Assembly: GCA_001800605.1 (NCBI GenBank)
Contig: MGVS01000070.1
Coordinates: 2,910 to 66,909 of the forward strand
Length of the DNA: 64,000 bases
Direction: 5' to 3'
From: Elusimicrobia bacterium RIFOXYD2_FULL_34_15
GTDB lineage: Bacteria; Elusimicrobiota; UBA8919
Shown: piece by piece, positions 1 to 64,000 of the stretch
Layout of the letters: each line of letters starts with the position of its first letter
How positions within the stretch are numbered: the first letter of the stretch is position 1
Notes under the pieces: generated by a model
What the model saw: the letters and a program-made list of their open reading frames with translations, nothing else
Database searches by the model: none
What the model was told of the DNA's origin: nothing
Translations under genes and position numbers: made by a program

Positions 1-515
1 TTAAAGTTTTTAATGACTTTAGCAAAAACCAGTTCTAAAGATGTATCTTTTTTTATAATTTCCTTCAAAGAAATTGCTATATTTCTAAGGGATTTAGGTA
101 ATGTATTGTTTATATCTATTCCTACTCCGATAATAACCCAGTTTAATTTATTTCGTCTAATAGAGCTTTCTGTTAAAATTCCGCATATTTTTCTGTATTT
201 TTGCTGTTTTTTGTCTTTGATAATTACATCGTTAGGCCATTTAAGTTTAATTTCAGAATATTTACTAAGTGAATCCAGTACTGCAAGAGCCATTTGGTAT
301 GTTAAAATAAAAATTTCATTCAGTTTTATTCTTGGTTTTAAAATAATTGAAAAATATAAACCGCCTTTTTGCGAACTCCAAGTTCTCTCAAAACGGCCTC
401 TGCCTCTGGTTTGTATATCAGATATTACAACAGTATTATCGTTAGCTTTATCGGCAATTTTTTTTGCGAAATTCTGAGTAGAATCTACTTTAGATAATCT
501 GATTATTTTTAACAT
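1..515 (-). CDS. birA: Biotin--[acetyl-CoA-carboxylase] ligase (BirA), partial. The C-terminus runs off the window start.
   Basis: Own reverse-strand translation from the ATG at 513-515 gives MLKIIRLSKVDSTQNFAKKIA...QTRGRGRFERTWSSQKGGLYFSIIL, the BirA catalytic-core signature (GRGRxGRxW, GGLYxS). It is absent from the ORF track because it is truncated by the window edge. Confidence 0.6.
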   Translation of the reverse strand, partial: MLKIIRLSKVDSTQNFAKKIADKANDNTVVISDIQTRGRGRFERTWSSQKGGLYFSIILKPRIKLNEIFILTYQMALAVLDSLSKYSEIKLKWPNDVIIKDKKQQKYRKICGILTESSIRRNKLNWVIIGVGIDINNTLPKSLRNIAISLKEIIKKDTSLELVFAKVIKNF

Positions 516-614
516 GATTATGATTATTCAAAACCAATAATCGATGATTACAGTGATACTACTTTCAAGTCCTAATCTGTGTAATCTTTGTTTTAATCTG
601 TGTAATCTCTTCTA

Positions 615-1424
615 TCAAAATTCCAGGGATATATCTAAGGACGGAGCGGAATGGGTGATGACGCCTACTGATATTCTGTCGGGTTTCAGGCCTGCGAATT
701 TTTCAATAGTTTTTGAATTAACATTGCCTGAGATTTCGATTTCGCATTTTGAATGGTTACGGATATATTGTATTGATTTTTTCATTTCATTGTAATTCAT
801 ATTATCTAGCATAATTATATCCGGATTTAATTTTACGAATTGTTTGACATGACTGAAGTTTTGTGCTTCAATTTCTATTTTTTTATTTTTAGGGAAATTT
901 TTTATATTCAAATGCAAATTTTTTACTAATTCAAGATGATTGTCTTTTATTAAAACCATATCTGAGAGGTTCAGCCGGTGATTATAACCCCCGCCGCATC
1001 TAACTGCATATTTCTCAACTTCTCGTAATAGAGGAGTTGTTTTACGTGTATCATAGATTTTTGTTTTTTTACCGGCAGATTTGACAAATTTATTTGTAAG
1101 TGTTGCAATACCAGAGAGATGTTGTAAGAAATTTAACGCTGTTCTTTCACCGGTCAAAATAGTTTTTACATTTCCTTTGATTTGGGCTATAACTTGACTA
1201 TTCTTAACTTTCTGACCATCTTTAACTATCTTGTTAAAAATTATTTTATTGTCAAGTAACTGAAAGACCATTTTTGTTATGTCAAGTCCACAAACAATAC
1301 CGGCTTCTTTAGCAAAAAAATCTGCGGAGATAATTTTATTATTTTTTATAAGAGAATTAGTTGTGATGTCGCCTTTTGCAACATCTTCTTTTAATGCTAA
1401 TTTAACTAGAGTTTTTATGTTCAT
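615..1424 (-). CDS. nadC: Nicotinate-nucleotide pyrophosphorylase [carboxylating] (quinolinate phosphoribosyltransferase)
   Basis: 269-aa ORF with clear full-length NadC/QPRTase family similarity and typical NadC length. Confidence 0.85.
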   Translation of the reverse strand: MNIKTLVKLALKEDVAKGDITTNSLIKNNKIISADFFAKEAGIVCGLDITKMVFQLLDNKIIFNKIVKDGQKVKNSQVIAQIKGNVKTILTGERTALNFLQHLSGIATLTNKFVKSAGKKTKIYDTRKTTPLLREVEKYAVRCGGGYNHRLNLSDMVLIKDNHLELVKNLHLNIKNFPKNKKIEIEAQNFSHVKQFVKLNPDIIMLDNMNYNEMKKSIQYIRNHSKCEIEISGNVNSKTIEKFAGLKPDRISVGVITHSAPSLDISLEF

Positions 1425-1443
1425 ATAAAATCAGGATATCCCT

Positions 1444-1531
1444 TGGTGTCATTGCGAAGAGCATAGCGATGAAGCAATCTCGCTTTAAAATATGTTTTGG
1501 GATTGCTTCGCTAACGCTCGCAATGACCAAT
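1444..1531. repeat. Long imperfect GC-rich palindrome (about 88 nt). Arms are TTGGTGTCATTGCGA...GAAGCAATC and GATTGCTTCG...TCGCAATGACCAA. It sits between the uvrB stop and the nadC start, so it may be a terminator or an REP-like element.
   Basis: Reverse complement of 1499-1530 aligns to 1444-1484 with an internal bulge. It stands out as GC-rich in an AT-rich spacer. Confidence 0.5.
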
Positions 1532-1589
1532 AAAAATTCTTAATAGCAATCTCATTTTCATTCTATTAAATTTTGCCTTTTTTTTCAAC

Positions 1590-1666
1590 CCTATTCTTTC
1601 TGCGTTTATCTGCGTAAAAATTCGCGTAAATCTGCTTATAGTTCTCTCAGCGTGGATCTGCTTCTA
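1590..1666. repeat. Member of the ATCTGCGT/ATCTGCTTC interspersed repeat family, located at the 3' end of uvrB.
   Basis: tctgcgtttatctgcgtaaa...cagcgtggatctgcttcta. Related copies occur at 5190-5290, 5693-5830 and 37405-37502. Confidence 0.6.
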
Positions 1667-3700
1667 TTTTTTCACAGACATTTCTTTCAATTCAAATATC
1701 TTATCCCTTAATATAGCGGCAACTTCGAAATTCAAATTATCGGCTGCATCATTCATTTCTTTTTCAAGTTCCCGTATTAATTCAGGAATATTTTTCTTTT
1801 GGGCATATTTTACCCAGTCCTCTCTTAATAATGACAGCGAATCCTTGGTTGCTTTGTATTGGAACTCTTGCAGTTCTTCAATTGCTTTTATTATTGATTT
1901 GGGTTTTATATTATGTTTTATATTATAAGCAACCTGTTTTTTTCTTCTGCGATTCATTTCCGCTAAGGCACGTTTCATTGAGCCGGTTACGGTTTCAGCA
2001 TATAAAATAACTTTTCCGTTGATGTTTCGTGCTGCACGGCCCGAAACTTGAATTAACGATGTTTCGCTTCTTAAAAATCCTTCTTTATCAGCGTCTAAAA
2101 CAGCAACCAGCGAAACTTCGGGCAAGTCAAGGCCTTCACGCAGAAGATTTACACCAACTAAAACGTCAAAATTTCCCTTTCTTAAATCACTTAAAATCTC
2201 TATTCGTTCCAATGCCTGAATTCCGGAATGCAAATATTTTACTTTTATTTTTTTTTCAAAAAGATATTCTGCAAGGTCTTCCGCCATTTTTTTTGTTAAT
2301 GTAGTAACCAGGACCCGTTCTTTTTTAATAACACATTTTTCAATTTCTGAAATTAAATCATCAATCTGGTTTTCAACCGGTTTTACCACAACTTCAGGAT
2401 CAATAAGTCCGGTAGGTCTTACAATCTGTTCGACTATAGCACCCCTGGATTTTTTTAGTTCGTATTCCGAAGGTGTAGCGGACATGTAAATGACATTATC
2501 AACTAGCGATTCAAATTCTTCAAGTTTCTGAGGGCGGTTATCCAGGGCTGACGGCAGACGAAACCCGAAATCAATAAGAGTTTCTTTTCTTGCTTTATCC
2601 CCTTTATACATTCCGTTAATTTGCGGGATTGTGACATGTGATTCGTCGATAACCGTAAGAAAATCTTTTGGAAAATAATCAATGAGACATTCGGGTCTTG
2701 AACCGGGTTTTCTGCCTGAAAGGTGTCTTGAATAATTTTCAATTCCATGGCAATAACCCAGTTCAAGCATCATTTCTATGTCGTAATTCGTTCGTTGTTC
2801 AATTCGTTGCGCTTCCAAAAGTTTCCCTTCTTTTTTAAAATATTGAATCCGTTCTTTTAGTTCCCTTCTTATTTCTTCAACTGCTTTTTCCAACTGTGGA
2901 CGTGGTGTAACGAAGTGCTTTGCGGGATAGATGAAATATCGTGAGATTGTGGGATAGTGCGATGGTGCGATTGAGTGGCCGGTAAGAGGATTTATTTCGG
3001 TTATTTTTTCGATTTCATCACCGAAAAATTCAACCCTTATTGCTGTTTCGGAGTTTGCAGGAAAAATATCTATTAAGTCGCCCCGTACCCTGAATTTACC
3101 GCGTATAAATTCGATATCATTTCTTTCATAGTGTATATTTATTAATTCATTCAATAAAAAATTACGGTTAACCGTTTTACCTTTTTCGAGAACTACGCAC
3201 ATTTCTTTAAAATCTTCAGGAGAGCCGAGATTGTAAATTGAAGATACAGAAGCGACAACAATAACATCGGTTCTGGATAATAGAGAAGTTGTTGTTTTAA
3301 TACGTAGTCGGTCTATGTGTTCGTTTATTGAAGCGTCTTTTTCTATATAGGTATCTGTTTGCGGTATATATGATTCCGGCTGGTAGTAATCATAATATGA
3401 AATAAAATATTCAACTGCGTTATCAGGAAAAAAAGCTTTAAATTCGGAATAAACTTGTGCGGCAAGCGTTTTATTGTGCGATATTACAAGAGTAGGTTTG
3501 TTAATTTTTTGTATTACGTTTGCAATTGTAAAAGTTTTACCGGAACCGGTAACACCGAGAAGAACCTGATGTTTTTGATTTATTTTAATTCCATTAAGTA
3601 ATTGTTTTATTGCTTCGGGTTGGTCACCTGCAGGTTTGAATTTAGATATGAGATTAAATTGTCCCCGTACGAAAATGTTGTTAATATTGTTTTTTGCCAT
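1664..3700 (-). CDS. uvrB: Excinuclease ABC subunit B
   Basis: 678-aa ORF with Walker A LGVTGSGKTFT, the helicase motifs and a C-terminal UvrB/UvrC interaction region. Full-length UvrB. Confidence 0.95.
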   Translation of the reverse strand: MAKNNINNIFVRGQFNLISKFKPAGDQPEAIKQLLNGIKINQKHQVLLGVTGSGKTFTIANVIQKINKPTLVISHNKTLAAQVYSEFKAFFPDNAVEYFISYYDYYQPESYIPQTDTYIEKDASINEHIDRLRIKTTTSLLSRTDVIVVASVSSIYNLGSPEDFKEMCVVLEKGKTVNRNFLLNELINIHYERNDIEFIRGKFRVRGDLIDIFPANSETAIRVEFFGDEIEKITEINPLTGHSIAPSHYPTISRYFIYPAKHFVTPRPQLEKAVEEIRRELKERIQYFKKEGKLLEAQRIEQRTNYDIEMMLELGYCHGIENYSRHLSGRKPGSRPECLIDYFPKDFLTVIDESHVTIPQINGMYKGDKARKETLIDFGFRLPSALDNRPQKLEEFESLVDNVIYMSATPSEYELKKSRGAIVEQIVRPTGLIDPEVVVKPVENQIDDLISEIEKCVIKKERVLVTTLTKKMAEDLAEYLFEKKIKVKYLHSGIQALERIEILSDLRKGNFDVLVGVNLLREGLDLPEVSLVAVLDADKEGFLRSETSLIQVSGRAARNINGKVILYAETVTGSMKRALAEMNRRRKKQVAYNIKHNIKPKSIIKAIEELQEFQYKATKDSLSLLREDWVKYAQKKNIPELIRELEKEMNDAADNLNFEVAAILRDKIFELKEMSVKK

Positions 3701-3748
3701 TAGTATATTTAATATTTATTATATGACTGCATTTTCTAACGGGGCTTA

Positions 3749-3794
3749 CCCCGTACGAGATAGGAAGCGTTTGTAAAAATGCTTCCGTGTATTG
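3749..3794 (-). promoter_or_regulatory. Conserved 46-nt element, copy 1. The motif is CCCCGTACGAGATAGGAAGCGTTTGTAAAAATGCTTCCGTGTATTG and it lies immediately upstream of uvrB. It contains the hairpin GGAAGC..GCTTCC.
   Basis: Near-identical copy (1 indel) at 36096-36140 upstream of hom. Both copies are in sense orientation relative to the downstream minus-strand gene. Confidence 0.4.
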
Positions 3795-3886
3795 TATATG
3801 AAATATTCATATATTTTTATATCTTACTTTTAATAGCACATATTTAGTATACAAACTAATCTCTAACGGGGCAGGTTCACAGGAAA

Positions 3887-5149
3887 TTATAATGACCATC
3901 TAGGAGACAATTCTTTCCACGATTCTCTTACAGGTTTTGCTGTTGATGTAGTTTTTATGTTTTGGGCACAGGTTTTATCATAATATATTGTAGGTGTTCC
4001 GCCTCCAAGTGCAGTACCCCGAACTATAACAACTCCGTAAATATTAGGATTTGCGCTGGCGGTACATGTGCCATATACATATATTAATCCTCTGAAGCAA
4101 GGCTTGGTTATTGAAAAATCTTTAATTTGATGGTATCCGCCGTCACCGTCATATTGATTCTGATCAGTATTGTCAGGTTCAATGCCACCGGTATTAGGGG
4201 TATCAACACAATATTCTTTCCAGGCATTTACATGAGGAGTAGCTAAATAATCATCTCCTTTATTACTTGATTCAATGGTCAAATTACCTTTAACTATTAA
4301 ATTACCGTAAACATTGCAAGATTTTAATGTACAGTTGGCTTCCGTATAGTAAGTAGTAAAGGTTGTAGAAAATGCTTCTTTATATGGACCAGAGGAGCCG
4401 CCACCGGCATATGCACCTGTTAAGTCCAAATTACCAACTAAGTAGGTAGGTGTTGCCGGATTTGCAGTAGTATATGCTTGTGCATCCGTTTTGTAATCTG
4501 AAGTTATTTCAGGTATTTCCGCAACCTCAAATTCGTCATGCCATTCACGAAATTCATCATCTAAAGCGGAAGGTCCGGATGTCGGTGCGCCAGGTGTTGG
4601 GTCATTATGATTATGTCCGGCGCTACCGCAGGATATCTGACCACGAGAATATTTTCTTGGGTAAAAATTATCAGCTGAACCGCTTAAACTTATACCTAAA
4701 GTAGAAGAAACAGGCCCCCAATTAATTACAAAATTTCCGGTTACGGATATTCCGGGAGCAATCAATGCTGATGATACACCCGGTGTTTTAGAATAAATCG
4801 CCTGAATTGTTCTGCATTCATCTGTAGCTTGATCTTTTCCTGAAGATAGTATAGTTATCTGATTATCAGAAGGACCGCTTGAGAATTTTATTCTGTAATA
4901 ACCGCCTTCAACATCGGAATATGTTGAATCAGTACTGCTTCCGGTATAACCAGGGATTGCAGTTCCTAAAACAGCTATATCCCAAATGCCTGATTCATTT
5001 AATTTAAAAATACCTCTGTCTATTCCCGCTTCAGCGAGATGAAAAGCCCTTGTAGATTTTGTTTGCTTGGTAATTGATTTTGCTTCAAAAGTTGACATAT
5101 AGACAAGTGCCGGTATGACAACCCCTATAATCATAGCAATGATTAACAT
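3887..5149 (-). CDS. Type IV pilus minor pilin / assembly protein, PilX-like. The start is most likely the internal ATG at 5149. The longer ORF to 5314 reads through an intergenic repeat.
   Basis: A hydrophobic N-terminal segment (MLIIAMIIGVVIPALV) is followed by STRAFHLAEAGIDRG, resembling the PilX_N motif (RAF.AAEAGLE). The ORF-track N-terminal extension IRSRYTHKRYRSGFTRITTQ is encoded by the ATCTGCGT repeat family. Confidence 0.5.
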   Translation of the reverse strand: MLIIAMIIGVVIPALVYMSTFEAKSITKQTKSTRAFHLAEAGIDRGIFKLNESGIWDIAVLGTAIPGYTGSSTDSTYSDVEGGYYRIKFSSGPSDNQITILSSGKDQATDECRTIQAIYSKTPGVSSALIAPGISVTGNFVINWGPVSSTLGISLSGSADNFYPRKYSRGQISCGSAGHNHNDPTPGAPTSGPSALDDEFREWHDEFEVAEIPEITSDYKTDAQAYTTANPATPTYLVGNLDLTGAYAGGGSSGPYKEAFSTTFTTYYTEANCTLKSCNVYGNLIVKGNLTIESSNKGDDYLATPHVNAWKEYCVDTPNTGGIEPDNTDQNQYDGDGGYHQIKDFSITKPCFRGLIYVYGTCTASANPNIYGVVIVRGTALGGGTPTIYYDKTCAQNIKTTSTAKPVRESWKELSPRWSL

Positions 5150-5291
5150 TATGACTACAACCTGACCTTTTGAAGAACTCGAAGCTGACTTACGCTGAAC
5201 AATACGCTGATTGACGCAGACAAAATCAGTGTTTATCTGCGTTGTAATCCGCGTGAATCCGCTTCTATATCTTTTATGCGTGTATCTGCTT

Positions 5292-5690
5292 CTAATCTTT
5301 TCTAGCTTTATCATAAATTCGTCTCCGGATTTCTAATTTCTTGCTTCCAAAATTTATTAGTAAACCTAATTTATAATTACTTGCTTTTAGATAATACCAA
5401 AATTGTTTTTCATGTTCTTTTGTTATAAACGGCTGGCATTTAATTTCTATTAGGATTTTTTCATTAATAATTTTATCCGGAATGTAAGTTCCAACTTTAT
5501 TTTCATGATAATAAATATCTATTCTTTTTTGTTCTTCTACTTTAAGTCCTTGTTTTAATAATTCTAAACCAAGAGCGTTATCAACGATTGATTCCTTAAA
5601 TGCACCGTGAAATTCTTTCCAAATTTCGAAACATGCTCCTCTTATTTTATAAGTTTCTTTTTCGTATAAAAAATCCCCCATTTTTTTCAT
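5292..5690 (-). CDS. GxxExxY family protein (PD-(D/E)xK-fold, TIGR04256-like selfish small gene)
   Basis: N-terminal FLYEKETYKIRGACFEIWKEFHGAF matches the GxxExxY signature, and the C-terminal LINFGSKKLEIRR matches too. Its stop codon TAG is supplied by the repeat motif ATCTGCTTCTA. Confidence 0.7.
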   Translation of the reverse strand: MKKMGDFLYEKETYKIRGACFEIWKEFHGAFKESIVDNALGLELLKQGLKVEEQKRIDIYYHENKVGTYIPDKIINEKILIEIKCQPFITKEHEKQFWYYLKASNYKLGLLINFGSKKLEIRRRIYDKARKD

Positions 5691-5692
5691 CA

Positions 5693-5830
5693 GCTTAGAT
5701 CAGCGTTGCTATCAGCGTGTATCTGCTTCCATGCCCTTTCCGCGTAAATCTGCGTTCCAATCTGCGTAGATCTGCTTCAACGCACTTTCCGCGTAAATCT
5801 GCGTTCCAATCTGCGTAGATCTGCTTCTAT
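5693..5830. repeat. Repeat block of the ATCTGCGT/ATCTGCTTC family. It includes a perfect tandem duplication of a 43-nt unit, CTTTCCGCGTAAATCTGCGTTCCAATCTGCGTAGATCTGCTTC, at 5736-5778 and 5785-5827 (period 49).
   Basis: Direct reading of the sequence. Identical copies are separated by AACGCA. Confidence 0.8.
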
Positions 5831-5837
5831 GAATTTA

Positions 5838-6365
5838 TCAGTTCATTATACGTACTTTGGCAGTTGAAAGTTGAAGTGCTTTTGTATTTTGATTATATGT
5901 TTTCTTTTCAAAAGTAATGGAAACATTTACTATGGAATCTTCCGATGTTTCCGGATAAGTAAATGAAATACATCTTAGAGATTTTGCCAACGATATAGTT
6001 GAATTTATTACTTCATAAAGTGTCTGATCCTGTTGATAATATACATATATCTGGTTATTTTTTGTAAATGATATCCTAGAATAAGGCGGTTGGTTAGCAT
6101 CATACCTGTCAACTACAATAGAAGATGCGTCAGCTTGTCTAAGATTCTTGTTAATCGCATTAATAGCAGTTCTTCCATCTCTTTGTATGTCAGTTTTTGC
6201 ACTGGATAATTGCCAGAACTGAATAAATTTTAAAAATAATGATGTCAGAGCCATTGCAATTATGCTTACTGATACAATGTTTATCATCAATTCTACAAGG
6301 GTAAGTCCCTTTGAGCGAGTAGATAAGTGGATATGTGGATAAGTGAATAAGTGTTTGCGTTTCAT
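5838..6365 (-). CDS. Prepilin-type N-terminal cleavage/methylation domain protein (type IV minor pilin, PilV/PilE-like)
   Basis: RSKG|LTLVELMINIVSVSIIAMALTSL is a class III signal with a G-(F/L)TL(V/I)E motif. Confidence 0.55.
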   Translation of the reverse strand: MKRKHLFTYPHIHLSTRSKGLTLVELMINIVSVSIIAMALTSLFLKFIQFWQLSSAKTDIQRDGRTAINAINKNLRQADASSIVVDRYDANQPPYSRISFTKNNQIYVYYQQDQTLYEVINSTISLAKSLRCISFTYPETSEDSIVNVSITFEKKTYNQNTKALQLSTAKVRIMN

Positions 6366-6739
6366 TTATTCCTCAAACTTTTAATTAAATTTTGTAACAT
6401 TCTGCTGATGAAAAACAAGTGTTTAGTAGTTAGGTTGTCAAGTTGATATTCAGTAATAAATTTTAGTTCCTTTGCAATAACGAGTTGTGTATGTAATTCT
6501 CCACAAGAACCAAGTGAAATATACAGGAATTGAATAATTTCAGGTTTATACTGTCGCATAAATCCTTCTGCTATATTCGATGATATTGACACTGTGGCTC
6601 TTCGTATTTGACTTGTTAAACCATAAACTTCTTCTTTTGGAAAACTTTTTGTAATCAGATATACTTCTTTCACTAACTCAATACTTTTCTGCCATACTAA
6701 TAAATCAGTATAACTTTTTACTTTATCAATACTAACCAC
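6362..6739 (-). CDS. Four-helix-bundle protein. This is the 23S rRNA intervening-sequence protein family (PF05635/TIGR02436), the same family as DGR Avd.
   Basis: KSYTDLLVWQKSIELVKEVYLITKSFPKEEVYGLTSQIRRATVSISSNIAEGF is the diagnostic family motif. The ATGA overlap with the downstream pilin gene suggests co-transcription. Confidence 0.8.
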   Translation of the reverse strand: MVSIDKVKSYTDLLVWQKSIELVKEVYLITKSFPKEEVYGLTSQIRRATVSISSNIAEGFMRQYKPEIIQFLYISLGSCGELHTQLVIAKELKFITEYQLDNLTTKHLFFISRMLQNLIKSLRNK

Positions 6740-6779
6740 TTAGCCACCCGTTTTCTCTTTCACTTAACCACTTTTTTAT

Positions 6780-9353
6780 TTATGGCCATGTGCCAGTAAA
6801 ATCTACAGTTACAGTTGAATTAGTGTCATCGACAGCTGTAGCAGTTACTCCTGTTTTAGTTTTTGTTGTTACAAAATCACCGGAAGTTTTTGTATACCAC
6901 GCCCGTAAGTTATAAGTATAACCTTTCCTTACTATTATTTCATATGTTCCGGAAGAGCCTGAAATAGAACCATAATATATATTTGCTCCGCTTCTAAATG
7001 TTGAATTGATTGTTTCGGGACTTTCTGCAGGGACCGTTCCGTTTGTCGCTATAATAAGGACACCCGTGGTTATATTGCCGCCTATCGCAGTATCACTGAC
7101 TGTCCCGATAATTTTTCCCCAGACCGATGTTATTTTAAAATTTTTGCCGGTTAAATCATCTCCTTGTGCAAGATTTATTGGAGTGGGCCAGTTGTCCTCT
7201 CTTATATAAGAGTCAGCAGAATCTAATACAGGATAAAGAACAACATCGGTTGCCGTTCTTATACCTTTTAAAGAGTATGTTCCGTCACTGCCGGAAACGG
7301 TGTCTTTTGAAAAGCCTGAGCTTGTACTTGTTGCTCTTACTGTGACAAAAGGCAATGCATCTCCTGAAGAATTTTTTGTTATTCCGGATATTTTTCCGGC
7401 CGTATATAGTTCCAGATTATCTACGGTTACGGATCTTCCTGCAGTTACTTCAATGAATTTTGTATCTTCTGTCCAATTTATATCGTCACAGTCCTGATTA
7501 GCAACTATTGTGTATGAACCTTCTGCTACTGTATAATTGTAATATCCGTTTGAATCTGTTGTTGCAGGCGAGTATCCGCTAACTGCAACTTGTATACCAG
7601 ATATACCTGTTGATGTTCCGCTGCGTATGACTCTTCCTGTGATAAATCCGCCGACTGACGGAGAAGATAATAAAACAGCGTTTATCTTATAATCTGAATG
7701 ATAAACTGGATATTTAGGTGAAGTAGAGGAATTAGGAATTGCTGTTCCAACATTGGAATTTACCGAGACATTTGCAATTTCTCTGTAATAACTACCCGAT
7801 GTAATATAAATAGACCAAGTTCCAGTAGCAACTGTAAGGGAAAAATATGCATTGGGTTTATTATTATTCTTATAGTATGCGGTAGTTGGTGAAGATAGTC
7901 CGTCGTTTGCGGATATTACAGCACCATATGCAGGTGTTCCGCTTACCGGTGGTGAAGAAGTTGAAGAATTATAAGGACAATAATTTTCAATACCATGTCT
8001 GTAATAAAAATCATAATCGTTAATATTAGAATCATATGCTCCACCGCCACGGATATCGGAAACGTATCCATAAGTTTGACCTGTAAAATGGTATCTGAAA
8101 AGTTCATGATCAGGTTCAATAGGACCATCATTACTTTTGAAACCTGTAGTTTCAGTTGCTTGTGAAGGAGGATCAGCGCCAAGTCCAGTATTTTTTCCCC
8201 ATGCTACTGAATCAATCTTGTTTGATGTTCCGGAATCATAAGAAAGAATAATTCCTCCCGGAACACTATTTTTTATGAAATCAGGATATGGACTTCCTTG
8301 ATCGTAAGTTGCGTCTGCAGTGACGCTTGTGTTATTAATATAAACAGTGCCTGTGTTTGCTATTAAGTAATAACTGAACGAAGGAACAGAAGTATTAGAA
8401 AAGCTAAGCGGAAATTCAGATAGATTATTGTCATCATAGTATAAATCAATTGATGCATCATCTATTGTCCATGCCCACGTTGTTGGATTAAATAACTGAA
8501 TGTATTCTTGTTCATGACTGTCATAATCCGTAGCTGTAACTATCAAAGAAATTAAAAGATGGTCATTAATCATCGCCCAACCTGTAACTGTTCCAGTCAA
8601 TTTTTGTGTTAATTGGATGTTTTGGTTGGCAGATACAGCAAAATTTGCAGTAGTATTGTTCCAGTAACCATCCTTTGATACAGTAAGTTGTATTGTTGCC
8701 GGAGTTGTGGTTTTAATCAGATAATAACCCGTAGAAGAAGTTTGTGAAGCCCAGTTTAGATTTTGAGCAACTTCAACTCTTGCGCTTGCGATACCTACTG
8801 CGGTTCCTGTTGTTGTTACAAGGCCATAAATTGTACCGCCTAAAGTTGTTCTGTAAGGATCATCTCTAAGGTTATATAGTACAAGCGATTTTGATTCGTT
8901 ATTTTCTGTCCAGGTTACTTCCACTTTTATTTTTTTTATACCTTCATCTGCCCCGGTCGGAGACATTGTTGATATTACTGTGTTCCCGGCATCGACTTCT
9001 TCCCGTGCACGCCAAACTGTAGTATATCTTACAAAAGTAGCATCACCGATTCTCAAAGTTTCCGGAGTATAACCTGTATAGGTTTCATCATGACCATGAT
9101 TTGCTAAATCGTCCAATGTTGTTACCAGTAATCTTGCATATGAATAGTTTTTTAAATATTCAATTTTTTCTTGTGCTAGATTATTTGCAATAGTTCTGGT
9201 TTTTGATGTAATAAGTCCTTTTCCGATTGTGCCGAAAGTTGTAATAATACCCATTATTACTATGCTTATTACAAGTATAGTAACCATTATTTCAACTTGA
9301 GAAAAACCAGAAGGTTTTTTTAATTTATAGAGTGAAAATATTTTTTCGTTCAT
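6780..9353 (-). CDS. Large (857 aa) type IV pilin-like protein with a prepilin N-terminus. Putative pilus tip or adhesin minor pilin.
   Basis: KKPSG|FSQVEIMVTILVISIVIMGII is a class III signal peptide. The body is long and S/T/G/N-rich, beta-rich and extracellular-looking. Confidence 0.5.
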   Translation of the reverse strand: MNEKIFSLYKLKKPSGFSQVEIMVTILVISIVIMGIITTFGTIGKGLITSKTRTIANNLAQEKIEYLKNYSYARLLVTTLDDLANHGHDETYTGYTPETLRIGDATFVRYTTVWRAREEVDAGNTVISTMSPTGADEGIKKIKVEVTWTENNESKSLVLYNLRDDPYRTTLGGTIYGLVTTTGTAVGIASARVEVAQNLNWASQTSSTGYYLIKTTTPATIQLTVSKDGYWNNTTANFAVSANQNIQLTQKLTGTVTGWAMINDHLLISLIVTATDYDSHEQEYIQLFNPTTWAWTIDDASIDLYYDDNNLSEFPLSFSNTSVPSFSYYLIANTGTVYINNTSVTADATYDQGSPYPDFIKNSVPGGIILSYDSGTSNKIDSVAWGKNTGLGADPPSQATETTGFKSNDGPIEPDHELFRYHFTGQTYGYVSDIRGGGAYDSNINDYDFYYRHGIENYCPYNSSTSSPPVSGTPAYGAVISANDGLSSPTTAYYKNNNKPNAYFSLTVATGTWSIYITSGSYYREIANVSVNSNVGTAIPNSSTSPKYPVYHSDYKINAVLLSSPSVGGFITGRVIRSGTSTGISGIQVAVSGYSPATTDSNGYYNYTVAEGSYTIVANQDCDDINWTEDTKFIEVTAGRSVTVDNLELYTAGKISGITKNSSGDALPFVTVRATSTSSGFSKDTVSGSDGTYSLKGIRTATDVVLYPVLDSADSYIREDNWPTPINLAQGDDLTGKNFKITSVWGKIIGTVSDTAIGGNITTGVLIIATNGTVPAESPETINSTFRSGANIYYGSISGSSGTYEIIVRKGYTYNLRAWYTKTSGDFVTTKTKTGVTATAVDDTNSTVTVDFTGTWP

Positions 9354-9392
9354 AAAAAGGATATAATGAGATTGAAAAACCCAACAATCTCT

Positions 9393-9477
9393 GATTACAC
9401 CGATTAAACAGCAAGATTACACAGATTAGATACCGACAGTAATATCCGTGTAATCGTCTTTTAAAATCTGTGTAATC
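9393..9477 (-). promoter_or_regulatory. Cluster of GATTACAC(A/C)G motifs (GATTACAC x4) upstream of the large pilin gene
   Basis: The same motif pairs occur at 573-608, 22716-22838 and 44571-44622. Each is in sense orientation upstream of a gene. Confidence 0.35.
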
Positions 9478-9552
9478 AAGAGCGGTGAATGCTTTTCAAC
9501 GCTCTAATATTTATAACACAAAACACACAAAAAGTCAAGGAGTTTTTAAATT

Positions 9553-9716
9553 CAGTATACAGTACACAGGATACAGTCTTAAGAAAAATCATAAGTTAAA
9601 ATTAAATCTAAATAGTAAGAGCTATTTGCTATTTATGCGTGCTGTGTACTGTCTTTTTAGTGCTATATTCTGTGTACTGTATTCTGTATTCTGTATACTG
9701 AGTACTGTCTTTTTAA
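9553..9716. repeat. ACAGGATACAG/CTGTATTCTGTAT repeat block with inverted-orientation arms. MITE-like element, about 165 nt.
   Basis: Left arm cagtatacagtacacaggatacagtc, right arm ctgtattctgtattctgtatactgagtactgtc. Same family as 15412-15470 and 34680-34725. Confidence 0.5.
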
Positions 9717-11632
9717 TATCTCCATGGATACCATTTTCTTTCTTCATCTTCAGGATTTTCAGTCTTTTTCTCACCGCCACCCGGTTTTATCCGGATGTTA
9801 AACCAGAATTCATAATAATTTTCTTTTTGGTCAAGAGGAATTCTTTGAATATAAGAAAAAGATGCTTCCCAACAGTGTAAATTTCTATAAACTTTTATAG
9901 CATTTTCATAATATCTGAAATTTGAAAAATTATAATTTAAAAAATCATAATTTAAAGATGTCTGCATTTTATATGCAATTTCCCAGTTTTTTGTTGGTCT
10001 AATTCCGGTTTCTGCAAAGGTGGTAAGTTTGCCCGGAGCAGCAAGGTTATAAGATACTCCGTTTTTTAAATAAGCATTTCCCTTAAAATTTATATTTGTA
10101 TCTAATTGTACGGAATTTGGTTTTCTGAATAATACGTTATAATCATTTCTATAGTAGACATTAAAAAATCTGTATGGGCTATAATCAATTTCAGTAGTTA
10201 TGCCTTCTAAACGTTCTCTAAAAGATATTATTTTTTCATTAAGCGCTCTGCGTATATTAAGTGCTGTAAAACCTCTAACAGTTAGATTATTCAAATATAC
10301 GGATTGAATTGTTCTTATCTTGTTTGTTAATACTCCATGATAATCATCATGCCGTAAATCAGGTTGTTGTTCAAATTCATGGATAAATTGGTGGTCAAAA
10401 ATTCTGGTTGAGCGTATATCCAAATCTAAATTTGTCCTGTATCGCCATGAATAAACATTTTTTTCTCTCGCAGTAATTTCGTCTCTATCTTTCCAAAATT
10501 GCTTATATCCTACTGCGGAGGTTAGTGTAATCCTTCTTGAAATAGAAAGCGGATTGGAAAATTTGATATCACCGGTTGCACCGGTTGTATAGGCACCGGT
10601 GGAAATAATTGACTTATCCCATGACCTTGCTCCGCTTAGATTTAATTCGTAATAAAGCGGTAATTTTTTTATTTTTATTTGCCTGGTCGCAAAAGATACT
10701 GCAGGAACAGATAGGGAATTCAAGATATAAATATTTTTGTTATTATCAAAGACATCACTTCTTGCAAATGTGATACGGGTTGTTGTTTGCTCTTTGTTTT
10801 TTGTAAGTGAAATCGAAGAATCTAAACTATTATAAATTTTTATCCAGTCATTTGTATAATATGCGTTAAATGACTCGTCGCTTGCATAATTTGAATTAAT
10901 TTGAGCAATCCAGTTTTGGCCTAAATTCTGCCAGTGATAAACCCTTGAATTCCACCTGATTTGTCCGGGTTTAGATGCGAAATTTTTTCCTTTAATTCTA
11001 TATCCATAAATTGTCCCGTTAACTTTGCCTTCATCTTTATAGAAAATTTCCCCTCCAGTTCCGATACCATTTATGGTAAAGTAATCAAGATAAAGTTTCC
11101 CGTAGATATATTCTGAAAGCGGATACCCAAGCATACCTTTTGCAAAAAATCCGTCGCGATTATTATAACCCGGCTTAATTTCAATTTTGTATTTTCTTTG
11201 TTTTAAATTTTTGTAATAGTATGGAAGTATTGCTGAAGGAATATCTCCTAGAAATAATACGACGTTTGTTGCGGTTATTCTTTTATTGACTATAAGGCTG
11301 GCACTTCTTGCATAATATTTGTAGTGCGGATTTTCGAGGTCACAAGTAGTGAAATAAATTCTTTTCAACAAAAGCTCTTGTGTTTTTTGATATGCTTCCA
11401 CAGAATCGCAGTTTAAATATGTATCCGTAGTTTTTAATTTTACATTGCCTGAAAAAATAGTTTTCCCTTGTAATTTATCAAACTGAACTTTATCGGAAGT
11501 TATATTGACTTCCTGCTCGCAATATAAATAAGTAACGGGTAACGAGTAACGGGTAACGAAAAGAACAGTAATGAGTAATGAGTAACGGGTAACGGGTAAT
11601 AAGATTATAAATAGTTTTTTTATATGTTTCAT
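9713..11632 (-). CDS. lptD: LPS-assembly protein LptD (OstA family)
   Basis: An OstA-like N-domain (NITSDKVQFDKLQGKTIFSGNVKL) is followed by a long beta-barrel body. The N-terminal signal region LPVTRYSLLITVLFVTRYSLPVTYL is encoded by the GTAACGGGTAACGAG repeat. Confidence 0.7.
   Translation of the reverse strand: MKHIKKLFIILLPVTRYSLLITVLFVTRYSLPVTYLYCEQEVNITSDKVQFDKLQGKTIFSGNVKLKTTDTYLNCDSVEAYQKTQELLLKRIYFTTCDLENPHYKYYARSASLIVNKRITATNVVLFLGDIPSAILPYYYKNLKQRKYKIEIKPGYNNRDGFFAKGMLGYPLSEYIYGKLYLDYFTINGIGTGGEIFYKDEGKVNGTIYGYRIKGKNFASKPGQIRWNSRVYHWQNLGQNWIAQINSNYASDESFNAYYTNDWIKIYNSLDSSISLTKNKEQTTTRITFARSDVFDNNKNIYILNSLSVPAVSFATRQIKIKKLPLYYELNLSGARSWDKSIISTGAYTTGATGDIKFSNPLSISRRITLTSAVGYKQFWKDRDEITAREKNVYSWRYRTNLDLDIRSTRIFDHQFIHEFEQQPDLRHDDYHGVLTNKIRTIQSVYLNNLTVRGFTALNIRRALNEKIISFRERLEGITTEIDYSPYRFFNVYYRNDYNVLFRKPNSVQLDTNINFKGNAYLKNGVSYNLAAPGKLTTFAETGIRPTKNWEIAYKMQTSLNYDFLNYNFSNFRYYENAIKVYRNLHCWEASFSYIQRIPLDQKENYYEFWFNIRIKPGGGEKKTENPEDEERKWYPWRY
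11523..11605. repeat. GTAACGGGTAACGAGTAACG-family tandem repeats, here inside the 5' end of lptD
   Basis: aacgggtaacgagtaacgggtaacgaaaagaacagtaatgagtaatgagtaacgggtaacgggtaat. Family members occur at 16745-16785, 17205-17260, 21050-21100, 24060-24095, 25605-25690 and 48570-48760. Confidence 0.8.
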
Positions 11633-11690
11633 AATGCTTTTTAATCTGTTGATAATTTATGCTTCAGTAATAGTAACTACGAACTATTAA

Positions 11691-12581
11691 CTATTCTCTA
11701 CTCAAATATGCTGCACCTATTGCTCCGAGATCTTTAGAATAATTCGATTTTCTAATTTTAACATGCTTTAAAGGTGTTTTAAAAGTAAATTTATTTAATT
11801 CTTTCATTAAAGTATCTTTTAATAAATCAAAAGAATTTGAAACGCCGCCGGAAAAAGTTATCATATCAGGATTAAATATATGAATGATGTTGTGTAAACC
11901 TACAGCTAAATAAAAAGCTATTTTACTAAATGCTGCAATCGCATTTTTGTTTCCATTTCTTGCATATTCTGTTAATATTTTAGTATCAGACACGTGTTTG
12001 TTAAAACCCATACTTTTAGCGATGCTTATTCTTCCTTTTTTCCCGATATATGCTTCAAGGCATCCAGGATTACCACAACTGCATTTAGGTCCGTTTGGAT
12101 TAATTGTAATATGCCCTATTTCTCCGGCAGAGCCGGTAGAGCCTCTGTAAAGTTTACCATCAATTACAATTCCACCTCCGATACCCGTTCCTAAAGTTAG
12201 AGTTATAAGATTCTTATTTTTTCTTTTTCCGTCAAGCACAAATGAACCATATGCAGCGCAATTGGCATCATTGTCAACTATCGTTTTAACTTTTAATTTT
12301 TTTTCAAAATATTTTTTTAAATTGATATTTTTCCATTCAGGGATGTTAGGTGAATATCTTATAATTCCTTTTTTACTGTTGATATCTCCTGCAGAGCCTA
12401 TACCGATAGATTTAAACTTACCGAAAGTTTTTAAATTTAGCAATATTTTTTCTAGCACATTTTTATATTGTTTATTAATCATAGGAAATTCAATTCTTTT
12501 TATGATTTTCCCTTTTTTATTGATTAATATTATCAATATTTTTGTTCCGCCTATATCTATACCAACTAGATTCTCAGACAT
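11691..12581 (-). CDS. ROK family sugar kinase (glucokinase-like)
   Basis: LVGIDIGGTKI, DNDANCAAYGS and the zinc motif CSCGNPGCLE. Start chosen at the ATG giving MSENLVGIDIGGT. Confidence 0.7.
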   Translation of the reverse strand: MSENLVGIDIGGTKILIILINKKGKIIKRIEFPMINKQYKNVLEKILLNLKTFGKFKSIGIGSAGDINSKKGIIRYSPNIPEWKNINLKKYFEKKLKVKTIVDNDANCAAYGSFVLDGKRKNKNLITLTLGTGIGGGIVIDGKLYRGSTGSAGEIGHITINPNGPKCSCGNPGCLEAYIGKKGRISIAKSMGFNKHVSDTKILTEYARNGNKNAIAAFSKIAFYLAVGLHNIIHIFNPDMITFSGGVSNSFDLLKDTLMKELNKFTFKTPLKHVKIRKSNYSKDLGAIGAAYLSRE

Positions 12582-13792
12582 TTTATGGCCTCCGAAACCG
12601 TATAAAATGAACCGGTTATACAAAAATTGCTTAAACTATTTACTGCTGATTTTGTTGCAGATTTGATATCCTTATACACAAAGACGTTCTTTATAGGAAT
12701 ATATTTAATAAATTCGTTCTTTACCGTTTCAGGCTTTAATGCCCGCTTTATTTTTGGTGCTGAAATAAAAACTTTATTTGCAATAGGTGAAATATTCTTT
12801 ATCATATTTTTATAATCTTTATCTTTTAAAACTCCAAAAACAAAATTTAGTTTTTTATTAAAATATTTTTTTATAGAATCTTTTAAAACAAGCATACCCG
12901 CCGGATTATGCGCCACATCTACAATAATTTTGAATTTATTTTCGCCATTACTTCTATGGCGAATCCGCCAAAGTCTCAGTGGCGGAAATTGCCTTACTTC
13001 AAATCTTCCGGGCAAATTAGTTTTTTTTAATCCTTCTTGAATGTTCTTATTAGAAATATTCAATATTTGTGCGCATTTAGCTGCAATAGAAGCATTTTGT
13101 TGCTGATGATTTCCAAATAGCGGAAGCTTATATTTCTTTGTTATTTTCACAGGGAAAATTGCCGCATTCTTTTTTTTTGCAAATTCTTTTATAGTTTTTA
13201 ATGCAATACCTGTTGAACCGGTTATAACAGTTCCATTGTTTTTTATAATTCCCGATTTTTCTCCTGATATTTTTTTTATTGTATAACCAAGATATTGTGT
13301 ATGTTCAAGCGAAATATTTGTAATTATAGAAATAAGAGTATTTTTTACTACATTTGTTGCATCTAATCTGCCACCAAGGCCCACTTCTATTACTGCAAAA
13401 TCTACTTTTCTTCTTTCGAAATGCCAGAAAGCCATTGCCGTTAAAAATTCAAAATAGGTTAATGAATATTTATTTGCTAATTTATGAAATTTTGTTGTAA
13501 ATTCTGAAAACTCATTTTTAGATATTAATTTTCTATTTATTTGTATTCGTTCCCTGATATCTGAAATATGAGGAGATGTAAAAAGTCCGACATTGTATTT
13601 TGCATTTTGTAAGGTTGAGGAGATGTAGGCACAGACAGAACCTTTTCCATTGGTTCCTGCGACATGAATTATCTTGAGTTTATCCTGCGGATTAGCGAGT
13701 TTTTCTAAAAATATTTTTATTCGATTCAAATCAAAATCATATGAAAATTCGCCAAGATTATATACATATTTTAGCGATTGTTGATAGTTCAT
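12566..13792 (-). CDS. folC: Bifunctional folylpolyglutamate synthase / dihydrofolate synthase
   Basis: IHVAGTNGKGSV P-loop, FTSPHI, Mur ligase fold. Confidence 0.85.
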   Translation of the reverse strand: MNYQQSLKYVYNLGEFSYDFDLNRIKIFLEKLANPQDKLKIIHVAGTNGKGSVCAYISSTLQNAKYNVGLFTSPHISDIRERIQINRKLISKNEFSEFTTKFHKLANKYSLTYFEFLTAMAFWHFERRKVDFAVIEVGLGGRLDATNVVKNTLISIITNISLEHTQYLGYTIKKISGEKSGIIKNNGTVITGSTGIALKTIKEFAKKKNAAIFPVKITKKYKLPLFGNHQQQNASIAAKCAQILNISNKNIQEGLKKTNLPGRFEVRQFPPLRLWRIRHRSNGENKFKIIVDVAHNPAGMLVLKDSIKKYFNKKLNFVFGVLKDKDYKNMIKNISPIANKVFISAPKIKRALKPETVKNEFIKYIPIKNVFVYKDIKSATKSAVNSLSNFCITGSFYTVSEAIKCLRI

Positions 13793-14604
13793 TTTAACAT
13801 ATCTAAAATTTTTGATATTGTATTTTTAAGTTCTTTCCTTTCAACAATCATATCAATCTGACCATGCTCAAGTAAAAATTCTGAAAGTTGGAATCCTTCC
13901 GGAAGTTTTTGTTTTATTGTTTGCTCAATAACCCGGGGGCCTGCGAATCCAATTAAAGCTTTCGGTTCTGCTATTATTACGTCGCCTAAAATCGCAAAAG
14001 AAGCGGATACACCGCCGGTAACAGGATGAGCCAGAATTGATATAAAAGGAATATTTTTTTCAGATAGTCTTGCTAGTGCCGCCGAAGTTTTTGCCATCTG
14101 CATAAGCGAAAATATACCTTCCTGCATTCTTGCACCGCCGGAAGACGATACTATTATAAGTGGCAATTTATTTTTTATAGCAGTTTCAATTGTTATTGTA
14201 ATTTTTTCGCCCACAACACTTCCCATACTTCCACCCATAAAATCAAAATTCATAACACATAGCGCAATTTCTGTATTATTTATTTTGCCTGTACCGATAG
14301 TTACGGCTTCATTTAATTTTGTTTTTTTCTTGGTGTTTTTTATTCTCGACGAATATTTCTGTGTGTCCTTGAAATTTAGCGGATCTGTTGATTCTAAATT
14401 AGGTTCTATCTCGATAAAACTATTTTCATCGAGAAGTTGTTTTATTCTTTCTTGATAAGATAATCTGAAATAATATCCGCATTTTGGACAAACAAAAAGA
14501 TTTTCCGAAAGCTCCTTATTATAAATAATATTCTGACAGCTATCACATTTCTTCCATAAGCCGTCAGGTACGGATATTTTACCTTTTGGTTCTTCTACTG
14601 GCAT
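13789..14604 (-). CDS. accD: Acetyl-CoA carboxylase carboxyltransferase subunit beta
   Basis: N-terminal Zn-ribbon CDSCQN..CPKCGYY plus the carboxyltransferase domain. Confidence 0.9.
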   Translation of the reverse strand: MPVEEPKGKISVPDGLWKKCDSCQNIIYNKELSENLFVCPKCGYYFRLSYQERIKQLLDENSFIEIEPNLESTDPLNFKDTQKYSSRIKNTKKKTKLNEAVTIGTGKINNTEIALCVMNFDFMGGSMGSVVGEKITITIETAIKNKLPLIIVSSSGGARMQEGIFSLMQMAKTSAALARLSEKNIPFISILAHPVTGGVSASFAILGDVIIAEPKALIGFAGPRVIEQTIKQKLPEGFQLSEFLLEHGQIDMIVERKELKNTISKILDMLK

Positions 14605-14623
14605 AATGAACCCTCCACAAAAA

Positions 14624-15403
14624 TTAAATGTTACGAGTGATATATTTAAGAAAATTTATAATAGATTTCTTCTTTTTTATTAAACTAATTATTGCACTTC
14701 CTATGATAAAACCTTCGCAATATTTCTTTAATTTTTCTATATGTTCAGGTTTAGAAATACCGAAGCCAACAAACAATGGTTTTGAAGTTTTGTTTTTAAG
14801 TTTTTTTAAAAATGGAATTAATTCATCGGATAATTCTGCTCGCGCTCCTGTGATACCGGTTACTGCTGTGACATAAATAAAACCTGTGGATATTTTAGAT
14901 ATTTTTTCTGCTCTTTTTAAACCGCTTGTTAATGCTACAAGCGGTATATAAGCTATATTATATTTTTTTGCTAATTTTCTTATCAACGAACTTTCTTCAA
15001 AAGGTAAGTCAGGAATTATAATACCGTCTACTCCTGTTTTATGTGATTTGCTAAAAAAAGCATTCAAACCATAGTTATAAATCGGATTAAGATATCCCAT
15101 CAATATAACAGGGATTTTTGTTTTTTTTCTTATATTTTTTACAATAGAAAAACATTTTTCTAAATTTACATTATTTTCAAGTGCTTTTTGAGAAGAATAT
15201 TGTATTGTCGGACCATCAGCTATCGGATCTGAAAATGGTATCCCCAATTCAATTATATCAGAATATTTTTCTATTTCAATTATCAATTTCTCTGTAGTAT
15301 TTACATTTGGATAACCTGCAGTAAGAAATATAGAGATTGCTTTCTTTTTTTCTTTTTTTAATTTATATAATGTTTTTTCTAAATTATTCATAATGCAGCT
15401 CAC
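14624..15403 (-). CDS. trpA: Tryptophan synthase alpha chain
   Basis: FLTAGYP, ELGIPFSDPIADGPTIQ. Confidence 0.9.
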   Translation of the reverse strand: MSCIMNNLEKTLYKLKKEKKKAISIFLTAGYPNVNTTEKLIIEIEKYSDIIELGIPFSDPIADGPTIQYSSQKALENNVNLEKCFSIVKNIRKKTKIPVILMGYLNPIYNYGLNAFFSKSHKTGVDGIIIPDLPFEESSLIRKLAKKYNIAYIPLVALTSGLKRAEKISKISTGFIYVTAVTGITGARAELSDELIPFLKKLKNKTSKPLFVGFGISKPEHIEKLKKYCEGFIIGSAIISLIKKKKSIINFLKYITRNI

Positions 15404-15411
15404 AGGATACA

Positions 15412-15470
15412 GGATACAGGATACAGGATACAGGATACAGGATACAGGATACAGAATACAGAATACAGAA
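15412..15470. repeat. Microsatellite (CAGGATA)7(CAGAATA)3, the reverse complement of (CTGTATC)n. It lies directly upstream of the trpA start, between trpB and trpA.
   Basis: acaggatacaggatacaggatac...agaatacagaatacagaatt read directly. Confidence 0.85.
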
Positions 15471-15494
15471 TTATAAACTGCTAACGATCTTTCT

Positions 15495-15530
15495 TTTTAC
15501 CTCTCTACCTCTCTACCCTTCTACCTTGAT
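15495..15530. repeat. CTCTACC-family repeat, abutting and supplying the TAG stop of trpB
   Basis: cctctctacctctctacccttctacc. Related copies at 33985-34005, 34755-34790 and 42262-42306. Confidence 0.6.
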
Positions 15531-16687
15531 TTTAAGTATTCTACATCCTTATCGCCTCTGCCGGAAAGGCATATAATTATAGTTTTGTTTTTTATTTTAT
15601 TTTTTATTTTGGACAAATAAGCGATTGCATGAGAAGATTCAAGTGCCGGTATAATACCTTCACTTTCAGATAATAATTTAAAACCGTAAATTGCTTCTTT
15701 GTCAGTAACAGAAACATACTCAGCACGTTTTGTTGATTTATAGTAAGAATGTTCTGGTCCGACTCCCGGATAGTCAAGTCCGGCTGAGATTGAATGTGTT
15801 TCTAGAACCTGCCCGTCTTTATTTTGAAGTATGAAACTTTTTGATCCGTGCAGAATACCGATCTTTCCTTTTTCCAGTGTTGCGGAATGTTTCCCGGAAG
15901 AAAGTCCTAAACCACCGGCTTCGACACCGATAAACTTTACGTTGTTGTCGTTATAGAAAGGATGGAAAAGGCCGATGGAGTTGCTTCCGCCGCCGACACA
16001 AGCTAATAGATAATCCGGCAAATGTCCTTCAATTTCTAAAATCTGTTTCCTTGCTTCCTTACCAATTATAGATTGAAAGTCACGCACAATCATGGGATAT
16101 GGATGCGGTCCGACACAAGAACCGATAAGATAATGGGTTGTTTTTATGTTTGTCACCCAATCGCGCATAGCTTCATTTATAGCATCTTTAAGTGTTTTTG
16201 AGCCGGAATATACCGGTATAACATTAGCACCCAGTATTTTCATTCTATAAACATTTAAAGCCTGTCTTTTTGTATCTTCGTAGCCCATAAAAATTTCGCA
16301 TTTAATTCCTAACAGGGCACAAACGGTAGCTGTTGCTACTCCATGCTGACCTGCCCCTGTTTCTGCTATTATCCTGGTTTTACCCATTTTTTGGGCAAGT
16401 AGTGCCTGTCCAAGTGCATTATTAATTTTATGTGAACCTGTATGGCATAGATCTTCTCTTTTTAGATAGATTTTTGATGAAAATATTTTTGAGATGTTTT
16501 TGGCGAAATATAGAGGTGTTGATCTTCCTGCGTAGTTTTTAAGATAGTAGTTTAACTGAGCATGAAAACTTTTGTCAGTTTTAATATTTTTATAGAAATT
16601 TTCAAGTTCAATAATTGCTGGAATTAACGTCTCAGGAGCATATCTGCCTCCGAATTTTCCAAAGTAACCGTTTTTATCAGGTAACAT
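15521..16687 (-). CDS. trpB: Tryptophan synthase beta chain
   Basis: [16 protein letters not shown] motif. Full-length TrpB. Confidence 0.95.
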
Positions 16688-16784
16688 ATCGATTTATTAT
16701 ACAAAAAATAGCATAAAAAACAATAAAAATAGCAGTTAACATATTACCCATTACTCGTTACTCATTACCCGTTACTTATTTTCT

Positions 16785-17207
16785 TTATTGTTTTGTTGTT
16801 TTTTTTCTTCTTTGGAGGTTACTTACAACTTTTAGGCGGATCATAGCTTTTCTAAGCGAAGCTTGGATTTCCATCATATTTTTATCCGGAGTTTTTAGTT
16901 TTTCTTCAGCTCTAAGTTTAGCTAATTTCGCTCTTTCAATGTCTATTTCTTCGGCACTTTCTGCAGTTTCACATAAGATTGTAACATTATTTTTATGGAT
17001 TTCGGCGAATCCGCCTGATATAGCAAATAGTTTTATATCGTTACCATTTTTTATTTTAATTTCACCCGGCACAAGAAGTGTCAGATAATCGATATGTCCC
17101 GGTAATACCCCCATTTCGCCTTTGTATGCGGGAAAAGACACAAATTCTGCTGTGTCTTTAAAAGATATTTTTTCCGGGGTTAATATTTCTAGTGAAAATG
17201 TTTTCAT
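16785..17207 (-). CDS. atpC: F0F1 ATP synthase subunit epsilon
   Basis: LEILTPEK...PGHIDYLTLL. Last gene of the atp operon. Confidence 0.85.
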   Translation of the reverse strand: MKTFSLEILTPEKISFKDTAEFVSFPAYKGEMGVLPGHIDYLTLLVPGEIKIKNGNDIKLFAISGGFAEIHKNNVTILCETAESAEEIDIERAKLAKLRAEEKLKTPDKNMMEIQASLRKAMIRLKVVSNLQRRKKTTKQ

Positions 17208-17250
17208 TTTACCCGTTACTCGTTACTCAGCCTGTCCCGATTTATCGGGA

Positions 17251-19475
<2,225 letters not shown>

Positions 19476-19486
19476 ATATTTCCAAT

Positions 19487-20998
19487 TTATTCAGTTGTAA
19501 AAATGTTTTTAAATTCTTTCAAAACATCGCTTAATTTTGTTTCAAGCTCTTTGGTTATTTCCTTTTTTTGAATTAAGTCGCTTATTATTTCCGGATGATT
19601 TTTTTCACAGAAATCAAACAAATCTTTCTCGAATTTTTTTATTTTGGATAATTCTATATCATCGAGAAAACCTTTTGTTCCTGCAAAGATTATGAGTATT
19701 TGCTTTTCAACTATTAACGGTTCAAATTGGTCCTGTTTAAGAATTTCAACGAGTCTTTCTCCTCTTGTTATCTGAGATTTAGTTGCAGCATCCAATTCGG
19801 AAGAAAATTGTGCAAAAGAAGATAAATCATTATATTGTGCAATATCAAGCCGTAAACTGCCCGCTATTTGTTTCATCGCTTTTATTTGGGCACTCCCGCC
19901 GACACGTGAAACTGATAATCCTACATTTACCGCGGGGCGGATACCGGAATAAAATAAATTATTTTCAAGATAAATCTGTCCGTCAGTTATCGATATAACA
20001 TTTGTCGGAATATAAGCTGAAATATCACCGGCTTGAGTTTCTATTATAGGCAATGCGGTTATAGAACCGGCGCCATTTTCATCCGAAAGTTTACACGCCC
20101 GTTCAAGCAGACGAGAATGTAAATAGAAAACGTCTCCGGGGTATGCTTCCCTTCCGGGAGGTCTTCTTAAAAGCAAAGATATTTGTCTGTACGCCTGAGC
20201 ATGTTTTGAAAGATCATCAAATACAATCAGGACATCTTTTCCTTTCCACATGAACTCTTCTGCAATTGCACAGCCGGAATAGGGTGCAATATAAAGAAGC
20301 GGGGCTGCATCTGCGGCAGAAGCTGCTATCATAATGGTATATTCATCTGCACCATATTTTTTGAATGTATCGAAAATACTTGCTATTGTAGATTGTTTTT
20401 GTCCTATAGCGACATATATACAAATAGGCCTGTTTTTTTCATTTTTCTGGTTGATAATTGCGTCAACAACTATTGCGGTTTTGCCAATCTGCCTGTCGCC
20501 AATAATTAATTCCCGCTGGCCTCTGCCGATTGGAATCATTGAATCGATTGCTTTTAGACCGGTTTGCAGAGGTATTTTTACCGGCTGCCTTTCCGCTATA
20601 TTGGGTGCAACGATTTCTATTGGTCTTTTTTTGTCAGTTTTAGGGTTTTCTTTTCCGTCAAGTGAAAACCCTAAAGGATTAATAATTCGACCTATAAGTT
20701 GTTCACCCACAGGCACTTCCATTATTTGTCTGGTTCTTTTTACAATATCGCCTTCTTTAAGAAGTTTTTCATCTCCGAATAAAATACAGCCTACCTCTTC
20801 CTGTTCAAGGTTAAGAGCCATACCAAAAACACCATTTGGAAATTCAATCAGTTCATTAACAAAAGCATTGTTTAAACCCTGAATTCGCGCAATACCATCG
20901 CCAACAGAAACAATGCTTCCCACCTCATCAACTGAAATATTCTTTTTAAATGATGCAATTTTCGATTTAATAATGTCTGTAATTTCTTCCTGTTTCAT
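19487..20998 (-). CDS. atpA: F0F1 ATP synthase subunit alpha
   Basis: GDRQIGKTA Walker A. Full length. Confidence 0.95.
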
Positions 20999-21104
20999 AA
21001 ATTATCCTTGTTTTGTCAGCCGAAGTTCCTTCGGAACGTAGGTATGCTGCCTTTTACTCATTACCCCCGCCACAGGCGGGCAAGCGTTACCCGTTACTAG
21101 TTAC

Positions 21105-21629
21105 TCATGAATTCATCTCTTGTCCCATTTGCTCTATTTTTCCTCTTACACTTCCGTCAATAACCAAATCACCTGCTTTAATTATTAATCCGCCAAGTAT
21201 TGATTTATCAATAGATTCCTTTATTAAAATATTTTTGTTGGTAATCTTAGCAACCCTATTTTTAATTTTATCCAAAATCTGTATTTCAAGTTTAATACTT
21301 GATATAACTTCTGCAGAAATTGTGTTTTGAGAATCAAGAGTTTCTATTATATATTTAGATTCAATATCAGGTAAAATCCGTAATTCTCTTCTTTCAATAA
21401 GGATAAATAATAAATTTAATAATATCTTTGGCAGACTATCAAAACTACTTTTAATAACATCGAATTTTGTTTCCTCATCAATAAACGGATTAATAAAAAA
21501 ATTTATTGTTTCTTTTTCATAAAGAAGTTTTATTTTCTCAAACGCATCTCCAATTTCTTTTACCTGATTAGTTTCGGTAGCCAATTGAAAGAGTGCCTTG
21601 GCATATTTTCTAGAATTATTTTTTTTCAT
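21105..21629 (-). CDS. atpH: F0F1 ATP synthase subunit delta (OSCP)
   Basis: YAKALFQLA is the delta N-terminal motif. Start set at the ATG codon (MKKNNSRKY); the ORF-track start at 21653 is a TTG. Confidence 0.7.
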   Translation of the reverse strand: MKKNNSRKYAKALFQLATETNQVKEIGDAFEKIKLLYEKETINFFINPFIDEETKFDVIKSSFDSLPKILLNLLFILIERRELRILPDIESKYIIETLDSQNTISAEVISSIKLEIQILDKIKNRVAKITNKNILIKESIDKSILGGLIIKAGDLVIDGSVRGKIEQMGQEMNS

Positions 21630-21689
21630 TGTTTTGATTTTTAAAAAACCCAAAAATCATAGAGATCGTTGAAGACTTTTTCAACGGTC

Positions 21690-22181
21690 TCATTGTTTAA
21701 TCTCGGATATATCCGTTAAAAATTTTTCAATAAGCTGGTTTTGTGTACTTTTATCCATAGTTTTATCTAATATTTTTTCAGCTATGGATATAGCTATTGG
21801 AACAATTTCTTTTCTTAAATCACTTTTTACCGACTCTCTTTCTTGTTCCATCTGTTTTTTAGCTAAATCGAGTATTTTCTTAGCTTCATCCCGTGCTTCT
21901 GTGATTAGCTGCTGTTTTTGGGTTTCGGCAGTAGAAGATGCTTTTTCAAGAAGTTCTTTTGCCTTTTTATCTATATCAATTATCATCTGTTCATAATTTA
22001 CTTTAAGTCTTTCAGTTTCTTGTTTAAAATTTTCCGAGTCGGAAATATTTTTAGCAATATCATTCTTTCTCTTAAATAAAATTTGAACAAGCGGTTTCCA
22101 TGCAATTTTCCATAGTATGAGAATACCTATTAAAAAAGTTACAATTTGAACCAAAATAATCTTTAAATCAATTTCTAACAT
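21690..22181 (-). CDS. atpF: F0F1 ATP synthase subunit b
   Basis: Single N-terminal TM helix then a long charged coiled coil. Position in the operon fits. Confidence 0.75.
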   Translation of the reverse strand: MLEIDLKIILVQIVTFLIGILILWKIAWKPLVQILFKRKNDIAKNISDSENFKQETERLKVNYEQMIIDIDKKAKELLEKASSTAETQKQQLITEARDEAKKILDLAKKQMEQERESVKSDLRKEIVPIAISIAEKILDKTMDKSTQNQLIEKFLTDISEIKQ

Positions 22182-22195
22182 AATACCCTTAATCG

Positions 22196-22312
22196 ATGAA
22201 CGAGGGAGTCGTTGAGGAATGCCCTCACGGAGTTCCGCTTACGCATTCAGCGGAACGAGTGGGGACGGCCCCACCAGGGGACCGTGTGCTGACGAAACGA
22301 ACTCCCGAGCGA
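22196..22312 (-). ncRNA. GC-rich (about 60%) structured element, about 117 nt, between atpE and atpF. Multiple stem-loops, candidate structured RNA of unknown class.
   Basis: Hairpins gttccgct-tacgcattc-agcggaac, gggg-acgg-cccc, cccc-acca-gggg and tgagg-aatgc-cctca, plus a closing pairing gggagt.../...actccc. Surrounding DNA is under 30% GC. Confidence 0.3.
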
Positions 22313-22315
22313 ATG

Positions 22316-22693
22316 CTATTGGATGAAATACTTCGTAAACGGATTTGCAAATAAAAGAATTATACTTATAAATAGTACATATAAAACCAATGATTCAATG
22401 AATGCAAGACCGATAATCATAGATAACTGTAATTGTGCACCGGCTTCAGGCTGACGAGCTATTCCTTCCAATGCTTTTCTAATTGAAAACATTTGTGAAA
22501 GTGCTCCCGCGACGGCAACAATCACTAGTCCAGAGCTTGCAACAACAACTGATTTTGTAAAAAAATCAGCTGCTCCGGGTGCTAAAGTTACAGCAGTTGC
22601 AGCCGTTGATTCAGCAGCACCAAACACAAGTGATGAAATTGATACTACAATTAAAGAACCAAAAAAACCATAAATCCAATACCCTTTTTTCAT
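22316..22693 (-). CDS. atpE: F0F1 ATP synthase subunit c, with an N-terminal hydrophobic extension of about 45 aa
   Basis: C-terminal 75 aa, GLVIVAVAGALSQ...ARQPEAG..L...IGLAFIESLVLY, form a typical c-subunit hairpin with the conserved carboxylate (E). Confidence 0.8.
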   Translation of the reverse strand: MKKGYWIYGFFGSLIVVSISSLVFGAAESTAATAVTLAPGAADFFTKSVVVASSGLVIVAVAGALSQMFSIRKALEGIARQPEAGAQLQLSMIIGLAFIESLVLYVLFISIILLFANPFTKYFIQ

Positions 22694-22715
22694 ATACCAT
22701 CTCCTTTTAAAAATG

Positions 22716-22838
22716 GATTACAGGGATTTAAGCTGCTGATTACGGGGATTAATCATCATAATCCTCTGGCCCCTTAATCACTGTAACCGTTTTGTTTTTA
22801 ATCTGTGTAATCGTCTCTCAAAATCTGTGTAATCAGAC
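22716..22838 (-). promoter_or_regulatory. GATTACA(G/C) / AATCTGTGTAATC motif cluster upstream of atpE
   Basis: aatctgtgtaatcgtctctcaaaatctgtgtaatcagac. Same paired motif as at 573-608. Confidence 0.35.
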
Positions 22839-22840
22839 AT

Positions 22841-23566
22841 CTAATGTTCTGCTTTCACTGCACCAGCAACATAAGTTATACTCAATAGTAAAAATATTAA
22901 TGCCTGTACCAAACCTATTAATATAGCTAAAATAATAATGATTGGTCTTAGAAATAGCGGCATGATAACAATAGTTTTAGACATACCAGGTAATAGAAGA
23001 AATGTAATAATTAAACTTGCCATAACACCCAGCAATGTTTCCTTTGCGAATACGTTGCAAAATAAACGTAGTGACAGAGAAAAAGGTCTAACAAACTGGC
23101 TGATAATTTCTATAAAAAAAATGAGTATGTTTACAGGGAACATCCATAAAGGAAGGCCGGAAATAATAAATTTTTTTAAATAAGAGATTTTATGTTTCAT
23201 AAATCCCTGGAGATTGTAATATAAAAATATAGTTATTGATAGCGCAATAGGAACATTTATGTTGGATGTCGGAGAAATCATACCTGGTATTATACCTAGA
23301 ACATTTGAAAAAAATATGAAAAAAAATATTCCTAAAAATAGAGGATAATATTTTCTTGCATCTTTACCGATTACGTTATCTGCTAAATTGAAAATCTGTT
23401 CGAAAATTATCTCAAAGAAATTCTGCATACTCTTGGGAACTATTGAAATGTTTTTACGCGCTATTATTGATACAATAAAAATTAATGTCCATGAAATTAA
23501 AGACATTAATATTATTGTAGGAACATGCGGGATGTTGAATTCTATTGCTTCTTTAACAATTTGCAT
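22841..23566 (-). CDS. atpB: F0F1 ATP synthase subunit a
   Basis: SLSLRLFCNVFAKE contains the conserved Arg of subunit a. Polytopic. Confidence 0.85.
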   Translation of the reverse strand: MQIVKEAIEFNIPHVPTIILMSLISWTLIFIVSIIARKNISIVPKSMQNFFEIIFEQIFNLADNVIGKDARKYYPLFLGIFFFIFFSNVLGIIPGMISPTSNINVPIALSITIFLYYNLQGFMKHKISYLKKFIISGLPLWMFPVNILIFFIEIISQFVRPFSLSLRLFCNVFAKETLLGVMASLIITFLLLPGMSKTIVIMPLFLRPIIIILAILIGLVQALIFLLLSITYVAGAVKAEH

Positions 23567-23793
23567 CTTATAGCCTCAATGGAGATAAGTATAATTGGTA
23601 AGGCAAATCCGGCTAAAATTGCAATCACGTTTGCCTGTAACCGTAATAGAATATAAAATAGAGTTAGAATTATAGCAAATTTCAGGATTGTTCTCAAGAA
23701 GTATGTTTGAAGTTTAAGATTTCTGGTTGTAAAAAAAATCAAAAAGACATTTATTAAGCCAAGAAACGTTCCGCCGACAATTCCGATTGTCAC
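23542..23793 (-). CDS. Small hydrophobic protein, AtpI-like (ATP synthase protein I). Assigned by position only.
   Basis: 83 aa, 2-3 TM helices, immediately upstream of atpB. Confidence 0.3.
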   Translation of the reverse strand: MTIGIVGGTFLGLINVFLIFFTTRNLKLQTYFLRTILKFAIILTLFYILLRLQANVIAILAGFALPIILISIEAIRCKLLKKQ

Positions 23794-23852
23794 ATATTTA
23801 TCTTGAAATGCAAATGATACAATAGCTACTGTTATTATTGTTAGAATTAAAA

Positions 23853-24059
23853 TTATTGTTTTTGAAATTTTTTTATCTCCTTAAATATTGAATATAATCC
23901 GCTAATCATTCCTATTAACGTAAAAATTATTGTAAATATAGGATGAGTTTTAAATAATTTATCCAAAAAAATACCTATGCCGAGTCCGACTACGATAGAT
24001 AAAAGTAAAATTAATCCAAAAGACGCGGCGGATAAAAAATTATAAAAAACCTCCTTCAT
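23853..24059 (-). CDS. Small membrane protein, AtpZ-like. Assigned by position only.
   Basis: 68 aa with two TM helices at the head of the atp operon. Confidence 0.3.
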   Translation of the reverse strand: MKEVFYNFLSAASFGLILLLSIVVGLGIGIFLDKLFKTHPIFTIIFTLIGMISGLYSIFKEIKKFQKQ

Positions 24060-24097
24060 TTTACACGTTACCCATTACTCGTTACTCGTTACTTTCT

Positions 24098-25036
24098 TTA
24101 TTTAACAAGGCGGCATAAATCACCGCGTATGGGTTTACCGCCGGTAACAACTTTAGCGGTTGAGCCATTTTCACCGAAATAATCAACAACTTCTATCTCT
24201 CCGACTTTGCTTTCTGTTTTACCGATTACCATTCCGGTATCAGGACTTCTAATTTCTTTGCCCTGATGATAAACTACTAATTTTGTACCAAGTTTCAAGT
24301 TTGATTCTTTACCCGCATCCAAATAAATATTATTTTCATCAACTTCTGCAACCCTGCAAGACCATGGGCGGGCGTTAACCTGAATAACAATATTATCTAC
24401 AAATTTTGCAATGGCTGCGCGCAAAGATTCACCTTCAAGCGTTTCATCATATCCGCCTTTAGTGCCCATACCTAAAAATGAGCCTTTTGAAGATTTTGAA
24501 ACACCTTTGCCGGAATCAACGTATATAATTTTACCTGTTTCTACTTCAATAACTCTTATATCAACGGTGCATTCTGCAACCTGTTGTTTGGATTGGGTAA
24601 TAAGGTAATCAGACCCGCCTGTTTTTACGCCAAATTGTGAAATAGAACCGATTACTATTGCATCCAGGCCTAATATTTTCCCCACTTGGGTAACTGTATT
24701 AGCGTCAATTAATCCGGTCGTTTGAATTTTTTGCTCCTCCATAACTTTATCGAGTTTGGATCTTTCAATTAGAATAAATTTTTGTGATTTTCCTAGTTCA
24801 GTCAATAATATATCTGAAGCTGCGGTTCCTAATCTTCTCTGACCGTAAGCTGTTTTATTTTCAAATTCAATAACAGATATTTTCTTTTTTGGCGGAATAA
24901 ATACATTCTCTGATGGTTTCTCAATTGTAACAGCTTGTTTCTTCTTGACTGTTGTTGACGGAGCACAACCAGTAAATGCAGAGATAACGACGAATGATGA
25001 AATCAAACCCAATAACGTTAAACTTTTGACTCTCAT
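24098..25036 (-). CDS. CsgG/HfaB-family lipoprotein (curli-type secretion channel-like)
   Basis: Lipobox FTGC. SVIEFENKTAYGQRRLGTAASDILLTELGKSQKFILIERSKLDKVMEEQKIQTTGLID..GKILGLDAIVIGSI matches the CsgG core. Confidence 0.6.
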   Translation of the reverse strand: MRVKSLTLLGLISSFVVISAFTGCAPSTTVKKKQAVTIEKPSENVFIPPKKKISVIEFENKTAYGQRRLGTAASDILLTELGKSQKFILIERSKLDKVMEEQKIQTTGLIDANTVTQVGKILGLDAIVIGSISQFGVKTGGSDYLITQSKQQVAECTVDIRVIEVETGKIIYVDSGKGVSKSSKGSFLGMGTKGGYDETLEGESLRAAIAKFVDNIVIQVNARPWSCRVAEVDENNIYLDAGKESNLKLGTKLVVYHQGKEIRSPDTGMVIGKTESKVGEIEVVDYFGENGSTAKVVTGGKPIRGDLCRLVK

Positions 25037-25048
25037 GTTTTCCTCCTC

Positions 25049-25711
25049 TTATTTTTTTGGAAGCGTCATTAAAGTTGTGTTAATAACACCGTTAGCTTCC
25101 TCTTTTAACGGTGAGTGCAAAGCTTTATCTATAGTTTTTTCAACAAGTTGTGAGGCAAACGCTCTCCCGATATCCTTAAATTCAAATTCTTTTTTTGAAA
25201 CTTTTCGTTCATCTTCCCATAAAAGCTGTTCTGTTTTTGCATCAAATAATTTAAAATTTCCCTCGACAGTTCTTGCATAATAAAAACCAAGAGTAGTATA
25301 TTTAAACTCTATTACATCTCCGAAAAAAAGCCCGTCAACGTTTAATTTTTCACCTAATTCTTTCGGGGTGGTTGTCGGAAATTGCCCGGCTTCGGTAATA
25401 CCCATTTTTCTTAATTTCTCATCTATTTCTTCAAGCGGAATAGTGTTATAACCAATATTGGTTAGCCGTTTATTAAAAAGATACCGCAATAAAACCGGTG
25501 CATTCAAATCAATGGATTGGTTGGAAAACGGCAAAACAGCAACTCGCGCAGGCGGTATATAATTTTCTATTATATACTTTGCTTTCGGCGCACAACCAAT
25601 AAATAAAAAACAAATAACGAGTAATGAGTAACCAGTAAAAGACAAGTAATGAGTAACGGGTAACGAGTAACGGGGAACGGGTAAAAAGTAAAGTAATTTT
25701 AAATTTTTCAT
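25049..25711 (-). CDS. Lipoprotein, possibly the DUF799-type partner of CsgG-like proteins
   Basis: Lipobox FIGC and adjacency to the CsgG-like gene. N-terminal 30 aa (LPVPRYSLPVTHYLSFTGYSLLVI) are encoded by the GTAACGGG repeat. Confidence 0.35.
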   Translation of the reverse strand: MKNLKLLYFLPVPRYSLPVTHYLSFTGYSLLVICFLFIGCAPKAKYIIENYIPPARVAVLPFSNQSIDLNAPVLLRYLFNKRLTNIGYNTIPLEEIDEKLRKMGITEAGQFPTTTPKELGEKLNVDGLFFGDVIEFKYTTLGFYYARTVEGNFKLFDAKTEQLLWEDERKVSKKEFEFKDIGRAFASQLVEKTIDKALHSPLKEEANGVINTTLMTLPKK

Positions 25712-25771
25712 TGGTTTTATATTAGATTGAATAATTTTTAACTTTTAACTTTTAATTTTTAATTGCTTTTA

Positions 25772-26248
25772 TTATGCGCCTCTTGCGATTGCTATAATAC
25801 CTGTTCTTGCAACTTCTTTTATACCGAACGGTTTAAGCATATTTAATATTGCCTGAATCTTATCTTCGTCGCCGGTCATTTCAATAATAACTGTGTTTAC
25901 TGAAACATCGATAATTTTTGCTCTGAATATATCCACAATCTGTAGTATTTCGTTTCTTGTATTTTTATCTGCTTTAACTTTAATAAGCACTAAATCTCTT
26001 TCAATATGCTCTATATTTAAAAAATCATTTAGTTTTATAACATCAATCAGCTTATTTAATTGTTTTTCTACTTGTTCAAGTATTTTTTCGTCACCGTTTA
26101 CTACAATTGTCATTCTTGAAATAGTCGGGTCATCTGTTTCACCGACTGCTAATGAATCGATATTGTAGCCGCGTGCTGCAAAAAGCGTTGCAATTCTTGC
26201 TAAAACACCTGATTTGTTTTCGACTAAAACTGAAATTGTGTGTTTCAT
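25772..26248 (-). CDS. ilvN: Acetolactate synthase small (regulatory) subunit
   Basis: ACT domain ISVLVENKSGVLARIATLFAARGYNIDSLAV. Confidence 0.85.
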   Translation of the reverse strand: MKHTISVLVENKSGVLARIATLFAARGYNIDSLAVGETDDPTISRMTIVVNGDEKILEQVEKQLNKLIDVIKLNDFLNIEHIERDLVLIKVKADKNTRNEILQIVDIFRAKIIDVSVNTVIIEMTGDEDKIQAILNMLKPFGIKEVARTGIIAIARGA

Positions 26249-26386
26249 AAAACCCCCAAAAAGGCAATTTAAAATTAAAAATTAAAAGTTATAATAAATT
26301 CAAGTTAAAATTTAAAGTTAAAAACTAAAATCAAGTCTTTGTTTTTGTCTCAATTTTTATTTATACTTTTGATTTTAACTTGCTTT

Positions 26387-28114
26387 TCAAGCTAAGCTTG
26401 TTATAATCTCATCCAACGCAGAACCTGCCGGTACCATGGGAAGAACATTTTCTTCTTCTTCTACAATGAAATCCATTATAACAGTTTTATCAATTTTTAA
26501 TGCATTTATTAATGTACTTTCAACATCTTCCTTCTTTGTAATTCTTATGCCAACAGCGCCGTACGATTCCGCTAATTTTACAAAATCCGGTATCATTGCC
26601 GCAGGTCTTTTAGCTGACGCATCCATAGCTAAACAGCCATCGGGTTTAGATAGACAAACCGCGGAATATCTTCTCTTATAGAACAGTTCCTGCCATTGAC
26701 GTACCATGCCAAGGCAAGCGTTATTTAAAATTACTATTTTAACATTTATGTTATTCAATACTGCAGTTGCAAGCTCTTGTATATTCATTTGAATTGAACC
26801 GTCTCCGGCTATATCAATAACTATTTTTTTAGGATTTGCAATTTTTGCACCTATAGCAGCCGGAAAACCATAGCCCATAGTTCCTAATCCGCCGCTTGAT
26901 AAAAAGTGTCTTGGAAATTTGGGTTTGTAGTATTGTGCCGCCCACATTTGGTTTTGACCCACTTCAGTCACAACTATTGCTTCCCCTTTGGTTATCTGCG
27001 AAATTTTATCGATAACATATTGCGGGCGAAGTTTACTATCTTTTTTATATGAGAACGGATTTGTTTTCTGCCATTCGGAAATTTTCTTTAACCATTCCTT
27101 GTTATTTTTCTTTTTTACATATTTTAATAACTCAGTAATAATACTTTTTGCATCGCCTACAACCGGAATATTAACAAAAACATTTTTAGATATAGATGTT
27201 GGGTCGATATCAATATGAATAATTTTCGCTTTTGGCGCAAATGCAGTAAGTTTGCCGGTTACCCTGTCGTCAAAACGGGCGCCGATAGCAATTATCAAAT
27301 CGCAATTTTGAAACGCAAGATTAGCAGCATAATTACCGTGCATACCCGGCATATAAAGATTTAGAGGATGATTTGGAGGAAAACATCCTATAGCTAATAG
27401 AGTTGTTGTCACGGGTGTGTGTATTTTTTCAGCAAGTTTTAATAATTCTAAAGAAGCATTAGATGAAATTATTCCGCCGCCTACATAAAGTAATGGTTGT
27501 TTAGCAGAATTAATTAATTCTGCTGCTTTTTTTATTTGGCCAGCGTGCCCTGTATAAACAGGTTTATAAGAGCGGATATCAACAGTTTCCGGATATTCAA
27601 ATTCTGTAACCGCGCGTTGAATGTCAACAGGTATATCTACAAGAACAGGTCCTTGCCTGCCTGTTTTTGCTATATAAAATGCTTCATGAATTGTTTTTGC
27701 AAGTTCTTTTACATCTTTAACTAGAAAATTATGTTTTGTTACAGGTCTAGTTATACCTGTAGTATCCGCTTCCTGAAAGGCATCGTTTCCAATTAAACTT
27801 GTTGCCACCTGTCCCGTAAATGCAACCATGGGTATAGAATCCATGTTTGCGGTAGCAAGTGCAGTTGTAAGATTTGTTGCTCCGGGACCGCTAGTTACTA
27901 AACAAACACCTACTTCACCGGTTGAGCGTGCATACCCGTCAGCCATATGACCTGCACCTTGTTCGTGCCGGGTTAGAACGAATCTAATTTTGTTTCTGTA
28001 ATCGTAAATTTTATCAAAAATAGGAAGGACTTGTCCTCCGGGAATTCCAAATACTACTTTCACATTTTCTTTTAATAGAGATTCTGCAAATATCTCTGCG
28101 CCTGTCTTTAACAT
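26387..28114 (-). CDS. ilvB: Acetolactate synthase large subunit (biosynthetic type)
   Basis: TPP-enzyme N, M and C domains. GDGSIQMNIQELAT is the TPP-binding motif. Confidence 0.9.
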   Translation of the reverse strand: MLKTGAEIFAESLLKENVKVVFGIPGGQVLPIFDKIYDYRNKIRFVLTRHEQGAGHMADGYARSTGEVGVCLVTSGPGATNLTTALATANMDSIPMVAFTGQVATSLIGNDAFQEADTTGITRPVTKHNFLVKDVKELAKTIHEAFYIAKTGRQGPVLVDIPVDIQRAVTEFEYPETVDIRSYKPVYTGHAGQIKKAAELINSAKQPLLYVGGGIISSNASLELLKLAEKIHTPVTTTLLAIGCFPPNHPLNLYMPGMHGNYAANLAFQNCDLIIAIGARFDDRVTGKLTAFAPKAKIIHIDIDPTSISKNVFVNIPVVGDAKSIITELLKYVKKKNNKEWLKKISEWQKTNPFSYKKDSKLRPQYVIDKISQITKGEAIVVTEVGQNQMWAAQYYKPKFPRHFLSSGGLGTMGYGFPAAIGAKIANPKKIVIDIAGDGSIQMNIQELATAVLNNINVKIVILNNACLGMVRQWQELFYKRRYSAVCLSKPDGCLAMDASAKRPAAMIPDFVKLAESYGAVGIRITKKEDVESTLINALKIDKTVIMDFIVEEEENVLPMVPAGSALDEIITSLA

Positions 28115-28176
28115 TATTCACCTCGCATTATTAGGGTTTGCTGAAAAACTCAGCAGACCCTCAAAAATCAGTATAA

Positions 28177-29829
28177 TCATTTCAAAATAGCGCCTAAGTC
28201 TGCTGATGTTACAAGCTTTGCATATCTTGAAAGCCAACCTGTCTTTATTTTTGGTTCTATCACTTTTTTTCTTGCTAAACGCAGTTTTATTTCAACATCA
28301 GTAAGTCTTACGACTATTTTTCTATTTGGTATATCAATTGTTATCTCTTCACCGTCTTTTATAACTCCTATAACACCGCCTGCTATTGCTTCGGGCGAAA
28401 TGTGTCCGATACACGGACCGCGGGTCCCGCCTGAAAATCTGCCATCAGTAATCAGTGCAACAGATTCAGAAAGTCCCATGCCAACTATCGCGGAAGTCGG
28501 TGAAAGCATTTCCCTCATTCCCGGACCGCCTTTTGGACCTTCATTTCGTATTACAAGCACGTCTCCTTTTTTGACTTTTTTCAGAGTGATTAGGTTCATT
28601 GCTGATTCTTCCGATTCGCAAATTCGTGCTGTTCCGGTAAATTTTAACATTTTGGAACTAACAGCAGATTGTTTTACAACACAGCCGTTAGGTGCAAGAT
28701 TTCCAAATAATATTGCAATTCCGCCTGTTTGATTATATGGTTTATTTAAAGGTCTTATTACATCAGAATTTTTTACTTCACCCTCTTTAATAATTTCGGA
28801 AATGCGCAATCCTGAAACGGTCGGATTATCGTTCAATTTATTTTTTAATACTGACATAACAGCAGAAATTCCGCCTGCATTTTCAAGATCTTCCATATAA
28901 TAATCACCTGCGGGTTCCAGTTTGACAATATTAGGAGTTTTCTTTGAAATTTCATCAAAAAGAGTAAGCGGTAGTTTCTTTCCGCATTCATTTGCTATTG
29001 CAGGAAGATGCAAAACTGTATTGGTTGAACCGCCAAGAGCCATATCCATAACTATCGCATTATGAAAAGCTTCACTGGTCATTATTCTCCTGGGCAATAT
29101 TTGCTTATTTATAAGTTCAACTATACGTACTCCGGAATCATACGCAATTCTTCTTTTTTTACTTGATGCCGCTAAAGCGGTACCGCATCCGGGTAAAGAC
29201 ATACCCATAGTTTCCGTTAAGCATGCCATAGTATTGGCTGTATAAAGGCCCTGACAGCTTCCTGCCCCCGGACATGCGCACATTTCTAATTCTTCAAGTT
29301 CACAATCTTTTATTTTTTTTGCACGGAAAAGCCCAACAGCTTCAAAAGAGTCACGAACCAGAGAACGTCTTTTTCCGTTATAAAAACCGGTCATCATCGG
29401 ACCTGCGGTTACGACTATAGAAGGAATATTTAATCTACCCGCTGCCATAAGCATTCCGGGAGTTATTTTATCACAATTAGTTAAAAATACCAGACCGTCT
29501 AATTTGTGCGCATTTGCTACTGATTCGATGCAATCTGCAATAAGTTCTCTTGAAGGTAATGAATAACACATTCCGGAATGACCCATCGCAATGCCATCAC
29601 ATATCGCCGGAAGTCCAAAGATGAAAGGTGTCCCTCCGCCCGCTTCAACACCTCTTTCAATAAATCTTTCCAAATCTCGCATCCCGATATGGCCGGGAAC
29701 CAAATCAGAAAAACTAGAAGCTATGCCGATAAACGGTTTATGAACCGATTTTTTCGTAATACCAGTCGCATAAATTAAACATCTGTTAGGTGCTCTTTCA
29801 ACGCTTTTTTTGACTTCATCACTTCGCAT
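28177..29829 (-). CDS. ilvD: Dihydroxy-acid dehydratase
   Basis: [12 protein letters not shown] and [14 protein letters not shown] are ILVD/EDD signatures. Confidence 0.95.
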
Positions 29830-29850
29830 TTTTCACTCCTCCCAATAAAA

Positions 29851-31404
29851 TTATTCTTTGAGTAACTTGTATTCAATAGAATCAACAAGTGCTTGCCAGG
29901 AAGCCTCTATAATATTTTCTGAAACACCGACTGTATTCCATTCGGTTTTTCCATCACTGGATTGTATTAGTACTCTCACCTTTGCACCTGTTCCGTCCGA
30001 AGGATTTATTATTCTAACTTTAAAATCTGAAAGACGTACATTTTTTAGTTGCGGATAAAATTTATCCAAAGCTTTCCTTAATGCATTGTCAAGAGCATTT
30101 ACCGGTCCGTCACCTTCCGCTGCCGTAAGTTCCTCTTTTCCATTTACAAAAACTTTTATAGTTGCTTCAGATTTTAAATTACCATTTTGATCTTTTTCAA
30201 CAGAAACCCTAAAGCCGCCTAAATCAAAAAAAGTTTTATGTTTTCCTGTATGTTTTTTTACCAGAAGTTCAAATGAGCCTTCGGCACCTTCATAAGAAAA
30301 TCCTTTTTTTTCAAAATCCTTGACAACCTGCAATATCTTTTTTGTTTTTTCAGAGTCTTTTTCAAAATTAATATTTAATTCTTTGGATTTTAAGAGAATA
30401 TTTGCACGTCCGGATAATTCGGATATTAAAATTCTTCTTTGATTGCCGACAAGAGACGGATCTATATGCTCATACGTTGATGATTTTCTTGCAACTGCCG
30501 AAGCATGAATACCGCCTTTATGTGCAAATGCAGAATAGCCGATATACGGTTGTTTATCATTTGGAACAACATTGGCGATTTCCGATATATATCTCGATGT
30601 TTCTGTGAGAAATTTAAGTCTTTGCTCACTTATGCAATTTATTCCGAGTTTTAATTTTAAGTTAGGAATTATACTCGAAAGATTTGCATTTCCGCATCTT
30701 TCTCCCCAGCCATTAATTGTTCCTTGTATATGAGTGCATCCAGATTGTATTGCAACTATTGAATTTGCAACAGCGCACCCGGAATCGTTATGTGCATGAA
30801 TTCCCAAAGGTGTAGAAATATGGATTTTTACATTTTCAACTATCTTTTTTAATTGATTAGGAAGCATTCCGCCATTTGTGTCACAGAGAGTTATGATATC
30901 CGCTCCGCCGGCTGATGCTGCTTTAATTGCTTTTATGGCATAATCCGGATTAGAATTGAAGCCGTCAAAAAAATGTTCCGCGTCGTAAATAACTTCTAAA
31001 TCTTTAGATTTAAGAAATTTTACTGAAGAATAAATCATATCCAGATTTTTCTCAAGAGTTGTGTTCAAAGCAAATTTAACATGCAAATCCCACGATTTTC
31101 CAAAGATACAAGCACAATCGGGTTTGATATTTACTATAGCTAAAAGATTTTCATCTTTATCCGGTTTTGAATCTTTATGTCTGGTGGAACCAAAAGCTGT
31201 AATTCTAGTTTTTAATTTTAATTTTCTTACTTTTTTAAAAAATTCTATATCTTTGGGATTGGAATAAGGCCAGCCGCCCTCAACATAATGAATTCCGAGT
31301 TCATCCAATGCCGAAGCGATTTTTAATTTATCGTCAACAGTCAGGGAAATCCCTTCGCCTTGAGTTCCGTCTCTTAATGTGGTATCAAATATTTTTACAT
31401 TCAT
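29851..31404 (-). CDS. cimA: (R)-citramalate synthase (LeuA-family, CimA type)
   Basis: [26 protein letters not shown], HxH metal site, about 517 aa with a LeuA-dimer-like C-domain. Length and architecture fit CimA (TIGR00977) rather than LeuA. Confidence 0.7.
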
Positions 31405-31408
31405 AAGG

Positions 31409-32620
31409 TTATCCTAATCCGAACTTTTTATGCAGGATTTTTACAGCTCTATCGGTATCTTTACTTGAAATAATACAGGAAATTTTAATTTCTGAAGTTG
31501 AAATCATCTGAATATTTATATCTTCATCTGAAAATATTTTAAACATTTTTGCTGCAACTCCAGGATGACTTCGCATCCCGATTCCAACTATTGAAACTTT
31601 GGCTACATTTTCATCATAAATTACAGGGCCTGCGTTAAGTTTATTTGAAATATTTTTTAATATTGAAACGGCGTTTTTTAAATCATTTTTGGAAACAGTA
31701 AAAGATATATCGTTATATTTTTCTCTTGCAGCAGACTGAATTATCATATCAACATTTATGTTTTTGCCGGATAATGCGCCGAAAATATTTGCTGCGATAC
31801 CCGGTCTGTCCGGTACGTCTGTTATTGATACTTTAGATTCATTTTTATCGAATGCAACTCCGGATACAACTACATCTTCCATTTGTGAAACCTCCTTGGT
31901 TATAATAGTCCCTTTTTCATTAGAAAATGTTGAACGGACATGTATGTTAACATTGTATTTTTTTGCAACCTCAATTGAACGGGACATCATAACTTGACTG
32001 CCAACACCTGCTAGTTCAAGCATTTCATCGTAAGATATTTTATCAAGTTTTTTTGCTTCTGAAATAAGACGCGGATCAGTAGTATAAACACCTTTTACAT
32101 CTGTATATATCTCACATTCTTTTGCTTTCAAGGCTGCTGCAAGTGCAACTGCGGTAAGATCGCTGCCGCCTCGCCCCAAAGTTGCAAAATCGTCATTGGA
32201 ATTTAATCCCTGAAAACCGGCAACGATAACGATTTTATTTTTTTTAAGTTCCTCTAAAATTTTTTTTGGCCGGATTTTTCTTATTTTTGCTTTAGTATGA
32301 ACATTATTTGCATGAATACCTGCCTGTGGTCCGGTTAAAGATATAGCATCAAAACCTTTTGATTTTATAGCCATAGACAACAATGCGATAGACTGTATTT
32401 CGCCGGTTGCAAGCAACATATCCATTTCCCTGGGATCAGGTGATTCTGTAATAGATTTTGCCCTATCTATCAAATCATCTGTCATATCCCCAGGTGCAGA
32501 AACTACAACCACAATGTGATTTTTCCTTGCTTTTTCTGTTACTCTATTTGCAACATTTATTATTTTTTCTGTATTGGCTACCGACGAGCCGCCAAACTTC
32601 ATCACAATAAGATTATTCAT
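31409..32620 (-). CDS. lysC: Aspartate kinase
   Basis: VMKFGGSSV, two C-terminal ACT domains. Confidence 0.9.
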
Positions 32621-33533
32621 TAATCAAACCCTTATTATCAAAATCACAAACTATAAATTTGGAATTAATTCTATGCTCTGAAAATGCTTTTTGCATGGAT
32701 TTCCCTATTCTATTCGCCAAACTCTTATTACTGATAGCCAATATCGTCGGTCCGCTTCCTGATATGCTAGCACCAAATGCACCCGCTTTATTTGCTGCGT
32801 TAAAAACTTTATCGACTCCGGGAATTAATTTTTTTCTATATGGCTGGTGCAACCTGTCATCCATTGCAATATTAAGCAATTCATATTTTTTTTGGATAAT
32901 TGCCGTTAAAAAAAGAGCTACTCTGCTTGAATTAAAAACCGCATCTTTGTGAGGTATTTTTTTGGGTAAAATCTTTCTTGCCTTGTCTGTTAAGACCTCA
33001 AAATCCGGAATACAAAAAACAGCCTTTAAGTTACCAGGCATATTTATTTTTGTATATATTACATTTTTTTCATCATAATTGCAAACGCATAATCCGCCAT
33101 AAAATGCAGGCACTATATTATCAGGGTGTCCTTCAAATTTTGTTGCTAAGTCAATTATTTCTTTTTCAGAGAGTTTATTACCTGATATTTTATTTGCTGC
33201 TATAATTCCTGCAAGACGCGCTGTTGCCGAACTTCCCAACCCTTTTGTTAAAGGAATTCTATTAGTTAACTTTATATTTGAAACATAATTACTAATTTTC
33301 AATTTATCAAAAACAAAGTTCATAGATTTCCAGACAATGTTGTTCTTATCTCTTGGAAGTTCTTTTTTACCTTCACCATGAATTTCAAAATTTACACGAT
33401 CTTGATTTACTTTTCCTAAATCATAGTTTACTTCAAATTCATTGTAGAGTTTAAGAGAGGCTCCCAAAACATCATAACCTGAACCGAAGTTCGAAGTAGT
33501 AGCAGGTATTTTGATTTTTATAGTTTTCATCAA
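32613..33533 (-). CDS. thrB: Homoserine kinase
   Basis: GHMP kinase motif PLTKGLGSSAT. Confidence 0.85.
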   Translation of the reverse strand: MMKTIKIKIPATTSNFGSGYDVLGASLKLYNEFEVNYDLGKVNQDRVNFEIHGEGKKELPRDKNNIVWKSMNFVFDKLKISNYVSNIKLTNRIPLTKGLGSSATARLAGIIAANKISGNKLSEKEIIDLATKFEGHPDNIVPAFYGGLCVCNYDEKNVIYTKINMPGNLKAVFCIPDFEVLTDKARKILPKKIPHKDAVFNSSRVALFLTAIIQKKYELLNIAMDDRLHQPYRKKLIPGVDKVFNAANKAGAFGASISGSGPTILAISNKSLANRIGKSMQKAFSEHRINSKFIVCDFDNKGLINE

Positions 33534-34703
33534 TTAGAGTTCGATTGCTGATATAATTTTTTTGATATTTGGTTCTAATACTTTTGGTTGTTTTGCCGAT
33601 TTTATTGCTCTATCAGGATCTTTCAGTCCATGTCCCGTTACCGTGCAAACAATCACACAGCCTGATTTTTGGATATTTATTTTTGAATTGAATTTTATAA
33701 GTCCGGCGACGGATGCTGCTGATGCCGGTTCGACAAAGACACCTTCTAAAGAAGCTAATAGTCTATATGCTTTTATTATTTCTGAATCAGTGACCATATC
33801 TATAACACCCTTTGATTCGTCTCTTGCTTCTTCTGCTTTTTTCCAACTTGCGGGATTTCCGATTTTTATAGCGGTTGCTATTGTCTTTGGGTTTTTTATT
33901 GGTTTACCTTTTACAATAGGTGCAGAACCGGATGCCTGAAAACCCATCATGTGTGGCAGGTTACAGGTCTCGCCACGGCGAGCAGGAAAAGGTAGAAAGG
34001 TAGAAAGGTTAGGACTTAATTTTAACCTTTTACTTTTAACTTTTAACTTTGATTTATCATTTGCATATTCTTTATAGCCTTTCCAGTAAGCAGTGATATT
34101 TCCGGCGTTTCCGACCGGAATAAAATGATAATCCGGAGCCCTGCCCAAAAAGTCGATTATTTCAAAAGCTGCGGTTTTTTGGCCTTCAATTCTATATGGA
34201 TTTACTGAATTAACAAGCGTAATCGGATAATTTTTTGTTATTTCAATAACGATTTTTAGTGCCTCATCAAAATTCCCTTTTAATGCTATGACCTTTGCTC
34301 CATGCATCATTGCCTGTGAAAGTTTGCCTAACGCGATAGAACCATCGGGAATTACAACTGAACATTTAAGTCCTGCTCTTGCGGAATACGCAGCAGCTGA
34401 CGCAGCGGTATTGCCGGTTGAAGCACAAATAACTGCTTTGCTTCCTTCTTCAACTGCTTTAGAAATTGCCATTGTCATACCGCGGTCTTTGAAAGAACCG
34501 GTTGGATTCATCCCTTCAAATTTTAAATAAATCTCAGAATTTACCTTTAAGAATTTTTCGAGGTTTCTTGCCCGTAACAATGGCGTATTACCCTCATAAA
34601 GCGTAACTATAGGTGTCTTGTCAGACACGGGTAGATACTTCCTATATCTATCAATAATCCCTTTATAAATCATATTTAAACCAGGATACAGAATACAGTA
34701 CAC
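33534..34703 (-). CDS. thrC: Threonine synthase, carrying an in-frame insertion of about 35 aa derived from intergenic repeat families
   Basis: PLP site [18 protein letters not shown], then ...[18 protein letters not shown]-[insert][14 protein letters not shown]. Confidence 0.85.
33955..34064. repeat. Composite repeat inserted in-frame in thrC. Units are tcgccacggcgag, (ggtagaaag)2 and (ttttaac)n.
   Basis: ggtctcgccacggcgagcaggaaaaggtagaaaggtagaaaggttaggacttaattttaaccttttacttttaacttttaactttga. It translates to [35 protein letters not shown]. Confidence 0.8.
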
Positions 34704-34790
34704 AGGATACAGTATTATAAGTTCTCGTCTATTAACTTCAAATTATAAACTTTTTCCTCTCTACCTTTTTCCCTTTTTACCGTATCTTTA
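34680..34790. repeat. thrC-hom intergenic repeats: an ACAGGATACAG family member plus a CTCTACC family member
   Basis: ccaggatacagaatacagtacacaggatacag ... cctctctacctttttccctttttacc. Confidence 0.7.
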
Positions 34791-36089
34791 TTCTAAAATT
34801 CTCAGCATTACTGTTTTTGAATTTATAACAGATAAACTATCTATTGTTTTAAGTGCTTTTTTAATATTCCCCTCTTTAGCTTTATGAGTTAGTATAAAAA
34901 TAGGAACTGATTGTTTTTTATGCCTTTGTTCCTGGAAACATGCAGCTATAGAAACACCATTCTTGCCCAAAATACCGGATATGTTTGCAAGAACACCCGG
35001 TTTATCTACAGTTGTAAATCTTAAATAATATTTACATTCAGTTTCTTCAATTGGCTTTATGTTGAGCTTAAGTGTTTTATCATATGAAACATAGGGGAAT
35101 TTTCCTGCAGTTCTATAAAATATATTTCTTGCAAGACAAACTATATCTGATGTGACACCGCTTGCTGCAGCAGGGCCGCCGGCGCCTTTACCGTAAAACA
35201 TAATATCTCCGGCAGAATCACCAAATATATAAATCGCATTGTATTCATTTTCAACCGTCGCAAGCGGGTGTTCAGCAGAAATAAATGCAGGGTAAACAGT
35301 TGCAGAAATCTTATTATTATCACTTTTCACTATTGCAAGAAGTTTTAATATATATCCGAATTCATTTTTTGCATATTTAATATCAATAAGATTAATATTA
35401 GCAATACCTTCTCTGTAAATTTTTTCAAAAGGCAGATGATTGCCGTATGCGATAGACGCTAAAACTGAGAGTTTATGGGCAGTATCAGAGCCGTTTATAT
35501 CAAGTGTCGGGTCAGCTTCAGCAAAGCCTGATTTTTGAGCTAATTTTAATGCTTCATCAAAACTCATGTTATCATCCGTCATTTTTGATAATATAAAATT
35601 TGTGGTTCCATTCAATATACCAATAATGGATTGAATTTTATTTGCAACAAGTCCTTCGTTTAAAGATTGAATTACAGGTATACCTGCACCGACAGATGCT
35701 TCAAAGTATACGGATACTCTTTTTCTCAATGCTAATGAAAAAATCTCATCCCAATATTTAGAAAGAACAGCTTTATTTGCGGTAACGACATGTTTATTGT
35801 TGTTTAACGCTTCAATTATTATTTTTCTGGATATATCGGTTCCGCCTATCAATTCAACAAGAATATTGACTTCCGGGTCCTGAATAACTTTGTTTGAATC
35901 AGTAGTTAATTTTTCTTTCGGTAAATTGGAAGCTTTAAGCCGAGAAGAATCCTTGTCACAAACCCATTTTATGTTTATACCGCAGCCAATTTTTTTATTG
36001 ATATCGGACCGGTGTTTCTGCAATATTTTTATTACATTTAATCCGACGGTTCCGCATCCGACAATTCCTATATTGATTTTTTTATCCAT
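34788..36089 (-). CDS. hom: Homoserine dehydrogenase
   Basis: NAD-binding GxGxVG, Homoserine_dh domain, C-terminal ACT. Confidence 0.9.
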   Translation of the reverse strand: MDKKINIGIVGCGTVGLNVIKILQKHRSDINKKIGCGINIKWVCDKDSSRLKASNLPKEKLTTDSNKVIQDPEVNILVELIGGTDISRKIIIEALNNNKHVVTANKAVLSKYWDEIFSLALRKRVSVYFEASVGAGIPVIQSLNEGLVANKIQSIIGILNGTTNFILSKMTDDNMSFDEALKLAQKSGFAEADPTLDINGSDTAHKLSVLASIAYGNHLPFEKIYREGIANINLIDIKYAKNEFGYILKLLAIVKSDNNKISATVYPAFISAEHPLATVENEYNAIYIFGDSAGDIMFYGKGAGGPAAASGVTSDIVCLARNIFYRTAGKFPYVSYDKTLKLNIKPIEETECKYYLRFTTVDKPGVLANISGILGKNGVSIAACFQEQRHKKQSVPIFILTHKAKEGNIKKALKTIDSLSVINSKTVMLRILE

Positions 36090-36095
36090 AAGTTA

Positions 36096-36140
36096 CCCCG
36101 TACGAGATAGGAAGCGTTTGAAAAATGCTTCCGTGTATTG
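36096..36140 (-). promoter_or_regulatory. Conserved 46-nt element, copy 2, ending 6 nt before the hom ATG
   Basis: ccccgtacgagataggaagcgtttgaaaaatgcttccgtgtattg, compared with copy 1 at 3749-3794. Confidence 0.4.
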
Positions 36141-36217
36141 CTGATAAAACTTTTTTATACTTTTAATACTTCTTTTTAATAAAATGTATTTCGTATTCTA
36201 ACGCATCTCTAACGGTG

Positions 36218-37399
36218 CTATTCCCTCAGAAATTTTTTCAGACGAAGTAACGCATCGTGAAATCTATTAAAATGAGTAACTAACGAAAACCTGACGTATC
36301 CTTCACCGTAGTCGCCGAAACCGCTTCCAGGCAAGCATACTATCCCGGTATTTCTTATTAACTGTTCACAAAAATTTAATGAACCCTTTTTTTGAAATTT
36401 TTCCGGAATCTTTGCCCAGAGATACATTGTTGCCTTTGGTTTTTCTACAACAAACCCGAGTTTGTTTAAACCGTCACAAAATTTATCCCTTCTTTTTTTG
36501 TATTCATCTAGAGTAGATTTCATTAAACCGTCTTCACTGTTTAAGGCAGCTACTGCAGCTAACTGCAGGAATGTCGGTACACCATAATCAACAAATGATT
36601 TAAATTTTTCAAGAGGAGCTATTATTTTTGAATTTCCAAGGCAAAAACCAATACGCCAACCGGCCATATTATATGTTTTAGATAGAGAATAAAATTCAAC
36701 GCCCACATCTTTCGCTCCCGGTGTTTGTAGAAACGAAGGAGCAACAAAATCATCAAATGTAACCTCTGAATATGCATTATCATGGCAAACTATGATATCG
36801 TATTTTTTTGCAAATCTAACAACTTCTTTAAAAAAAGATAAATCTTCAACAACAGCAGCAGTAGGATTATTAGGATAATTCAAAATCATGAATTTTGCTT
36901 TTTTAGCAACCTTTTCAGGAATTTTTGTCAAATCCGGTATCCATTTATTCTCCGGCAATAAAGGCATATCAAAAATCTTTCCGCCAGCTAGGATAACATT
37001 GTTAAGATGTGCAGGATATGCAGGATTTGAAACAAGTGCTGTATCACCCAAATCCAGATATGTCATACACATATGTGCGATACCTTCTTTAGAACCAATC
37101 AGTACAATTGCTTCATTATCAGGATTTAAGTCAACATCGAATCTTTTTTTATACCAGCTACAGATTGCTTTTCTTAGTTTTGGCATTCCTTTTGCTTGAG
37201 GGTACCGATGTGTTCCCGGGTGATTTTTTATAGTATCTACAAGGCGGTCAATGATAATACTTGGTGTCGGCAAATCGGGATTTCCCATTCCCAAATCAAT
37301 AACGTCTAATTTTTTTTCAAATGCCTCTTTTTTTAAAACATTTATAATTGAAAAAATATAAGGCGGTAGTTTATCTAATTTTTTGGAATAATGCTTCAT
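36218..37399 (-). CDS. PLP-dependent aminotransferase, class I/II (AspC/AlaT/LL-DAP-aminotransferase-like)
   Basis: SKTYNMAGWRIGF carries the PLP-binding Lys. About 393 aa. Confidence 0.8.
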   Translation of the reverse strand: MKHYSKKLDKLPPYIFSIINVLKKEAFEKKLDVIDLGMGNPDLPTPSIIIDRLVDTIKNHPGTHRYPQAKGMPKLRKAICSWYKKRFDVDLNPDNEAIVLIGSKEGIAHMCMTYLDLGDTALVSNPAYPAHLNNVILAGGKIFDMPLLPENKWIPDLTKIPEKVAKKAKFMILNYPNNPTAAVVEDLSFFKEVVRFAKKYDIIVCHDNAYSEVTFDDFVAPSFLQTPGAKDVGVEFYSLSKTYNMAGWRIGFCLGNSKIIAPLEKFKSFVDYGVPTFLQLAAVAALNSEDGLMKSTLDEYKKRRDKFCDGLNKLGFVVEKPKATMYLWAKIPEKFQKKGSLNFCEQLIRNTGIVCLPGSGFGDYGEGYVRFSLVTHFNRFHDALLRLKKFLRE

Positions 37400-37404
37400 T
37401 AAAA

Positions 37405-37502
37405 CCTCGCGGATTCACGCTGATACCTACGCTGATCTACGCTGAACTTTCCGCGTTGTAATCCGCGTTTATCTGCTTCTATGCTTTCAGCGTGGATCTG
37501 CT
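37405..37502. repeat. ATCTGCGT/ATCTGCTTC family repeat block. It supplies the C-terminus and TGA stop of the 87-aa ORF.
   Basis: cgctgatctacgctgaactttccgcgttgtaatccgcgtttatctgcttctatgctttcagcgtggatctgcttc. Confidence 0.7.
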
Positions 37503-37750
37503 TCGAGTCTTTCAATGTACTCAGGGATCCGTTTAGACAATTCAAAAATCGCTAACCCAATTACTATGCATGCAAGTCCATAAACAACTTCAAAACCCGA
37601 ATATTTTGACCATTTAGCAAGCGGAACGAATTCTGACTCCGGAAAGCCGATGAGAGCATCATAAAGTCCTTTAAGTGCTACAATGCCCCCCCAGACAACA
37701 AAAATCCATCCGCTGCTTTTAAAAACTGCACGATATTTTATTTTTTGCAT
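37487..37750 (-). CDS. Small membrane protein (2 TM), unknown function
   Basis: 87 aa. Hydrophobic segments IFVVWGGIVAL and VVYGLACIVIGLAIF. Confidence 0.3.
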   Translation of the reverse strand: MQKIKYRAVFKSSGWIFVVWGGIVALKGLYDALIGFPESEFVPLAKWSKYSGFEVVYGLACIVIGLAIFELSKRIPEYIERLEADPR

Positions 37751-37802
37751 AGTTAGAAATCAGGTTAAAATTTAGAAGTTATAATTAAATGTTTTAATCC
37801 TC

Positions 37803-37878
37803 AATTTTTTCCGCCACTATTTCTCGGGCGGACCCGCCCCCGCCACTGAGACATTGGCGGGCAAGAACGACTTAGTGG
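37803..37878. repeat. GC-rich hairpin repeats, CCGCCACT...AGTGGCGG family
   Basis: ccgccactatttctcgggcgg, cccgccactgagacattggcggg, acgacttagtggcggg. The relative at 60318-60364 shares ACGACTTAGTGGCGG. Confidence 0.65.
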
Positions 37879-37911
37879 CGGGAACTTTTACCTTTAACTT
37901 TTTAATTGCTT

Positions 37912-38973
37912 TTATTTGCTCTTTTTCCAGTTTTCGGGTCTTAATGACCTTACGGCCGCACCTGCACGCCACATTTCAGAGTCTCTGATTACTTTTAATT
38001 CTTTTTCGAGTTTTTCCCTGTAATCGGCGGCACCGTTTGCTTCTATAACTCTTTTTGTTTCTTCTCCTGTTTTTACTTTGTCATATAATTCTTTAAATAC
38101 AGGATCAACCGCTTTCTTGAATTTCGGCATCCAGTCAAGAGCGCCTCTCTGAGCGGTTGTGCTGCAGTTTGCAAACATCCAATCCATTCCGTTTTCGGCG
38201 ACCAATCTTATCAAGCTTTGAGTAAGTTCTTCAACCGTTTCATTGAACGCTTCGGACGGGCTATGACCGTGTTTTCTTAACAAATCATATTGTGATTCAA
38301 GTATACCGGCTAATGCACCCATAAGGGTTCCTCTTTCTCCGGTGAGATCGCTATAAACTTCATTTTCGAAAGTAGTCGGAAAAAGGAATCCTGAACCGAC
38401 GGCAATACCCAGTGCAAGGGTTCTGTCCATTGCTTTTCCAGTTGCATCCTGGAAAACCGCAAAACTCGAGTTTATACCGCTTCCGCTTAAGAAATTTCTT
38501 CTCACAGATGTACCTGAACCTTTTGGAGCTACAAGGATAACATCAATATCTTTAGGTGGAATAACTTTTGTCTGTTCTTTATATACAATTGTAAAACCAT
38601 GGGAAAAATATAACGCTTTTCCTTTAGTAACATACTGTTGTATTTTAGGCCACACCACCATCTGAGCTGCATCTGATACCAGAAATTGTATTATTGTTCC
38701 TTTTTGTACGGCTTCTTCAATGCTAAAAAGAGTTTTTCCGGGTACCCAGCCATCTGCGACAGCTTTATCCCAGTATACTTTTTCTTCAGGCCGCTGGCCG
38801 ATAATAACATTAATTTTATTATCCCGCATATTCAATGACTGTGCAGGTCCCTGAACACCGTATCCGATTACCGCAACGACTTCATTTTTTAAAACTTCCT
38901 GTGCCTTAGACAAAGGGAACTCGTCTCTTGTCACAACTTCTTCCATAACCCCGCCAAAATCAATCTTTGCCAT
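37912..38973 (-). CDS. ilvC: Ketol-acid reductoisomerase
   Basis: Rossmann motif IGYGVQG, IlvN and IlvC domains. Confidence 0.9.
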   Translation of the reverse strand: MAKIDFGGVMEEVVTRDEFPLSKAQEVLKNEVVAVIGYGVQGPAQSLNMRDNKINVIIGQRPEEKVYWDKAVADGWVPGKTLFSIEEAVQKGTIIQFLVSDAAQMVVWPKIQQYVTKGKALYFSHGFTIVYKEQTKVIPPKDIDVILVAPKGSGTSVRRNFLSGSGINSSFAVFQDATGKAMDRTLALGIAVGSGFLFPTTFENEVYSDLTGERGTLMGALAGILESQYDLLRKHGHSPSEAFNETVEELTQSLIRLVAENGMDWMFANCSTTAQRGALDWMPKFKKAVDPVFKELYDKVKTGEETKRVIEANGAADYREKLEKELKVIRDSEMWRAGAAVRSLRPENWKKSK

Positions 38974-38977
38974 TCTA

Positions 38978-40141
38978 CTATCCTCCTATGATTTTTTTGA
39001 ATTTTCTTTTGCCGACCTGTACTAAAATTGAATCTTCAATTTTAATAACTTTATCATCTGAAACTTTTTGCTCATTTATTTTAACTCCGCCTTGTTGGAT
39101 AAGCCGTTCGGCTTCTTTTTTGCTTGATACTAGTTTTGATTTAACGAGAAGTTCGGAAAGTTTAATTTCTTTTTCCGTTATTTTAAATTCTTCTATAACT
39201 GAAGGTAATTCTTTGTTTGCAAATACTTTGTTGAATTCTTGTTCTGCACTTTCAGCTGCTTCTTGTGAATGAAATTTCGTTATGATAATCTTTGCGAGTT
39301 TTTGTTTCATCTCTTTCGGGTGATTTTTCTTTATTTCATCCAGATTTTCCTGGGTTAAAAGTTCAAAATATGTGTACATAAGCTCATCCGAAATTGACAT
39401 AATTTTTCCGAATATTTCAGATGGCGGTTCCGAAATTCCAATATAATTTTTATACGACTTGGACATTTTATGAACACCGTCTGTACCTACCAGAAGAGGC
39501 ATTGTAATAGCAACTTGAGGCGGTTCGTTATAATCCTTTTGAATATCCCTGGCCATAAGAAGATTGAATTTTTGGTCAGTTCCGCCAAGTTCGATATCGC
39601 TTTTAACTGCAACGGAATCATAACCGGTTAAAAGCGGGTACAGAAATTCAAGAATAGTAATATCATTACCTTCTTTATATCGCTGGTTAAAATCTGCACG
39701 CGCAAGCATCTGTGCAACTGTCGAATGTTTGGATAATTCCAAAAGACCGTCAAGTCCCAATGAATAAAGCCAATGGCTATTAAACATAACTTCTGTTTTT
39801 TCCTTATCTAATATTTTGAAAACCTGATCCTGATAGGTTTTTGCGTTACTGAGAATTTCTTCCTCACCGAGCGTAGGTCTGGTAGCACTTCTTCCTGAAG
39901 GGTCCCCAATTCTTGCAGTAAAATCGCCTATAATAAAGACAATCCGATGTCCTAATTCCTGAAATATTTTCAGTTTTTCAATAACGACAGTATGTCCCAA
40001 ATGTATATCAGGTGAGGTAGGATCAACGCCAAGTTTTACTCTTAACGGTTTGCCGCTTTTTAGTTTTGTTATTAATTCTTCTTCGGAAATTATTTCAACC
40101 GTTCCGCGTTTTATTTTAGCCAGTTGTTCATCTAAAGTCAT
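38978..40141 (-). CDS. tyrS: Tyrosine--tRNA ligase
   Basis: HLGH (HIGH) and KMSKS motifs, C-terminal S4-like domain. Confidence 0.9.
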   Translation of the reverse strand: MTLDEQLAKIKRGTVEIISEEELITKLKSGKPLRVKLGVDPTSPDIHLGHTVVIEKLKIFQELGHRIVFIIGDFTARIGDPSGRSATRPTLGEEEILSNAKTYQDQVFKILDKEKTEVMFNSHWLYSLGLDGLLELSKHSTVAQMLARADFNQRYKEGNDITILEFLYPLLTGYDSVAVKSDIELGGTDQKFNLLMARDIQKDYNEPPQVAITMPLLVGTDGVHKMSKSYKNYIGISEPPSEIFGKIMSISDELMYTYFELLTQENLDEIKKNHPKEMKQKLAKIIITKFHSQEAAESAEQEFNKVFANKELPSVIEEFKITEKEIKLSELLVKSKLVSSKKEAERLIQQGGVKINEQKVSDDKVIKIEDSILVQVGKRKFKKIIGG

Positions 40142-42216
40142 AACTTTACAATTTTATAAAAAAATAAGGCAAAAATCAAGCAAAAAATTGTAAATAACGA
40201 CATAATTTCGCCGATTATTAAATATTTTGATTTATAAACGAATTTTACAGAACAATTTCCGGTTGGAAGCTCAATGGCACGGAAGATATAATTAGCTTTA
40301 TAAATATGTGTTTCTTTGTTATTGACAAACGCTTTCCATCCCGGATACCAGGTATCCGTCAATACAAGAAATCCACCATTGTCTGATGATGCATCTATCT
40401 TAATTTCTTTATTTGAATAGTTTGTTATAATAGCTTTGCCAGTCCCTTTATATTGATTATTTTTTGGGTTTTCTTCCAAAATTACATTATTATTTAAATT
40501 GAAATCTTTTTCAAACATTTTTGTGATAACTTTATTTTCTATTAAAGTAACAGCATTATTAATAAAAATAGCATTTTTAGTAAACGATTTATTTTCGTAA
40601 ATTTTTATGGTCGGACTATCTTTGTAAAATTCAGTTTCTTTCTTTAAAGTAGTGTATTGTGGCGGTAAATCATAAGATGTAATTATATATTTTCCGCCGG
40701 CAAATCCAATAAATCTTAAAGTTTCAAAACCAATACCTTTTTTTGCTATTTCGTCCCAAATTTCATAAAATCTTTTCGGCCGCAGTGCTCCGTGTCCTTC
40801 TATTACCGGTATATTCCAAACAATATTTGAATTTGGCTGTAAGAAATTTCGATAGTTAAAATATGCTGTTAAATCACCTGAAAAATCATTTACGGTTTTA
40901 GTTGCTATATTAAAAGAATTTAAATCCCATACTCGGTAATTTTCCTTATCAATCATCAAAAAATCTACAGACGGCGGCTGGGTAACCCATTTTTTCCTGT
41001 CATAAAAAGCATTTTGTTTAATTGCGAAAAGGAATAATTCAATAACAATTAAAGTAAAAACGGATATTTTTAAAAAATTATTTTTCCAAGCATTGATAAC
41101 AAGCCCAAAAAATAAACAGATTGAAAAAACAGCGAAAATCAAAGTTCTTTGATGTAGACGGAATTGTACAAAACCGGGAATTTTATCGAATAAATTATTG
41201 AGTCCAAGAGAAGACGAAAGTGTTATTAATAAAGTAATAATTGTCATAAATGCAAAAAATTTGTATTTTTTAAATTTCAAAACCAATCCGGATAAACCAA
41301 TAATTAAAGCAAATTTGCCTACGTAAAAAGAATTTTCAATAAATATAGAACGCATTTTAACATAAGAATTATTAAAAGGTAATCCGAATTTGAAAGGAAA
41401 TAGCCAGGTAATAAGATCATCAAAACTATATGACCACCACCACCTTGCGGCATCTTGTTCAAAACCTGATTTTCGTGCTGTAAAATTGACGAGTTCTACT
41501 GTCGGCAGCCACTGAATTGCCGAAAGTCCGATTCCTATTAGAATAAACGTGAGAAAAGCTAAATAACATTTAATAAAATTTTGTCTTTTGAAATTGAAAA
41601 CAAAATAAAAAAAAGAAAAAATTATTGTGTAATATGCAAATTGCGGGAAGCCTGTAAGAATCTGCATCCCAAGAGCGATTCCGGAATAACAAATATTTTT
41701 GTACCCCCCTGCTCTAAAAAATTTCTCGATGAAATAGAAAATCAGCGGAAACCATATCACAGAATTTAACATATTTAAATGCTGAATATGGCAGAAAAAA
41801 AATCCGGAAAAAGAAAATATTGTTGCAGAAAATATTGCGGTCTGTTTTTTAAGGCTTATTTCACTGAAAAATAAAAAACTAAATAACCCGCATAAAATGA
41901 AGTTTATAATAATGGATAAATTGAATCCGACATCTGGCGGAAATAGAAAAAAAATAAGGATATTTAAAGGATAGAAAAAACCGCCTTGTCCTTCGGCATG
42001 AAGCGGGTACCCGCACCAAATCAAATTTGACCAAACCGGAATTTCAAGTTTTTTTATTGATTGTGATAAAAGATGCCTATAAGGATAATTTAAGTCGGTA
42101 ATATCACTTCCGCCAAGCCCAGGCGTAATTGGCAGATGTGACATTAAGAAAATTTTCGGTAGGAAAATTAATGTTAGAAATATAAAAAATAAAACAACAA
42201 GAATGTTTTTTTTCAT
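40138..42216 (-). CDS. Large polytopic membrane protein, YfhO-like (putative glycosyl-transfer/LTA-type membrane protein)
   Basis: 692 aa, more than 10 TM helices followed by an extracytoplasmic C-domain. The family call is tentative. Confidence 0.4.
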   Translation of the reverse strand: MKKNILVVLFFIFLTLIFLPKIFLMSHLPITPGLGGSDITDLNYPYRHLLSQSIKKLEIPVWSNLIWCGYPLHAEGQGGFFYPLNILIFFLFPPDVGFNLSIIINFILCGLFSFLFFSEISLKKQTAIFSATIFSFSGFFFCHIQHLNMLNSVIWFPLIFYFIEKFFRAGGYKNICYSGIALGMQILTGFPQFAYYTIIFSFFYFVFNFKRQNFIKCYLAFLTFILIGIGLSAIQWLPTVELVNFTARKSGFEQDAARWWWSYSFDDLITWLFPFKFGLPFNNSYVKMRSIFIENSFYVGKFALIIGLSGLVLKFKKYKFFAFMTIITLLITLSSSLGLNNLFDKIPGFVQFRLHQRTLIFAVFSICLFFGLVINAWKNNFLKISVFTLIVIELFLFAIKQNAFYDRKKWVTQPPSVDFLMIDKENYRVWDLNSFNIATKTVNDFSGDLTAYFNYRNFLQPNSNIVWNIPVIEGHGALRPKRFYEIWDEIAKKGIGFETLRFIGFAGGKYIITSYDLPPQYTTLKKETEFYKDSPTIKIYENKSFTKNAIFINNAVTLIENKVITKMFEKDFNLNNNVILEENPKNNQYKGTGKAIITNYSNKEIKIDASSDNGGFLVLTDTWYPGWKAFVNNKETHIYKANYIFRAIELPTGNCSVKFVYKSKYLIIGEIMSLFTIFCLIFALFFYKIVKL

Positions 42217-42328
42217 TTATTAGATTTTACTAAATTTTATTTATTTAGGCAAGAACGAATATAAAAGGTAAAGAGGTAAAAAGGTAGAAAGGTAGAGAGG
42301 TAAAAATGTAACAGTAAAATTAAACTTC

Positions 42329-42357
42329 TTGACAAGGTGATTTTGCCATTATATAAT
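42329..42357 (+). promoter_or_regulatory. Consensus sigma70-type promoter TTGACA-17-TATAAT for the PBP1A gene. The ATG is 7 nt downstream of the -10, so the transcript is likely leaderless.
   Basis: TTGACA at 42329-42334, TATAAT at 42352-42357. No SD before the ATG at 42364. Confidence 0.5.
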
Positions 42358-42363
42358 TGATGT

Positions 42364-44544
42364 ATGAAAAAATGGATTTATTTAGCAATTGGAATTGTCT
42401 TATACTTTATTTTCATACAACGTCTCATAAGATATCTCGGTGATATACCGGATCCGGCACAACTTTCCGATTATACCCCATCTTTAACTACAAAAATCTA
42501 TGATATAAATAACGAAGTTATTGCTGAACTTTTTACTGAGAAGAGAACGATAGCTCCTCTTGCTCAGATACCAAAAGATATGATAAATGCCATTATTGCT
42601 ATAGAAGATACAAGATTTTATCAACATTGGGGCATTGATCCTTATAGAATTGTCGGTGCGTTTTTATCAAATATAAAGGCTTTTGGTGTAGTCGAGGGTG
42701 GTTCAACTATTACTCAACAGCTATCCAAAGTCATATTTCTATCCAGACGGAAAACTTTAGCAAGAAAAGTTAAAGAAGTTATACTTGCATTTCAATTAGA
42801 AAGAGATTATTCAAAAAATGAAATTCTTGAGATGTATCTGAACCAGATTTATTTTGGGAACGGTGCCTACGGTGTGGCTACTGCTGCAAAGGTATATTTT
42901 GGTAAAAATGTCCAGAATTTAACATTGGAAGAATGTGCGTTACTTGCAGGATTACCGCGTGCTCCGTCGTCGTATTCCCCGTTTAGAAATCCCGAAAAAG
43001 CTATTCATCGCAGATCAATTGTACTTTCAAGAATGTGGAATGTGGGTTTTATAACTGAAGAACAAAGAAAAGAAGCATCTGAAAAAAATATTGTTGTTTA
43101 TCCTCCTCATATAATGACAAAAGTGGCGCCGTATTTTATTGATGATATCAGACAGACACTTGAAGCAAAATATGGCAGTCAACTTTATCAGGGCGGGTAT
43201 GAGATTTTTACAACGCTTGACAGAAGAATGCAGCAGGCATCTGAAAATGTTTTTGAAAGCAATTTGAAAGAATTCGATTCGTTAAAAAAATCTACGGTTT
43301 CTGTCGAGGGAGCCCTTTTTTGTTTAGATGTTAAAACCGGTGCCATAAGAGCTATGGTTGGAGGACGAAATTTCCAGACCAGTCAGTTTAATAGGGTTTT
43401 CCAGGCAAAAAGACAGCCGGGTAGTGCTTTTAAAATTTTTGTTTATACTGCTGCTATTGAAAACGGATTTACGCCGGTATCTATTATAGATGATTCACCT
43501 ATAACGTTCTATAATAATGCTGTAAATTGGGATCTTTTATCAATGACGACTGATTTTTCCGATGTTCAGGATAAAAGTTTGCTTAATAAGCTAATTGAGA
43601 AAGATAAAGAAGCGAAAAATCCTAACGAAAGAGTTTTGTGGCAGCCGCAAAATTATTCTGAAAAATTTTATGGTCCGGTTCTTTTAAGAAATGCACTGGA
43701 ACATTCTTTGAACATCTGTTCAGTAAAAGTAACAAGTAAGATAGGTCCGCAAACGGTTGCTTCATATGCAAGGAAGTTAGGAATTGAATCCCAGCTCACC
43801 GAAACAATATCCCTGGCACTTGGTGCGTCCGATGTAACGCTTAAGGAGATGACTTCTGCTATTTCAACGCTTGCTAATTCTGGTATAAAGACAACGCCAT
43901 ATTCAATTATAAAAGTTATTGATCATAAAGGCAGGGTTCTTGAAGAATATTCTCCGGAAGAAAACGAAGTTATATCCCCTCAAACAGCATATATTATGAC
44001 TAATCTTTTAAAAGGTGTTATTGAGCATGGAACAGGTGTATATGCTAAGCAACTAAAAAAACCTGCAGCAGGTAAAACAGGAACAACTAACGATTGCGCT
44101 GATGCCTGGTTTATAGGTTATACTCCACAGCTAATATGCGGTGTTTGGGTTGGATATGATGATCACAGAACACTTGGTAATAAAATGACAGGCGGACGTG
44201 TTGCTTGTCCTATTTGGACCGATTTTATGAGAACTGCACAAAGAGGACAACCAGTTCTTGATTTTACAACACCTGCTAACATAACTTTTGTTAAAATTGA
44301 TCCTAAGACGGGCCTTTTAGCACTTGGTAAACCAAAGGGTACATATTTAGAGGCATTTCTAAGCGGTACCGAACCGAAAGATTTTTCATTTAATAAAAAA
44401 GATACGTCAAACATAAGAAAGATTGAAGATGAAGATACCATTACGTCAACCGAAACGATAAATACTTCGGAACTTCAAGATGGCGCAACAAAAGAAGTTC
44501 CGGTTTTGCATACAATAGGTTCTGATACTGAAGGTGGCTTTTAA
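42364..44544 (+). CDS. mrcA: Penicillin-binding protein 1A family (bifunctional glycosyltransferase/transpeptidase)
   Basis: GT51 motifs EDxRFYxHxG and GGSTITQQ, SxxK STVSVEG...S[FA]K, KTGTT. Confidence 0.9.
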   Translation: MKKWIYLAIGIVLYFIFIQRLIRYLGDIPDPAQLSDYTPSLTTKIYDINNEVIAELFTEKRTIAPLAQIPKDMINAIIAIEDTRFYQHWGIDPYRIVGAFLSNIKAFGVVEGGSTITQQLSKVIFLSRRKTLARKVKEVILAFQLERDYSKNEILEMYLNQIYFGNGAYGVATAAKVYFGKNVQNLTLEECALLAGLPRAPSSYSPFRNPEKAIHRRSIVLSRMWNVGFITEEQRKEASEKNIVVYPPHIMTKVAPYFIDDIRQTLEAKYGSQLYQGGYEIFTTLDRRMQQASENVFESNLKEFDSLKKSTVSVEGALFCLDVKTGAIRAMVGGRNFQTSQFNRVFQAKRQPGSAFKIFVYTAAIENGFTPVSIIDDSPITFYNNAVNWDLLSMTTDFSDVQDKSLLNKLIEKDKEAKNPNERVLWQPQNYSEKFYGPVLLRNALEHSLNICSVKVTSKIGPQTVASYARKLGIESQLTETISLALGASDVTLKEMTSAISTLANSGIKTTPYSIIKVIDHKGRVLEEYSPEENEVISPQTAYIMTNLLKGVIEHGTGVYAKQLKKPAAGKTGTTNDCADAWFIGYTPQLICGVWVGYDDHRTLGNKMTGGRVACPIWTDFMRTAQRGQPVLDFTTPANITFVKIDPKTGLLALGKPKGTYLEAFLSGTEPKDFSFNKKDTSNIRKIEDEDTITSTETINTSELQDGATKEVPVLHTIGSDTEGGF

Positions 44545-44571
44545 ACTATTTTTAAAATAAAAATAGTTTTG
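44544..44571 (+). terminator. AT-only hairpin AACTATTTTT-AAAAT-AAAAATAGTT followed by TTG after the PBP1A stop. Weak intrinsic terminator candidate.
   Basis: Perfect 10-bp inverted repeat read from the sequence. Confidence 0.3.
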
Positions 44572-44622
44572 ATTACACACCTGCCTGCCGGCAGGCAGGG
44601 ATTTTAAAAGCTGATTACACAG
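44571..44622 (+). promoter_or_regulatory. Two GATTACACA(G) direct repeats flanking a perfect 20-bp GC palindrome CCTGCCTGCCGGCAGGCAGG. Then TATAAAT, AGGAGG and a GTG start for the DUF2148 gene.
   Basis: gattacacacctgcctgccggcaggcagggattttaaaagctgattacacagatatataaat...gagaggaggtttgtGTG. Confidence 0.4.
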
Positions 44623-44651
44623 ATATATAAATATTATGAGAGGAGGTTTGT

Positions 44652-45182
44652 GTGATTGTAAAATCTAATGAATCGGAAAAGAATGCAATTATGAATATTG
44701 CAAATTTAATGTGTCTCGCAGCAAGAACCGCTCCAAAAGCGAGAGGCATAGACAACATTGTAACCATAATATTAACCGACAAAGAAAAAGAAGGACTTGT
44801 AAATAAAATGATAGAAGTTGCAAATAGCGGTTATCGGACAAACACTTTTTTAAGAGATTCTGAGTGTGTAAGAAAATCTGCTGCAATAGTTATAATTGGA
44901 ACGAAAATTTCTACAATAGGATTAGACTGCGGTTTCTGCGGATTTGAAAATTGTAAGAAATGCGAAGAAATGAAAGGTGTATGTGCATATAATTCCGGAG
45001 ATTTAGGAATCGCTCTCGGGTCTGCAGTTTCCGTTGCTGCTGATAATAGAATTGATAATAGGATCATTTACACAGCAGGTTATGCTGCAGTTAAAAATAA
45101 TATATTAGGCGATAATATTAAAATTGCTTTTGGAGTACCGCTTTCAGCAACCGGAAAAAATATATTCTTTGATAGGAAATAA
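44652..45182 (+). CDS. DUF2148-like Cys-rich ferredoxin-domain protein
   Basis: GLDCGFCGFENCKKCEEMKGVC. GTG start with AGGAGG 6 nt upstream. Confidence 0.5.
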   Translation: MIVKSNESEKNAIMNIANLMCLAARTAPKARGIDNIVTIILTDKEKEGLVNKMIEVANSGYRTNTFLRDSECVRKSAAIVIIGTKISTIGLDCGFCGFENCKKCEEMKGVCAYNSGDLGIALGSAVSVAADNRIDNRIIYTAGYAAVKNNILGDNIKIAFGVPLSATGKNIFFDRK

Positions 45183-45184
45183 CG

Positions 45185-46579
45185 CTAGAATTTTTTTGCG
45201 AACGAGACCATCGGGGTTATATTAGGAGTATTTAGAAAGCCAAAATTCCATTCAGTATCTTTTAAACCACCTGAGAGTTTTTTATAAACTTCAACGTCGT
45301 AATTATGTAAATCAGCAGAAATAAAAACAATCATCTGTAAACCATATATAATTCTCAAAATACCCCTGCTATTTTGTCTAATTTCTCTAATATCAACTCT
45401 TTCAGCATGAACACCATTAGGAATAGGATTGAGAAGTTTATAGTAAAAGAAACCAGTCCAAAACATATATGATAAACCTGTCTCAGGACTATCTCCGATA
45501 TAAATATCTCCCCACCCAGGAAGGATAACCGATCTAATAAATGCACCTGACGGTGATTTTAATTTGTAGTGCTCTTTGTTATTTCTATTATGCGTATATA
45601 GGTAAACTCCTGCAGCATTTGATATATAGAAATTTAAGCAGGAAAAATCCAGAGAATCCTTTGTAAATGAAGCGATCGGATGCGTTTTGTATTCTTTTGT
45701 TTTAGTAACACCATAATCAAACCCAAGCATTATCCATTCTGCAATAAAATTTAAAACTCCTTTTATAGGCCTGTCGGTATAAAAATGTCCCAACCCTGGA
45801 AAAATCAAAGAATATTTTGTTGCAATCCAAGGTTCTTTGTGAGTCCATTCATCTTCTTTGACTTCCATTCTTTTAACGGTAGTATTTTTAAAATAAGTAT
45901 TTCCAAAAATCGTTTTGAAATTGATTTCCAAACTCTTTACATCTTCTGCACTGTAATATGTTCCGCTTGAAATTCTTGTAATTTCTTTAAATTCTTTTTC
46001 TATTTTTTTATCTTTTATTCCATAACCGATAACATTGACAATTATACTCAAGCCTTCTGTTTTTAAGCGATGAACGGTAGAAATTATGTTGCCGCCGCAA
46101 TTTTCCTGACCATCTGTAATCAAAACTATTGTATTATCTCCTGATATCGGGAAATCATAACCTGCTAATAATAAGGAATAGGCAATAGGGCTATAACCTT
46201 TTGGTGTGATTTCTTTAAGTGCGTTTTCAAATTCTTTAATATCTATTTGTTTTATCGGTATAAGAAGCCGTGAATCTTTTTTAAAATCTATTTCCCTTCC
46301 CTCACCGAAGGTTCGTAAACCAATTTTAAATTTTGGTGCTGATTCAGGTAATATTTCTGAAACTATTTTTAAAATTGTTGTTTTTGCAAGATCAATTTTC
46401 TTATCACCATTGATAGTATCATTCATACTATCGGAAGCATCAAGTATAATTTCAATGTTTTTGGTTGTATTCTGGGGAAAAACCTGGCAGGAAAAAAATA
46501 ATGCAAATAAAAAAATACTTAAATATATTTTATACTTTTCCATATAAACCAAAGAAGTAAAGTATTTCACAGGGTTCAA
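45185..46579 (-). CDS. Secreted von Willebrand factor A domain protein with a C-terminal repeat domain. The start is possibly the ATG at 46543.
   Basis: ILDASDSM (DxSxS MIDAS) ... TDGQEN. C-terminal repeats LIFPGLGHFYTD and VILPGWGDIYIGD. Confidence 0.6.
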   Translation of the reverse strand: MNPVKYFTSLVYMEKYKIYLSIFLFALFFSCQVFPQNTTKNIEIILDASDSMNDTINGDKKIDLAKTTILKIVSEILPESAPKFKIGLRTFGEGREIDFKKDSRLLIPIKQIDIKEFENALKEITPKGYSPIAYSLLLAGYDFPISGDNTIVLITDGQENCGGNIISTVHRLKTEGLSIIVNVIGYGIKDKKIEKEFKEITRISSGTYYSAEDVKSLEINFKTIFGNTYFKNTTVKRMEVKEDEWTHKEPWIATKYSLIFPGLGHFYTDRPIKGVLNFIAEWIMLGFDYGVTKTKEYKTHPIASFTKDSLDFSCLNFYISNAAGVYLYTHNRNNKEHYKLKSPSGAFIRSVILPGWGDIYIGDSPETGLSYMFWTGFFYYKLLNPIPNGVHAERVDIREIRQNSRGILRIIYGLQMIVFISADLHNYDVEVYKKLSGGLKDTEWNFGFLNTPNITPMVSFAKKF

Positions 46580-46631
46580 TACTTAAGTATTATTTTTTTT
46601 AAAATCATATATTTAGTATTCAATCTTATCT

Positions 46632-47081
46632 TTAACGGGGTGCATTTGTCATTTTGTACTTAATTAATTCGTTTAATGTATTTACTAGGTCATGTAATTC
46701 GTCTTTTTTACGTATCTTAATTTCAGTTAAATTTCCGTTTTCTATTATCTCTTCTATGTGTTTTTCAATTCTATATAATGGTCCTGCGATTCTATGTGAA
46801 AGACGCAAACTTAACCAGGATGCAAAAGCGACAAAAATCGTTGTTTCGATTATTAGTATATAATTCATTTGAATTAGTACCGGTTTAATTTTTGAAATAT
46901 CGTACATTTCTTTCATCATATTTTCTATTCCATAAAGAAATGTTATATATATGCTTAGTGTAACAATAAGCATCATTACAATAACCGAAGATACAGTAAT
47001 CCAAAAATATTTTAATTGCATTCTTTTTTTAGTAATTAACGCTTTAGGGTTGCTTTTTCTTCTGTCATTATCAGTGATCAT
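46632..47081 (-). CDS. Membrane protein with HAMP-like domain
   Basis: Two TM helices then LSHRIAGPLYRIEKHIEEIIENGNLTE. The start is uncertain; ATG candidates lie at 47156, 47081 and 47024. Confidence 0.4.
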   Translation of the reverse strand: MITDNDRRKSNPKALITKKRMQLKYFWITVSSVIVMMLIVTLSIYITFLYGIENMMKEMYDISKIKPVLIQMNYILIIETTIFVAFASWLSLRLSHRIAGPLYRIEKHIEEIIENGNLTEIKIRKKDELHDLVNTLNELIKYKMTNAPR

Positions 47082-47751
47082 TTTTTTTAACTCCTTTTTC
47101 AAGTTCATATGCTCTATTGAATAAACGTATTCCTTCTTTTTTATCCCCCATATCATTATATATAGAACCGATTTTCCTTAAAGATTCCGCAACCAGAAGA
47201 TCATCATTAAATGAACTGCTTACTTTTATAGATTCTTCGTAATAAAATATTGCCGTTTTTAAATCATTCAGCCTGTAATAAATGTCACCTATACTATTAA
47301 ACGTTTTTGCTTTAAATTTATCATTTTTATTTATATCTAATTTATCTAAAATACTTTCATATGATTTTAATGCTTTATCTAATTCACCGAGTTTTTCATA
47401 AGAAATAGCAATACGGTTCAATATTGCAATAATTTCGGGTTTATTATTAAATATTTTTTTTATTTCCAGTGATTGGTTGAAATATTGCACAGCTTTACCG
47501 TTATCACCCAAATTTTTATAACATAAGCCGATATTGTTCAATGCAATACCCTCAATTTCTTTTGAGTAAATTTGCTGTGAAATTTTTAAAACTTTGCTAA
47601 AATTGGCGATTGCCTCTTCGTATTTTTTATTATTAAAAAGTTTTATGCCTTCTAAGTGATACAAAAGAGCATCATCTTTGTTTTGAGAAAAAAGAAGATT
47701 AATACTAAATACAAAAAATAATAAATAGGTAAACCTTTTACAGGTTTTCAT
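47071..47751 (-). CDS. TPR-repeat protein with signal peptide
   Basis: Repeated YxxAIxxFxKAL / LGxxxKAxxYY motifs. Confidence 0.6.
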   Translation of the reverse strand: MKTCKRFTYLLFFVFSINLLFSQNKDDALLYHLEGIKLFNNKKYEEAIANFSKVLKISQQIYSKEIEGIALNNIGLCYKNLGDNGKAVQYFNQSLEIKKIFNNKPEIIAILNRIAISYEKLGELDKALKSYESILDKLDINKNDKFKAKTFNSIGDIYYRLNDLKTAIFYYEESIKVSSSFNDDLLVAESLRKIGSIYNDMGDKKEGIRLFNRAYELEKGVKKNDH

Positions 47752-48479
47752 TTATTAAAATCTTCCAATTGTTTAAAAAGATCATCCCCAAACTGGGATT
47801 CCTTTTTGGCAGGTTTTTCAGATTTTTTTTCAGTTGATTTTTTTATGCTTATATCTTGCTCAGATTTTTGCTCCGTAATTTCTTTTTTTCGTGTTTCGGT
47901 TTTATATTGAGACAGAGAAATTTTCTTAACTATTATTTTAGGCGGTAAATTTCCTTCGTTCAAAGAAACAACCCCGCCGGCATTTCCGTTATAATATATT
48001 CTAAAAGGTGCATCTTTAATTGTAGGCTGGTAAGAAGTTCCTTTAATTTCTAATTCTGTTTCCCATCTAGGATGAATAATAAGTTTGCCGTTTGCATCTG
48101 CGATGCCTTTTACTATAGGAATTGAAAATCTTACTTTATATATACCATTTACATCCGTCACGGCATTTTCAAATCCTATTCCGTCAACCATAATTTGAAT
48201 ATCAGGCATGGGAATACCGTCTTCTGTGTCTATTTCACCTTTAAGGTAACCCTCTATCCAGTCTGTATAATTTGCACTTGAAAAAAATAAAAATCTTTTA
48301 TAACCGGCTAGTTTTTTTACGACTGATAAATCAGATAAACGATTGGGATTCAGGTTTTCGTTTATAGTCGTGATTTTTCCTGTCGATTTACTACCGATTA
48401 ACGGAAAACCTGAACAACCTATAAAAAGTAATGTAAAAATTAAAAATGAAAAATTAAAAATTAATGTATACTTTTTCAT
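47748..48479 (-). CDS. Lipoprotein, unknown function, with a K/E-rich C-terminus
   Basis: Signal MKKYTLIFNFSFLIFTLLFIGC. The h-region is encoded by the TTAAAA-family repeat at 48435-48467. Confidence 0.4.
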   Translation of the reverse strand: MKKYTLIFNFSFLIFTLLFIGCSGFPLIGSKSTGKITTINENLNPNRLSDLSVVKKLAGYKRFLFFSSANYTDWIEGYLKGEIDTEDGIPMPDIQIMVDGIGFENAVTDVNGIYKVRFSIPIVKGIADANGKLIIHPRWETELEIKGTSYQPTIKDAPFRIYYNGNAGGVVSLNEGNLPPKIIVKKISLSQYKTETRKKEITEQKSEQDISIKKSTEKKSEKPAKKESQFGDDLFKQLEDFNK

Positions 48480-48559
48480 TCAGAGACTCCTTTAAAAGCA
48501 ATTAAAAATTTTATTTATAAATTACAACTTGTACCATTTATCCTTTACTGAAATTTTTT

Positions 48560-48760
48560 GAATTACGCATTAACCAGCCTGTCCCGATTCATCGGAATTA
48601 CCCGTTACTTAGCCTGTCCTGCCGCCCATGGCGAGCCTCGCCCCTTTGGGGCGGGAGCATTTTAAACTGTCGAAGGATTACTCATTACCCCGCCACTAGG
48701 TCTTTGGCGGGCAAGCATTACCCGTTACCCGTTACTCGTTACTATCTTTTTATTCTTTTT
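48560..48760. repeat. Composite intergenic repeat block. It contains a CAGCCTGTCCCGATTCATCGG hairpin unit, GC-rich hairpins (gccgcccatggcgag, ctcgcccctttggggcggg, ccgccactaggtctttggcgg) and GTAACGGG units.
   Basis: The same units recur at 17205-17260 and 21050-21100. Confidence 0.7.
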
Positions 48761-49319
48761 GTTTCTTTAATACTACTTTATCAATTTCTTCAATTTTCTT
48801 TTTTGCCCACCTGTTCTCAGGAAATTTCGTTATTAAAAGTTCTTTTGCTTTTTTTAAAGCATCAGGACGCTGCGGCATAGAATAGTATTCTTCTATTATT
48901 CTTTGGTATAATCTGATAGCTTCCCTGAAATTGGAGAGCTGTTCATCTATTTTTGCTGCTTCATCCAATGACCATGAAGCATACTGACTTTTTGGGAATT
49001 TATTAGCAAGTTCTTCATAAGCGACTGTAGCTTCATTCCATTGATTCATCCTTACAAATGATTCGGCTATTTTCTTTTGAGCTTCATCTCCGTAATAGAT
49101 ATCACCAAACTGGTCTATATAATACTGATATTCGGCAATAGCTTCATTATATTTACCGTCATAATAATATTTTTCTGCCCGTTGGAATTGCTGAACTGCA
49201 GCCTGGTTCCCCCAGTAATCACCGGTTCTAACAGGTCTTCTCAGGGCGCAACCGACAAAAAGGCAATTAAAAATTAAAAATGAAAAATTAAAAATTAAAG
49301 TTAAACTTCTTTTTTTCAT
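48750..49319 (-). CDS. TPR-like lipoprotein (BamD/YbgF-like)
   Basis: Signal MKKRSLTLIFNFSFLIFNCLFVGC is near-identical to the signal of 47748-48479 and is encoded by the repeat at 49265-49298. TPR helices follow. Confidence 0.5.
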   Translation of the reverse strand: MKKRSLTLIFNFSFLIFNCLFVGCALRRPVRTGDYWGNQAAVQQFQRAEKYYYDGKYNEAIAEYQYYIDQFGDIYYGDEAQKKIAESFVRMNQWNEATVAYEELANKFPKSQYASWSLDEAAKIDEQLSNFREAIRLYQRIIEEYYSMPQRPDALKKAKELLITKFPENRWAKKKIEEIDKVVLKKQKE

Positions 49320-49349
49320 ATTTCCCCTCTTTATGATAAAAGATAGAAT

Positions 49350-52070
49350 CTATTTCTTACCTTCAACAACTGCTTGTGCTGCAGCAAGTTTTGCGATAGG
49401 AACTCTAAATGGTGAACAGGAAACATAGTTCATTCCAACGCGATAACAGAATTTTACTGATTCAGGGTCACCGCCATGTTCTCCGCAGATTCCTATTTCC
49501 AAATTCTTTTTTGTTTTCCTGCCTCTTTCAATGCCAATCTTTATTAATTGGCCGATACCTTCGAAATCAATCGTTGCAAATGGATCACAAGGAAGTATAC
49601 CTTTTTCAAGGTAATCAGGCATAAATCCGCCTATATCATCCCGTGAAAAACCGAATCCCATCTGTGTTAAATCATTGGTACCAAATGAGAAGAATTCGGA
49701 AACTTCTGCTATCTTATCTGCTGTAAGTGCCGCACGCGGAACCTCTATCATAGTTCCGAATATAAAAGGGATCTTCTTAGTTCCAAATTTCATTGAAACT
49801 TCTTTATAAATATTTTCAAGAATAACCTTTTGATTTTTTAGTTCTTCTATCGTTGAAACTACGGGGATCATTATTTCCGGAATTATCTTTTTTCCCTCTT
49901 TTATAAGTTCTGCAGAAGCTTCATAAATTGCGCGAACCTGCATTTCAGTAATTTCAGGGAAAGTTACACCTAAACGGACTCCTCGGTGTCCCATCATAGG
50001 GTTGGACTCATGCAAAGCATCAGCCCGCTTGTTGAATTCTTCACTTGATATTCCTAAACTTGCCGCTAATTTATTCCTCTCATCCTCTCTCTTTGGAACA
50101 AATTCGTGGAGAGGTGGATCAAGTAACCGTACAACTACAGGGTATCCTTCCATAGCAGCAAGAGTTCCTTTAATATCACTTTTAACAAATGGGAAAAGCT
50201 CTTCTAATGCTTTTCTTCTTTCCTCTTCTGTATTAGAAATAATCATTTTACGTAATTTAAAGAGAGGTTCTTCCGAGTGTTTACCATAGAACATATGTTC
50301 AGTTCTGAAAAGTCCTATACCTTCAGCACCGAAAGATCTTGCTCTTTTTGCGTCATCAGGAGTATCTGCATTGGTTCTAACACCAAGTTTCTTTACTGAA
50401 TGGCATATTTTCATAAATTCCATAAAGTAAGGATTTTCTTCAGCAGCTTTTACCATAGGTAAATGACCCTTGTAAATATAACCTTTAGAACCGTTTAATG
50501 TTAGCCAATCTCCTTCTTTTAATACTATATCACCGATTTTCAATGTTTTTTCTTTGTAATCTACATGTATTTCACCGGCACCCACTATACAACATTTTCC
50601 CCATCCGCGAGCAACGAGCGCTGCATGAGATGTCATACCGCCCCGTGCAGTCAAAATTGCATTAGCAGCACGCATACCTTCAACATCTTCAGGGTTGGTT
50701 TCTTCTCTTACTAGGATTATATCTTTGCCTTCTTTTCTCCATTTTACCGCATCATTAGCGGAGAAAACAATCATACCGGTAGCACCGCCAGGACCTGCAG
50801 GCAGACCTTTTGCCAATGGTTTTGAATTTTTCTCAGAGATAGGATCTACTATTGGATGTAAAAGTTCATCTAATTGAGATGGAGTTACTCGCATTACCGC
50901 CATTTCTTTTGTAATGAATTTTTCTTTTACCATATCAACAGCCATTCTTACAGCAGCCGGTCCGTTTCTTTTGCCTACACGGCATTGCAGCATCCATAAC
51001 TTTCCTTCTTGTATAGTAAATTCAATATCCTGCATGTCTTTATAATGTTTTTCAAGTTTTTTTTCAATGGTATCAAGCTCTTTATATAATTCCGGCATGC
51101 TTGTTTCAAGTGAAGGGATATTTTTATTCTGTTCATTTTTTGCTTTTTCATTTAATGGATTTGGGGTTCTTATTCCTGCAACCACATCTTCACCTTGTGC
51201 ATTTACAAGCCATTCTCCATAGAATACTCTTTCACCTGTTGCAGGATTTCTTGTAAAAGCAACACCCGTAGCGGATGAGTTACCCATATTTCCGAAAACC
51301 ATCGCCTGAACATTTACAGCTGTTCCCCATTCGTCAGGAATGTTTTCTATACGCCGGTAAGATATAGCGCGTTTTCCGTTCCACGATTGAAAAACGGCAC
51401 CAACACCACCCCAAAGCTGTTCCATAGGATCTTCCGGGAAATCTTTGCCTAATACTTCTTTAACTTTATTCTTATAAATTTCAATTAATTCTTTTAGGTC
51501 TTCAGCTTTAAGATCTGTATCTAATTTCGCACCTCTTTTTTCTTTCATCTTGTGTAGTTCTTTTTCAAGTTGCTGGCGAACTCCCATACCATCTGCTGGT
51601 TCTATTCCTGCCGCTTTTTCCATAACTACATCAGAATACATTTGTATAAGACGGCGATGTGCATCATAAACAAATCTTGGATTATTTGTTTTTTTAATAA
51701 GTGCTTCACGGGTAACGTTATTTAAGCCGACATTTAAAACCGTTTCCATCATTCCGGGCATTGAACGTCTTGCACCGCTTCTAACGGATACTAATAATGG
51801 ATTTTCAGAATCTCCGAATTTATAGCCCATTATTTTTTCAACTTTTTTTAACGCATCTTCTACCTGTTTTTTCAGTTCAGGCGGATATTTCTTTTTATTT
51901 TTATAAAATGCCGTACAGACATCAGTTGATAGCGTAAAACCCGCCGGAACCGGAAGTCCGATTTTTACCATCTCTGCGAGATTGGCACCTTTGCCGCCCA
52001 AAAGATTTTTCATCTTTTCATTTCCATCTGCATGTCCCTTGCCAAAAAAATACACATACTTCTTTGCCAT
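49350..52070 (-). CDS. ppdK: Pyruvate, phosphate dikinase
   Basis: 906 aa. PPDK N-terminus MAKKYVYFFGKG...GGKGANLAEM, phospho-His domain GGMTSHAALVARGWGKCCIVG, PEP-utilising C-domain. Confidence 0.9.
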   Translation of the reverse strand: MAKKYVYFFGKGHADGNEKMKNLLGGKGANLAEMVKIGLPVPAGFTLSTDVCTAFYKNKKKYPPELKKQVEDALKKVEKIMGYKFGDSENPLLVSVRSGARRSMPGMMETVLNVGLNNVTREALIKKTNNPRFVYDAHRRLIQMYSDVVMEKAAGIEPADGMGVRQQLEKELHKMKEKRGAKLDTDLKAEDLKELIEIYKNKVKEVLGKDFPEDPMEQLWGGVGAVFQSWNGKRAISYRRIENIPDEWGTAVNVQAMVFGNMGNSSATGVAFTRNPATGERVFYGEWLVNAQGEDVVAGIRTPNPLNEKAKNEQNKNIPSLETSMPELYKELDTIEKKLEKHYKDMQDIEFTIQEGKLWMLQCRVGKRNGPAAVRMAVDMVKEKFITKEMAVMRVTPSQLDELLHPIVDPISEKNSKPLAKGLPAGPGGATGMIVFSANDAVKWRKEGKDIILVREETNPEDVEGMRAANAILTARGGMTSHAALVARGWGKCCIVGAGEIHVDYKEKTLKIGDIVLKEGDWLTLNGSKGYIYKGHLPMVKAAEENPYFMEFMKICHSVKKLGVRTNADTPDDAKRARSFGAEGIGLFRTEHMFYGKHSEEPLFKLRKMIISNTEEERRKALEELFPFVKSDIKGTLAAMEGYPVVVRLLDPPLHEFVPKREDERNKLAASLGISSEEFNKRADALHESNPMMGHRGVRLGVTFPEITEMQVRAIYEASAELIKEGKKIIPEIMIPVVSTIEELKNQKVILENIYKEVSMKFGTKKIPFIFGTMIEVPRAALTADKIAEVSEFFSFGTNDLTQMGFGFSRDDIGGFMPDYLEKGILPCDPFATIDFEGIGQLIKIGIERGRKTKKNLEIGICGEHGGDPESVKFCYRVGMNYVSCSPFRVPIAKLAAAQAVVEGKK

Positions 52071-52718
52071 TTACTTTGCCTCCCCTTCAGGTGAAACCAA
52101 TTTAATTAAAAACACGACCCTTCTATTTTTAGCCCGATTAATGTCTATATCATTAGAAACAAGCGGTTTGTGTTCGCCGTAACCAATTGCTGCGATTTTT
52201 TCAGGTGGTATTCCAACGTTATTAATAAGATATTTTACTACCGTAGTAGCACGTGCTGTAGAAAGCTCCCAATTGGATGCAAATTGCGAGGTTGCGATAG
52301 GAACATTATCTGTATGTCCTTCAACAACTAAAACATTATTTTTTAACGATATACCTTTTTTCAATGCAGGTGCGATTTTATCTATATAATTTTTCATCGC
52401 AGGGAGCAGTTCCGCACTACCTGATACAAAGAATGGAACGCTTTGTTGTTCTTCAAAAGTAATTTTAAGCCCTTCTTTTGTCATCTTTGCTTCACCGGCT
52501 ATTCCTGCTTCTTCCATGGTTTTTTTAACTTCAGCTGTTGCCTTTTGCATTGTACCTGATAATGCTGCAGACATAGCATACATCATTAAAAAGAAACATG
52601 CAATTTCTGTCATTAAATCTGCATAATTTACAAGCCATGGAGGCGCAGCATGACCAACCTGTGAAACTTTCGGGTCATTTTCTGCAATATATCCTCTTGG
52701 TGCTTTCATTATTGACAT
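52071..52718 (-). CDS. motB: Flagellar motor stator protein MotB (OmpA-like C-domain)
   Basis: N-terminal PPWLVNYADLMTEI (the TM carries the conserved Asp). C-terminal OmpA motif VVEGHTDN...NWELSTARA. Confidence 0.75.
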   Translation of the reverse strand: MSIMKAPRGYIAENDPKVSQVGHAAPPWLVNYADLMTEIACFFLMMYAMSAALSGTMQKATAEVKKTMEEAGIAGEAKMTKEGLKITFEEQQSVPFFVSGSAELLPAMKNYIDKIAPALKKGISLKNNVLVVEGHTDNVPIATSQFASNWELSTARATTVVKYLINNVGIPPEKIAAIGYGEHKPLVSNDIDINRAKNRRVVFLIKLVSPEGEAK

Positions 52719-52721
52719 ATT

Positions 52722-53501
52722 TTATTTTGATGTTTTTAACGTAAGACGTTGTGCCGGTTCAAGATAAGCTTTTAAATTTGACTCCATAATAATTGGGCTT
52801 ACTCCTGATTGTAAAAGTAACACACCACGTATAATAATTTCTTTTACTAACAATTCTTCTTCCGAACGCCGGCGTAATTTCCCGGCCATCGGATAAAATA
52901 AAAGATAGCCTGCTGATAGACCATAAAAAGCTGCAGCAAGTGCTAATCCCATTCTTTTCGGTACCATTGCAATATCATCAACACCGCTTAGAAGCAATAT
53001 CATACCTAAAACAGTTCCAATAATTCCAAATGCGGGTGAATAGGTGCCAAGAGAGTTAAAAATTTCCTGACCTACTTTATGTCTTTCACGAATAAACCCT
53101 ATTTCAGTTTCTAACATATTTCGAATAAATTCAGAATCAAATCCGTCAATAACAAGCTGTACGCCACGGCGCATAAAATCATTTTTTACATTTTTTACAT
53201 CACTTTCAAGTGATAAAAGTCCTTCTGTTCTTGCTTTTTTTGTAAAATCGACAAACGAACTGACAATTTCAGTTGTATCTTCTCCTGTTGTTAAAAGAAC
53301 TTTTTTTAAAACTCTTCGTAAACCCAAGACCTGACTTAAAGGATAGTTTACAAGAAGTGCACAAAAAGTTCCGCCGATAACTACTAAAAATGCTTCCATA
53401 TTTATAAATGGCAGAAAACCTTTCATTCCCTCTGCCAAAAAAATAGAAGCAAAAACAAATCCTAAAAATACGATTATGCCGGTTATCGTTGCTATATCCA
53501 T
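52722..53501 (-). CDS. motA: Flagellar motor stator protein MotA
   Basis: MotA/TolQ/ExbB family: 4 TM, GIIGTVLGMI. Adjacent to motB and flbD. Confidence 0.8.
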   Translation of the reverse strand: MDIATITGIIVFLGFVFASIFLAEGMKGFLPFINMEAFLVVIGGTFCALLVNYPLSQVLGLRRVLKKVLLTTGEDTTEIVSSFVDFTKKARTEGLLSLESDVKNVKNDFMRRGVQLVIDGFDSEFIRNMLETEIGFIRERHKVGQEIFNSLGTYSPAFGIIGTVLGMILLLSGVDDIAMVPKRMGLALAAAFYGLSAGYLLFYPMAGKLRRRSEEELLVKEIIIRGVLLLQSGVSPIIMESNLKAYLEPAQRLTLKTSK

Positions 53502-53514
53502 GTCCTATCTCCTA

Positions 53515-53700
53515 TTATTTATTAAAAATTCTTTTTTTAAATTCTACGATTCTATTTACGACTTCATCCGGTGTTTCCTTAACAATTATTTTTACTCCGG
53601 TTGTTAAAAGTATAGTTGTATTAGGATGACTCTCTATATTATCTATTAAATCAGGATTTAAATAAATCTCTTTATCGTTAAGCTTTGTCAATTTTATCAT
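53515..53700 (-). CDS. flbD: Flagellar FlbD family protein
   Basis: MIKLTKLNDKEIYLNPDLIDNIESHPNTTILLTTGVKIIVKETPDEV is the canonical FlbD sequence. Confidence 0.7.
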   Translation of the reverse strand: MIKLTKLNDKEIYLNPDLIDNIESHPNTTILLTTGVKIIVKETPDEVVNRIVEFKKRIFNK

Positions 53701-53780
53701 TCAAAGATTATACCATTTTTCAAACCGTTGTCAATCCTGTCAAATATATATATTATTTATATTTCAATATTTTACTTAAA

Positions 53781-54521
53781 TTACTTAGCGAGGTCAAGTC
53801 CTTGCTGACGGATTATTTCATAAAAAATTATTGATGCTGACATCCCGGCATTTAAGGATGATATTCTTGGGGTAATAGGTATTTTAACTAAAAAATCACA
53901 TTTTTCTTTAGTAAGTCTTTTTAAACCTGAACCTTCATTTCCAATCACAACTGCTATTTTCCCTTTTATTTCTTTTCCAGAAATATTTTCACCGGACATA
54001 TCAGCGCCATAGGTCCAAAATCCGTTCTTTTTTAACGTTTCAATAGCGTAGACGATGTTTGCTACACGTACAATTGGAATATGTTCTATTGCACCTGCCG
54101 ATGCTTTTGATGTGCCTGTTGAAATTCCTGCTGAAGATCTTTGCAGTACAATAATAGCATCTATACCGAAACATACAGCAGAACGGATAATTGTTCCTAG
54201 ATTTTGCGGATCTTCAATCTCATCTAAAATACATACTTTTGCATTTTCCTTTTCATTGACAAGATGCAACAACTGTTCAAAAGGCAAATATTCTTTGGGA
54301 GATACAAATGCAACCGTACCCTGGTTATTTGGAGAATAAGCGGTTAATTTATGTGAATCTACAAATTGAACCGGTACATTTCTCTTTCTTGCAAGAGCTA
54401 TTATTTTATCGACAATTTCGCCTTCGTAATGTTTGGAAACAAATAATTTTTTAAATTTTCTTCTGCCTGCGCTTAATGCTTCAAAAATAGGATGACGGCC
54501 GTAAATAATTTCAGTATTCAT
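53781..54521 (-). CDS. rlmB: 23S rRNA (guanosine-2'-O-)-methyltransferase, SpoU/TrmH family (RlmB-like)
   Basis: SpoU_sub_bind N-domain plus SPOUT motifs LDEIEDPQNLGTIIRSA and VIGNEGSGL. Confidence 0.8.
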   Translation of the reverse strand: MNTEIIYGRHPIFEALSAGRRKFKKLFVSKHYEGEIVDKIIALARKRNVPVQFVDSHKLTAYSPNNQGTVAFVSPKEYLPFEQLLHLVNEKENAKVCILDEIEDPQNLGTIIRSAVCFGIDAIIVLQRSSAGISTGTSKASAGAIEHIPIVRVANIVYAIETLKKNGFWTYGADMSGENISGKEIKGKIAVVIGNEGSGLKRLTKEKCDFLVKIPITPRISSLNAGMSASIIFYEIIRQQGLDLAK

Positions 54522-55915
54522 AGTTTAATTATCCTTGTCCCAGATTTTGTATCTTCGACTTCAAAACCCAATTCTTTCATTTTCTGCCTTATTTCATCTG
54601 AAAGTTTCCAGTTTTTATTTTTTCTTGCTTGCTCTCTTTCTTCAGATAATTTTAAAATATTTTCAGGTATTTTTAATTCTTGTTCAAATGATAAACCAAG
54701 AATATCGCAAAGTTTCAATAGCTTGTTACGGTATAATACTATCCAGTCTTTTGCACCTTTTTTATTTTCTAAAAAGTCATTATAAAAGCCATTTAACATA
54801 TTTACAATTCCGTGAATCATAGCTAGTGATTCAGCGGTATTAAAATCGTCATCCATTGAATTTTCAAAATTTTGAATATAGTTTTTAATAGTGGTATCAT
54901 TTATATGATCAGCAGTGCCGTCAGGTAAAATATTTTTTGTTTTTTCCAAAATATTCAATATTCCAAAATATGTATTTTTAGATTGTTGGAGTTTTTCTTG
55001 CGTAAAATCGAGCGGTTGCCGGTAATGCTGAGACAAAAGCATATATCTTACGACCATCGGTTCGTATTTTTCAAAAATCTCCCTTAATGTAAAAAAATTC
55101 CCGAGTGATTTTGACATTTTTTCTTTATTAATTGTGACAAACCCGTTATGTATCCAATATTTAACAAATTGTTTTCCAAGAGCTGCTTCTGACTGTGCAA
55201 TTTCATTTTCATGATGCGGAAAAATAAGATCCTGTCCTCCGCCGTGAATGTCAAATGTATTTAAACCAAATTCTTTTAATGACATTGCGGAACATTCAAT
55301 ATGCCATCCTGGACGTCCCTTCCCCCATGGACTATCCCATGAAGGTTCACCGTCTTTAGCTTTTTTCCAAAGAGCAAAATCTAACGGGTCTTTTTTTTTC
55401 TCACCTGGTAAGACTCTTGCGCCGACTTTTAAATCTTCAATATTTCTTTTTGAAAGCTTACCATAATCTTTAAATTTTCTAACTTGAAAATATACATCAC
55501 CGTCTACAACATATCCATAACCATTGTCAATAATTTTTTTAATAAATTCTATTATCTCAGGAATTTTTTGTGTAACTCTTGGATAAGAATCAGCATCCAC
55601 AATATTAAGCTTTCTCATTTGTACAAAATAATCATCGATATATTTCTGAGCAAGCTCTGAACTCTGAATTTGCATCTCGTTACTTCTGTTTATAATTTTA
55701 TCATCTATATCAGTAAAATTCTGTACATATTTTACAGTATAACCTTTATATTTTAGATAACGGCGGATAATATCAAAAACAACGTAGCATCTTGCATGCC
55801 CGAGATGTACTTCGTCATAGGGTGTTATACCGCAGACATACATATTGACGTTATTATCAGACAATGGTTTGAATTCTTCTTTTTTACCGGAAAGAGTATT
55901 ATGAATTGTTAGCAT
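54518..55915 (-). CDS. cysS: Cysteine--tRNA ligase
   Basis: HLGHARCY (HIGH), KMSKSLGN, and Zn-binding C/H residues. Confidence 0.95.
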   Translation of the reverse strand: MLTIHNTLSGKKEEFKPLSDNNVNMYVCGITPYDEVHLGHARCYVVFDIIRRYLKYKGYTVKYVQNFTDIDDKIINRSNEMQIQSSELAQKYIDDYFVQMRKLNIVDADSYPRVTQKIPEIIEFIKKIIDNGYGYVVDGDVYFQVRKFKDYGKLSKRNIEDLKVGARVLPGEKKKDPLDFALWKKAKDGEPSWDSPWGKGRPGWHIECSAMSLKEFGLNTFDIHGGGQDLIFPHHENEIAQSEAALGKQFVKYWIHNGFVTINKEKMSKSLGNFFTLREIFEKYEPMVVRYMLLSQHYRQPLDFTQEKLQQSKNTYFGILNILEKTKNILPDGTADHINDTTIKNYIQNFENSMDDDFNTAESLAMIHGIVNMLNGFYNDFLENKKGAKDWIVLYRNKLLKLCDILGLSFEQELKIPENILKLSEEREQARKNKNWKLSDEIRQKMKELGFEVEDTKSGTRIIKL

Positions 55916-55918
55916 GAA

Positions 55919-56203
55919 TTAATTGTTTTCTTCGGCTGATTCATTAACTGAAGAATTTTTAAACCTGTTCAATTCGGATTTGAGTTTTATATATTGTACT
56001 GTAAGAACAAATAACATTGATATTAAAATTATAATTACTGTTATCAGCCAGAAGTTTTGATTTATTCTGCCCAACGCAAAACCGAAAACCCCCGCGAAAG
56101 TAGTTGTTAACCACTTGGGTGAATTATCCCACAAATTTTTTCCGTGTGTGTTCATGAACACTTTACCTTTGTTTAAAGTAGCTTCTAATCTTTCCTTATC
56201 CAT
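55919..56203 (-). CDS. Small 2-TM membrane protein, paralog A of the WD(N/S)SPKW(L/F) family. Start set at the ATG giving MDKERLEATL.
   Basis: ...GKNLWDNSPKWLTTTFAGVFGFALGRINQNFWLITVIIILISMLFVL. The ORF-track extension to 56230 runs into the ispF-tail repeat. Confidence 0.45.
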   Translation of the reverse strand: MDKERLEATLNKGKVFMNTHGKNLWDNSPKWLTTTFAGVFGFALGRINQNFWLITVIIILISMLFVLTVQYIKLKSELNRFKNSSVNESAEENN

Positions 56204-56204
56204 T

Positions 56205-56306
56205 TTTAATAATACATACAGCGCAGGCACAGATTGCTTTGCCTTTACCGATGCCCCCCACCCGTTCTCTTGTTGTTGCCTTGATGCTTATATTTTTTGT
56301 TTTTAA
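56205..56306. repeat. Partial duplicate of the ispF 3' end, copy 1, about 100 nt. It reads in frame as IKATTRERVGGIGKGKAICACAVCIIKNG*.
   Basis: ttaataatacatacagcgcaggcacagattgctttgcctttaccgatgccccccacccgttctcttgttgttgccttgatgcttatattttttgtttttaaagcc, compared with the native ispF tail at 59150-59255. Confidence 0.8.
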
Positions 56307-56328
56307 AGCCAATATTTAATATATTTAA

Positions 56329-57474
56329 TTATTCTAAATAATTTTCTTGAAATTCATCAAAACCATCAATTTTTGTAAAATCAATATTAAAATTATTTTT
56401 ATCTATTTTTGTTATTCTAACACTATCAATTCCTATTATTTTTAACTTTTCATATGTTAGTAGTTCGTCTTCTTTTAATTTTAGAACTTTTCTTAAAAGC
56501 CAATCTGAAAGAGCATTATTCGGATTTGTCATCAATGCTTTTGAATTTTCCTGACAAACTTTTGCATTTAATATTTCACCAGTAGGAATATGTAAATTAA
56601 ACGATTTATCCCTTGGTGGCAAAAAATTAGGAAAGTTTTTGTGAATTTGGATTGGAATGGGAATATATACTTCTCCCGAGTCTCTTTTTCTACCACCGGC
56701 ATTCCACTGATTTAAACCGCTTTTTTCTGCAACTACTTTGTTATTTTTTTTACTTTCTCTTAATGAATATAAAGGTAAAATTATATAATCTTCTCCTGGA
56801 ACTTCTGAGGTAGGTTGTTTTATATCAATTTTTCTAAACAAAGTTAAAATTAACTCATAAGGATCTTCTAAAATCTGTATTGGTAGGTCAATTGAGTTAG
56901 TAGGAATTTCAAATTTTTTAAATAGAGTACTTTTTGAAAAATTAAAAGAATATTCATTTTTTATATCATTAAACTGAATACCTGCTATTGAAGATTTTAT
57001 ATTTCTTATTTTATTTTCATCAATTAATTCATAATCAGTTTCAAATATTTTTAGTATTTTTTTTCCACGAGCAATACAATGATAAATGGAATTTTCAACA
57101 CCATATGTTCTTATAGCAAATTTAATTCTTTCGTTTCTTAAATTAGATAAACGCAGTACTAATTTTGTATTGTCTAAATTTCTTAATTCTTTACTAAAAG
57201 CATTGAATTCGGCAATCTTTTCAATCGCATATTTTCCTTTCACGGTAAAAGTTTTTAATCCGATGCCGATATTATCTTTTTTGGCATCAAATGCTAAATC
57301 ATCTCTTGACAGGTTATCAGCATTGAAAGATTTACAAAAGATATTCTCTGCTACTCTATAATATAGATAAGGAACTTCATTGTCACTAAACAATTTTGAT
57401 AAAGAACAAATTGCTTTTAAATAGTTAAAATAAAGTTTTTTAGAATTATCTGGTTGTGATGAAATGAATATCAC
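56329..57474 (-). CDS. Putative type II restriction endonuclease (family not recognised). A possible PD-(D/E)xK core lies in the N-terminal region.
   Basis: 381-aa ORF overlapping the 3' end of the adjacent MTase gene by 29 nt, a typical R-M arrangement. N-terminal D...FDAKK. No similarity to housekeeping families. Confidence 0.45.
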   Translation of the reverse strand: MIFISSQPDNSKKLYFNYLKAICSLSKLFSDNEVPYLYYRVAENIFCKSFNADNLSRDDLAFDAKKDNIGIGLKTFTVKGKYAIEKIAEFNAFSKELRNLDNTKLVLRLSNLRNERIKFAIRTYGVENSIYHCIARGKKILKIFETDYELIDENKIRNIKSSIAGIQFNDIKNEYSFNFSKSTLFKKFEIPTNSIDLPIQILEDPYELILTLFRKIDIKQPTSEVPGEDYIILPLYSLRESKKNNKVVAEKSGLNQWNAGGRKRDSGEVYIPIPIQIHKNFPNFLPPRDKSFNLHIPTGEILNAKVCQENSKALMTNPNNALSDWLLRKVLKLKEDELLTYEKLKIIGIDSVRITKIDKNNFNIDFTKIDGFDEFQENYLE

Positions 57475-58402
57475 TTTGATAAGTCTCCTTTAGTGGTAAT
57501 TGATTTTCAATTGTTTTTTTCGAATTTAATATTCTTTCTTCTGCCAAATTACAAAATTTTTCATTTATTTCAAAACCAATATAATTTCTATTTGATACTA
57601 TACTTGCTATGGCAGTTGTACCACTTCCCATAAAAGGGTCTAAAACTATATCGTTTTCTTTAGAAGTTGTTAAAACCAAAGGTTTTATTAGTGACTCAGG
57701 ATAAGATGCTTGATGTTCTCCAAAAGGTTCTATTCCGCATCTTATTATATCTCTGTGATAATTAAGCTGTTTTGCCATATTTAAGTCAAAATAATATTTT
57801 CGTGATTTTACAAAATGAAAAATATGTTCATAAACAGGATATCTTCTATCAGGTGAATAAGAGGGAACAGGATTAGGCTTTTCCCAAATTATTTTATTGC
57901 GTAAAATCCAACCTTGTTCTTGCATTCCCATTGCAACTCTTTCAGGTAACATTAAAAGTTGTTTATATTGTAAATATTTTCCATTGGGCTTTGCAATTTT
58001 ATGTTCTTTATAATGTTTATCTGTTTTTCTTGCATATTTTCCTTTATTTCGCACAAATCCTTTTGTACCAAAATATACATCTCCAATATTTAAATAAAAA
58101 GACCCTTCTTTATTTAAAACTCTTTTTAATTCATTACTATATTTTAATAAATTTGTGACATATTCTAATGGATGCTCTTCTCTTCCAAGAGTTTCATTCC
58201 CGTAGATCCTGCATCCAAAATATGGTGGACTTGTAATAATTAAATTAACAAAATTATCTGGCAATTCTTTTATTAATTTTAAAGAGTCTCCACAGATGAT
58301 TTTATTAACAAAATCAATCCCATTTTTATTGAGATTCTTTGTATCATAAATAACAATATTATTTTTAAATAATAATTTTTTTCTTTTTTTCTTTTTATAC
58401 AT
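57446..58402 (-). CDS. DNA methyltransferase, beta-class amino-MTase (N4-cytosine or N6-adenine)
   Basis: Motif IV SPPY precedes motif I DPFMGSGTT. ParB-less type II solitary-size enzyme, 318 aa. Confidence 0.85.
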   Translation of the reverse strand: MYKKKKRKKLLFKNNIVIYDTKNLNKNGIDFVNKIICGDSLKLIKELPDNFVNLIITSPPYFGCRIYGNETLGREEHPLEYVTNLLKYSNELKRVLNKEGSFYLNIGDVYFGTKGFVRNKGKYARKTDKHYKEHKIAKPNGKYLQYKQLLMLPERVAMGMQEQGWILRNKIIWEKPNPVPSYSPDRRYPVYEHIFHFVKSRKYYFDLNMAKQLNYHRDIIRCGIEPFGEHQASYPESLIKPLVLTTSKENDIVLDPFMGSGTTAIASIVSNRNYIGFEINEKFCNLAEERILNSKKTIENQLPLKETYQSDIHFITTR

Positions 58403-58404
58403 TT

Positions 58405-58605
58405 TTAAAAATCTAACTCTTTTTTATAACTTATATTTAAAACTAAAACAATAGACAATACTATGATAAGAACTAAAAAAATTATGCTTATCCAAAATGG
58501 TGGACCTGCTTGAATTTTGGATAATATAGCTGTAAAAATTATAGCAACAATGGTAATAAACCATTTAGGTATTTTATACAAGATATTCTTTGCCAAGTTA
58601 CTCAT
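58405..58605 (-). CDS. Small 2-TM membrane protein, paralog B of the SPKW family
   Basis: MSNLAKNILYKIPKWFITIVAIIFTAILSKIQAGPPFWISIIFLVLIIVL. The ORF-track N-terminal extension (KAKQSVPALYVLL) is the ispF-tail repeat read in another frame. Confidence 0.4.
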   Translation of the reverse strand: MSNLAKNILYKIPKWFITIVAIIFTAILSKIQAGPPFWISIIFLVLIIVLSIVLVLNISYKKELDF

Positions 58606-58607
58606 AA

Positions 58608-58672
58608 TTGTTATTAATAATACATACAGCGCAGGCACAGATTGCTTTGCCTTTACCGATGCCCCCACCCGT
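58608..58672. repeat. Partial duplicate of the ispF 3' end, copy 2, about 65 nt. 58 nt are identical to copy 1 apart from a single-C indel.
   Basis: taataatacatacagcgcaggcacagattgctttgcctttaccgatgcccccacccgttt. Confidence 0.8.
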
Positions 58673-58676
58673 TTTT

Positions 58677-59141
58677 CTAAAACTTTAGTTCTTTTTTGAC
58701 AAATTCCAGAGCTTCTTTAAGATCAAATTTTTTACAATCTTCATTCATCAGTTCTCTAATACTGTTTCCGACATCGCAGGAAAAATGCGCTCCGAATCCA
58801 TAAGTTTGAGGAAAATATTTCATTTGTCTAGGTTCTCTACAACAAGTACAATATGGTCTATTATCGATTGTTTTTTTATTATAATTTATCAACCATTTTA
58901 CGCCAAATCTTGAAATAAATTCTTTTTTATCTTTTCTTTGAGTTATTTGTATATACTTCTTAGTTTTGAAATATAAAACAATGAATACAAATAAAGCAAA
59001 AACTAAAATTATAATAGCTATAATCGGCCAGAATAACTGACCTTTTTTAATTTTTAAGATAGTGGTTGTTAAAATTGCTGTAAAAAGTACAAGCAACCAT
59101 TTTGGGGAAGAATCCCATATATTTTTAGCCCACTTAATCAT
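58677..59141 (-). CDS. Small 2-TM membrane protein, paralog C of the SPKW family, with a C-terminal Cys-rich (Zn-ribbon-like) domain
   Basis: MIKWAKNIWDSSPKWLLVLFTAIL..KKGQLFWPIIAIIILVFALF. C-terminal CTCCREPRQ...HFSCD. Its ATG overlaps the ispF stop (ATGATTAA). Confidence 0.45.
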   Translation of the reverse strand: MIKWAKNIWDSSPKWLLVLFTAILTTTILKIKKGQLFWPIIAIIILVFALFVFIVLYFKTKKYIQITQRKDKKEFISRFGVKWLINYNKKTIDNRPYCTCCREPRQMKYFPQTYGFGAHFSCDVGNSIRELMNEDCKKFDLKEALEFVKKELKF

Positions 59142-59646
59142 ATTTTCCGTTTTTTATTATACATACAGCATAGGCGCAGATTGCTTTACCTTTGCCGATG
59201 TTTCCAACTCCTTCGTTTGTTGTTGCTTTGATGCTTATATTCTTTGTTTTTAAAATCTTTGAAATTTTACTTTTCATATTTTCTATATATGAAGAAATTT
59301 TTGGCTGTTCTGCAATAACCATAGAATCTATATTTTCAATTTTGTATCCTAATTTTTTAATTAAATTATGTGTTTTTTCCAGCAAAATTAAACTTGAAAT
59401 ATTTTTAAACTTTTTATCAGAATTTGGAAAATGAATGCCTATATCACCTAGCCCTGCCGCACCAAGAAGTGAATCACAAATTGCATGAAGCAGGACATCA
59501 CCGTCAGAATGAGCAAGCATCCCTTTTTTAAATTTTATTTTTACTCCACCTAAATAAAGAGGCTTACCTTTTACTAATCTATGAATATCATAACCAAAAC
59601 CAATACGGATAGTGGTGTTCTGATGTTCTATAGTTCTACTGTTCAT
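59134..59646 (-). CDS. ispF: 2-C-methyl-D-erythritol 2,4-cyclodiphosphate synthase
   Basis: IGFGYDIHRL, HSDGDVLLHAICDSLLGAAGLGDIGIHFP, and C-terminal KATTNEGVGNIGKGKAICAYAVCII, which corresponds to the canonical IspF C-terminus. Confidence 0.9.
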   Translation of the reverse strand: MNSRTIEHQNTTIRIGFGYDIHRLVKGKPLYLGGVKIKFKKGMLAHSDGDVLLHAICDSLLGAAGLGDIGIHFPNSDKKFKNISSLILLEKTHNLIKKLGYKIENIDSMVIAEQPKISSYIENMKSKISKILKTKNISIKATTNEGVGNIGKGKAICAYAVCIIKNGKYD

Positions 59647-60287
59647 AAGTTTTTGATATCGTCTTTGGTTGTTATTTTTATGTTTTTATATTCGCCCAAA
59701 ACAATTCTTACTTTCCTACCTAATTTTTCTACCAATGCCGAGTCGTCTGTTGAAAAATAGTTATTTTTAAATGCTTTTTTATAAGCCTGCATAATTATCG
59801 AATATTTAAATGTTTGCGGTGTTTGAGCTAGAAATATATTTCTACGTTCAGGTGTTGAGATAATATATTCATTTTTTACAATTTTAACAGTATCTTTTAC
59901 CGGTACGGCAACAATGGCTGCTCCACATTTTTTAGCAGCCGAAATACTCTCAGAAATAATTTCTTTAGATATAAAAGGTCTTACACCGTCATGTATTATT
60001 ACAATATCAGTATTTAACGGAAGTGCGGAAAGCCCGTTAAAAACTGAATGCTGTCTTGTTTTTCCACCTGATACGATTTTAACATTTTCAGGAAATTTCA
60101 AGTTTTTAATTATATTTTTGATATTATCTTTTGGTAAAACAATAACTATATTTTTTAGCTGATTAATGCCTAGAAATTTAGAAAGCGTTATTTCAAATAT
60201 CCGTCTATGGCCTATATATTCAAATTGTTTTTTTGAACCAAATCTCTTACCTGAACCGGCAGCAACAATTATTGCGGAAATATTCAT
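59643..60287 (-). CDS. ispD: 2-C-methyl-D-erythritol 4-phosphate cytidylyltransferase
   Basis: AIIVAAGSGKRFG nucleotide-binding motif. Confidence 0.9.
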   Translation of the reverse strand: MNISAIIVAAGSGKRFGSKKQFEYIGHRRIFEITLSKFLGINQLKNIVIVLPKDNIKNIIKNLKFPENVKIVSGGKTRQHSVFNGLSALPLNTDIVIIHDGVRPFISKEIISESISAAKKCGAAIVAVPVKDTVKIVKNEYIISTPERRNIFLAQTPQTFKYSIIMQAYKKAFKNNYFSTDDSALVEKLGRKVRIVLGEYKNIKITTKDDIKNL

Positions 60288-60317
60288 TGTTTTTTAAGAG
60301 TCAATTTAAAATTTAAA

Positions 60318-60364
60318 ATTTCCACCACTGATACTTCGGTGGATCCGCCTACGACTTAGTGGCG
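60318..60364. repeat. GC-rich hairpin pair (CCACCACTGATACTTCGGTGG, CCGCCTACGACTTAGTGGCGG) downstream of ispD
   Basis: Family shared with 37803-37878, 48686-48718 and 21066-21092. Confidence 0.65.
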
Positions 60365-60450
60365 GAAAAAATTAAGATTTTATATCTCAATTTTTAATCC
60401 AGTAACTAACTCGGGACAAGTTTTTGCATTTTTAATTTTTTTTAACTCTC

Positions 60451-61443
60451 TTAGCTTTCTTCAGTTTCTTTTGTTACATTAGCAAATACCATTCTACCGG
60501 TTGATGTTTGCAGAATATTTGAGACAACAATATTAACCTTTTTACCTATATGACTGCGTCCGTTTTCAACAACTATCATTGTACCATCGTCAAGATATGC
60601 TACTGCCTGACTTTTTTCTTTTCCCTCTTTCATAAGATAAATACTTAATATCTCTCCGGGTAATAGTGCAGGTTTTATTACACCTGCAAGTTCGTTAACA
60701 TTAAGTACTGCGACACCGTGTACCGATGCTACTTTGTTAAGGTTGAAATCCGTTGTTATAATTTTTGCTTTTAAATCCTCTGCGAGTTTCAATATTTTTG
60801 CATCAGTTTGTTTTATTTCAGAATAATCTTTTTCAAAAAATTTTACCGGTACTATAGAGTTTTGTCTTATTTTGTTTAACAAATCCAGTCCTCTTCTTCC
60901 GCGCTGACGCTTGATAGAATCTGCAGAATCAGCTAAAATTTGTAATTCCGCAACGATAAATTCAGGAATAACGATAATTCCTGATATAAAATTTGTTTCA
61001 ATAATATCTATTATTCTCCCGTCGATTATTGCTGAAGTATCAAGTATTTTCAGGTCGCCTTGTCTTTTTTGGGATGTTAAATGGATATCTTTATCAAGTA
61101 AAGATAGTTCTTCCTTTTTTCTAACTGCGATTATAAGTCCCAAATATGCTAAAACCATTTTAATTAAAATTGAATATGTCTTCATAAACCTGTCTAATTT
61201 TGGTTCTTCCATTAAATATACAGAATAATCCATAAGTTTTGCGGCAATTAACCCGAGAATTGCGCCAAGACATCCAGCTATTATTGAATCTAGCGGAATC
61301 ATTTCTATAACTATTTCAATTAATATTACTAATAAAGCAACACCGACACCTATTAAAATTCCTTTAGCATCTTTTGAAATTTGAAACCAGCCAATTACCG
61401 GGCCGGCAATTATAATTATTGATCTAATAATCCAGATAAACAC
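60451..61443 (-). CDS. PIN/TRAM domain protein (YacL-like) with N-terminal TM helices
   Basis: PIN core ILDTSAIIDGRI, followed by a TRAM-like C-domain. Confidence 0.7.
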   Translation of the reverse strand: MFIWIIRSIIIIAGPVIGWFQISKDAKGILIGVGVALLVILIEIVIEMIPLDSIIAGCLGAILGLIAAKLMDYSVYLMEEPKLDRFMKTYSILIKMVLAYLGLIIAVRKKEELSLLDKDIHLTSQKRQGDLKILDTSAIIDGRIIDIIETNFISGIIVIPEFIVAELQILADSADSIKRQRGRRGLDLLNKIRQNSIVPVKFFEKDYSEIKQTDAKILKLAEDLKAKIITTDFNLNKVASVHGVAVLNVNELAGVIKPALLPGEILSIYLMKEGKEKSQAVAYLDDGTMIVVENGRSHIGKKVNIVVSNILQTSTGRMVFANVTKETEES

Positions 61444-61572
61444 GACTCCTCCTTAACAGCAATTAAAAATTTGAAATTAAAAATGTAAAATTGATGTGAA
61501 AATATTTTTAAATTCGATTTTATTAATAAATACCTCAATTTTTAATTTTGCATTTTGCATTTTAAATTGTTT

Positions 61573-62940
61573 CTATACTTTTATGGCGTTTATTGCTTCA
61601 AATACTGTTTCAACCGGCACGATTTTTATCTTTAATTTTTCGTCAATTCCTTTTACATTGTGTTTTGGAATTAAACATTTTTCAAAACCAAGTTTTTCTA
61701 GTTCAGTTAACCTTTGAGAGATATGCGTAACTGCTCTAATTTCGCCTGTTAAACCAACTTCACCTATAATGCCAAAATTAGCGGGTATTACAAAATTCAT
61801 AGTAGCAGAAGCAATAGAACATGCAACTGCTAAATCACAAGACGGTTCTTTTGTCTTAATCCCGCCGACTATATTTACAAAAATATCCTGATTTGAAAGT
61901 CTAAGCCCGAGCCGTTTCTCCAATACAGCAATTATAATAGATGCCCTATTGTATTCAAAACCGGAGAATTGCCTTCTTGGAACAGGTATTGGGGTCGAGG
62001 CAACCAAAGCCTGAACTTCCAGTAAAATCGGTCGATTCCCTTCTATAATGCATGTAATGACACTACCGGAAACATTTTTAGGTTTCTCACCTATAAAAAT
62101 TTCAGAAGGATTTTTAACCTCTTTTAAGCCGGTTTCCTGCATTTCAAAAATTCCGACTTCATTAGTTGCGCCGAACCTGTTTTTAAAACATCTTAAAATA
62201 CGGTAAGAATGATGTTGTTCTGCACTAAAATAAAGAACTGTATCTACAATATGCTCTAAAAGCCGTGGTCCCGCAAGAGTGCCTTCTTTTGTTACGTGTC
62301 CGCATATAAATGTTGAAACCGGCAAAGATTTACTAATTGATAAAAGTTCTGCGGTAGTTTCTCTAACCTGCGAAACACTTCCGGGAGCAGATGCTATATC
62401 GTCCCTGTACATAGTTTGTATTGAATCAATAAAGAGAAATTTTGGTTTAATTTCGTTAACTTTTGAAATTATTTCAGAAAGCAATGTCTCAGAAGCAAGA
62501 AAGAGATTACCTTTATCTATTTTTAACCTTTGAGCGCGCATTTTAAGCTGTTCTAAAGATTCTTCACCGGATACATATAAACAAGTATATTGCTTTGAAA
62601 GATTTCCTGCTATCTGTAACAGTAAAGTTGATTTACCTATGCCGGGTTCGCCGCCGATTAAAATTAATTGGCCGTCAACTATTCCGCCGCTTAACAGATT
62701 ATCAAACTCATTAATCAATGTTTTATATCTGTTTTTTGTTGTCTGGATCTCGGAGATTTCATCTATTTTCTTGGCCGGTGAAGAAAAATTTGTTATATTT
62801 GTTCTGGTTTTTGATTCGGCAAATTTCCGTTCTTCGATAAATGAGTTCCACTTATCACAGTCGGGACATTTACCCAGCCATTTTGTTGATTCATAACCGC
62901 ATTCCTGACAAATAAATATAGTTTTATCTGCTGTTTTCAT
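61573..62940 (-). CDS. radA: DNA repair protein RadA/Sms
   Basis: Zn-finger CxxC..CxxC, Walker A GEPGIGKST, KNRFG motif, Lon-like C-domain. Confidence 0.95.
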   Translation of the reverse strand: MKTADKTIFICQECGYESTKWLGKCPDCDKWNSFIEERKFAESKTRTNITNFSSPAKKIDEISEIQTTKNRYKTLINEFDNLLSGGIVDGQLILIGGEPGIGKSTLLLQIAGNLSKQYTCLYVSGEESLEQLKMRAQRLKIDKGNLFLASETLLSEIISKVNEIKPKFLFIDSIQTMYRDDIASAPGSVSQVRETTAELLSISKSLPVSTFICGHVTKEGTLAGPRLLEHIVDTVLYFSAEQHHSYRILRCFKNRFGATNEVGIFEMQETGLKEVKNPSEIFIGEKPKNVSGSVITCIIEGNRPILLEVQALVASTPIPVPRRQFSGFEYNRASIIIAVLEKRLGLRLSNQDIFVNIVGGIKTKEPSCDLAVACSIASATMNFVIPANFGIIGEVGLTGEIRAVTHISQRLTELEKLGFEKCLIPKHNVKGIDEKLKIKIVPVETVFEAINAIKV

Positions 62941-63818
62941 TGATTTGAATTTTGTTTATTTTTATCTTTTTCTAAATTACTTTTCACTTCTTTTGCTTTT
63001 TTTTCATCAACAATCCACTTTGAAGGAGCATTCTCCATCATTTTTGAAAAGATATGTAAACTGCCAATAGTATCCCTTAAATCACTATCAAGTTTTTTAT
63101 CTGCAACTAGTCCGCCGAGCGCTCCTTTACCGTTTTCAATTGATTTCGAAATATTTTCAAGAGATGTAAGTGTATTACTTAATTTTTGTGTCATAGTGTC
63201 AAGTTTGCCCTGTGACGTCACTTTTCGCAGGTCTTTAGAAAATGCATTAAGATTACTAAAAGTCGATTTGAAATCTGATTCTCTTAATTCTTTTGAAATA
63301 GCTGCTAAATCAGCAGAAAATGAATTTAAGTTACTAATAGTAGATTTAATACCGGTATCCGAAGTTAAACCTTTTAGAGAATCTAGTAAGGAATTAATTG
63401 CACTTTGTGTTTTGTCGAACATTTTATCTATACTTATCGGATCTATCCCTGTAATAGTATCATTATCTACTAATAATTTTGTATCGGGAGTTCCGGAAGT
63501 TAGCTGAATAAATTTTACTCCGATAATTCCGGACGAAAATATATATGCCTGAGTGTTTGAAAAAATTTTTACATTATCATTTATCCAAACTGTTACTTTT
63601 GCTTTTTCATTTTCAAGTTCGATGTCTTTAACATAACCGACATTTACACCTGCTACCTGTACTTTTGCTTGTCTTAGAAGTCCTTGAATGTCATTATAAA
63701 GAATATTAACTTTATAACCTTTTTCTAAAAATCGTATTCCTGATAGTATCATAATAGAAGCTGCAAGTACCAATGTTCCAAAAATAATAACAATCCCGAC
63801 TTTGGTTTCCTGTTTCAT
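62937..63818 (-). CDS. MCE/MlaD family protein (outer-membrane lipid asymmetry / Mla system substrate-binding component)
   Basis: N-terminal TM then MCE domain (YKVNILYNDIQGLLRQAKVQVAGVNVGYV). Confidence 0.7.
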   Translation of the reverse strand: MKQETKVGIVIIFGTLVLAASIMILSGIRFLEKGYKVNILYNDIQGLLRQAKVQVAGVNVGYVKDIELENEKAKVTVWINDNVKIFSNTQAYIFSSGIIGVKFIQLTSGTPDTKLLVDNDTITGIDPISIDKMFDKTQSAINSLLDSLKGLTSDTGIKSTISNLNSFSADLAAISKELRESDFKSTFSNLNAFSKDLRKVTSQGKLDTMTQKLSNTLTSLENISKSIENGKGALGGLVADKKLDSDLRDTIGSLHIFSKMMENAPSKWIVDEKKAKEVKSNLEKDKNKQNSNQ

Positions 63819-63877
63819 TATAAATTATCTCCTTAATTTACCCTGTATCCCACGCGATACTGGGGGGTTAACTTTCA

Positions 63878-64000
63878 AACATTTTCATTTTTATTGGACC
63901 TGTAGAAGAACCTGTTGTAAATTGTTTTATATATGGATTTTTAGTATTTTTTATCTCTTCTGAAGAACCTTCACCTATAATTTTACCTTCGAATAGCATT
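63878..64000 (-). CDS. ABC transporter ATP-binding protein, MlaF-like, C-terminal fragment. The N-terminus lies beyond the window end.
   Basis: Own translation ...LFEGKIIGEGSSEEIKNTKNPYIKQFTTGSSTGPIKMKMFES*. The MlaF/Mkl C-terminal motif is PYVRQF. Confidence 0.5.

Follow-up and report, generated by a model that had tools for sequence, protein, structure and literature searches.

The short repeat that recurs ahead of genes in a 64-kb stretch of Elusimicrobia DNA (64,000 nucleotides; hereafter the window) is the same motif as the arms that bracket genes of the GxxExxY nuclease family in other genomes. On this basis, the four sites of the repeat in the window are probably miniature versions, lacking the ORF, of a very small selfish cassette that carries a GxxExxY nuclease gene. 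A more tentative extension, which we put forward as plausible rather than as the expected outcome, is that the GxxExxY proteins of bacteria, archaea and viruses serve as mobility nucleases for ultra-small selfish cassettes of a class not described before.

The repeat unit is a 13-nt core, GATTAC-N3-GATT. The string GATTACAC occurs 11 times in the window against 1.33 expected, a count that none of 100 shuffles attained; AATCTGTGTAATC, with up to two mismatches, has 11 matches against 2.48 expected, and the paired pattern of core, 9 nt and core is found four times where 0.00 are expected. The motif is therefore present beyond chance at all four places where a sequence-only reading of this DNA had noted it. 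Intergenic DNA accounts for ~6.4% of the window and holds 15 of the 16 core matches (at most one mismatch in 10 fixed positions). In the canonical layout, '>> <<', two direct cores are followed by two inverted ones within ~85 bp, and each arm consists of two direct, AT-rich cores without self-complementarity. The cores of an arm are phased at 20-23 nt, approximately two turns of the DNA helix; in the window the phase is 21-22 nt, narrower than the spacing of about 20-40 nt read at first. The centre between the two halves is variable (17 to 56 nt), and insertions of 20-170 bp between the halves of arrays are tolerated. The motif is found with identical sequence in metagenome-assembled genomes (MAGs) of many phyla, Bacteroidota included, as well as in phage contigs and in Mucilaginibacter isolates.

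Several more familiar identities were considered for the core. Compared by eye with the sites bound by IHF, DnaA, Fur, WalR and omega, and with the end sites of Tn7 and Mu, it fits by a few bases at most, and these candidates were rejected. Its likeness to the RNase E consensus, again by eye, is likewise limited to a few bases. A 12-codon micro-ORF running through the left arm (ATG-ATT-ACA...TAA) was also rejected, as the arm spacing varies by 1-3 nt, the variable core positions coincide with codon positions that change the amino acid, and the same flanking bases are mirrored on the right arm. A literature search with the strings of the core and of the GC palindrome described below returned nothing relevant, and BLAST of the consensus element against plasmid and phage-isolate collections gave chance matches only.

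The four sites differ in how much of the canonical layout they retain. Site 1 (546..607), a miniature element with the plus-strand layout '> < <', lies at the junction between the nadC stop (615) and the birA start (515), 30 nt from the latter, with cores at 546-558 (plus strand, degenerate, GATTACAGTGATA), 574-586 and 595-607 (both minus strand) at a spacing of 21. Site 2 (9393..9477) is a canonical 85-bp '>> <<' element located 39 nt upstream of a gene for an 857-aa pilin-like protein (start 9353, minus strand) and 235 nt past an LptD-like gene; its cores start at 9393 and 9415 on the plus strand and at 9443 and 9465 on the minus strand, with start-to-start distances of 22, 28 and 22. Site 3 (22716..22834) fills the atpB-atpE junction, from 6 nt past the atpB stop to 22 nt before the atpE ATG, and its cores start at 22716 and 22738 (plus strand) and at 22776, 22800 and 22822 (minus strand). 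Site 4 (44571..44625, plus strand) is a half element, '>>', between the PBP1A gene and a DUF2148 gene, whose GTG start at 44652, preceded by a Shine-Dalgarno (SD) sequence, follows after 27 nt. The first core of site 4 is split (44571-44579 and 44600-44603) and the second is at 44613-44625. The perfect 20-bp GC palindrome CCTGCCTGCCGGCAGGCAGG reported at this site is indeed present (44580..44599) and lies inside the first core at ACA^GATT, where the core breaks off after GATTACACA and picks up with GATT at 44600, and the core spacing is 22 once this insert is removed. The same hairpin family, CCTGCC..GGCAGG, splits cores at the identical position in other loci (L020, L120 and L123/L126), and the palindrome is a second small element. 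The claim that the GATTACACAG strand always matches the coding strand of the downstream gene does not survive, since sites 1-3 have cores on both strands, and sense orientation at these three sites holds only for the best-preserved core copies.

The placement of the sites just upstream of genes (22-39 nt to the start codons) was read correctly, and the same positional bias is seen in ~120 loci from other genomes. With crude start-codon calling, elements show a strong bias to the 7-35 nt ahead of a start codon. They lie past a stop codon and ahead of the next ribosome-binding site, and they occupy 6.0% of convergent gaps against 14.5% of co-directional and 12.8% of divergent ones. Three of the window sites (nadC-birA, atpB-atpE and PBP1A-DUF2148) are operon-internal, 6-26 nt past the upstream stop. 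Elsewhere the downstream genes include flgG, thrC, rpsD, fusA, fadD, lptB, mnmA and rpiB as well as phage portal and protease genes, and the hosts include atp, ribosomal-protein and phage late operons. Apart from selection alone, this bias before start codons could reflect a host-level function or targeting. We dropped the notion that the element supplies an SD of its own: it is true only of one subfamily from Deltaproteobacteria MAGs, and it fails at atpB-atpE, where the single SD matches that of the empty site.

The GATTACACAGATT pairs had been proposed as a candidate promoter: two copies 22 nt apart would mimic a -35/-10 pair and drive the downstream gene. The elements do end 7-40 nt ahead of start codons, and TGTAAT in the core resembles TATAAT as read by eye. 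However, none of the four elements holds a sigma-70-type -35/-10 pair with a 16-18 nt spacer in the orientation of the gene, the motif is identical across phyla that use different promoter types (Bacteroidota among them), and it sits inside atp, ribosomal-protein and phage late operons. Moreover, given the symmetry of the element, any promoter within it would drive antisense transcription of the upstream gene as well. We regard the promoter explanation as extremely improbable. A search of the four elements for intrinsic terminators found none.

The other function proposed at first was that of a regulator-binding operator, in which an array of four phased sites upstream of many genes would define the regulon of a global DNA-binding protein. 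The conservation of the cores as sequence, a phasing that fits cooperative protein binding, the bias to gene starts and the depletion in convergent gaps are all compatible with this idea. Nevertheless, the downstream genes are unrelated in function, with phage structural genes among them, many sites are operon-internal and directly past a stop codon, presence varies among close relatives, and the half-to-half distance ranges from 17 to 56 nt, with insertions of 20-170 bp tolerated. Among 115 loci no gene for a regulator, such as the cognate transcription factor that the sequence-only reading suggested looking for, recurs near the arrays, whereas the nuclease gene does; the travelling partner of the cores is the mobile-element nuclease GxxExxY rather than a regulator. 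An operator array is thus very unlikely. A variant of it, in which long arrays serve as autoregulatory sites, was rejected on the ground that the genes that follow the longest arrays code for common enzymes or for proteins of phages.

Comparison of related genomes indicates that the elements are insertions. The atpB-atpE junction is filled in the window and in L128 but empty (TAA-aaaggagg-N8-ATG) in L129 and L130, two related Elusimicrobia, and the absence of the element from this junction in these two relatives identifies it as an insertion. Conversely, L128, L129 and L130 have copies at junctions that are empty, or have overlapping genes, in the window. In one MAG group, near-identical copies, spacers included, stand ahead of unrelated genes, also within a single genome, which points to duplicative spread. 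The rpsG-fusA element is kept in five Sphingobacteriaceae species. At atpB-atpE the cores are intact in both the window and L128 while the spacers are wholly different, a pattern that could reflect selection for a host function in place. No exact target-site duplication of 2-9 bp was found at offsets of 0-3, and the longest substring common to the two flanks averaged 3.92 nt against a null of 3.77 +/- 0.13; therefore, ordinary cut-and-paste transposition is not supported.

A role at the RNA level, which is compatible with a mobile origin, has a larger though still minor share of probability, and we consider it unlikely as the main explanation. According to this proposal, the arms fold in the transcript as a hairpin in which a 9x9 internal loop separates two 13-bp helices; this hairpin would be cut by RNase III or protect transcript ends and thereby set the expression of neighbouring cistrons (for example, atpB/atpE or rpsG/fusA). 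The hairpin predicted for site 2 is strong (-34 kcal/mol, z = -5.7), the positions of the elements are without exception transcribed and either intercistronic or 5'-proximal, the rpsG-fusA element persists across species, and the layout is shared with 23S rRNA intervening sequences, in which RNase III cuts the terminal stems (PMC4990558). On the other hand, cores that would pair are no more alike than non-partners, namely their same-arm neighbours; the sense-strand mismatches comprise 18 G-U, 18 A-C and 67 others; the arm spacers are not complementary; and the fold of site 3 is no better than shuffled sequence (z = -1.4). A search of the window against Rfam gave 0 matches at the gathering score, with only noise at site 2 and at 22150-22350 at E up to 10, and the same junctions are empty in close relatives. 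The cores are constrained as sequence, not as helix. Thus, of the earlier claim of a functional, orientation-dependent signal rather than a neutral repeat, the first half stands, in that the cores behave as sequence-specific protein-recognition sites; orientation dependence is confined to the ORF-carrying form.

That ORF-carrying form supports the selfish-cassette explanation. An all-against-all BLAST of the ORFs in the 115 loci recovered recurrent housekeeping families only and no transposase; it missed GxxExxY owing to the small size and divergence of the gene, which only three of these loci contain. The link was found by seeking '>>' and '<<' half-arrays a few hundred bases apart. All three GxxExxY genes in this motif-first set (L042, L055 and L070) abut the arms. 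A protein-first sample was then independent of the motif, as it comprised 80 GxxExxY genes (PF13366, PD-(D/E)XK nuclease) taken from metagenomes by protein similarity alone. Within 220 nt, cores are found upstream ('>') in 28 of the 80, downstream ('<') in 27 and on both sides in 24, and they bracket 16 of the 17 closest homologues. Core density beside the gene is 3.44 per kb against 0.10 elsewhere in the same loci, a 34-fold difference. The start codon of the ORF lies inside the inner left core, GATTACACGG|ATG, and the stop (TAA or TGA) inside the inner right core, T|TAATCTGTGTAATC. Inverted 8-mers common to both flanks are present in 56 of 69 GxxExxY genes (mean 5.7), compared with 38% of mismatched pairs (mean 1.0). 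Furthermore, a gene and its nearest protein homologue agree in flanking motif class in 47 of 58 cases, where 16.4 are expected and the maximum of 500 shuffles is 31, so that repeat and protein co-vary. The genes mostly follow the direction of their neighbours, having the same orientation as the previous gene in 56 cases against 8 and as the next in 52 against 19. A gene that is a mere passenger co-inherited with the arms would also give this association and co-variation.

The protein itself looks active as a nuclease, judging from the residues and the predicted fold. The catalytic residues E, D and E-x-K are invariant in the GxxExxY homologues, and an AlphaFold2 model (pLDDT 91) has its best fold matches in Cas4, restriction endonucleases and Hjc; the fold search pointed to the generic PD-(D/E)XK fold and nothing more specific, and a sequence search of the PDB found no homologue. 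PF13366 / TIGR04256 has at least 1000 database matches at E <= 1e-8. In a survey of PD-(D/E)XK proteins, PDDEXK_3 is listed with the function 'Unknown' and with multiple transfers (PMC3424549).

The window holds a GxxExxY gene of its own (5292..5690, minus strand), encoding a 132-aa PD-(D/E)XK nuclease that scores 107.4 bits against TIGR04256 (cut-off 35) and 105.4 bits against PF13366 (cut-off 22), with relatives of 65-79% identity in CPR phyla and Firmicutes. It is accompanied not by GATTAC but by a related motif class, (A)CGCAGAT, and represents the ORF-carrying form of the element superfamily; no GATTAC-class GxxExxY gene cognate to the four sites was found in the 64-kb window. The repeat arrays that bracket it (5179..5836) include a 49-nt repeat family (5226-5274, 5690-5738, 5739-5787 and 5788-5836), inverted arms (5206-5220 against 5761-5775 and 5810-5824) and a local palindrome (5214-5242). 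A second cassette with the same layout follows at 6316..6783 on the minus strand and carries the gene for a four-helix-bundle '23S rRNA intervening-sequence protein' (6362-6739, minus strand; TIGR02436, PF05635) between inverted arms at 6316-6347 and 6733-6783 that are made of 8-nt GTGGATAA units.

Taken together, we propose the following scheme. The full cassette, of ~0.45-0.5 kb, would consist of two direct cores, a GxxExxY gene of ~120 codons and two inverted cores, with the end of the inner left core making the ATG and the stop codon overlapping the beginning of the inner right core. Once the ORF is lost, what remains would be the ~85-bp '>> <<' element of the window; for each ORF-carrying copy there are ~50 without the ORF. 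The cores may be the binding or recognition sites of the cognate nuclease, which would drive copying or homing, and ORF-less copies could be mobilised in trans or serve as landing sites, so that the '>> <<' relics may be landing pads for homing. Each GxxExxY lineage would have its own inverted phased arrays, of the classes GATTAC, ACAGGAT, CGCAGAT and ACGGAT, and the cassettes would enter core operons in the gap that separates a stop codon from the following ribosome-binding site, leaving no target-site duplication. The position ahead of the SD may reflect selection, in that only insertions sparing the stop codon, the SD and the operon transcript survive, and the ORF would be expressed through read-through transcription of the host operon. 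Pairing of the arms on the mRNA, as in rRNA intervening sequences, may render the insertion harmless; such pairing is not itself under detectable selection.

These results correct an annotation trap, as the 'upstream motif' of uncultured phyla and Mucilaginibacter is probably mobile-element debris and no promoter or regulon signal. In addition, the elements explain some faulty gene calls: for several ORFs called in such genomes, the N-terminus is a spurious translation of a repeat arm. A protein family of unknown function (PF13366 / TIGR04256) is now tied to a co-varying flanking DNA repeat. If mobility is true, the cassettes would be very small, with no smaller self-contained mobile unit known to us, and could occupy essential and phage late operons without breaking them. 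This would have implications for the way selfish DNA exploits the junctions of operons and for how rRNA intervening sequences arose.

Partial likenesses exist to several known systems. Like integron attC sites, the elements have 2+2 inverted protein-binding boxes (binding being predicted here) around a centre of variable length and lie directly past a stop codon, shortly before the next ORF; however, attC sites conserve structure only, whereas sequence is conserved here, no integrase or cassette array accompanies the elements, and the flanking genes belong to core housekeeping operons. Homing endonuclease genes may be free-standing or intron-borne and include PD-(D/E)XK types, for example, I-Ssp6803I. 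With homing endonuclease genes the cassettes share a small nuclease gene as selfish DNA, with catalytic residues intact, a patchy, horizontally transferred distribution, and occupied and empty versions of a site. In contrast to these, the gene here lies in no intron or intein, carries its own inverted arrays and occupies many unrelated sites per genome.

Miniature inverted-repeat elements such as Correia/NEMIS of Neisseria resemble the window sites as ~100-bp inverted-repeat elements with many dispersed copies and insertion polymorphism, which we also observed, and as ORF-less derivatives of a coding parent that are co-transcribed with their neighbours. The elements described here differ in having no target-site duplication, two phased binding-site-like cores at each end, and a parent that encodes a 120-aa PD-(D/E)XK nuclease, a DDE transposase parent not having been found. 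REP, BIME and REPIN-RAYT systems are similar in that a genome contains numerous short extragenic palindromic repeats, frequently located between co-directional genes and without target-site duplication, which appear to rely on a cognate enzyme whose single-copy gene has the repeats on both sides. Each REP, however, is an imperfect GC-rich palindrome with a 5' GTAG, whereas the arms here cannot fold alone, and the gene between the repeats is GxxExxY rather than a Y1 (HUH) transposase. REPs are also species-specific and favour the 3' ends of genes, whereas the present motif is common to many phyla and its elements are biased to gene starts, away from convergent gaps.

A further parallel is offered by 23S rRNA intervening sequences with an S23p (four-helix-bundle) ORF, as described in Leptospira and Coxiella (PMC4990558). 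They differ from the present elements in that the ORF is S23p (PF05635) and not a PF13366 / TIGR04256 nuclease, in having one continuous 28-bp stem in place of phased 13-nt direct repeats, and in residing at helix 25 or 45 of 23S rRNA instead of at mRNA operon junctions; the ~50 to 1 excess of ORF-less over ORF-carrying copies is also particular to the elements described here. Nevertheless, both are selfish elements of ~0.4-0.5 kb in which a short ORF lies between terminal inverted repeats able to form a stem, an arrangement found here in the ORF-carrying form, the four window sites being ORF-less. Both sit in a highly transcribed unit without inactivating it and are sporadic and horizontally transferred, and the four-helix-bundle cassette of the window (6316-6783) shows the layout of the intervening sequences themselves.

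The motif is real, since counts in the window lie far above expectation: GATTACAC occurs 11 times against 1.33 expected (0/100 shuffles reach 11), the 13-mer AATCTGTGTAATC with up to two mismatches has 11 matches against 2.48 expected, and a core followed by a 9-nt spacer and a second core is found four times against 0.00 expected. With all copies aligned in register, each repeat consists of a 13-nt core, GATTAC-N3-GATT (mostly GATTACACAGATT), and an A-rich spacer of ~9 nt after it, giving a phase of 21–22 nt at the window sites. Allowing no more than one mismatch across the ten fixed positions gives 16 core matches, of which 15 fall between genes, compared with a non-coding share of only ~6.4% of the window. 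Writing > for a core on the plus strand and < for one on the minus strand, the layouts are > < < at site 1, before birA (core starts 546, 574 and 595); >> << at site 2, before a pilin-like gene (9393, 9415, 9443 and 9465); >> <<< at site 3, before atpE (22716, 22738, 22776, 22800 and 22822); and >> only at site 4, before the DUF2148 gene (44571 and 44613). The sequence-only reading had the motif strand always matching the coding strand, which is wrong at three of the four sites, where cores lie on both strands. The first core of site 4 is broken after GATTACACA by a 20-bp GC palindrome (44580–44599), beyond which GATT resumes; this split explains the odd 42-nt spacing. All four sites lie between co-directional genes, with the downstream start codon 22–40 nt away and, at three of them (nadC/birA, atpB/atpE and PBP1A/DUF2148), the upstream stop codon just 6–26 nt away. 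A lone degenerate core, GATTATACTGATT, on the minus strand of the ilvB–ilvD gap (28166–28178), beside the hairpin gggtttgctgaaaaactcagcagaccc, may be a decayed element.

Searching one genome per species with the exact pattern recovered more than 115 loci carrying the element (designated by L numbers), which, by record titles, include among the loci listed Elusimicrobia, Deltaproteobacteria, Omnitrophota, Nitrospirae, Planctomycetes, Firestonebacteria, Desantisbacteria, WOR-3, CPR groups, a 'Clostridia' MAG and cultured Mucilaginibacter. Because the three free core positions in these loci are overwhelmingly ACA, ACC, GCA or AGY, they form one family. Its commonest architecture among them is >> << (48 clusters; typical spacing 22/28/22; 72–117 bp), and the remaining clusters look like partial forms. 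The spacing in the arm not itself meeting the search pattern is 20–23 nt in 35 of 40 cases, and the two halves are separated by 17 to 56 nt. Copies are present at rpsG–fusA in five Sphingobacteriaceae, and several lie between capsid, portal and tail genes in a few IMG/VR viral contigs; nothing similar was found in plasmid and phage-isolate collections. Related arrays, built from a 10–11-nt unit (CGCAGATA) arranged as 3+3 inverted copies or as four direct ones, immediately precede an SD in L130 (~5060–5130) and L133 (~9945–9990); the CRCAGAT part of the core recurs in them, so the core family has shorter-period variants. L081 (1826–2100) holds tandem copies of an element plus a 31-codon hydrophobic ORF (MADKLKTLSYFFLVTCLINIMAAVILNAFLK), the next element beginning on the stop codon.

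Simple gene calls at ~120 loci placed the element in 14.5% of co-directional, 12.8% of divergent and 6.0% of convergent gaps. Among 110 co-directional cases, 87 have the downstream start within 47 nt (mode 7–35 nt); these distances are lower bounds, since the earliest start codon of an ORF was taken as its start, but many elements do have an SD plus ATG no more than 25 nt away. In gaps with 150 nt or more of slack, 14 elements adjoin the start and 2 the stop. Half elements beside a start that show AATCTGTGTAATC in the sense direction outnumber those in the opposite one by 14 to 1, a bias that follows from the >> << geometry.

The repeats had been read as a candidate promoter or regulator-binding signature. 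That reading is not supported: neither a sigma-70-type promoter nor an intrinsic terminator was found in the four window elements, and the genes downstream of elements have too little in common for a regulon (flgG, thrC, fadD, lptB, mnmA, rpiB, genes for a sugar dehydrogenase and an epimerase, and those for phage portal and protease proteins); what survives, in a loose sense, is 'protein-recognition sites upstream of genes'. A selected RNA helix was also considered. Site 2 is predicted to fold into two 12–13-bp helices around a 9×9 internal loop (−34 kcal/mol, z = −5.7), as any inverted repeat would by construction, and Rfam searches matched no family. Would-be pairing partners agree at 1.88 of the 3 variable core positions (outer pair) and at 2.00 of 3 (inner pair), no more than same-arm neighbours (2.10 and 2.23 of 3), and in 34 elements oriented by flanking genes the sense-strand mismatches comprise 18 G-U, 18 A-C and 67 others. 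The cores are therefore constrained as sequence and not as a helix.

Comparison of gene junctions showed that the element is an insertion that comes and goes, with copies gained and lost at operon junctions. At atpB–atpE, the window holds an element between the stop codon and the SD; the locus L128 (AtpB 79% identical to that of the window) is filled with 2+2 cores whose spacers are unrelated to the window's, L129 (75%) is empty (...gaacatTAAaaaggaggaaagggttATG), L130 (71%) is empty with a short junction of the same kind, and L131 (68%) has a different heptamer repeat. L128 carries additional copies at ilvN/GNA1162, atpF/atpH and accD/folC, L129 one at atpG/atpD and L130 one at accD/folC, junctions at which the window has short gaps or overlapping genes. 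The PBP1A/DUF2148 junction holds other repeat motifs or none in three relatives. Duplicative spread is seen in one group of Deltaproteobacteria MAGs, where unrelated genes are preceded by copies that are nearly identical down to their spacers and short flanks. No target-site duplication was found: the longest substring common to both flanks was 3.92 nt (null 3.77 ± 0.13), and exact 2–9-mer duplications were absent at offsets 0–3.

Other small repeats were noted as well. Tandem heptamers and octamers (ATTTCGA, GTTAAAG, GATTCAA, TTGCAAC, TTGTTG and others) fill operon junctions in these genomes (window 25712–25771; L131 5269–5321; L132 ~9880–9910; L017, L095 and L078), in some cases exactly those that a GATTAC element occupies in a relative; these repeats resemble cyanobacterial STRR repeats. 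A GC-rich hairpin family, CCTGCC(TGCC)..GGCAGG(CAGG), is present in MAGs labelled as different phyla (window 44580–44599; L016, L020, L025, L026, L036, L047, L055, L064, L101, L120 and L123/L126) and breaks the GATTAC core exactly at ACA^GATT in at least four independent places; it appears to be a further very small insertion element, one that favours a particular target. Intercistronic hairpins like GAGACCGTTGAAAAAGTCTTCAACGGTCTC recur directly after stop codons or beside GATTAC elements (window ~21630–21689 and 9478–9510; accD–folC gaps of L128 and L130; right flanks of L032 and L058).

We then sought >> and << half-arrays separated by some hundreds of bases. Such a pair in L070 exactly encloses a 121-codon ORF, which encodes a GxxExxY protein (TIGR04256, PF13366 PDDEXK_3). 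A phmmer scan of all ORFs of all motif loci detected, besides the window's own copy (5292–5690), only three GxxExxY genes among the loci listed (L042, L055 and L070), and all three lie directly against GATTAC arms. Because these loci had been chosen by motif, an independent protein-first test was run on 80 metagenomic homologues fetched by protein similarity only: GATTAC-N3-GATT cores lie within 220 nt upstream (>) of 28 genes, downstream (<) of 27 and on both sides of 24, and beside 16 of the 17 closest homologues. Over the whole set, core density is 3.44 per kb beside the gene, compared with 0.10 per kb in the rest of these loci. In these cassettes, a core and 9 nt precede a second core, the end of which supplies the ATG (GATTACACGG|ATG); the ORF runs for ~122 codons, its stop codon shares bases with the beginning of the inner right core (T|TAATCTGTGTAATC), and a second right core, the SD and the next host gene follow. 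Several cassettes occupy the rpsK–rpsD junction. This layout holds across the family: inverted 8-mers are common to both flanks of 56 of 69 GxxExxY genes (mean 5.7), compared with 38% of mismatched flank pairs (mean 1.0). Other GxxExxY clades have other motif classes (ACAGGAT, CGCAGAT and ACGGAT), and the class is the same in the nearest protein homologue in 47 of 58 cases (16.4 expected; maximum of 500 shuffles 31), showing that motif class and protein travel together. The ORF has the orientation of the previous gene 56 to 8 and of the next gene 52 to 19. The motif is thus the arm signature of GxxExxY cassettes, and the four window sites are their ORF-less form.

On the minus strand, the window's GxxExxY gene lies between arrays of the related (A)CGCAGAT class, which consist of a 49-nt repeat family (5226–5274 and three copies between 5690 and 5836) plus inverted arms. 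In alignment A1, E27, D66, E76 and K78, the PD-(D/E)XK set, are invariant, and the AlphaFold2 model of the window protein has a mean pLDDT of 91; no sequence relative was found among solved structures. Relatives 65–79% identical to the window protein are labelled as CPR phyla and Syntrophomonadaceae, and a few of these also match the T7 endonuclease I family. A survey of PD-(D/E)XK proteins (PMC3424549) gives the function of PDDEXK_3 as unknown and records it from both prokaryotes and viruses, with multiple transfers, and among the listed papers using the word GxxExxY we found, by title and abstract, none on the family's genomic context. The adjoining gene (6362–6739) encodes a four-helix-bundle '23S rRNA intervening-sequence protein' (PF05635) bracketed by inverted arms of 8-nt GTGGATAA units (6316–6783) in the same layout as GxxExxY cassettes, and it sits in a pilin gene cluster, not in rRNA. 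Longest-ORF calls start within repeat arms at 5180–5314 (ORF 3887–5314) and 6316–6365 (ORF 5838–6365), so the first 15–45 codons (for example, ...RITTQINTDFVCVNQRIVQ... and ...KHLFTYPHIHLST...) are probably translated repeat DNA, not protein. Elsewhere in the window, a GC-rich island of ~120 nt between atpF and atpE (22190–22316; ~60% GC against 33% for the genome) folds at −48.8 kcal/mol with a z of only −1.8 and matches no Rfam family, and a DNA methyltransferase-like gene and its neighbour between cysS and ispF (56329–58402), with small hydrophobic ORFs on both sides, are possibly a restriction-modification pair, judging from their translations.

We propose that the GxxExxY nuclease recognises the cores and drives copying. 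The position before the SD would be what selection allows and could also let host read-through transcription express the cassette ORF, and pairing of the arms in RNA may render the insert harmless. A large protein family of unknown function thereby gains a testable role. The element is selfish DNA of an IVS-like, MITE-like or REPIN-like kind. The closest described kind to the GxxExxY cassettes is the 23S rRNA intervening sequences, described as selfish elements whose terminal inverted repeats form a stem cut by RNase III and some of which carry an S23p ORF (PMC4990558).

Follow-up and report, generated by a model that had tools for sequence, protein, structure and literature searches.

The 46-nucleotide (nt) repeat found upstream of both uvrB and hom is most probably the right-hand end (terminal inverted repeat [TIR] plus subterminal hairpin) of a nonautonomous, MITE-type transposable element; it is neither a conserved cis-regulatory site nor a switch shared by the two genes. 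In the 64,000-nt stretch of DNA analyzed here (the window; 33.7% G+C, with 53 of its 56 long open reading frames [ORFs] on the minus strand), copy A of the repeat occupies plus-strand positions 3749 to 3794 (CCCCGTACGAGATAGGAAGCGTTTGTAAAAATGCTTCCGTGTATTG, 46 nt), and copy B, at 36096 to 36140, is the same sequence minus one T in the hairpin loop (45 nt). The near identity of these two stretches, with which the original prediction began, was reproduced, and so were the distances to the start codons, 48 nt for uvrB (ATG at 3700, minus strand) and 6 nt for hom (ATG at 36089). The two copies share one orientation with respect to their genes, as had been proposed, but the sequence quoted as sense is that of the plus strand and is antisense to uvrB and hom, which both lie on the minus strand; read in gene sense, the repeat is CAATACACGGAAGCATTTTT(A)CAAACGCTTCCTATCTCGTACGGGG. 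The hairpin loop, given earlier as 13 nt, measures 12 nt in copy A (hairpin at 3763 to 3786, minus strand) and 11 nt in copy B (36110 to 36132, minus strand), and the GGAAGC/GCTTCC stem can be extended to 10 pairs. The hairpin core did not occur in any of 100 dinucleotide-preserving shuffles.

The near-identical stretch exists as described, but it is only the 3′ module of a longer noncoding unit, named T1, over which the similarity continues at lower identity for 122 to 123 nt. T1 consists of CCCCGTTAGAGAT, an AT-rich interior, the GGAAGC...GCTTCC subterminal hairpin, and ATCTCGTACGGGG; its two ends form imperfect 13-nt TIRs with a fixed 2-nt mismatch. At each of its two sites in the window, T1 occupies the space between two co-directional genes. 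Copy A (3749 to 3871, minus strand) is 123 nt long, and copy B (36096 to 36217, minus strand), with 122 nt and a degenerate 5′ arm (CACCGTTAGAGAT, CACCGT...), fills the spacer between a class I/II aminotransferase gene (36218 to 37399, minus strand), whose TAG stop abuts the first base of T1, and hom (homoserine dehydrogenase, 34788 to 36089, minus strand). The ends of T1 pair with each other in the predicted RNA folds of both copies, and the 251-nt region of copy A is predicted to fold by such long-range end pairing with a z value of −4.95. The window also contains one T2 element, described below, and one solo T1-like 5′ half (CCCCGTTAAAGATAAGATTGAATACTAAATAT..., 46597 to 46640, minus strand), which lacks the 3′ module and overlaps the TAA stop of the ORF at 46632 to 47156, giving two T1 copies, one T2 copy, and one half T1 in 64 kb. 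Solo 5′ halves of this kind (CCCCGTTAGAGAT plus GTTTGTATAC...AAATAT, 3′ module missing) are also found at L008:about 8300-8371 and L017:16148-about 16205; the three lie at unrelated sites, and each begins at or beside a stop codon. Elsewhere in the window, four exact TCTAACGG sites (18350, 18481, 51780, and 55380; CCGTTAGA on the minus strand) are all within coding sequence and mark no element, and the same is true of a site at 26566.

Comparison with the sister species indicates that T1 moved into both places. The UvrB protein encoded in the window is identical to that of the uncultured Elusimicrobia bacterium RIFOXYD2_FULL_34_15, known from a metagenome-assembled genome. The closest relative of the Hom protein comes from RIFOXYC2_FULL_34_12 (85% identity), and gene order is conserved. 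The hom site of the sister species (L017 to L020) reads TAA-aaa-ATG, with a 3-nt spacer; the window reads TAG[T1]TAActtATG, with a spacer of 128 nt. Copy A is absent from the orthologous uvrB site as well, and the reverse polymorphism is seen between leuA and ilvD, where the window has a spacer of 21 nt and the sister species has a T1 5′ half behind the leuA stop; presence/absence polymorphism is found at three orthologous sites (hom, uvrB, and leuA-ilvD). Both window T1 copies are insertions relative to the sister species. The flanks of copy B show only a TA ambiguity and no clean 4-nt duplication, and contigs with an identical Hom protein were all identical upstream, so that no strain variation was found at hom. 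In farther relatives (Hom 74 to 75% identical; L021:9945-10000 and L022:9920-10000), the aminotransferase-hom spacer holds ATCAGCG and AATCGCTGT repeat units and no T1. Two independent short-read contigs with hom (L005:1-35 and L006:1-33) start within the T1 hairpin loop, as is expected when an assembly graph breaks at a repeat; the T1 family breaks short-read assemblies of these metagenome-assembled genomes.

At uvrB, T1 is accompanied by a second element, T2 (3663 to 3744, minus strand), which is 82 nt long and composed of CCCCGTTAGAAAATG, 52 nt, and CATTTTCGTACGGGG. At either end, the outermost 10 nt of T2 match those of T1, and its inner arm is GAAAATG/CATTTTC instead of GAGAT/ATCTC; the two are joined by a TAAG linker (3745 to 3748, minus strand), and the resulting ACGGGG-TAAR-CCCCGT junction also joins elements at other loci. 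T2 copies of 82 to 85 nt occur elsewhere at L008, L010, L011, L013, and L028. In the sister species (L025), uvrB reads TAA-tcatca-GTG CAT AAA TTT AAA TTA without an insert; in the window it reads TAA-tttcct-GTG AAC [ctg-T1-taag-T2-a] CAA TTT AAT CTC. The 213-nt T1+T2 insert (3662 to 3874) sits behind codon 2 of the ancestral gene and cuts off the remnant of the old start (GTG AAC, 3875 to 3880, minus strand), whose frame runs straight into TAG. The present uvrB (678 amino acids, 1664 to 3700, minus strand) has its start codon (3700 to 3698), its first 12 full codons, and part of the 13th within T2, so that its N terminus up to the insert boundary (MAKNNINNIFVRG) is T2 encoded; UvrB begins MAKNNINNIFVRGQ-FNLISKFKP in the window and M/V-N-K-FKLVSKFKP in all relatives. 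The insert has split uvrB from its old start, and the ATG inside T2 is predicted to supply the start codon now. Intron-like excision at the RNA level was considered and rejected: when T1 and T2 are removed individually, an in-frame TAA remains, and uvrB therefore needs the new ATG. The insert lies between CCTG and ACAA, with no clean 4-nt duplication. The locus offers an example of gene repair after insertion: a repair gene of the essential type was hit by a miniature element two codons behind its start and survived with a start codon taken from that element. In UvrB of related Elusimicrobia (P0122 to P0144), low-complexity insertions of widely differing length occur at one position near residue 27, between QLV..I and HQVLLGVTGSGKT (e.g., RSPKSEVRSQK and RAQSTEHRNSALPSTLSS); they may be translated repeat insertions. 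The window UvrB has no insertion there (about 3610 to 3625).

The T1 family extends well beyond the window. A 20-mer from the 3′ module (GCTTCCTATCTCGTACGGGG) had no match in the species-representative genome collection and matched exactly at nine metagenome loci, with six of the matches on five contigs of a single metagenome. Seven more T1 copies, all distinct and complete, came from these loci, together with one that is truncated where its contig ends; they adjoin unrelated genes and a tRNA. A variant copy missed by the 20-mer, L011b (L011:3403-3524), has a perfectly complementary right arm, and metagenome contigs hold at least eight further copies including it. Across copies, T1 measures 118 to 123 nt and T2 measures 82 to 85 nt. 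The two are joined in either order through ACGGGG-TAAR-CCCCGT, T2 is also found with a T1 half, and TAAR flanks both sides of many Elusimicrobia copies. Among nine aligned T1 copies, mean pairwise identity is 0.97 in the 5′ arm, 0.84 in the 46-nt 3′ module, and 0.52 in the interior; the 6-bp hairpin stem is invariant, and the loop varies. Copies A and B follow this pattern, with 45 of 46 positions identical in the 3′ module and 41 of 64 in the interior. Their near identity over 46 nt is better explained by selection on a transposon end than by very recent copying: selection for transposability would keep the ends and the hairpin as the interior drifts, which would explain why only these 46 nt are nearly identical.

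Copies lie 0 to 15 nt past stop codons, and for most of them the next start follows after 6 to 36 nt (at L012 and L013, after up to 135 and 212 nt). The element is co-oriented with the neighboring genes at all 15 insertion loci in Elusimicrobia, a count in which gene direction and replication direction are inseparable, since nearly all genes of these loci are on one strand. Many copies in random orientation had been named as the sign of a plain interspersed repeat; the copies are indeed many, but their orientation in the Elusimicrobia loci is nonrandom. Insertion by a strand-specific mechanism could produce this bias, as could selection against the antisense orientation, which resembles a terminator. 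In terminator-likeness, the hairpin of copy A scores only on the plus strand, antisense to the genes, and copy B on neither strand; no intrinsic terminator (a G+C-rich hairpin followed by a U run) was found in gene sense.

We scanned representative genomes for CCCCGTTAGARA and TYTCGTACGGGG 56 to 101 nt apart, a pattern for which our own uniform-composition estimate allows at most about 0.8 chance matches. The scan returned 11 loci, from Patescibacteria, Parcubacteria, Brennerbacteria, Saccharibacteria, Planctomycetota, and Elusimicrobia UBA9627. Elements with the same termini span 82 to 110 nt overall; the non-Elusimicrobia copies are 99 to 110 nt long, and their interiors are unrelated. Perfect 4-nt direct repeats (CTCG, CTCA, TCCA, TTCA, TGAA, TTTA, CAGG, and TGAG) flank 11 of 12 same-termini copies. 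The 10-nt terminus carries the same asymmetry across phyla (TTAGA on the left, TCGTA on the right), the inverted repeats measure 13 to 19 nt, and the complementarity further inward is subfamily specific (GAAATCAGA/TCTGATTTC, GAAAATTTACA/TGTAAATTTTC, and GAGAA/TTCTC). In a 20-row alignment, 84.7% of arm cells pair, against 75.7% after shuffling, and changes on both sides that keep complementarity number 42 cells, against 21 ± 3 in shuffles (0 of 500 shuffles reach 42), a result that inverted repeats and hairpin stems predict equally. The presence of the same transposon ends in very distant, mostly uncultured phyla, including Patescibacteria ribosomal protein operons, offers a handle on the transposase and on horizontal spread.

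In UBA9627 (L028:4206-4373), two identical 82-nt T2 copies lie head to tail between co-directional ORFs, each followed by TGAG or TGAA. A Patescibacteria ribosomal protein operon carries two elements (L030:5233-5335 and L030:6752-6854), each with a 4-nt duplication; the one between the L14 and L24 genes is in sense, and the one between the S8 and L6 genes is antisense. The Planctomycetota element (L033:4442-4551), which makes up 114 nt together with its TTTA duplication, is in frame and stop free shortly after the start of a predicted 331-residue ORF. At L029:6613-6712, L035:71-170, L032:3918-4018, and L034:577-677, the flanks are themselves inverted repeats (e.g., cGAAATTTAC...GTAAATTTCg), and pairs of loci share flanks, which suggests insertion into preexisting palindromes or duplication of a larger unit. 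The two-arm pattern had no match in viral contigs; viral 18-mer arm matches at two loci with one shared sequence were judged to be chance, since no partner arm lies within element distance and the nearest 3′-arm-like site (one mismatch) is about 230 nt away. The plasmid and phage collections gave no meaningful match.

Prokaryotic MITEs are defined as elements of 50 to 800 bp without a transposase gene (PMC11602168), and the family fits this definition in its small size, its inverted repeats, the target-site duplications around its relatives in other genomes, its multiple copies, and the polymorphism of its insertions. T1 (118 to 123 nt), T2 (82 to 85 nt), and the relatives (99 to 110 nt) are within the size range and carry no transposase gene; against an expected terminal repeat of at least 10 to 15 bp, T1 has 13 nt with the fixed 2-nt mismatch and other subfamilies up to 19 nt; and against an expected duplication of 2 to 10 bp, perfect 4-nt repeats surround 11 of 12 copies from other genomes, the window copies being without a clean one. 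Several copies occupy unrelated sites, and presence or absence varies at hom, uvrB, and leuA-ilvD. T1 and T2 form an undescribed MITE-like family within a known class of mobile DNA: in the literature, the terminal 10-mers matched only unrelated primer and aptamer papers, and papers on MITEs of Elusimicrobia or of the Candidate Phyla Radiation gave no description of T1. Neither a transposase nor an autonomous copy bearing these ends turned up in the approximately 0.4 Mb examined, and no arm pairs 0.8 to 3 kb apart were seen in the window or any examined locus.

A transposase encoded elsewhere would bind the conserved ends and move the element by cut and paste, making cuts staggered by 4 bp. Transposition would continue only in lineages whose ends are intact, which would account for the match of copies A and B in the end module and their divergence inside. 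Since copies lie inside operons, they would probably be cotranscribed and fold into a long mRNA hairpin, and the orientation bias may stem from a subterminal hairpin that resembles a terminator only in the antisense orientation. Besides the negative search for a transposase in the approximately 0.4 Mb and the lack of clean 4-nt duplications at the two window copies, two further observations count against the MITE model. The 10-nt terminus with its fixed 2-nt asymmetry is more conserved across phyla than is usual for insertion-sequence families, and co-orientation at 15 of 15 loci is unexpected for symmetric cut and paste, so that selection or a strand-specific mechanism is needed. Tentatively, and with a rather small chance of being right, these features (10-nt terminus, strand-distinguishing mismatch, and gene co-orientation) could be read as those of a single cross-phylum family, spanning Elusimicrobia, several Patescibacteria lineages, and Planctomycetota, that depends on an enzyme recognizing the hairpin end in its folded form, not inverted repeats in duplex form, or that is kept by hosts as an operon-internal RNA hairpin. 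If true, either a folded-end enzyme or a host-kept hairpin would make the family more than a routine insertion-sequence derivative.

A REP- or REPIN-like origin, in which an imperfect palindrome is recognized as single-stranded DNA by an HUH tyrosine transposase (RAYT or IS200/IS605-like), possibly host domesticated, with the tandem mosaics corresponding to BIMEs, is unlikely. HUH Y1 transposition is not known to leave target-site duplications, and perfect 4-nt duplications surround 11 of the 12 relatives. REP units are 20- to 40-bp palindromes, one end of which carries an unpaired GTAG or CGTC tag (PMC3733652); the present unit of about 100 nt has arms of only 13 to 19 nt, its termini (CCCCGTTAGA and TCGTACGGGG) show no GTAG or CGTC outside a stem, and neither the window nor the examined loci contain a RAYT gene. 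In common with REP, BIME, and REPIN sequences (PMC3733652; PMC3116915), the elements are hairpin-forming imperfect palindromes with conserved ends and a variable spacer, arranged downstream of ORFs in mosaic tandems (here T1-T2, T2-T1, and a T1 half after T2). The conserved 2-nt mismatch makes the two strands of the long-range hairpin differ, the copies lie just past stop codons within operons and are co-oriented with genes, and REPs have been reported within repair genes (PMC3733652). Quite improbable is the view that the primary role lies in the transcript, as a host-selected structured RNA (an intercistronic processing, stability, or translation-control hairpin) with spread as a secondary effect. 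The terminal stem that closes the element in predicted folds, the placement shortly after stops and mostly shortly before the next start, the 3′ GGGG at Shine-Dalgarno distance from the hom ATG, the far stronger conservation of ends than of interiors, and the orientation bias are all compatible with it. Yet orthologous sites are empty in a species with 85% identical proteins, the neighboring genes are unrelated, some T2 copies carry uncompensated stem changes, and one relative is antisense within a ribosomal protein operon; the T1 stems never vary and give no covariation support, the test on nine copies being uninformative either way for that reason.

The same evidence bears on the two readings offered originally, a mobile or recently copied element and a strongly constrained cis-regulatory site. 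The former holds up, given the insertions relative to the sister species, the multicopy TIR family, and the 4-nt target-site duplications around relatives in other phyla. Against the latter stand the empty orthologous sites and the outcome of the checks proposed with it: instead of a conserved downstream gene class, the copies adjoin unrelated genes and one tRNA, and the Rfam search found no family. With Rfam, the whole window gave no match at the gathering threshold, positions 3600 to 3920 gave only chance-level matches at E values up to 5 (0.85 upward), and six loci from other phyla gave one tRNA and nothing else. An element-borne promoter was rejected too, as T1 copies have no sigma-70-like site in gene sense. 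Reading the repeat as mobile DNA avoids calling a false uvrB/hom regulon. It is very improbable that the arms are site-specific recombination sites, either like the attC sites of integrons or as inverted repeats bounding a promoter segment that can invert, despite the imperfect inverted repeats with fixed mismatches, the variable segment of constant length directly after ORFs, and a left arm (GTTAGAG/GTTAGAA) that resembles the attC core GTTRRRY. An attC site has the inverse core RYYYAAC at its 5′ end and the core GTTRRRY at its 3′ end, in a cassette array next to an integrase; here GTTAGAR is at the 5′ end, the wrong end for a core, and the flanks are housekeeping genes in conserved order rather than cassettes. 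In addition, 4-nt direct repeats lie outside the arms, the interior has no promoter-like site, and inversion of T2 would destroy the uvrB start.

The closest known systems include the Neisseria Correia elements and the enterobacterial ERIC/IRU sequences, which are prokaryotic MITEs of transcribed intergenic regions. They resemble the T1 family in being noncoding units of about 100 to 150 nt with TIRs and short target-site duplications, present in multiple copies between co-directional genes and predicted to form a long hairpin when transcribed. Their sequence is unrelated, however, and the duplication of the T1 type is 4 nt and variable (CTCG, CTCA, TTCA, TAAG, and others) rather than TA; several phyla share its 10-nt termini around interiors that are unrelated. 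Rickettsia palindromic elements are small palindromic repeats that can insert in coding regions and be translated; the T2-supplied UvrB N terminus and the in-frame Planctomycetota copy (L033) are similar to them in this respect, but there is no sequence relationship and most copies here are intergenic. The IS1380 family and piggyBac have ends that start with CC or CCC and a target duplication of 4 to 5 bp, and the piggyBac terminus CCCTAGAAAGATA loosely resembles CCCCGTTAGAAAAT of the T1 family, a likeness that may be due to chance; the target duplication of the T1 family is not TTAA, and no IS1380-type transposase lies next to these ends in the loci examined.

The window contains other repeats besides. 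Tandem repeats with a period of 7 nt or a multiple of it (ACAGGAT, AGTAACG/TAACGAG, TAATTTT, and TAAAAAT) are present in many intergenic spacers (9642 to 9708, 11531 to 11599, 15402 to 15468, 16744 to 16780, 25604 to 25691, 25732 to 25764, 34662 to 34717, 48434 to 48464, and 49265 to 49299); heptamer families are shared by distant sites, including the thrC-hom spacer, and are reminiscent of the heptamers repeated in filamentous cyanobacteria. Positions 5699 to 5831 contain 2.7 tandem copies of a 49-nt unit rich in ATCTGCGT, with related copies at 1599 to 1674, 5226 to 5302, and 37440 to 37514; the unit adjoins genes encoding a PD-(D/E)XK_3 protein and a protein of the 23S rRNA intervening-sequence type.

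Follow-up and report, generated by a model that had tools for sequence, protein, structure and literature searches.

Two small genes flanked by inverted arrays of short tandem repeats lie in the junctions of a pilin-like operon of an Elusimicrobia bacterium

The pilin-like operon and its two small genes

The window, a stretch of 64,000 nucleotides from a groundwater Elusimicrobia bacterium that was analysed at its full length, contains a host operon of three genes, of which pil857 is the first, and a small gene is found in each of its two intercistronic junctions (Table 1). The order on the minus strand is pil857, a 125-aa gene of the IVP family (junction 1), pil175, a 132-aa GxxExxY gene (junction 2) and pil475. 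All of them are co-directional and, as a sequence-only reading of this DNA had described, the two small genes stand in line among pilin-like genes; every feature was located on the minus strand at its expected position.

The name of pilin given to the operon genes comes mainly from predicted N-terminal class-III signal motifs. Glycine at −1, a hydrophobic residue at +1, glutamate at +5 and a hydrophobic helix, which make up the class-III criterion, were identified in pil857 (KPSG/FSQVE) and in pil175 (SKG/LTLVE). The N-terminus of pil475 shows KGQ and then a hydrophobic helix lacking E5; no family match was obtained for this gene, and its hydrophobic N-terminus is kept in 33 homologues. The conserved body of pil475 begins at KGQVVVIML, and the first ~50 residues of the protein come from the cassette sequence described below. 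Matches to the curated pilin families PilV, GspJ, HpsC and Verru_Chthon cassette protein C were all weak and under cut-off. The operon neighbours are an LptD-like gene and uvrB, pilus assembly genes not being adjacent. No terminator-like site was found on the coding strand between the operon genes, and Rfam and tRNA scans of the window gave no result, rRNA included. Further members of the IVP or GxxExxY families were not found in the 64-kb window.

Table 1. Position of the operon genes, the two small genes and the associated repeats in the window.
Feature	Position	Strand	Remarks
pil857, 857-aa pilin-like gene	6780..9353	(-)	Class-III signal motif, then CarboxypepD_reg domains; orthologues in syntenic operons
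IVP cassette 5' arm	6731..6773	(-)	Octamer-type repeats AAGTGGTTAAGTG ... GGTGGCTAAGTGGTTAGT carrying TAA and TAG
IVP / four-helix-bundle gene, 125 aa	6362..6739	(-)	PF05635, TIGR02436
IVP cassette 3' arm	6318..6353	(-)	TATCCACT x4.5 (Tandem Repeats Finder)
pil175, 175-aa pseudopilin	5838..6365	(-)	Class-III signal motif
GxxExxY cassette 5' arm	5691..5836	(-)	Three tandem 49-nt modules (Tandem Repeats Finder)
GxxExxY PD-(D/E)XK gene, 132 aa	5292..5690	(-)	PF13366, TIGR04256
Two more direct modules past the GxxExxY stop	5231..5294	(-)	TAGAAGCAGAT..., TAGAAGCGGAT...
GxxExxY cassette inverted 3' arm	5178..5220	(-)	TCTGCGTCAATCAGCGTATTGTTCAGCGTAAGTCAGCTTCGAG
pil475, 475-aa PilX-like gene	3887..5314	(-)	PilX-like hydrophobic N-terminus
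ORF-less GxxExxY-type repeat copy	1599..1674	(-)	Directly 3' of uvrB
ORF-less GxxExxY-type repeat copy	37409..37514	(-)	Direct then inverted modules, hairpin

The families that had been proposed for both small genes were confirmed by scores far over the cut-offs. The IVP gene matched PF05635 23S_rRNA_IVP (E 1.5e-37, 128.5 bits, cut-off 33.8) and TIGR02436 four helix bundle protein (126 bits, cut-off 24), and a phmmer search of the PDB with its protein retrieved 2GSC (E 2.6e-20) and 2RLD (E 5.9e-5), two solved IVP relatives with five chains in each entry. The gene starts with GTG 40 nt after the end of pil857, and its stop overlaps the start of pil175 in an ATGA at 6365-6362, which is the coupling noticed in the earlier reading. 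The GAGG ribosome-binding site for pil175 is inside the last IVP codons, and the ATG within ATGA is the sole in-frame pil175 start before the KG/LTLVE cleavage motif.

The GxxExxY gene was assigned to PF13366 PDDEXK_3 (E 3e-30, 105 bits, cut-off 22) and to TIGR04256 (E 5e-31, 107 bits, cut-off 35). Residues P71, E82 and K84 are invariant in the alignment of homologues and D72 nearly so; the window protein has each of these residues, which, from this conservation, are taken to be those of the PD...ExK motif. Its AlphaFold2 model (pLDDT 90.8) has the element order ααβββαβ. The best PDB matches of the model were weak and all of them were PD-(D/E)XK nucleases (Cas4, lambda-exonuclease-like, Hjc), no close solved relative being identified by Foldseek (best E 1.3e-3). 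The gene and the start of pil475 overlap by 23 nt, the GxxExxY 3' end carrying both the start codon ATG of pil475 and its ribosome-binding site GGAG. The sequence-only reading mentions neither this overlap nor the entanglement of the pilin start signals with the small genes, nor the repeat arms and the repeated occupation of both junctions described below.

Repeat arms in the window and around other members of the families

The 5' arm of the IVP cassette, rich in G and poor in C, extends over the GTG with which the IVP gene begins, and the 3' arm is its reverse complement and codes for residues 5-16 of the pil175 leader. The minimum-free-energy fold of this cassette pairs both arms, but weakly (z = -1.67). 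The arms of the window copy are short and their pairing alone is non-significant (z = -1.67; z = 1.6 in another test), unlike that of the orthologous IVP cassettes and of the family as a whole, where it is strong. The orthologous cassette of L077 has arms of the same family as the window IVP 5' arm.

In the GxxExxY cassette, each 49-nt module of the 5' arm starts with (T)AGAAGCAGAT and is composed of ACGCNGAT repeats, with three module copies in the window and two in two strain variants. The TAG stop of the gene is the opening triplet of a TAGAAGCAGAT module, and the direct modules located here are translated within the pil475 N-terminus. The inverted 3' arm is also within the leader-coding region of pil475 and pairs with the last 5' module, enclosing the whole ORF in a long-range stem (z = -4.19; 0/20 shuffles fold as well). 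Cassette termini of the form (G)TAGAAGCNGAT ... ATCNGCTTCTA(C) are common to CPR bacteria and Elusimicrobia, as seen in a Sungbacteria contig (GTAGAAGCGGAT/ATCCGCTTCTA), a Falkowbacteria contig (GTAGAAGCTGAT/ATCAGCTTCTAC) and the window (TAGAAGCAGAT). Moreover, the protein tail is ...SA in 64 of 110 GxxExxY homologues, and such tails suggest an ORF running into ATCNGCGT repeats. The nearest homologues, CPR bacteria among them, are 65-79% identical to the window protein, and the adjacent pil475 is just 61% identical in the sister species. A plasmid collection contained only two distant matches to GxxExxY. Two scans of viral contigs yielded no GxxExxY relatives, and a phage origin was discarded.

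Repeats of the GxxExxY type are also present in the window as two copies lacking an ORF. The TAG stop of uvrB belongs to the TAGAAGCAGAT of the first, and the second, a hairpin, separates an 87-aa ORF from an aminotransferase gene. Altogether TAGAAGCNGAT has 13 occurrences in the 64-kb window (4.1±1.9 expected), and its 5 exact copies, all in minus-strand orientation, flank the cassette or belong to the two sites without an ORF. Most simply, the ORF-less hairpins are decayed or non-autonomous copies. Similar arrays bracket the housekeeping gene ilvN and occupy many other intergenic sites of the window, so the arrays are not exclusive to IVP and GxxExxY cassettes, and some of them may have independent origins. 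As a separate observation, UvrB loops carry in-frame repeat insertions in this same clade.

The generality of the arms was studied around 78 IVP genes from unrelated metagenomes, with 211 ORFs as controls; three IVP query sequences were used and, consequently, the sample is biased to IVPs 45-57% identical to that of the window. Arrays of 6-11 nt units were found upstream of 54, downstream of 50 and on both sides of 41 of the 78 genes. The downstream unit was the reverse complement of the upstream unit in 29/78 IVP genes versus 3/211 control ORFs (Fisher p = 9e-16), and 49/78 flank alignments were above the 95% level of mismatched-pair controls. Mismatches between arms were G-U-compatible in 47 cases and A-C in 51, that is, without G-U bias, so these counts give no preference to an RNA stem over simple inverted repeats in the DNA, and no claim of RNA-specific selection on the arms is made. 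Arrays were also seen in cultured bacteria, namely in Nostoc edaphicum (GGGAGTA x8 / TACTCCC x5), in Calothrix and in Riemerella. Family members were located at many unrelated loci, such as between PGK and DHH, ABC ATPase and permease, PaaX and HhH-GPD, or nrdB and nrdA, a pattern that the sequence-only reading had named as a sign of plain selfish spread, and the selfish-type character first attributed to these genes holds. A pilin-type signal motif was detected in an ORF neighbouring 0/78 of the surveyed IVP genes, and the association with pilins was rejected as a property of the IVP family.

The same junctions in related Elusimicrobia and their possible explanation

Among related Elusimicrobia, the pil857-pil175 and pil175-pil475 junctions are empty or contain non-orthologous IVP genes or decaying pseudogenes. 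Both small genes are absent from the sister genome, whose UvrB is 93% identical, so that the sister species lacks them, as do two other species; the two junctions are occupied in at least five lineages. In other species, junction 2 holds an IVP gene in place of GxxExxY. The build of the arms is the same in the orthologous operons: those of L041 consist of GGAGATTN x4 upstream and CCAATCTCC x2 downstream at junction 1, and of GGTGATAY x3 and CGTATCACC x4 at junction 2, where L017 and L077 have GGATTAAG and CTTAATCC. Pairwise identities of the IVPs range from 26 to 45%, with no grouping by junction. Together with the empty sister genome, these values contradict one vertically inherited ancestral insertion per junction.

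Several of the occupants are decaying. The GxxExxY gene of L074 is reduced to its 3' two-thirds and shows a TGG>TGA change, AGGAG and the pil475 ATG being kept; the junction-1 IVP gene of L077 is 5'-truncated and that of junction 2 in L017 has an in-frame stop, and both keep the 3' end. The 3' ends of the cassettes survive because the pilin gene that follows takes from them its ribosome-binding site, its start codon and some codons of its leader. More than 10 assemblies of the population under study carry both small ORFs in intact and identical form, so a role beneficial to the host is conceivable. Furthermore, ~1 Mb of Elusimicrobia sequence contains 7 IVP genes, 5 of them at these two junctions, and a single GxxExxY gene, also there, a concentration that could reflect more than tolerance.

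We consider it likely that both small genes are the ORFs of compact selfish IVS-type cassettes situated outside rRNA and unrelated in function to pilins or to a diversity-generating retroelement (DGR). Each cassette is built of a G-rich short-tandem-repeat arm, a small ORF and a C-rich reverse-complement arm, and the two sit co-directionally in both intercistronic junctions of the three-gene pilin-like operon, with which they are presumably transcribed. Their persistence would have two reasons. Junctions and cleavable pilin leader peptides probably tolerate extra sequence, and the 3' end of each cassette now serves the following pilin gene as ribosome-binding site, start codon and leader-coding stretch. 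As this gene starts inside the cassette, a clean loss of the cassette would silence it. To judge from the empty, non-orthologous or decaying states of the junctions among relatives, cassette turnover is fast. Architecture, generality, presence or absence, pseudogenisation and entanglement with the next gene are observed directly. By analogy with Coxiella, the arms may pair in RNA and be cut by RNase III, and the GxxExxY nuclease may act on its own arms or on empty sites; the route by which IVP cassettes move is something that we can only infer. An RNase III cut in either stem would split the downstream pilin start from its body, which argues against efficient processing here.

The location of the pil175 and pil475 starts in or beside the arms, and their dependence on cassette sequence, would also agree with domesticated regulators of the pilin operon, in which the arms sequester the pilin starts and small-ORF translation or repeat copy number sets minor-pilin output, the latter through slipped-strand phase variation where leader-coding DNA contains 7-8 nt units. 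The occupation of the same two junctions in at least five lineages and the difference in 49-nt module copies between strains (3 or 2) fit with such regulation, and the expansion of a 7-8 nt unit in the leader would shift the frame. However, no assembly of this population differs from the others in its leader-coding arrays, the sole polymorphism being in the non-coding 5' arm, and phase variation was rejected on this basis. Sister and two other species manage without the genes, the occupants are non-orthologous and several of them pseudogenes, and the same cassettes are found elsewhere in unrelated operons; regulation is thus an unlikely explanation. Less probable still is a function of the two small genes in defence or addiction, whether of a toxin-antitoxin-like or of an anti-phage kind, by which the nuclease and the four-helix protein would guard a phage-receptor pilus locus. 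The predicted PD-(D/E)XK fold, with its weak best PDB matches to nucleases, points in that direction, small mobile genes at variable sites are typical of defence islands, and a restriction-modification pair is present elsewhere in the window. Nevertheless, PADLOC models match neither protein, the two genes are non-adjacent and not co-inherited, as evidenced by the species with an IVP gene at junction 2, relatives are absent from the viral contigs scanned, and pseudogenes are common.

The sequence-only reading had also pointed out that the four-helix-bundle gene is directly 3' of a large extracellular protein gene and had considered a complete DGR not supported, and this caution proved right. 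If the IVP gene were an Avd-type accessory of a present or degraded DGR diversifying the C-terminus of pil857, its position and the homology of the IVP and Avd four-helix bundles, reflected in weak matches to NF033474 (27.4 bits, cut-off 80) and PF22296 (27.1 bits, cut-off 40), would be explained. However, these Avd models are far under their cut-offs and the IVP models far over theirs. No reverse transcriptase was identified by Pfam among all called genes of the 64-kb window, nor was a TR/VR pair by repeat finding or when pil857, pil175 and pil475 were compared with the window by blastn (word size 7). The blastn matches of pil857 were at chance level (best E 0.017), no second copy of any part of it being found in the window beyond chance, and the only real repeats of the three genes were the cassette arms. 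In the homologous pilin operons, IVP genes are at either junction or missing altogether, and none of the 78 sampled relatives has a pilin-type signal motif beside it. What the sequence-only reading would have counted against a functional DGR link was largely observed, the reverse transcriptase search covering the 64-kb window. An Avd role is therefore scarcely credible, and the suspected functional link of the four-helix-bundle gene to the large surface protein pil857 finds no support.

Known systems and the wider family

The selfish-cassette reading can be compared with several known systems, the closest being the 23S rRNA IVS. The sequence-only reading had said that both families are best known from such IVS, and this was verified for the IVP family alone. 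In the IVS of Coxiella, 2-3 GACAGAT heptamers in tandem precede an S23p ORF that is decaying, and RNase III cuts the stem formed by the inverted repeat (PMC4990558). Like the IVP cassette of the window, the IVS of Coxiella burnetii and Leptospira, with its S23p ORF, encodes a PF05635 protein; inverted flanks form a stem with the ORF in its loop, tandem heptamers of strain-dependent copy number are directly upstream, the ORF is prone to decay, and the distribution is sporadic, suggesting horizontal spread (PMC4990558; also CPR rRNA insertions). In contrast, the window cassettes are in intercistronic junctions of a protein operon instead of an rRNA helix, their 3' arms are translated as the leader of the next gene, RNase III excision would harm that gene, and one of them has a PD-(D/E)XK nuclease and not a four-helix protein.

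REP/RAYT (TnpA(REP)) REPtrons are also single genes between inverted copies of a short repeat, and this repeat recurs on its own, dispersed at the 3' ends of further genes. The GxxExxY gene, flanked by TAGAAGCNGAT / ACGCNGAT modules and accompanied by the two ORF-less copies, is similar to them, and the terminal GTAG of its repeats recalls the GTAG-tagged REPs. However, the window protein is a minimal PD-(D/E)XK nuclease and not a HUH Y1 transposase (RAYT), and each arm of its cassette consists of several units in tandem in place of one palindrome. A further likeness is that to dispersed tandem arrays whose function is unexplained, namely the cyanobacterial STRR, GGGAATC of Xanthomonas, TAACTGA of Beggiatoaceae and the hepta/octanucleotide sites of Geobacter (PMC4692102, PMC4679880, PMC2700814). 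As in the window, these consist of 2-10 copies of 7-8 nt units, mainly intergenic with some in permissive coding regions, and they frequently form convergent inverted pairs, one orientation having stops in all three frames. The difference is that an associated protein gene is unreported in PMC4692102, PMC4679880 and PMC2700814, whereas those described here form the arms of IVP and GxxExxY genes, an association that comes with survey statistics and cultured examples.

The DGR Avd shares with the IVP a homologous four-helix-bundle fold, the two solved IVP relatives having five chains each as mentioned, and differs in that the window has neither RT nor TR/VR and the Avd-specific models are under cut-off. 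Phage T4 seg and mob are free-standing homing endonuclease genes between conserved genes, and Rickettsia palindromic elements are in-frame insertions within genes. GxxExxY resembles the former as a small nuclease gene between conserved neighbours that is present or absent among relatives, although IVP cassettes have no nuclease and the arms are tandem arrays; the Rickettsia elements have a parallel in the UvrB-loop repeat insertions of this clade.

A wider reading is possible, though we put it forward as a tentative one that is rather doubtful. According to it, IVP and GxxExxY genes would be the cores of widespread putative mobile cassettes whose arms are the heptamer/octamer arrays of STRR, GGGAATC, TAACTGA, Geobacter and this clade, the ORF-less inverted pairs being decayed or non-autonomous forms. 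The proteins, one by analogy a four-helix ring of five subunits and the other a minimal PD-(D/E)XK nuclease, would each recognise the arms of their own cassette or cut them, in the manner of RAYT and REP, and the rRNA IVS would be a special landing site. The build of the cassettes suggests an origin for the heptamer repeats that occur in many bacterial genomes and have lacked an explanation.

For annotation, genes downstream of such cassettes have repeat-encoded N-termini, and a lone 'Avd-like' gene is no ground for calling a DGR. The locus is also a clear case of a selfish insert whose loss has become difficult, since the start of the following gene now lies within it. The IVS protein family has been labelled as functionally uncharacterised since the 1990s, and heptamer arrays have been repeatedly described in cyanobacteria, Xanthomonas, Beggiatoaceae and Geobacter and left unexplained; this locus and the survey of 78 genes join the IVS proteins and the heptamer arrays in a testable form.

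Gene content of the pilin-like operon

The operon belongs to a groundwater bacterium of low GC; the exact GxxExxY protein (132 aa) is on record under 'Elusimicrobia bacterium RIFOXYD2_FULL_34_15', and several metagenomes yield assemblies of the locus at 100% identity. Its genes pil857, pil175 and pil475 owe the pilin label to class-III signal motifs and to weak, sub-threshold family matches. As proposed by the sequence-only reading, profile matches clearly assigned the 132-aa protein to the PDDEXK_3 / GxxExxY family and the 125-aa protein (IVP) to the 23S_rRNA_IVP / four-helix-bundle family, and the ATGA overlap between IVP and pil175 was confirmed in the sequence. In addition, GxxExxY and pil475 overlap by 23 nt. 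The IVP protein matched the solved structure 2GSC (E 2.6e-20). The AlphaFold2 model of GxxExxY was confident (pLDDT 90.8) and its top PDB matches were all PD-(D/E)XK nucleases (Cas4, lambda-exonuclease-like enzymes and Hjc), yet weak; the putative PD...ExK columns conserved among its relatives are all present in the window protein. In the LptD-like ORF a heptamer array encodes the N-terminal residues (LLPVTRYSLLITVLFVTRYSLPVTYLY) and, as a consequence, either the start as called or the signal peptide stems from repeat sequence.

A link with a diversity-generating retroelement, of which Avd is the accessory protein, had also been raised, but it was not borne out. No reverse transcriptase was present among the Pfam annotations of every called gene of the 64-kb window, which comprised housekeeping genes and a single restriction-modification pair. 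When pil857, pil175 and pil475 were compared with the window by sensitive blastn, nothing above chance emerged as a repeat of pil857, the cassette arms being the only real repeats, and Avd-specific profiles reached 27 bits with the IVP protein, for cut-offs of 80 and 40. The restriction-modification pair is flanked by 112-nt direct-repeat copies, an arrangement that suggests an inserted module.

Repeat arms of the two cassettes

Both small genes lie in cassettes, i.e., between arms of short tandem repeats in which the 3' arm is the reverse complement of the 5' arm. RNA folding predicted a long-range stem enclosing the entire GxxExxY ORF (z = -4.19) and a like closure around IVP, although weak (z = -1.67). 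Most assemblies of the population have three copies of the 49-nt module that lies upstream of GxxExxY and two of them (L003 and L010) have two copies; several short contigs end inside this array. The TAGAAGCNGAT motif was counted 13 times in the window (4.1±1.9 expected), and its exact copies (5/5) were at the flanks of the GxxExxY cassette and at two ORF-less sites. An 87-aa ORF, for which two hydrophobic stretches are predicted and no family match was obtained, immediately precedes the ORF-less hairpin in the interval from ilvC to an aminotransferase gene.

Coordinates of the operon genes, repeat arms and other repeat-associated features (window coordinates unless a locus is named)
Feature	Position	Strand	Remarks
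LptD-like gene		minus	first in listed order, before pil857
pil857	9353..6780	minus
IVP 5' arm	upstream of IVP		AAGTGGTTAAGTG and GGTGGCTAAGTGGTTAGT
IVP	6739..6362	minus
IVP 3' arm	within first 16 codons of pil175		TATCCACT x4.5, reverse complement of 5' arm
pil175	6365..5838	minus
GxxExxY 5' arm	5691-5836		three tandem 49-nt modules, each opening (T)AGAAGCAGAT, made of ACGCNGAT units
GxxExxY	5690..5292	minus
GxxExxY 3' side	downstream, within pil475 reading frame		two further direct modules, then inverted arm
pil475	5314..3887	minus	PilX-like
uvrB		minus	last in listed order, after pil475
uvrB in-frame inserts	2941-2971; L017 11423-11486, 12111-12182; L041 12022-12050, 12652-12685
ORF-less GxxExxY-type repeat	1599-1674		immediately after uvrB
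ORF-less GxxExxY-type repeat	37409-37514		direct and inverted modules, hairpin
87-aa ORF	37514-37750
TTACCCG-type element	17216-17262, 48563-48609; L075 6027-6090		ORF-less, ~47 nt in L075
ACGC-type arrays	L014 9370-9480		ORF-less
7-8 nt arrays	9553-9708, 11531-11599 (CGTTACT x9.7, LptD-like N-terminus), 15402-15526, 16744-16780, 17209-17228, 24061-24093, 25615-25764, 26266-26330, 33988-34050, 34682-34712, 42263-42311, 48434-48464, 48718-48742, 49265-49299, 61461-61568
ilvN	25772-26248
ilvN flanking arrays	25719-25770, 26260-26311		81% complementary
Restriction-modification region	56196-59254
112-nt direct repeat	56196-56307, 58604-58715, 59143-59254
NgoFVII-like endonuclease	56329-57474
N6/N4 methyltransferase	57446-58402

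The same junctions in related Elusimicrobia

The syntenic operon was compared in ~10 related Elusimicrobia, using the PilX-like protein as query.

Occupancy of junctions J1 (pil857|pil175) and J2 (pil175|pil475)
Locus	J1	J2
Window	IVP	GxxExxY
L075/L015 (sister; UvrB 93%)	no ORF	only ORF-less TTACCCG-type repeat in leader
L014	ORF-less ACGC-type arrays	empty
L018	empty	empty
L041	IVP	different IVP
L017	third IVP type	IVP with in-frame stop
L077	orthologue of window IVP, 81% identical, 5'-truncated	intact L017-type copy
L074	beyond contig end	GxxExxY pseudogene, 5' third deleted, TGG>TGA

The IVP proteins were 26–45% identical in pairwise comparison and did not group by junction, which rules out a single old insertion inherited vertically from an ancestor. 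In the ~1 Mb of Elusimicrobia sequence sampled around the operon only seven IVP genes and one GxxExxY gene were found, and five of the former as well as the sole GxxExxY gene were at J1 or J2. Among ORF-bearing inserts with readable flanks the repeat unit is specific of each insert while the geometry is common, the unit pairs being GGAGATTN/CCAATCTCC, GGTGATAY/CGTATCACC and GGATTAAG/CTTAATCC; the exception is the IVP at J1 of L017, with no clear tandem arrays and only a weak inverted repeat. All three decayed copies retained the 3' end, which in L074 and L017 can be read to contain both the ribosome-binding site and the ATG that serve the following pilin gene. The window itself has no alternative in-frame ATG, GTG or TTG ahead of the conserved pilin N-terminus. 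The 'empty' junctions of sister species are not bare, since J2 of L075 (in the pil475 leader) and J1 of L014 carry ORF-less repeats, the former of a family also present in the window.

Flanking arrays in other genomes and at other sites

In a scan of metagenome contigs, 80 loci with genes 45–57% identical to the window IVP were sampled (78 usable), with 211 other ORFs from the same contigs as control. Tandem arrays of 6–11 nt units were found ≤140 nt upstream of 54/78 IVP genes (53/211 control ORFs), ≤200 nt downstream of 50/78 (64/211) and on both sides of 41/78 (22/211), and the downstream unit was the reverse complement of the upstream one in 29/78 against 3/211 (Fisher p = 9e-16). Upstream units were G-rich and C-poor (33% vs 11%) and contained TAG in 30/54 cases, compared with 12.1±2.9 upon shuffling; with heptamers of this type, each of the three reading frames of an array meets a stop codon, as reported for TAACTGA arrays (PMC4679880). 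Arm mismatches in this sample showed no G-U bias and, therefore, an RNA stem and DNA inverted repeats are not distinguishable. None of the 78 genes had a pilin-like neighbour. In cultured Nostoc edaphicum an IVP gene between nrdB and nrdA is flanked by GGGAGTA x8 and TACTCCC x5, and those of cultured Calothrix and Riemerella have a similar pattern.

Relatives of the window GxxExxY at 65–79% identity number in the hundreds, and CPR bacteria account for many of them. The neighbouring host gene pil475, compared with its counterpart in the sister species, shows just 61% identity. The C-terminus was ...SA in 64/110 relatives, mostly [PQ]RxSA, and from these protein tails we infer probable translation into ATCNGCGT repeats. 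At loci with DNA inspected, the gene was in line with operon genes on both sides (PGK|DHH, ABC ATPase|permease, PaaX|HhH-GPD and TP_methylase|tRNA synthetase) with boundaries (G)TAGAAGCNGAT ... ATCNGCTTCTA(C). A Sungbacteria contig (L169, JACPMF010000007.1, 1638-6363) carries IVP, GxxExxY and RecG genes in one 6-kb stretch; the RecG product has a PDDEXK_3 match between its helicase domains, which would mean that a host protein had acquired an in-frame insertion of a GxxExxY-type domain.

Arrays were abundant on IVP-bearing contigs (0.69 per kb), one-fifth having a unit common to the local IVP arms, and Elusimicrobia loci showed a median of 1.04 per kb with IVP versus 0.135 without (p = 5e-4). 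The window is rich in 7-8 nt arrays of few families (GTAACGR, ACAGGAT, AATTAAA and AAAGGTAG), mostly intergenic; distant copies are often inverted, with some pairs crossing instead of nested. Their density was 0.4–1.1 per kb in the window's clade, compared with 0.05 in L018, which is more distant. Inverted AATTAAA-type arrays of 52 nt lie on either side of ilvN, a housekeeping gene for the small subunit of acetolactate synthase; no other gene of the window has flanks that pair as strongly (z = 11.5), and the cassette model gives no explanation for this case. As arrays also occur at such cassette-free sites, the array-gene link is strong but not exclusive. UvrB orthologues of the clade have lineage-specific in-frame repeat-element insertions in three or four surface loops, with a unit that differs between species and, in both L017 and L041, the same insert present in duplicate, resembling in this the Rickettsia palindromic elements.

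In the Coxiella 23S rRNA intervening sequence (IVS), a decaying S23p (IVP) ORF follows two or three tandem GACAGAT heptamers inside an inverted-repeat stem that RNase III cleaves (PMC4990558). Heptamer arrays are known from Xanthomonas and Nostoc (PMC4692102), Beggiatoaceae (PMC4679880) and Geobacter (PMC2700814), without associated gene or accepted function, and in the limited searchable literature no paper tying them to IVP or GxxExxY genes was found. IVP and GxxExxY are selfish cassettes of the IVS type, which inserted into the two junctions of a pilin-like operon. Their recurrent use of these junctions could reflect that cleaved prepilin leaders may tolerate extra residues; recombination may carry the cassettes from one relative to another, perhaps with the help of the nuclease. 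What the sequences show is that the cassettes are dispensable, turn over fast and become entangled with the site at which the following gene starts.

Follow-up and report, generated by a model that had tools for sequence, protein, structure and literature searches.

Short tandem repeat arrays in predicted export-signal presequences of LptD and lipoprotein genes of an Elusimicrobia bacterium

The LptD gene and its presequence

The window, i.e. the whole 64,000 nt stretch of DNA that was analyzed, comes from a groundwater Elusimicrobia genome and contains a 639 aa open reading frame on the minus strand whose N-terminal region is overlapped by an array of heptanucleotide repeats. The features of this locus are the following.

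9713..11518, minus strand: mature LptD homologue, with a beta-jellyroll N-domain and a large beta-barrel (Pfam PF03968, AF2, Foldseek)
11519..11632, minus strand: predicted LptD presequence, codons 1–38, with an MKHIKK n-region, an array-encoded core and YLYC, then the conserved EQEVNITSDK
11531..11599, minus strand: degenerate heptamer array in LptD (TRF, pattern search, open-frame count)

The label LptD, which the original prediction gave to this open reading frame, is supported by the predicted structure and the Pfam domain. LptD_N (PF03968) matches aa positions 43–86. The AlphaFold (AF2) model is all-beta with a mean pLDDT of 80.6, and the top 37 PDB matches of this model in Foldseek are all LptD (best 8h1r_A, E = 2.5e-27; TM 0.54–0.64). 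An LptE gene was not identified within the 64-kb window.

Translation of the minus strand from position 11632 to 11519 gives MKHIKKLFIILLPVTRYSLLITVLFVTRYSLPVTYLYC, followed by EQEVNITSDK, and bears out the proposal that a repeat encodes the LptD N-terminus. The array spans codons 12–34 and displays the sense units TTACCCG, TTACTCG and TTACTCA in two blocks with TTACTGTTCTTTTCG between them. TRF assigns to positions 11531–11599 a period of 7, 9.7 copies and 74% matches, and all three sense frames are open.

The n-region, MKHIKK, has an N-terminal Met and three K/R among the first seven residues of the chain. The best 10-aa Kyte-Doolittle mean of LptD is 2.49 (SLLITVLFVT), which is like that of ordinary signal peptides, yet R16 and R28 flank the 11-residue uncharged stretch. 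With these two arginines, and ten residues from R28 to the presumed cleavage site, the core is a poor textbook signal. In the AF2 model, pLDDT stays under 50 for residues 1–40, of which 18–28 form a helix. No obvious Shine-Dalgarno sequence is present upstream of LptD. As was originally noted, there is no alternative start downstream of the repeat; the open reading frame is without ATG, GTG or TTG from codon 2 to past codon 60.

Lipoproteins and other array-bearing sequences of the window

Three predicted lipoproteins also have arrays in their presequences.

25592..25711, minus strand: GNA1162-like lipoprotein presequence, codons 1–40, ending at the lipobox FIGC (Pfam PF05643; lipobox pattern)
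25615..25691, minus strand: TTACYCG-family heptamer array in the GNA1162-like presequence (~10 units, 72–77% matches; all sense frames open)
48414..48479, minus strand: presequence of a 243-aa lipoprotein, MKKYTLIFNFSFLIFTLLFIGC (Shine-Dalgarno AAGGAG precedes)
48434..48464, minus strand: AT-rich heptamer array, sense TTAATTT/TTCATTT (TRF, open-frame count)
49248..49319, minus strand: presequence of a TPR (BamD/YbgF-like) lipoprotein, MKKRSLTLIFNFSFLIFNCLFVGC (Shine-Dalgarno GAGGGG precedes)
49265..49299, minus strand: AT-rich heptamer array of the TPR lipoprotein (29-nt core identical to 48436–48464)

The 25049..25711 open reading frame has the N-terminus MKNLKLLYFLPVPRYSLPVTHYLSFTGYSLLVICFLFIGC, followed by APKAKY. 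One of the GTAACGGGTAACGAG repeat sites of the window, at positions 25653–25681, falls within it, and the claim that the LptD repeat also precedes the lipobox of this lipoprotein is upheld. The claim that there is no start downstream of the repeat holds here as well, with the correction that an in-frame TTG is present at codon 23, within the repeat region rather than downstream. GenBank OGS44754.1 starts the gene at this TTG (198 aa). The lipobox Cys is residue 40, outside the range of 15–35 that is usual; a start at the internal TTG would place it at position 18, but with no K/R, i.e. no basic n-region.

The 29-mer AAAATTAAAAATGAAAAATTAAAAATTAA occurs exactly twice, at 48436–48464 and 49270–49298 (0 expected), and encodes LIFNFSFLIF in both AT-rich cases, in agreement with the proposal that a different repeat gives two lipoproteins near-identical h-regions. 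In these AT-rich arrays the frame used is the only open one, since it has TCA in place of TAA; none of the intergenic copies of the AT-rich family is open. The Cys is at positions 22 and 24. All three array-bearing lipoproteins match the lipobox pattern of PROSITE PS51257, {DERK}(6)-[LIVMFWSTAG](2)-[LIVMFYSTAGCQ]-[AGS]-C; the rule also asks for K/R in the first seven residues and Cys at 15–35, a range that the Cys of the GNA1162-like protein exceeds. The best 10-aa Kyte-Doolittle means of array-encoded cores are 2.25–3.2 versus 2.4–2.8 for ordinary signal peptides of the window, as given by a hydrophobicity and lipobox script that is a crude substitute for a signal-peptide predictor.

The array units found in the window are TAACGRG, ACAGGAT and AATTAAA, and the octamers AGGTAGAA and AGTGGATA. 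With up to two mismatches, GTAACGGGTAACGAG has 16 matches in the window versus 0.01 expected from shuffles. The TTACYCG family is stop-free in all frames of one orientation, where it encodes L-P/L-V-T-R-Y-S, and has TAA in all three frames of the other (TAACGRG). Because neither 7 nor 8 shares a factor with 3, all frames of one strand of a homogeneous array specify the same cyclic peptide, of 7 or 8 residues. Further array-bearing features are as follows.

16744..16780, plus strand: intergenic TTACYCG-family array in the opposite orientation (sense TAACGRG, stops in all three frames)
17209–17228, 21083–21097, 24061–24093 and 48718–48742: further intergenic arrays in the TAACGRG orientation
15402..15468, no strand assigned: near-perfect ACAGGAT x 9.6 array, 98% matches, between trpB and trpA, 11 nt before the trpA ATG
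6306..6365, minus strand: minor pilin prepilin-type leader, MKRKHLFTYPHIHLSTRSKG before LTLVELM (octamer array 6318–6353)
5165..5314, minus strand: third pilin-like gene, 50-codon leader with KG before QVVVIM (ATCTGCG-type repeat family at 5226–5302)
33978..34055, minus strand: threonine synthase (ThrC), 26-aa in-frame insertion (heptamer (AAGTTAA) and octamer (CTACCTTT) arrays)
59608..59646, minus strand: IspF 13-residue N-terminal extension (octamer array 59616–59644)

The arrays are not confined to signal peptides. Most are intergenic (16 of 26, though intergenic DNA is 8.3% of the window; P = 1e-11), and some are in prepilin leaders, the IspF N-terminus and ThrC. Five of the nine arrays in coding sequences are in presequences, prepilin leaders included, although only 1.44% of the coding DNA belongs to presequences (P = 7e-8). 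They are dispersed families of short tandem arrays and not classical interspersed repeats.

Orthologs of the minor pilin have short leaders without the octamer array (MKKKG and MYKKRKG), and the leader of the third pilin-like gene is MNIKKG before QVVV in the L001 ortholog. A pilin leader of L003 contains a hairpin-plus-heptamer element, predicted to be translated, that is comparable to Rickettsia palindromic elements. Alignment of ThrC with PDB 2zsj leaves query residues 207–232 unmatched, the TIGR00151 match in IspF begins at aa 14, and the UvrB coding sequence also holds an array. Searches of the window with Rfam (gathering thresholds) and ARAGORN gave no matches, thus no array is a known RNA family.

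Stop-free arrays also create spurious upstream extensions of open reading frames: trpA gains a GTG extension, VSCI-, and thrC one of 10 residues. A scan for exact (GTAACGR)3 gave matches in many distant phyla, and also in Richelia, Okeania, Pleurocapsa and Spirulina. A scan of (CYCGTTA)n in long open reading frames at 120 loci of other phyla was noisy, because high-GC genomes yield spurious long open reading frames, and gave few clear in-frame cases.

Orthologs and closely related strains

LptD orthologs with 50–72% identity display the same arrangement, in frame: an ATG with a basic n-region, a 7- or 8-nt array, and LYC, LYS or LYA followed by (E)QE(I/V)NITSDK. The type of array varies. The presequence DNA is TTACTTM x5 in L001 (translated as SLLITSYLLLLTH), TTMATTT x5 in L003 (FIFNFSFFIFN), TAATTTT x5 in L007 (FLIFNFTFLIFN) and the octamer CTTATCAC in L010 (LITLSPYHLIT). 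Four different array types are thus found on LptD orthologs whose mature parts are 85–91% identical. The DNA comparison shows conservation, with the frame kept, of both the n-region (MxxKFYGF) and the c-region (CTTTAYTGC-GMACAGGAA). The junction between L-Y-(C/S/A/G) and (E)QE keeps its position among orthologs, and cleavage is predicted there. The closest ortholog (P0002) was represented by a member of its cluster, P0034. The hydrophobic cores of the orthologs are cleaner than that of the window's copy, and ordinary signal peptides at the same position are found only in the more distant orthologs P0010 and P0011 (45–49% identity).

Since gene callers will always return some open reading frame, the in-frame position of an array carries information only if orthologs share the n-region peptide. 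The orthologs do not start downstream of the repeat with an ordinary signal peptide; they carry in-frame arrays between the n-region and the cleavage motif. The comparison favors the first of the two options originally offered, a repeat-derived export signal, over non-canonical starts.

Homologues of the GNA1162-like and TPR lipoproteins are invariant in the mature part from the lipobox Cys, and their presequences are variable and repeat-rich. Two strains, L136 and L138 (~0.2% divergent), differ over 3.7 kb by seven substitutions outside the lipoprotein presequence, whereas the presequence itself contains unrelated segments of 82 nt versus 97 nt. Both segments are in frame and the lipobox is kept.

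The window, arrays included, shows no difference from four independent assemblies wherever they overlap it, and thus assembly error is ruled out. A fifth assembly has two substitutions, both in LptD and outside the arrays. The L007 and L008 contigs lose synteny downstream of LptD. Homogenization of arrays within a genome was also considered and was rejected; LptD and GNA1162 have arrays of one type in the window and in the COS68 genome, but this is two of the five genomes covered, each with two presequences, and is not significant.

Interpretation and relation to known repeat systems

The observations are probably explained by translation of repeat arrays as cores of export-signal presequences, where the arrays would be tolerated and would turn over fast. 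The cargo has to be exported, as the LptD fold, the PF05643 match and the lipobox pattern of all three lipoproteins indicate. This Elusimicrobiota lineage carries many dispersed families of 7- and 8-nt arrays, mostly in intergenic and intercistronic spacers. Stop-free, T-rich copies lie between a normal start (ATG, with Lys/Arg in the n-region) and a conserved site of predicted processing, i.e. an SPase I-type site between LYC and EQE in LptD, the lipobox in the three lipoproteins, and G followed by F, L or Q in prepilins. Such copies would be translated as the hydrophobic core of the presequence, or just as its bulk, and cleaved off after Sec targeting, leaving a mature protein without array residues. 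Presequences require only charge and hydrophobicity, and therefore expansion, insertion and replacement of repeats would be tolerated nearly as in non-coding DNA. Presequence DNA would be constrained only to keep its frame, to stay free of stops and to preserve the cleavage motif, and the outcome would be a very fast turnover of the signal-peptide core. The sequence data directly show the anatomy of the arrays, their frame and stop properties, the identity of the cargo proteins, the architecture in orthologs, the enrichment in presequences and the replacement between strains. From sequence comparison we infer translation of the arrays, their function in export, the positions of cleavage, and tolerance rather than adaptive switching.

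Units of 7 or 8 nt in the leader-coding 5′ region, like CTCTT of Neisseria opa (PMC3960869), may instead suggest phase variation, in which slipped-strand gain or loss of units whose length is not a multiple of three shifts the frame and switches envelope proteins. The affected proteins are surface or envelope proteins, and other tandem repeats do vary in copy number between strains, e.g. a 46-nt intergenic repeat in L003 versus L004. However, the TTACYCG arrays have 72–77% matches and at most two identical consecutive units, a degeneracy that would suppress slippage, and the near-perfect array (ACAGGAT, 98%) is intergenic. The AT-rich arrays have 91–92% matches but are interrupted by the stop-removing unit. 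At the consensus level, there is no array length difference over five assemblies of the window's population and the LptD array is unchanged in four sister-species assemblies (L003–L006). No out-of-frame allele is found among the compared assemblies, and strains differ by the exchange of whole segments and not by steps of one unit. Bacteria with LPS normally cannot do without LptD, and therefore on/off switching would be lethal. As no copy-number polymorphism was found, opa-type phase variation is quite improbable. A truncated GNA1162 call (P0085) was considered as an "off" allele and rejected; codon 20 of ilvN is joined there to the presequence through a deletion or misjoin, and slippage is not the cause.

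It is also unlikely, if less so, that the arrays act primarily as nucleic acid elements near starts, as sites for an RNA- or ssDNA-binding regulator or as unstructured initiation regions, with presequence translation incidental. Ten of 16 intergenic arrays end no more than 60 nt before a start codon (atpC 2 nt, thrC 9 nt, trpA 11 nt, ispD 16 nt, ilvN 18 nt), the orientation rule, with stops in all frames of the forward orientation, matches that of MacGregor (PMC4679880), and the recurrence of (GTAACGR)3 across many distant phyla is also compatible. But closeness to start codons is nearly unavoidable because the spacers are short. Close relatives differ in the type of array that one gene carries, an argument against a regulatory site specific to that gene, and arrays are also within ThrC and UvrB. 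In LptD and the lipoproteins the peptide would still have to serve as the signal, and a nucleic acid role would thus complement translation as presequence cores. Scarcely credible is an annotation artefact, where arrays are 5′-UTR that extends open reading frames by being stop-free in all frames, and the true start is a non-canonical or internal codon downstream. The spurious extensions of trpA and thrC are examples of this effect, and the GNA1162 gene has the internal TTG used by GenBank. But the next ATG, GTG or TTG of LptD lies far inside the LptD_N domain and a protein begun there would have no export signal. The lipobox Cys directly follows the array in the lipoproteins, therefore a lipoprotein signal of at least 15 residues must include the array. 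Against an artefact are also the conserved ATG and n-region peptides in frame across different arrays, the good Shine-Dalgarno sequences before the ATGs of the two AT-rich cases, and the stop-removing substitutions exactly in the frame used.

A wider proposal, which appears doubtful, is that TAAC-core heptamer and related octamer arrays form a cross-phylum, actively propagating system. Copies with stops would fill 5′-UTRs and intercistronic spacers and stop-free copies would be repeatedly domesticated as targeting peptides. On strain-level timescales, repeats would give rise to signal-peptide cores, lipoprotein n-regions and prepilin leaders and would also replace them, via templated insertion or replacement and not simple slippage.

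If the preferred reading, translation as tolerated presequence cores, is true, this would be a natural and lineage-wide case of a signal-peptide hydrophobic core supplied by generic microsatellite-like DNA. It would apply even to an essential outer-membrane biogenesis protein, and the core would be exchangeable wholesale between strains otherwise ~99.8% identical. In the laboratory, signal peptides tolerate near-random hydrophobic sequence, and repeat-supplied cores would be the evolutionary counterpart of these findings. Cleaved presequences, N-termini and loops may be the protein sites that tolerate such repeats. As practical consequences, array genes have inconsistent start annotations, from gene callers and curators alike, e.g. 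the GenBank TTG in the GNA1162 gene, and assemblers break or misjoin at arrays.

Heptamer direct repeats of the unit TAACTGA are present in Beggiatoaceae, Cyanobacteria and Bacteroidetes and have been proposed as binding sites for an RNA- or ssDNA-binding regulator (MacGregor 2015, PMC4679880). The arrays described here are similarly dispersed, mostly intergenic and near starts, with stops in all frames of one orientation and a translatable reverse; the reverse orientation of TAACTGA is occasionally found at the edges of open reading frames (PMC4679880). TAACTGA and the TAACGRG of the window share only the TAAC core, and the unit sequences and phylum differ. Signal peptides have no occurrence in the TAACTGA paper, where translated copies are mainly in hypothetical open reading frames (PMC4679880). 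Unlike these, the translated copies here systematically form predicted cleavable targeting sequences of identifiable envelope proteins.

Mazel et al. in 1990 reportedly described the cyanobacterial STRR heptanucleotides, with units CCCCAGT, TTGGTCA and CAACAGT. Classical STRR units have been regarded as non-coding and have served in strain fingerprinting, and to our knowledge no presequence role has been described for them. The arrays here resemble STRR in being 7-nt tandem array families scattered through a genome, but have different unit sequences. With them, the little-understood heptamer repeats (STRR, TAACTGA) would be known from Elusimicrobiota too.

The palindromic elements of Rickettsia were reportedly found by Ogata et al. 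in 2000 inserted in frame into protein-coding genes. As with these elements, dispersed repeat DNA here persists in open reading frames that tolerate extra residues (cf. the ThrC insert); but those are 100–150-bp palindromes on mature-protein surfaces, whereas these are 7- and 8-nt arrays concentrated in presequences. Rickettsia palindromic elements are also mentioned in PMC1779305. Borg tandem repeats reportedly are fast-evolving repeats of environmental genomes that are translated and selected to stay in frame (bioRxiv 10.1101/2022.05.18.492195). Unlike them, the arrays here have 7- and 8-nt units and give hydrophobic or basic segments of presequences predicted to be cleaved. The Borg repeats in open reading frames reportedly have units divisible by 3 and give disordered regions of mature proteins.

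In literature searches nothing relevant was found on tandem repeats in Elusimicrobia, and no precedent was found for a signal peptide together with a heptanucleotide repeat. The opa genes of Neisseria have coding repeats of the pentamer CTCTT in the leader-peptide region (PMC3960869). The arrays here are alike in that the unit is not a multiple of three and is located in the 5′ coding region, where it would be translated within the signal peptide of an envelope protein. In opa the repeats are perfect, highly prone to slippage and serve as an on/off switch; the arrays here, in contrast, are degenerate, stable across assemblies, present in the essential LptD and subject to whole-array replacement.

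LptD and lipoprotein genes with presequence arrays

The window has a GC content of about 34% and carries nearly all of its genes on the minus strand. Overlapping parts of four independent assemblies from one groundwater Elusimicrobiota population are identical to it, and a fifth (L011) shows two substitutions. The loci considered here are:

9713-11632, minus strand, LptD open reading frame
25049-25711, GNA1162-like lipoprotein gene
48414-48479 and 49248-49319, presequences of two lipoprotein genes with AT-rich heptamer arrays

The product of 9713-11632 is an LptD homologue, in agreement with the label in the original prediction. The Pfam LptD_N match begins at residue 43, and the AlphaFold model (pLDDT 80.6) displays a beta-jellyroll and a large barrel, with its best 37 PDB matches all being LptD (lowest E = 2.5e-27). 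The nt sequence is identical to the locus encoding P0030 (OGS44738.1, 'Elusimicrobia bacterium RIFOXYD2_FULL_34_15'). The N-terminus is MKHIKKLFIILLPVTRYSLLITVLFVTRYSLPVTYLYC, followed by EQEVNITSDK; a degenerate array of period 7 with 9.7 units (sense TTACCCG/TTACTCG/TTACTCA) takes up codons 12-34. The 15-mer given in the original prediction has 16 matches in the window (≤2 mismatches) against 0.01 expected. Residues 1-40 are of low confidence in the model, with a single helix at 18-28, and the predicted signal core is atypical, having two Arg residues with only 11 uncharged residues between them.

Beyond the LptD stop codon, at 9550-9712, CAGTATA arrays face reverse-complement TATTCTG/TATACTG arrays. 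The facing repeats might fold into one long hairpin, which may act as a terminator. In the ilvB-ilvN spacer of the locus L139 there is a comparable inverted pair, of octamers.

The LptD presequence repeat was also said to precede the lipobox of the GNA1162-like lipoprotein, and codons 7-33 are indeed a TTACYCG-family array followed by the lipobox FIGC. The predicted signal is 40 residues long. Both genes had been said to lack an alternative start downstream of the repeat. In LptD, ATG, GTG and TTG are absent after codon 1 until well within the LptD_N domain; 25049-25711 has an internal TTG, at codon 23 inside the repeat region, and GenBank uses it. Public annotations differ, 198 aa (internal TTG; OGS44754.1) versus 220 aa (ATG). 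Several ortholog entries (P0037, P0085) are truncated or fused to neighbour genes at arrays; thus these repeats disturb gene calling and assembly.

The two remaining lipoprotein genes share an identical 29-nt AT-rich block, as predicted, in two exact copies where none is expected; both copies encode LIFNFSFLIF. Both genes display a good Shine-Dalgarno sequence, an MKK n-region and a lipobox. The spacer between them (48560-48745) is GC-rich and hairpin-rich; an Rfam search of it gave no match. A composite element, the small hairpin GTCCCGATTTATCGGGA with flanking heptamers, is present at 17216-17262 and 48563-48609. In L003, a sister-species assembly, it is translated in frame within a pilin leader (11412-11500, FTRYPDRPVSSGLPVTRN).

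Reading frames and orthologous presequences

TTACYCG-family arrays have no stops in the three sense frames and TAA in all three in the opposite orientation. Stop status is the same in every frame because 7 is coprime with 3, giving one cyclic heptapeptide per strand. Relative to transcription, the five intergenic copies all have the orientation that contains stops. In the AT-rich family an in-frame TAA is expected every 21 nt. A TAA-to-TCA change opens exactly the used frame in the two lipoprotein genes, and intergenic copies have no open frames. The T-rich sense orientations give Leu/Ile/Phe/Val-rich peptides with the hydrophobicity of ordinary signal peptides in the window. In the lipoproteins the lipobox Cys directly abuts the array, therefore any signal peptide takes in the array. 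From this, the absence of a later start in LptD, the stop-free frames and the frame-specific opening, we infer that the presequence arrays are read as coding sequence, with translation, export and cleavage being probable.

A start downstream of a repeat, which would have spoken against the original prediction, is not what LptD orthologs of 50%-72% identity show. They have the same three-part design with different array types:

Presequences of LptD orthologs, and the residues that follow the presumed cleavage site
P0032: ...GGVLFIFNFSFFIFNYLYC, AQE
P0003: MNTKFYGFSLLITSYLLLLTHLYC, EQE
P0038: MKIKFYGFFLIFNFTFLIFNCLYS, QE
P0039: ...LLLITLSPYHLITVLYA, EE
P0005: MKINFYRFFLLTHLLTYSLSHCLSG, QE

At four syntenic LptD loci the cores are TTACTTM x5, TTMATTT x5, TAATTTT x5 and the octamer CTTATCAC, each flanked by a conserved ATG and n-region and a conserved CTTTAYTGC-GMACAGGAA junction. 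Four array types occur among five proteins whose mature parts are 85%-91% identical. In the more distant orthologs P0010 and P0011 an ordinary signal peptide takes the place of the array-bearing one. P0038 and P0040 have mature parts of 86% identity and an identical 26-residue presequence.

Conservation of GNA1162-like and TPR lipoprotein homologues begins at the lipobox Cys; ahead of it lie long presequences, rich in repeats and variable. In some of these the A-rich strand of another heptamer encodes a Lys-rich n-region, for example VKSKKLKVKS. In the sharpest case, two RIFOXY strains (L136 and L138) differ by 7 substitutions over 3.7 kb outside a lipoprotein presequence. Within it, one strain has an 82-nt segment (octamer CTACCTTT array) where the other has 97 nt of unrelated sequence, made up of a hairpin element and an array of 12-mers. 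Both versions are in frame and retain the lipobox. The peptide FPPLRRWRVRLRISGGN from one strain's lipoprotein presequence (P0082) resembles an insert in the window FolC, PPLRLWRIRHRSNGEN, which suggests another dispersed, translatable hairpin element.

Distribution of arrays

Period-7 and period-8 arrays of the window (TRF; total 26)
Intergenic: 16, in 8.3% of the window (P = 1e-11)
Predicted cleaved presequences: 5 (LptD, three lipoproteins, one prepilin leader)
IspF N-terminal extension: 1
Internal to mature coding sequence: 3

Presequences are 1.44% of the coding DNA but hold 5 of the 9 arrays of coding sequence (P = 7e-8). For many arrays, a start codon follows within 60 nt of the array's end. 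Prepilin-type genes show the same tolerance of repeats. L001 and L003 have the minor pilin leaders MKKKG and MYKKRKG, and the window has MKRKHLFTYPHIHLSTRSKG, with an octamer array; other pilin leaders have different repeats in different genomes.

Arrays are also found in other proteins:

33978-34055, minus strand, ThrC: 26-residue in-frame insert, absent from solved structures such as PDB 2zsj
59608-59646, minus strand, IspF: octamer-array-encoded 13-residue N-terminal extension MNSRTIEHQNTTI, overlapping the ispD stop codon
2941-2971, minus strand, uvrB: in-frame octamer array TATCGCAC x3.9, encoding GHSIAPSHYPTISRY

The ThrC insert, in which a heptamer array (AAGTTAA) is combined with one of octamers (CTACCTTT), is the clearest case internal to a mature protein. 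In IspF, a cytoplasmic N-terminus tolerates an array. The UvrB site is presumably a loop about 5 residues longer than in E. coli UvrB.

Two genes that resemble small selfish insertions are interspersed among those of the pilin-like operon (5292-5690 and 6362-6739, minus strand): one is of the PDDEXK_3 family, the other encodes a '23S rRNA intervening sequence' four-helix bundle (IVP). L001 and L003 lack both at this position, where L010 carries a pair of IVP genes. Between cysS and ispF (55919-59254, minus strand) are an NgoFVII-like restriction enzyme and an N6/N4 DNA methylase, flanked by a 112-nt repeat x3 (56196, 58604, 59143) and two paralogous small membrane-protein genes.

Origin of the presequence arrays and relation to known repeats

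The best-supported reading is tolerance and co-option of repeats in presequences. A presequence would have to supply no more than a basic start, followed by a hydrophobic stretch and a motif for processing, and SPase I, SPase II or a prepilin peptidase would then cleave it off. With so few requirements, and removal, its DNA would accept the genome's repeats nearly as readily as spacers do, if frame and openness are kept.

On/off switching of the array-bearing genes, as by the Neisseria opa leader-peptide repeats (PMC3960869), is unlikely. The signal-peptide arrays are degenerate, unit-step polymorphism is absent across five assemblies of the window population and four of the sister species, and a deletion or misjoin accounts for the lone truncated allele. 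In addition, LptD is normally essential. Between the sister-species assemblies L003 and L004 (0.4% substitutions) indels are confined to an intergenic 46-nt tandem repeat in the atpC-trpB spacer (L003 ~560-810), with about 5 versus 1 copies, a 169-nt difference.

Cyanobacterial STRRs are a further relative, besides the TAACTGA repeat treated below. An exact (GTAACGR)3 scan of species-representative genomes gives >120 loci (L016-L135) against a back-of-envelope random expectation of about 0.5. They span many, very distant phyla; Chloroflexia, several Cyanobacteria, Saprospiraceae, Gemmatimonadota, Verrucomicrobiota, Planctomycetota and Patescibacteria are among the groups represented. A few of the arrays are translated as part of real proteins, in frame (L077, L099, L100, L108). 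FolC of Elusimicrobia UBA4817 has RYSLLVTRY in place of nine residues, the length being unchanged; other cases are an amidohydrolase, an IspE N-terminus and a XerC/D-like recombinase.

The searchable literature gave no match for array-encoded constitutive signal-peptide cores (LptD included) combined with strain-level replacement. The closest described system is the TAACTGA heptamer repeat of Beggiatoaceae, Cyanobacteria and Bacteroidetes (PMC4679880). The two have in common a stop-containing versus a translatable orientation and nearness to start codons. The TAACTGA system is without a described link to signal peptides (PMC4679880).
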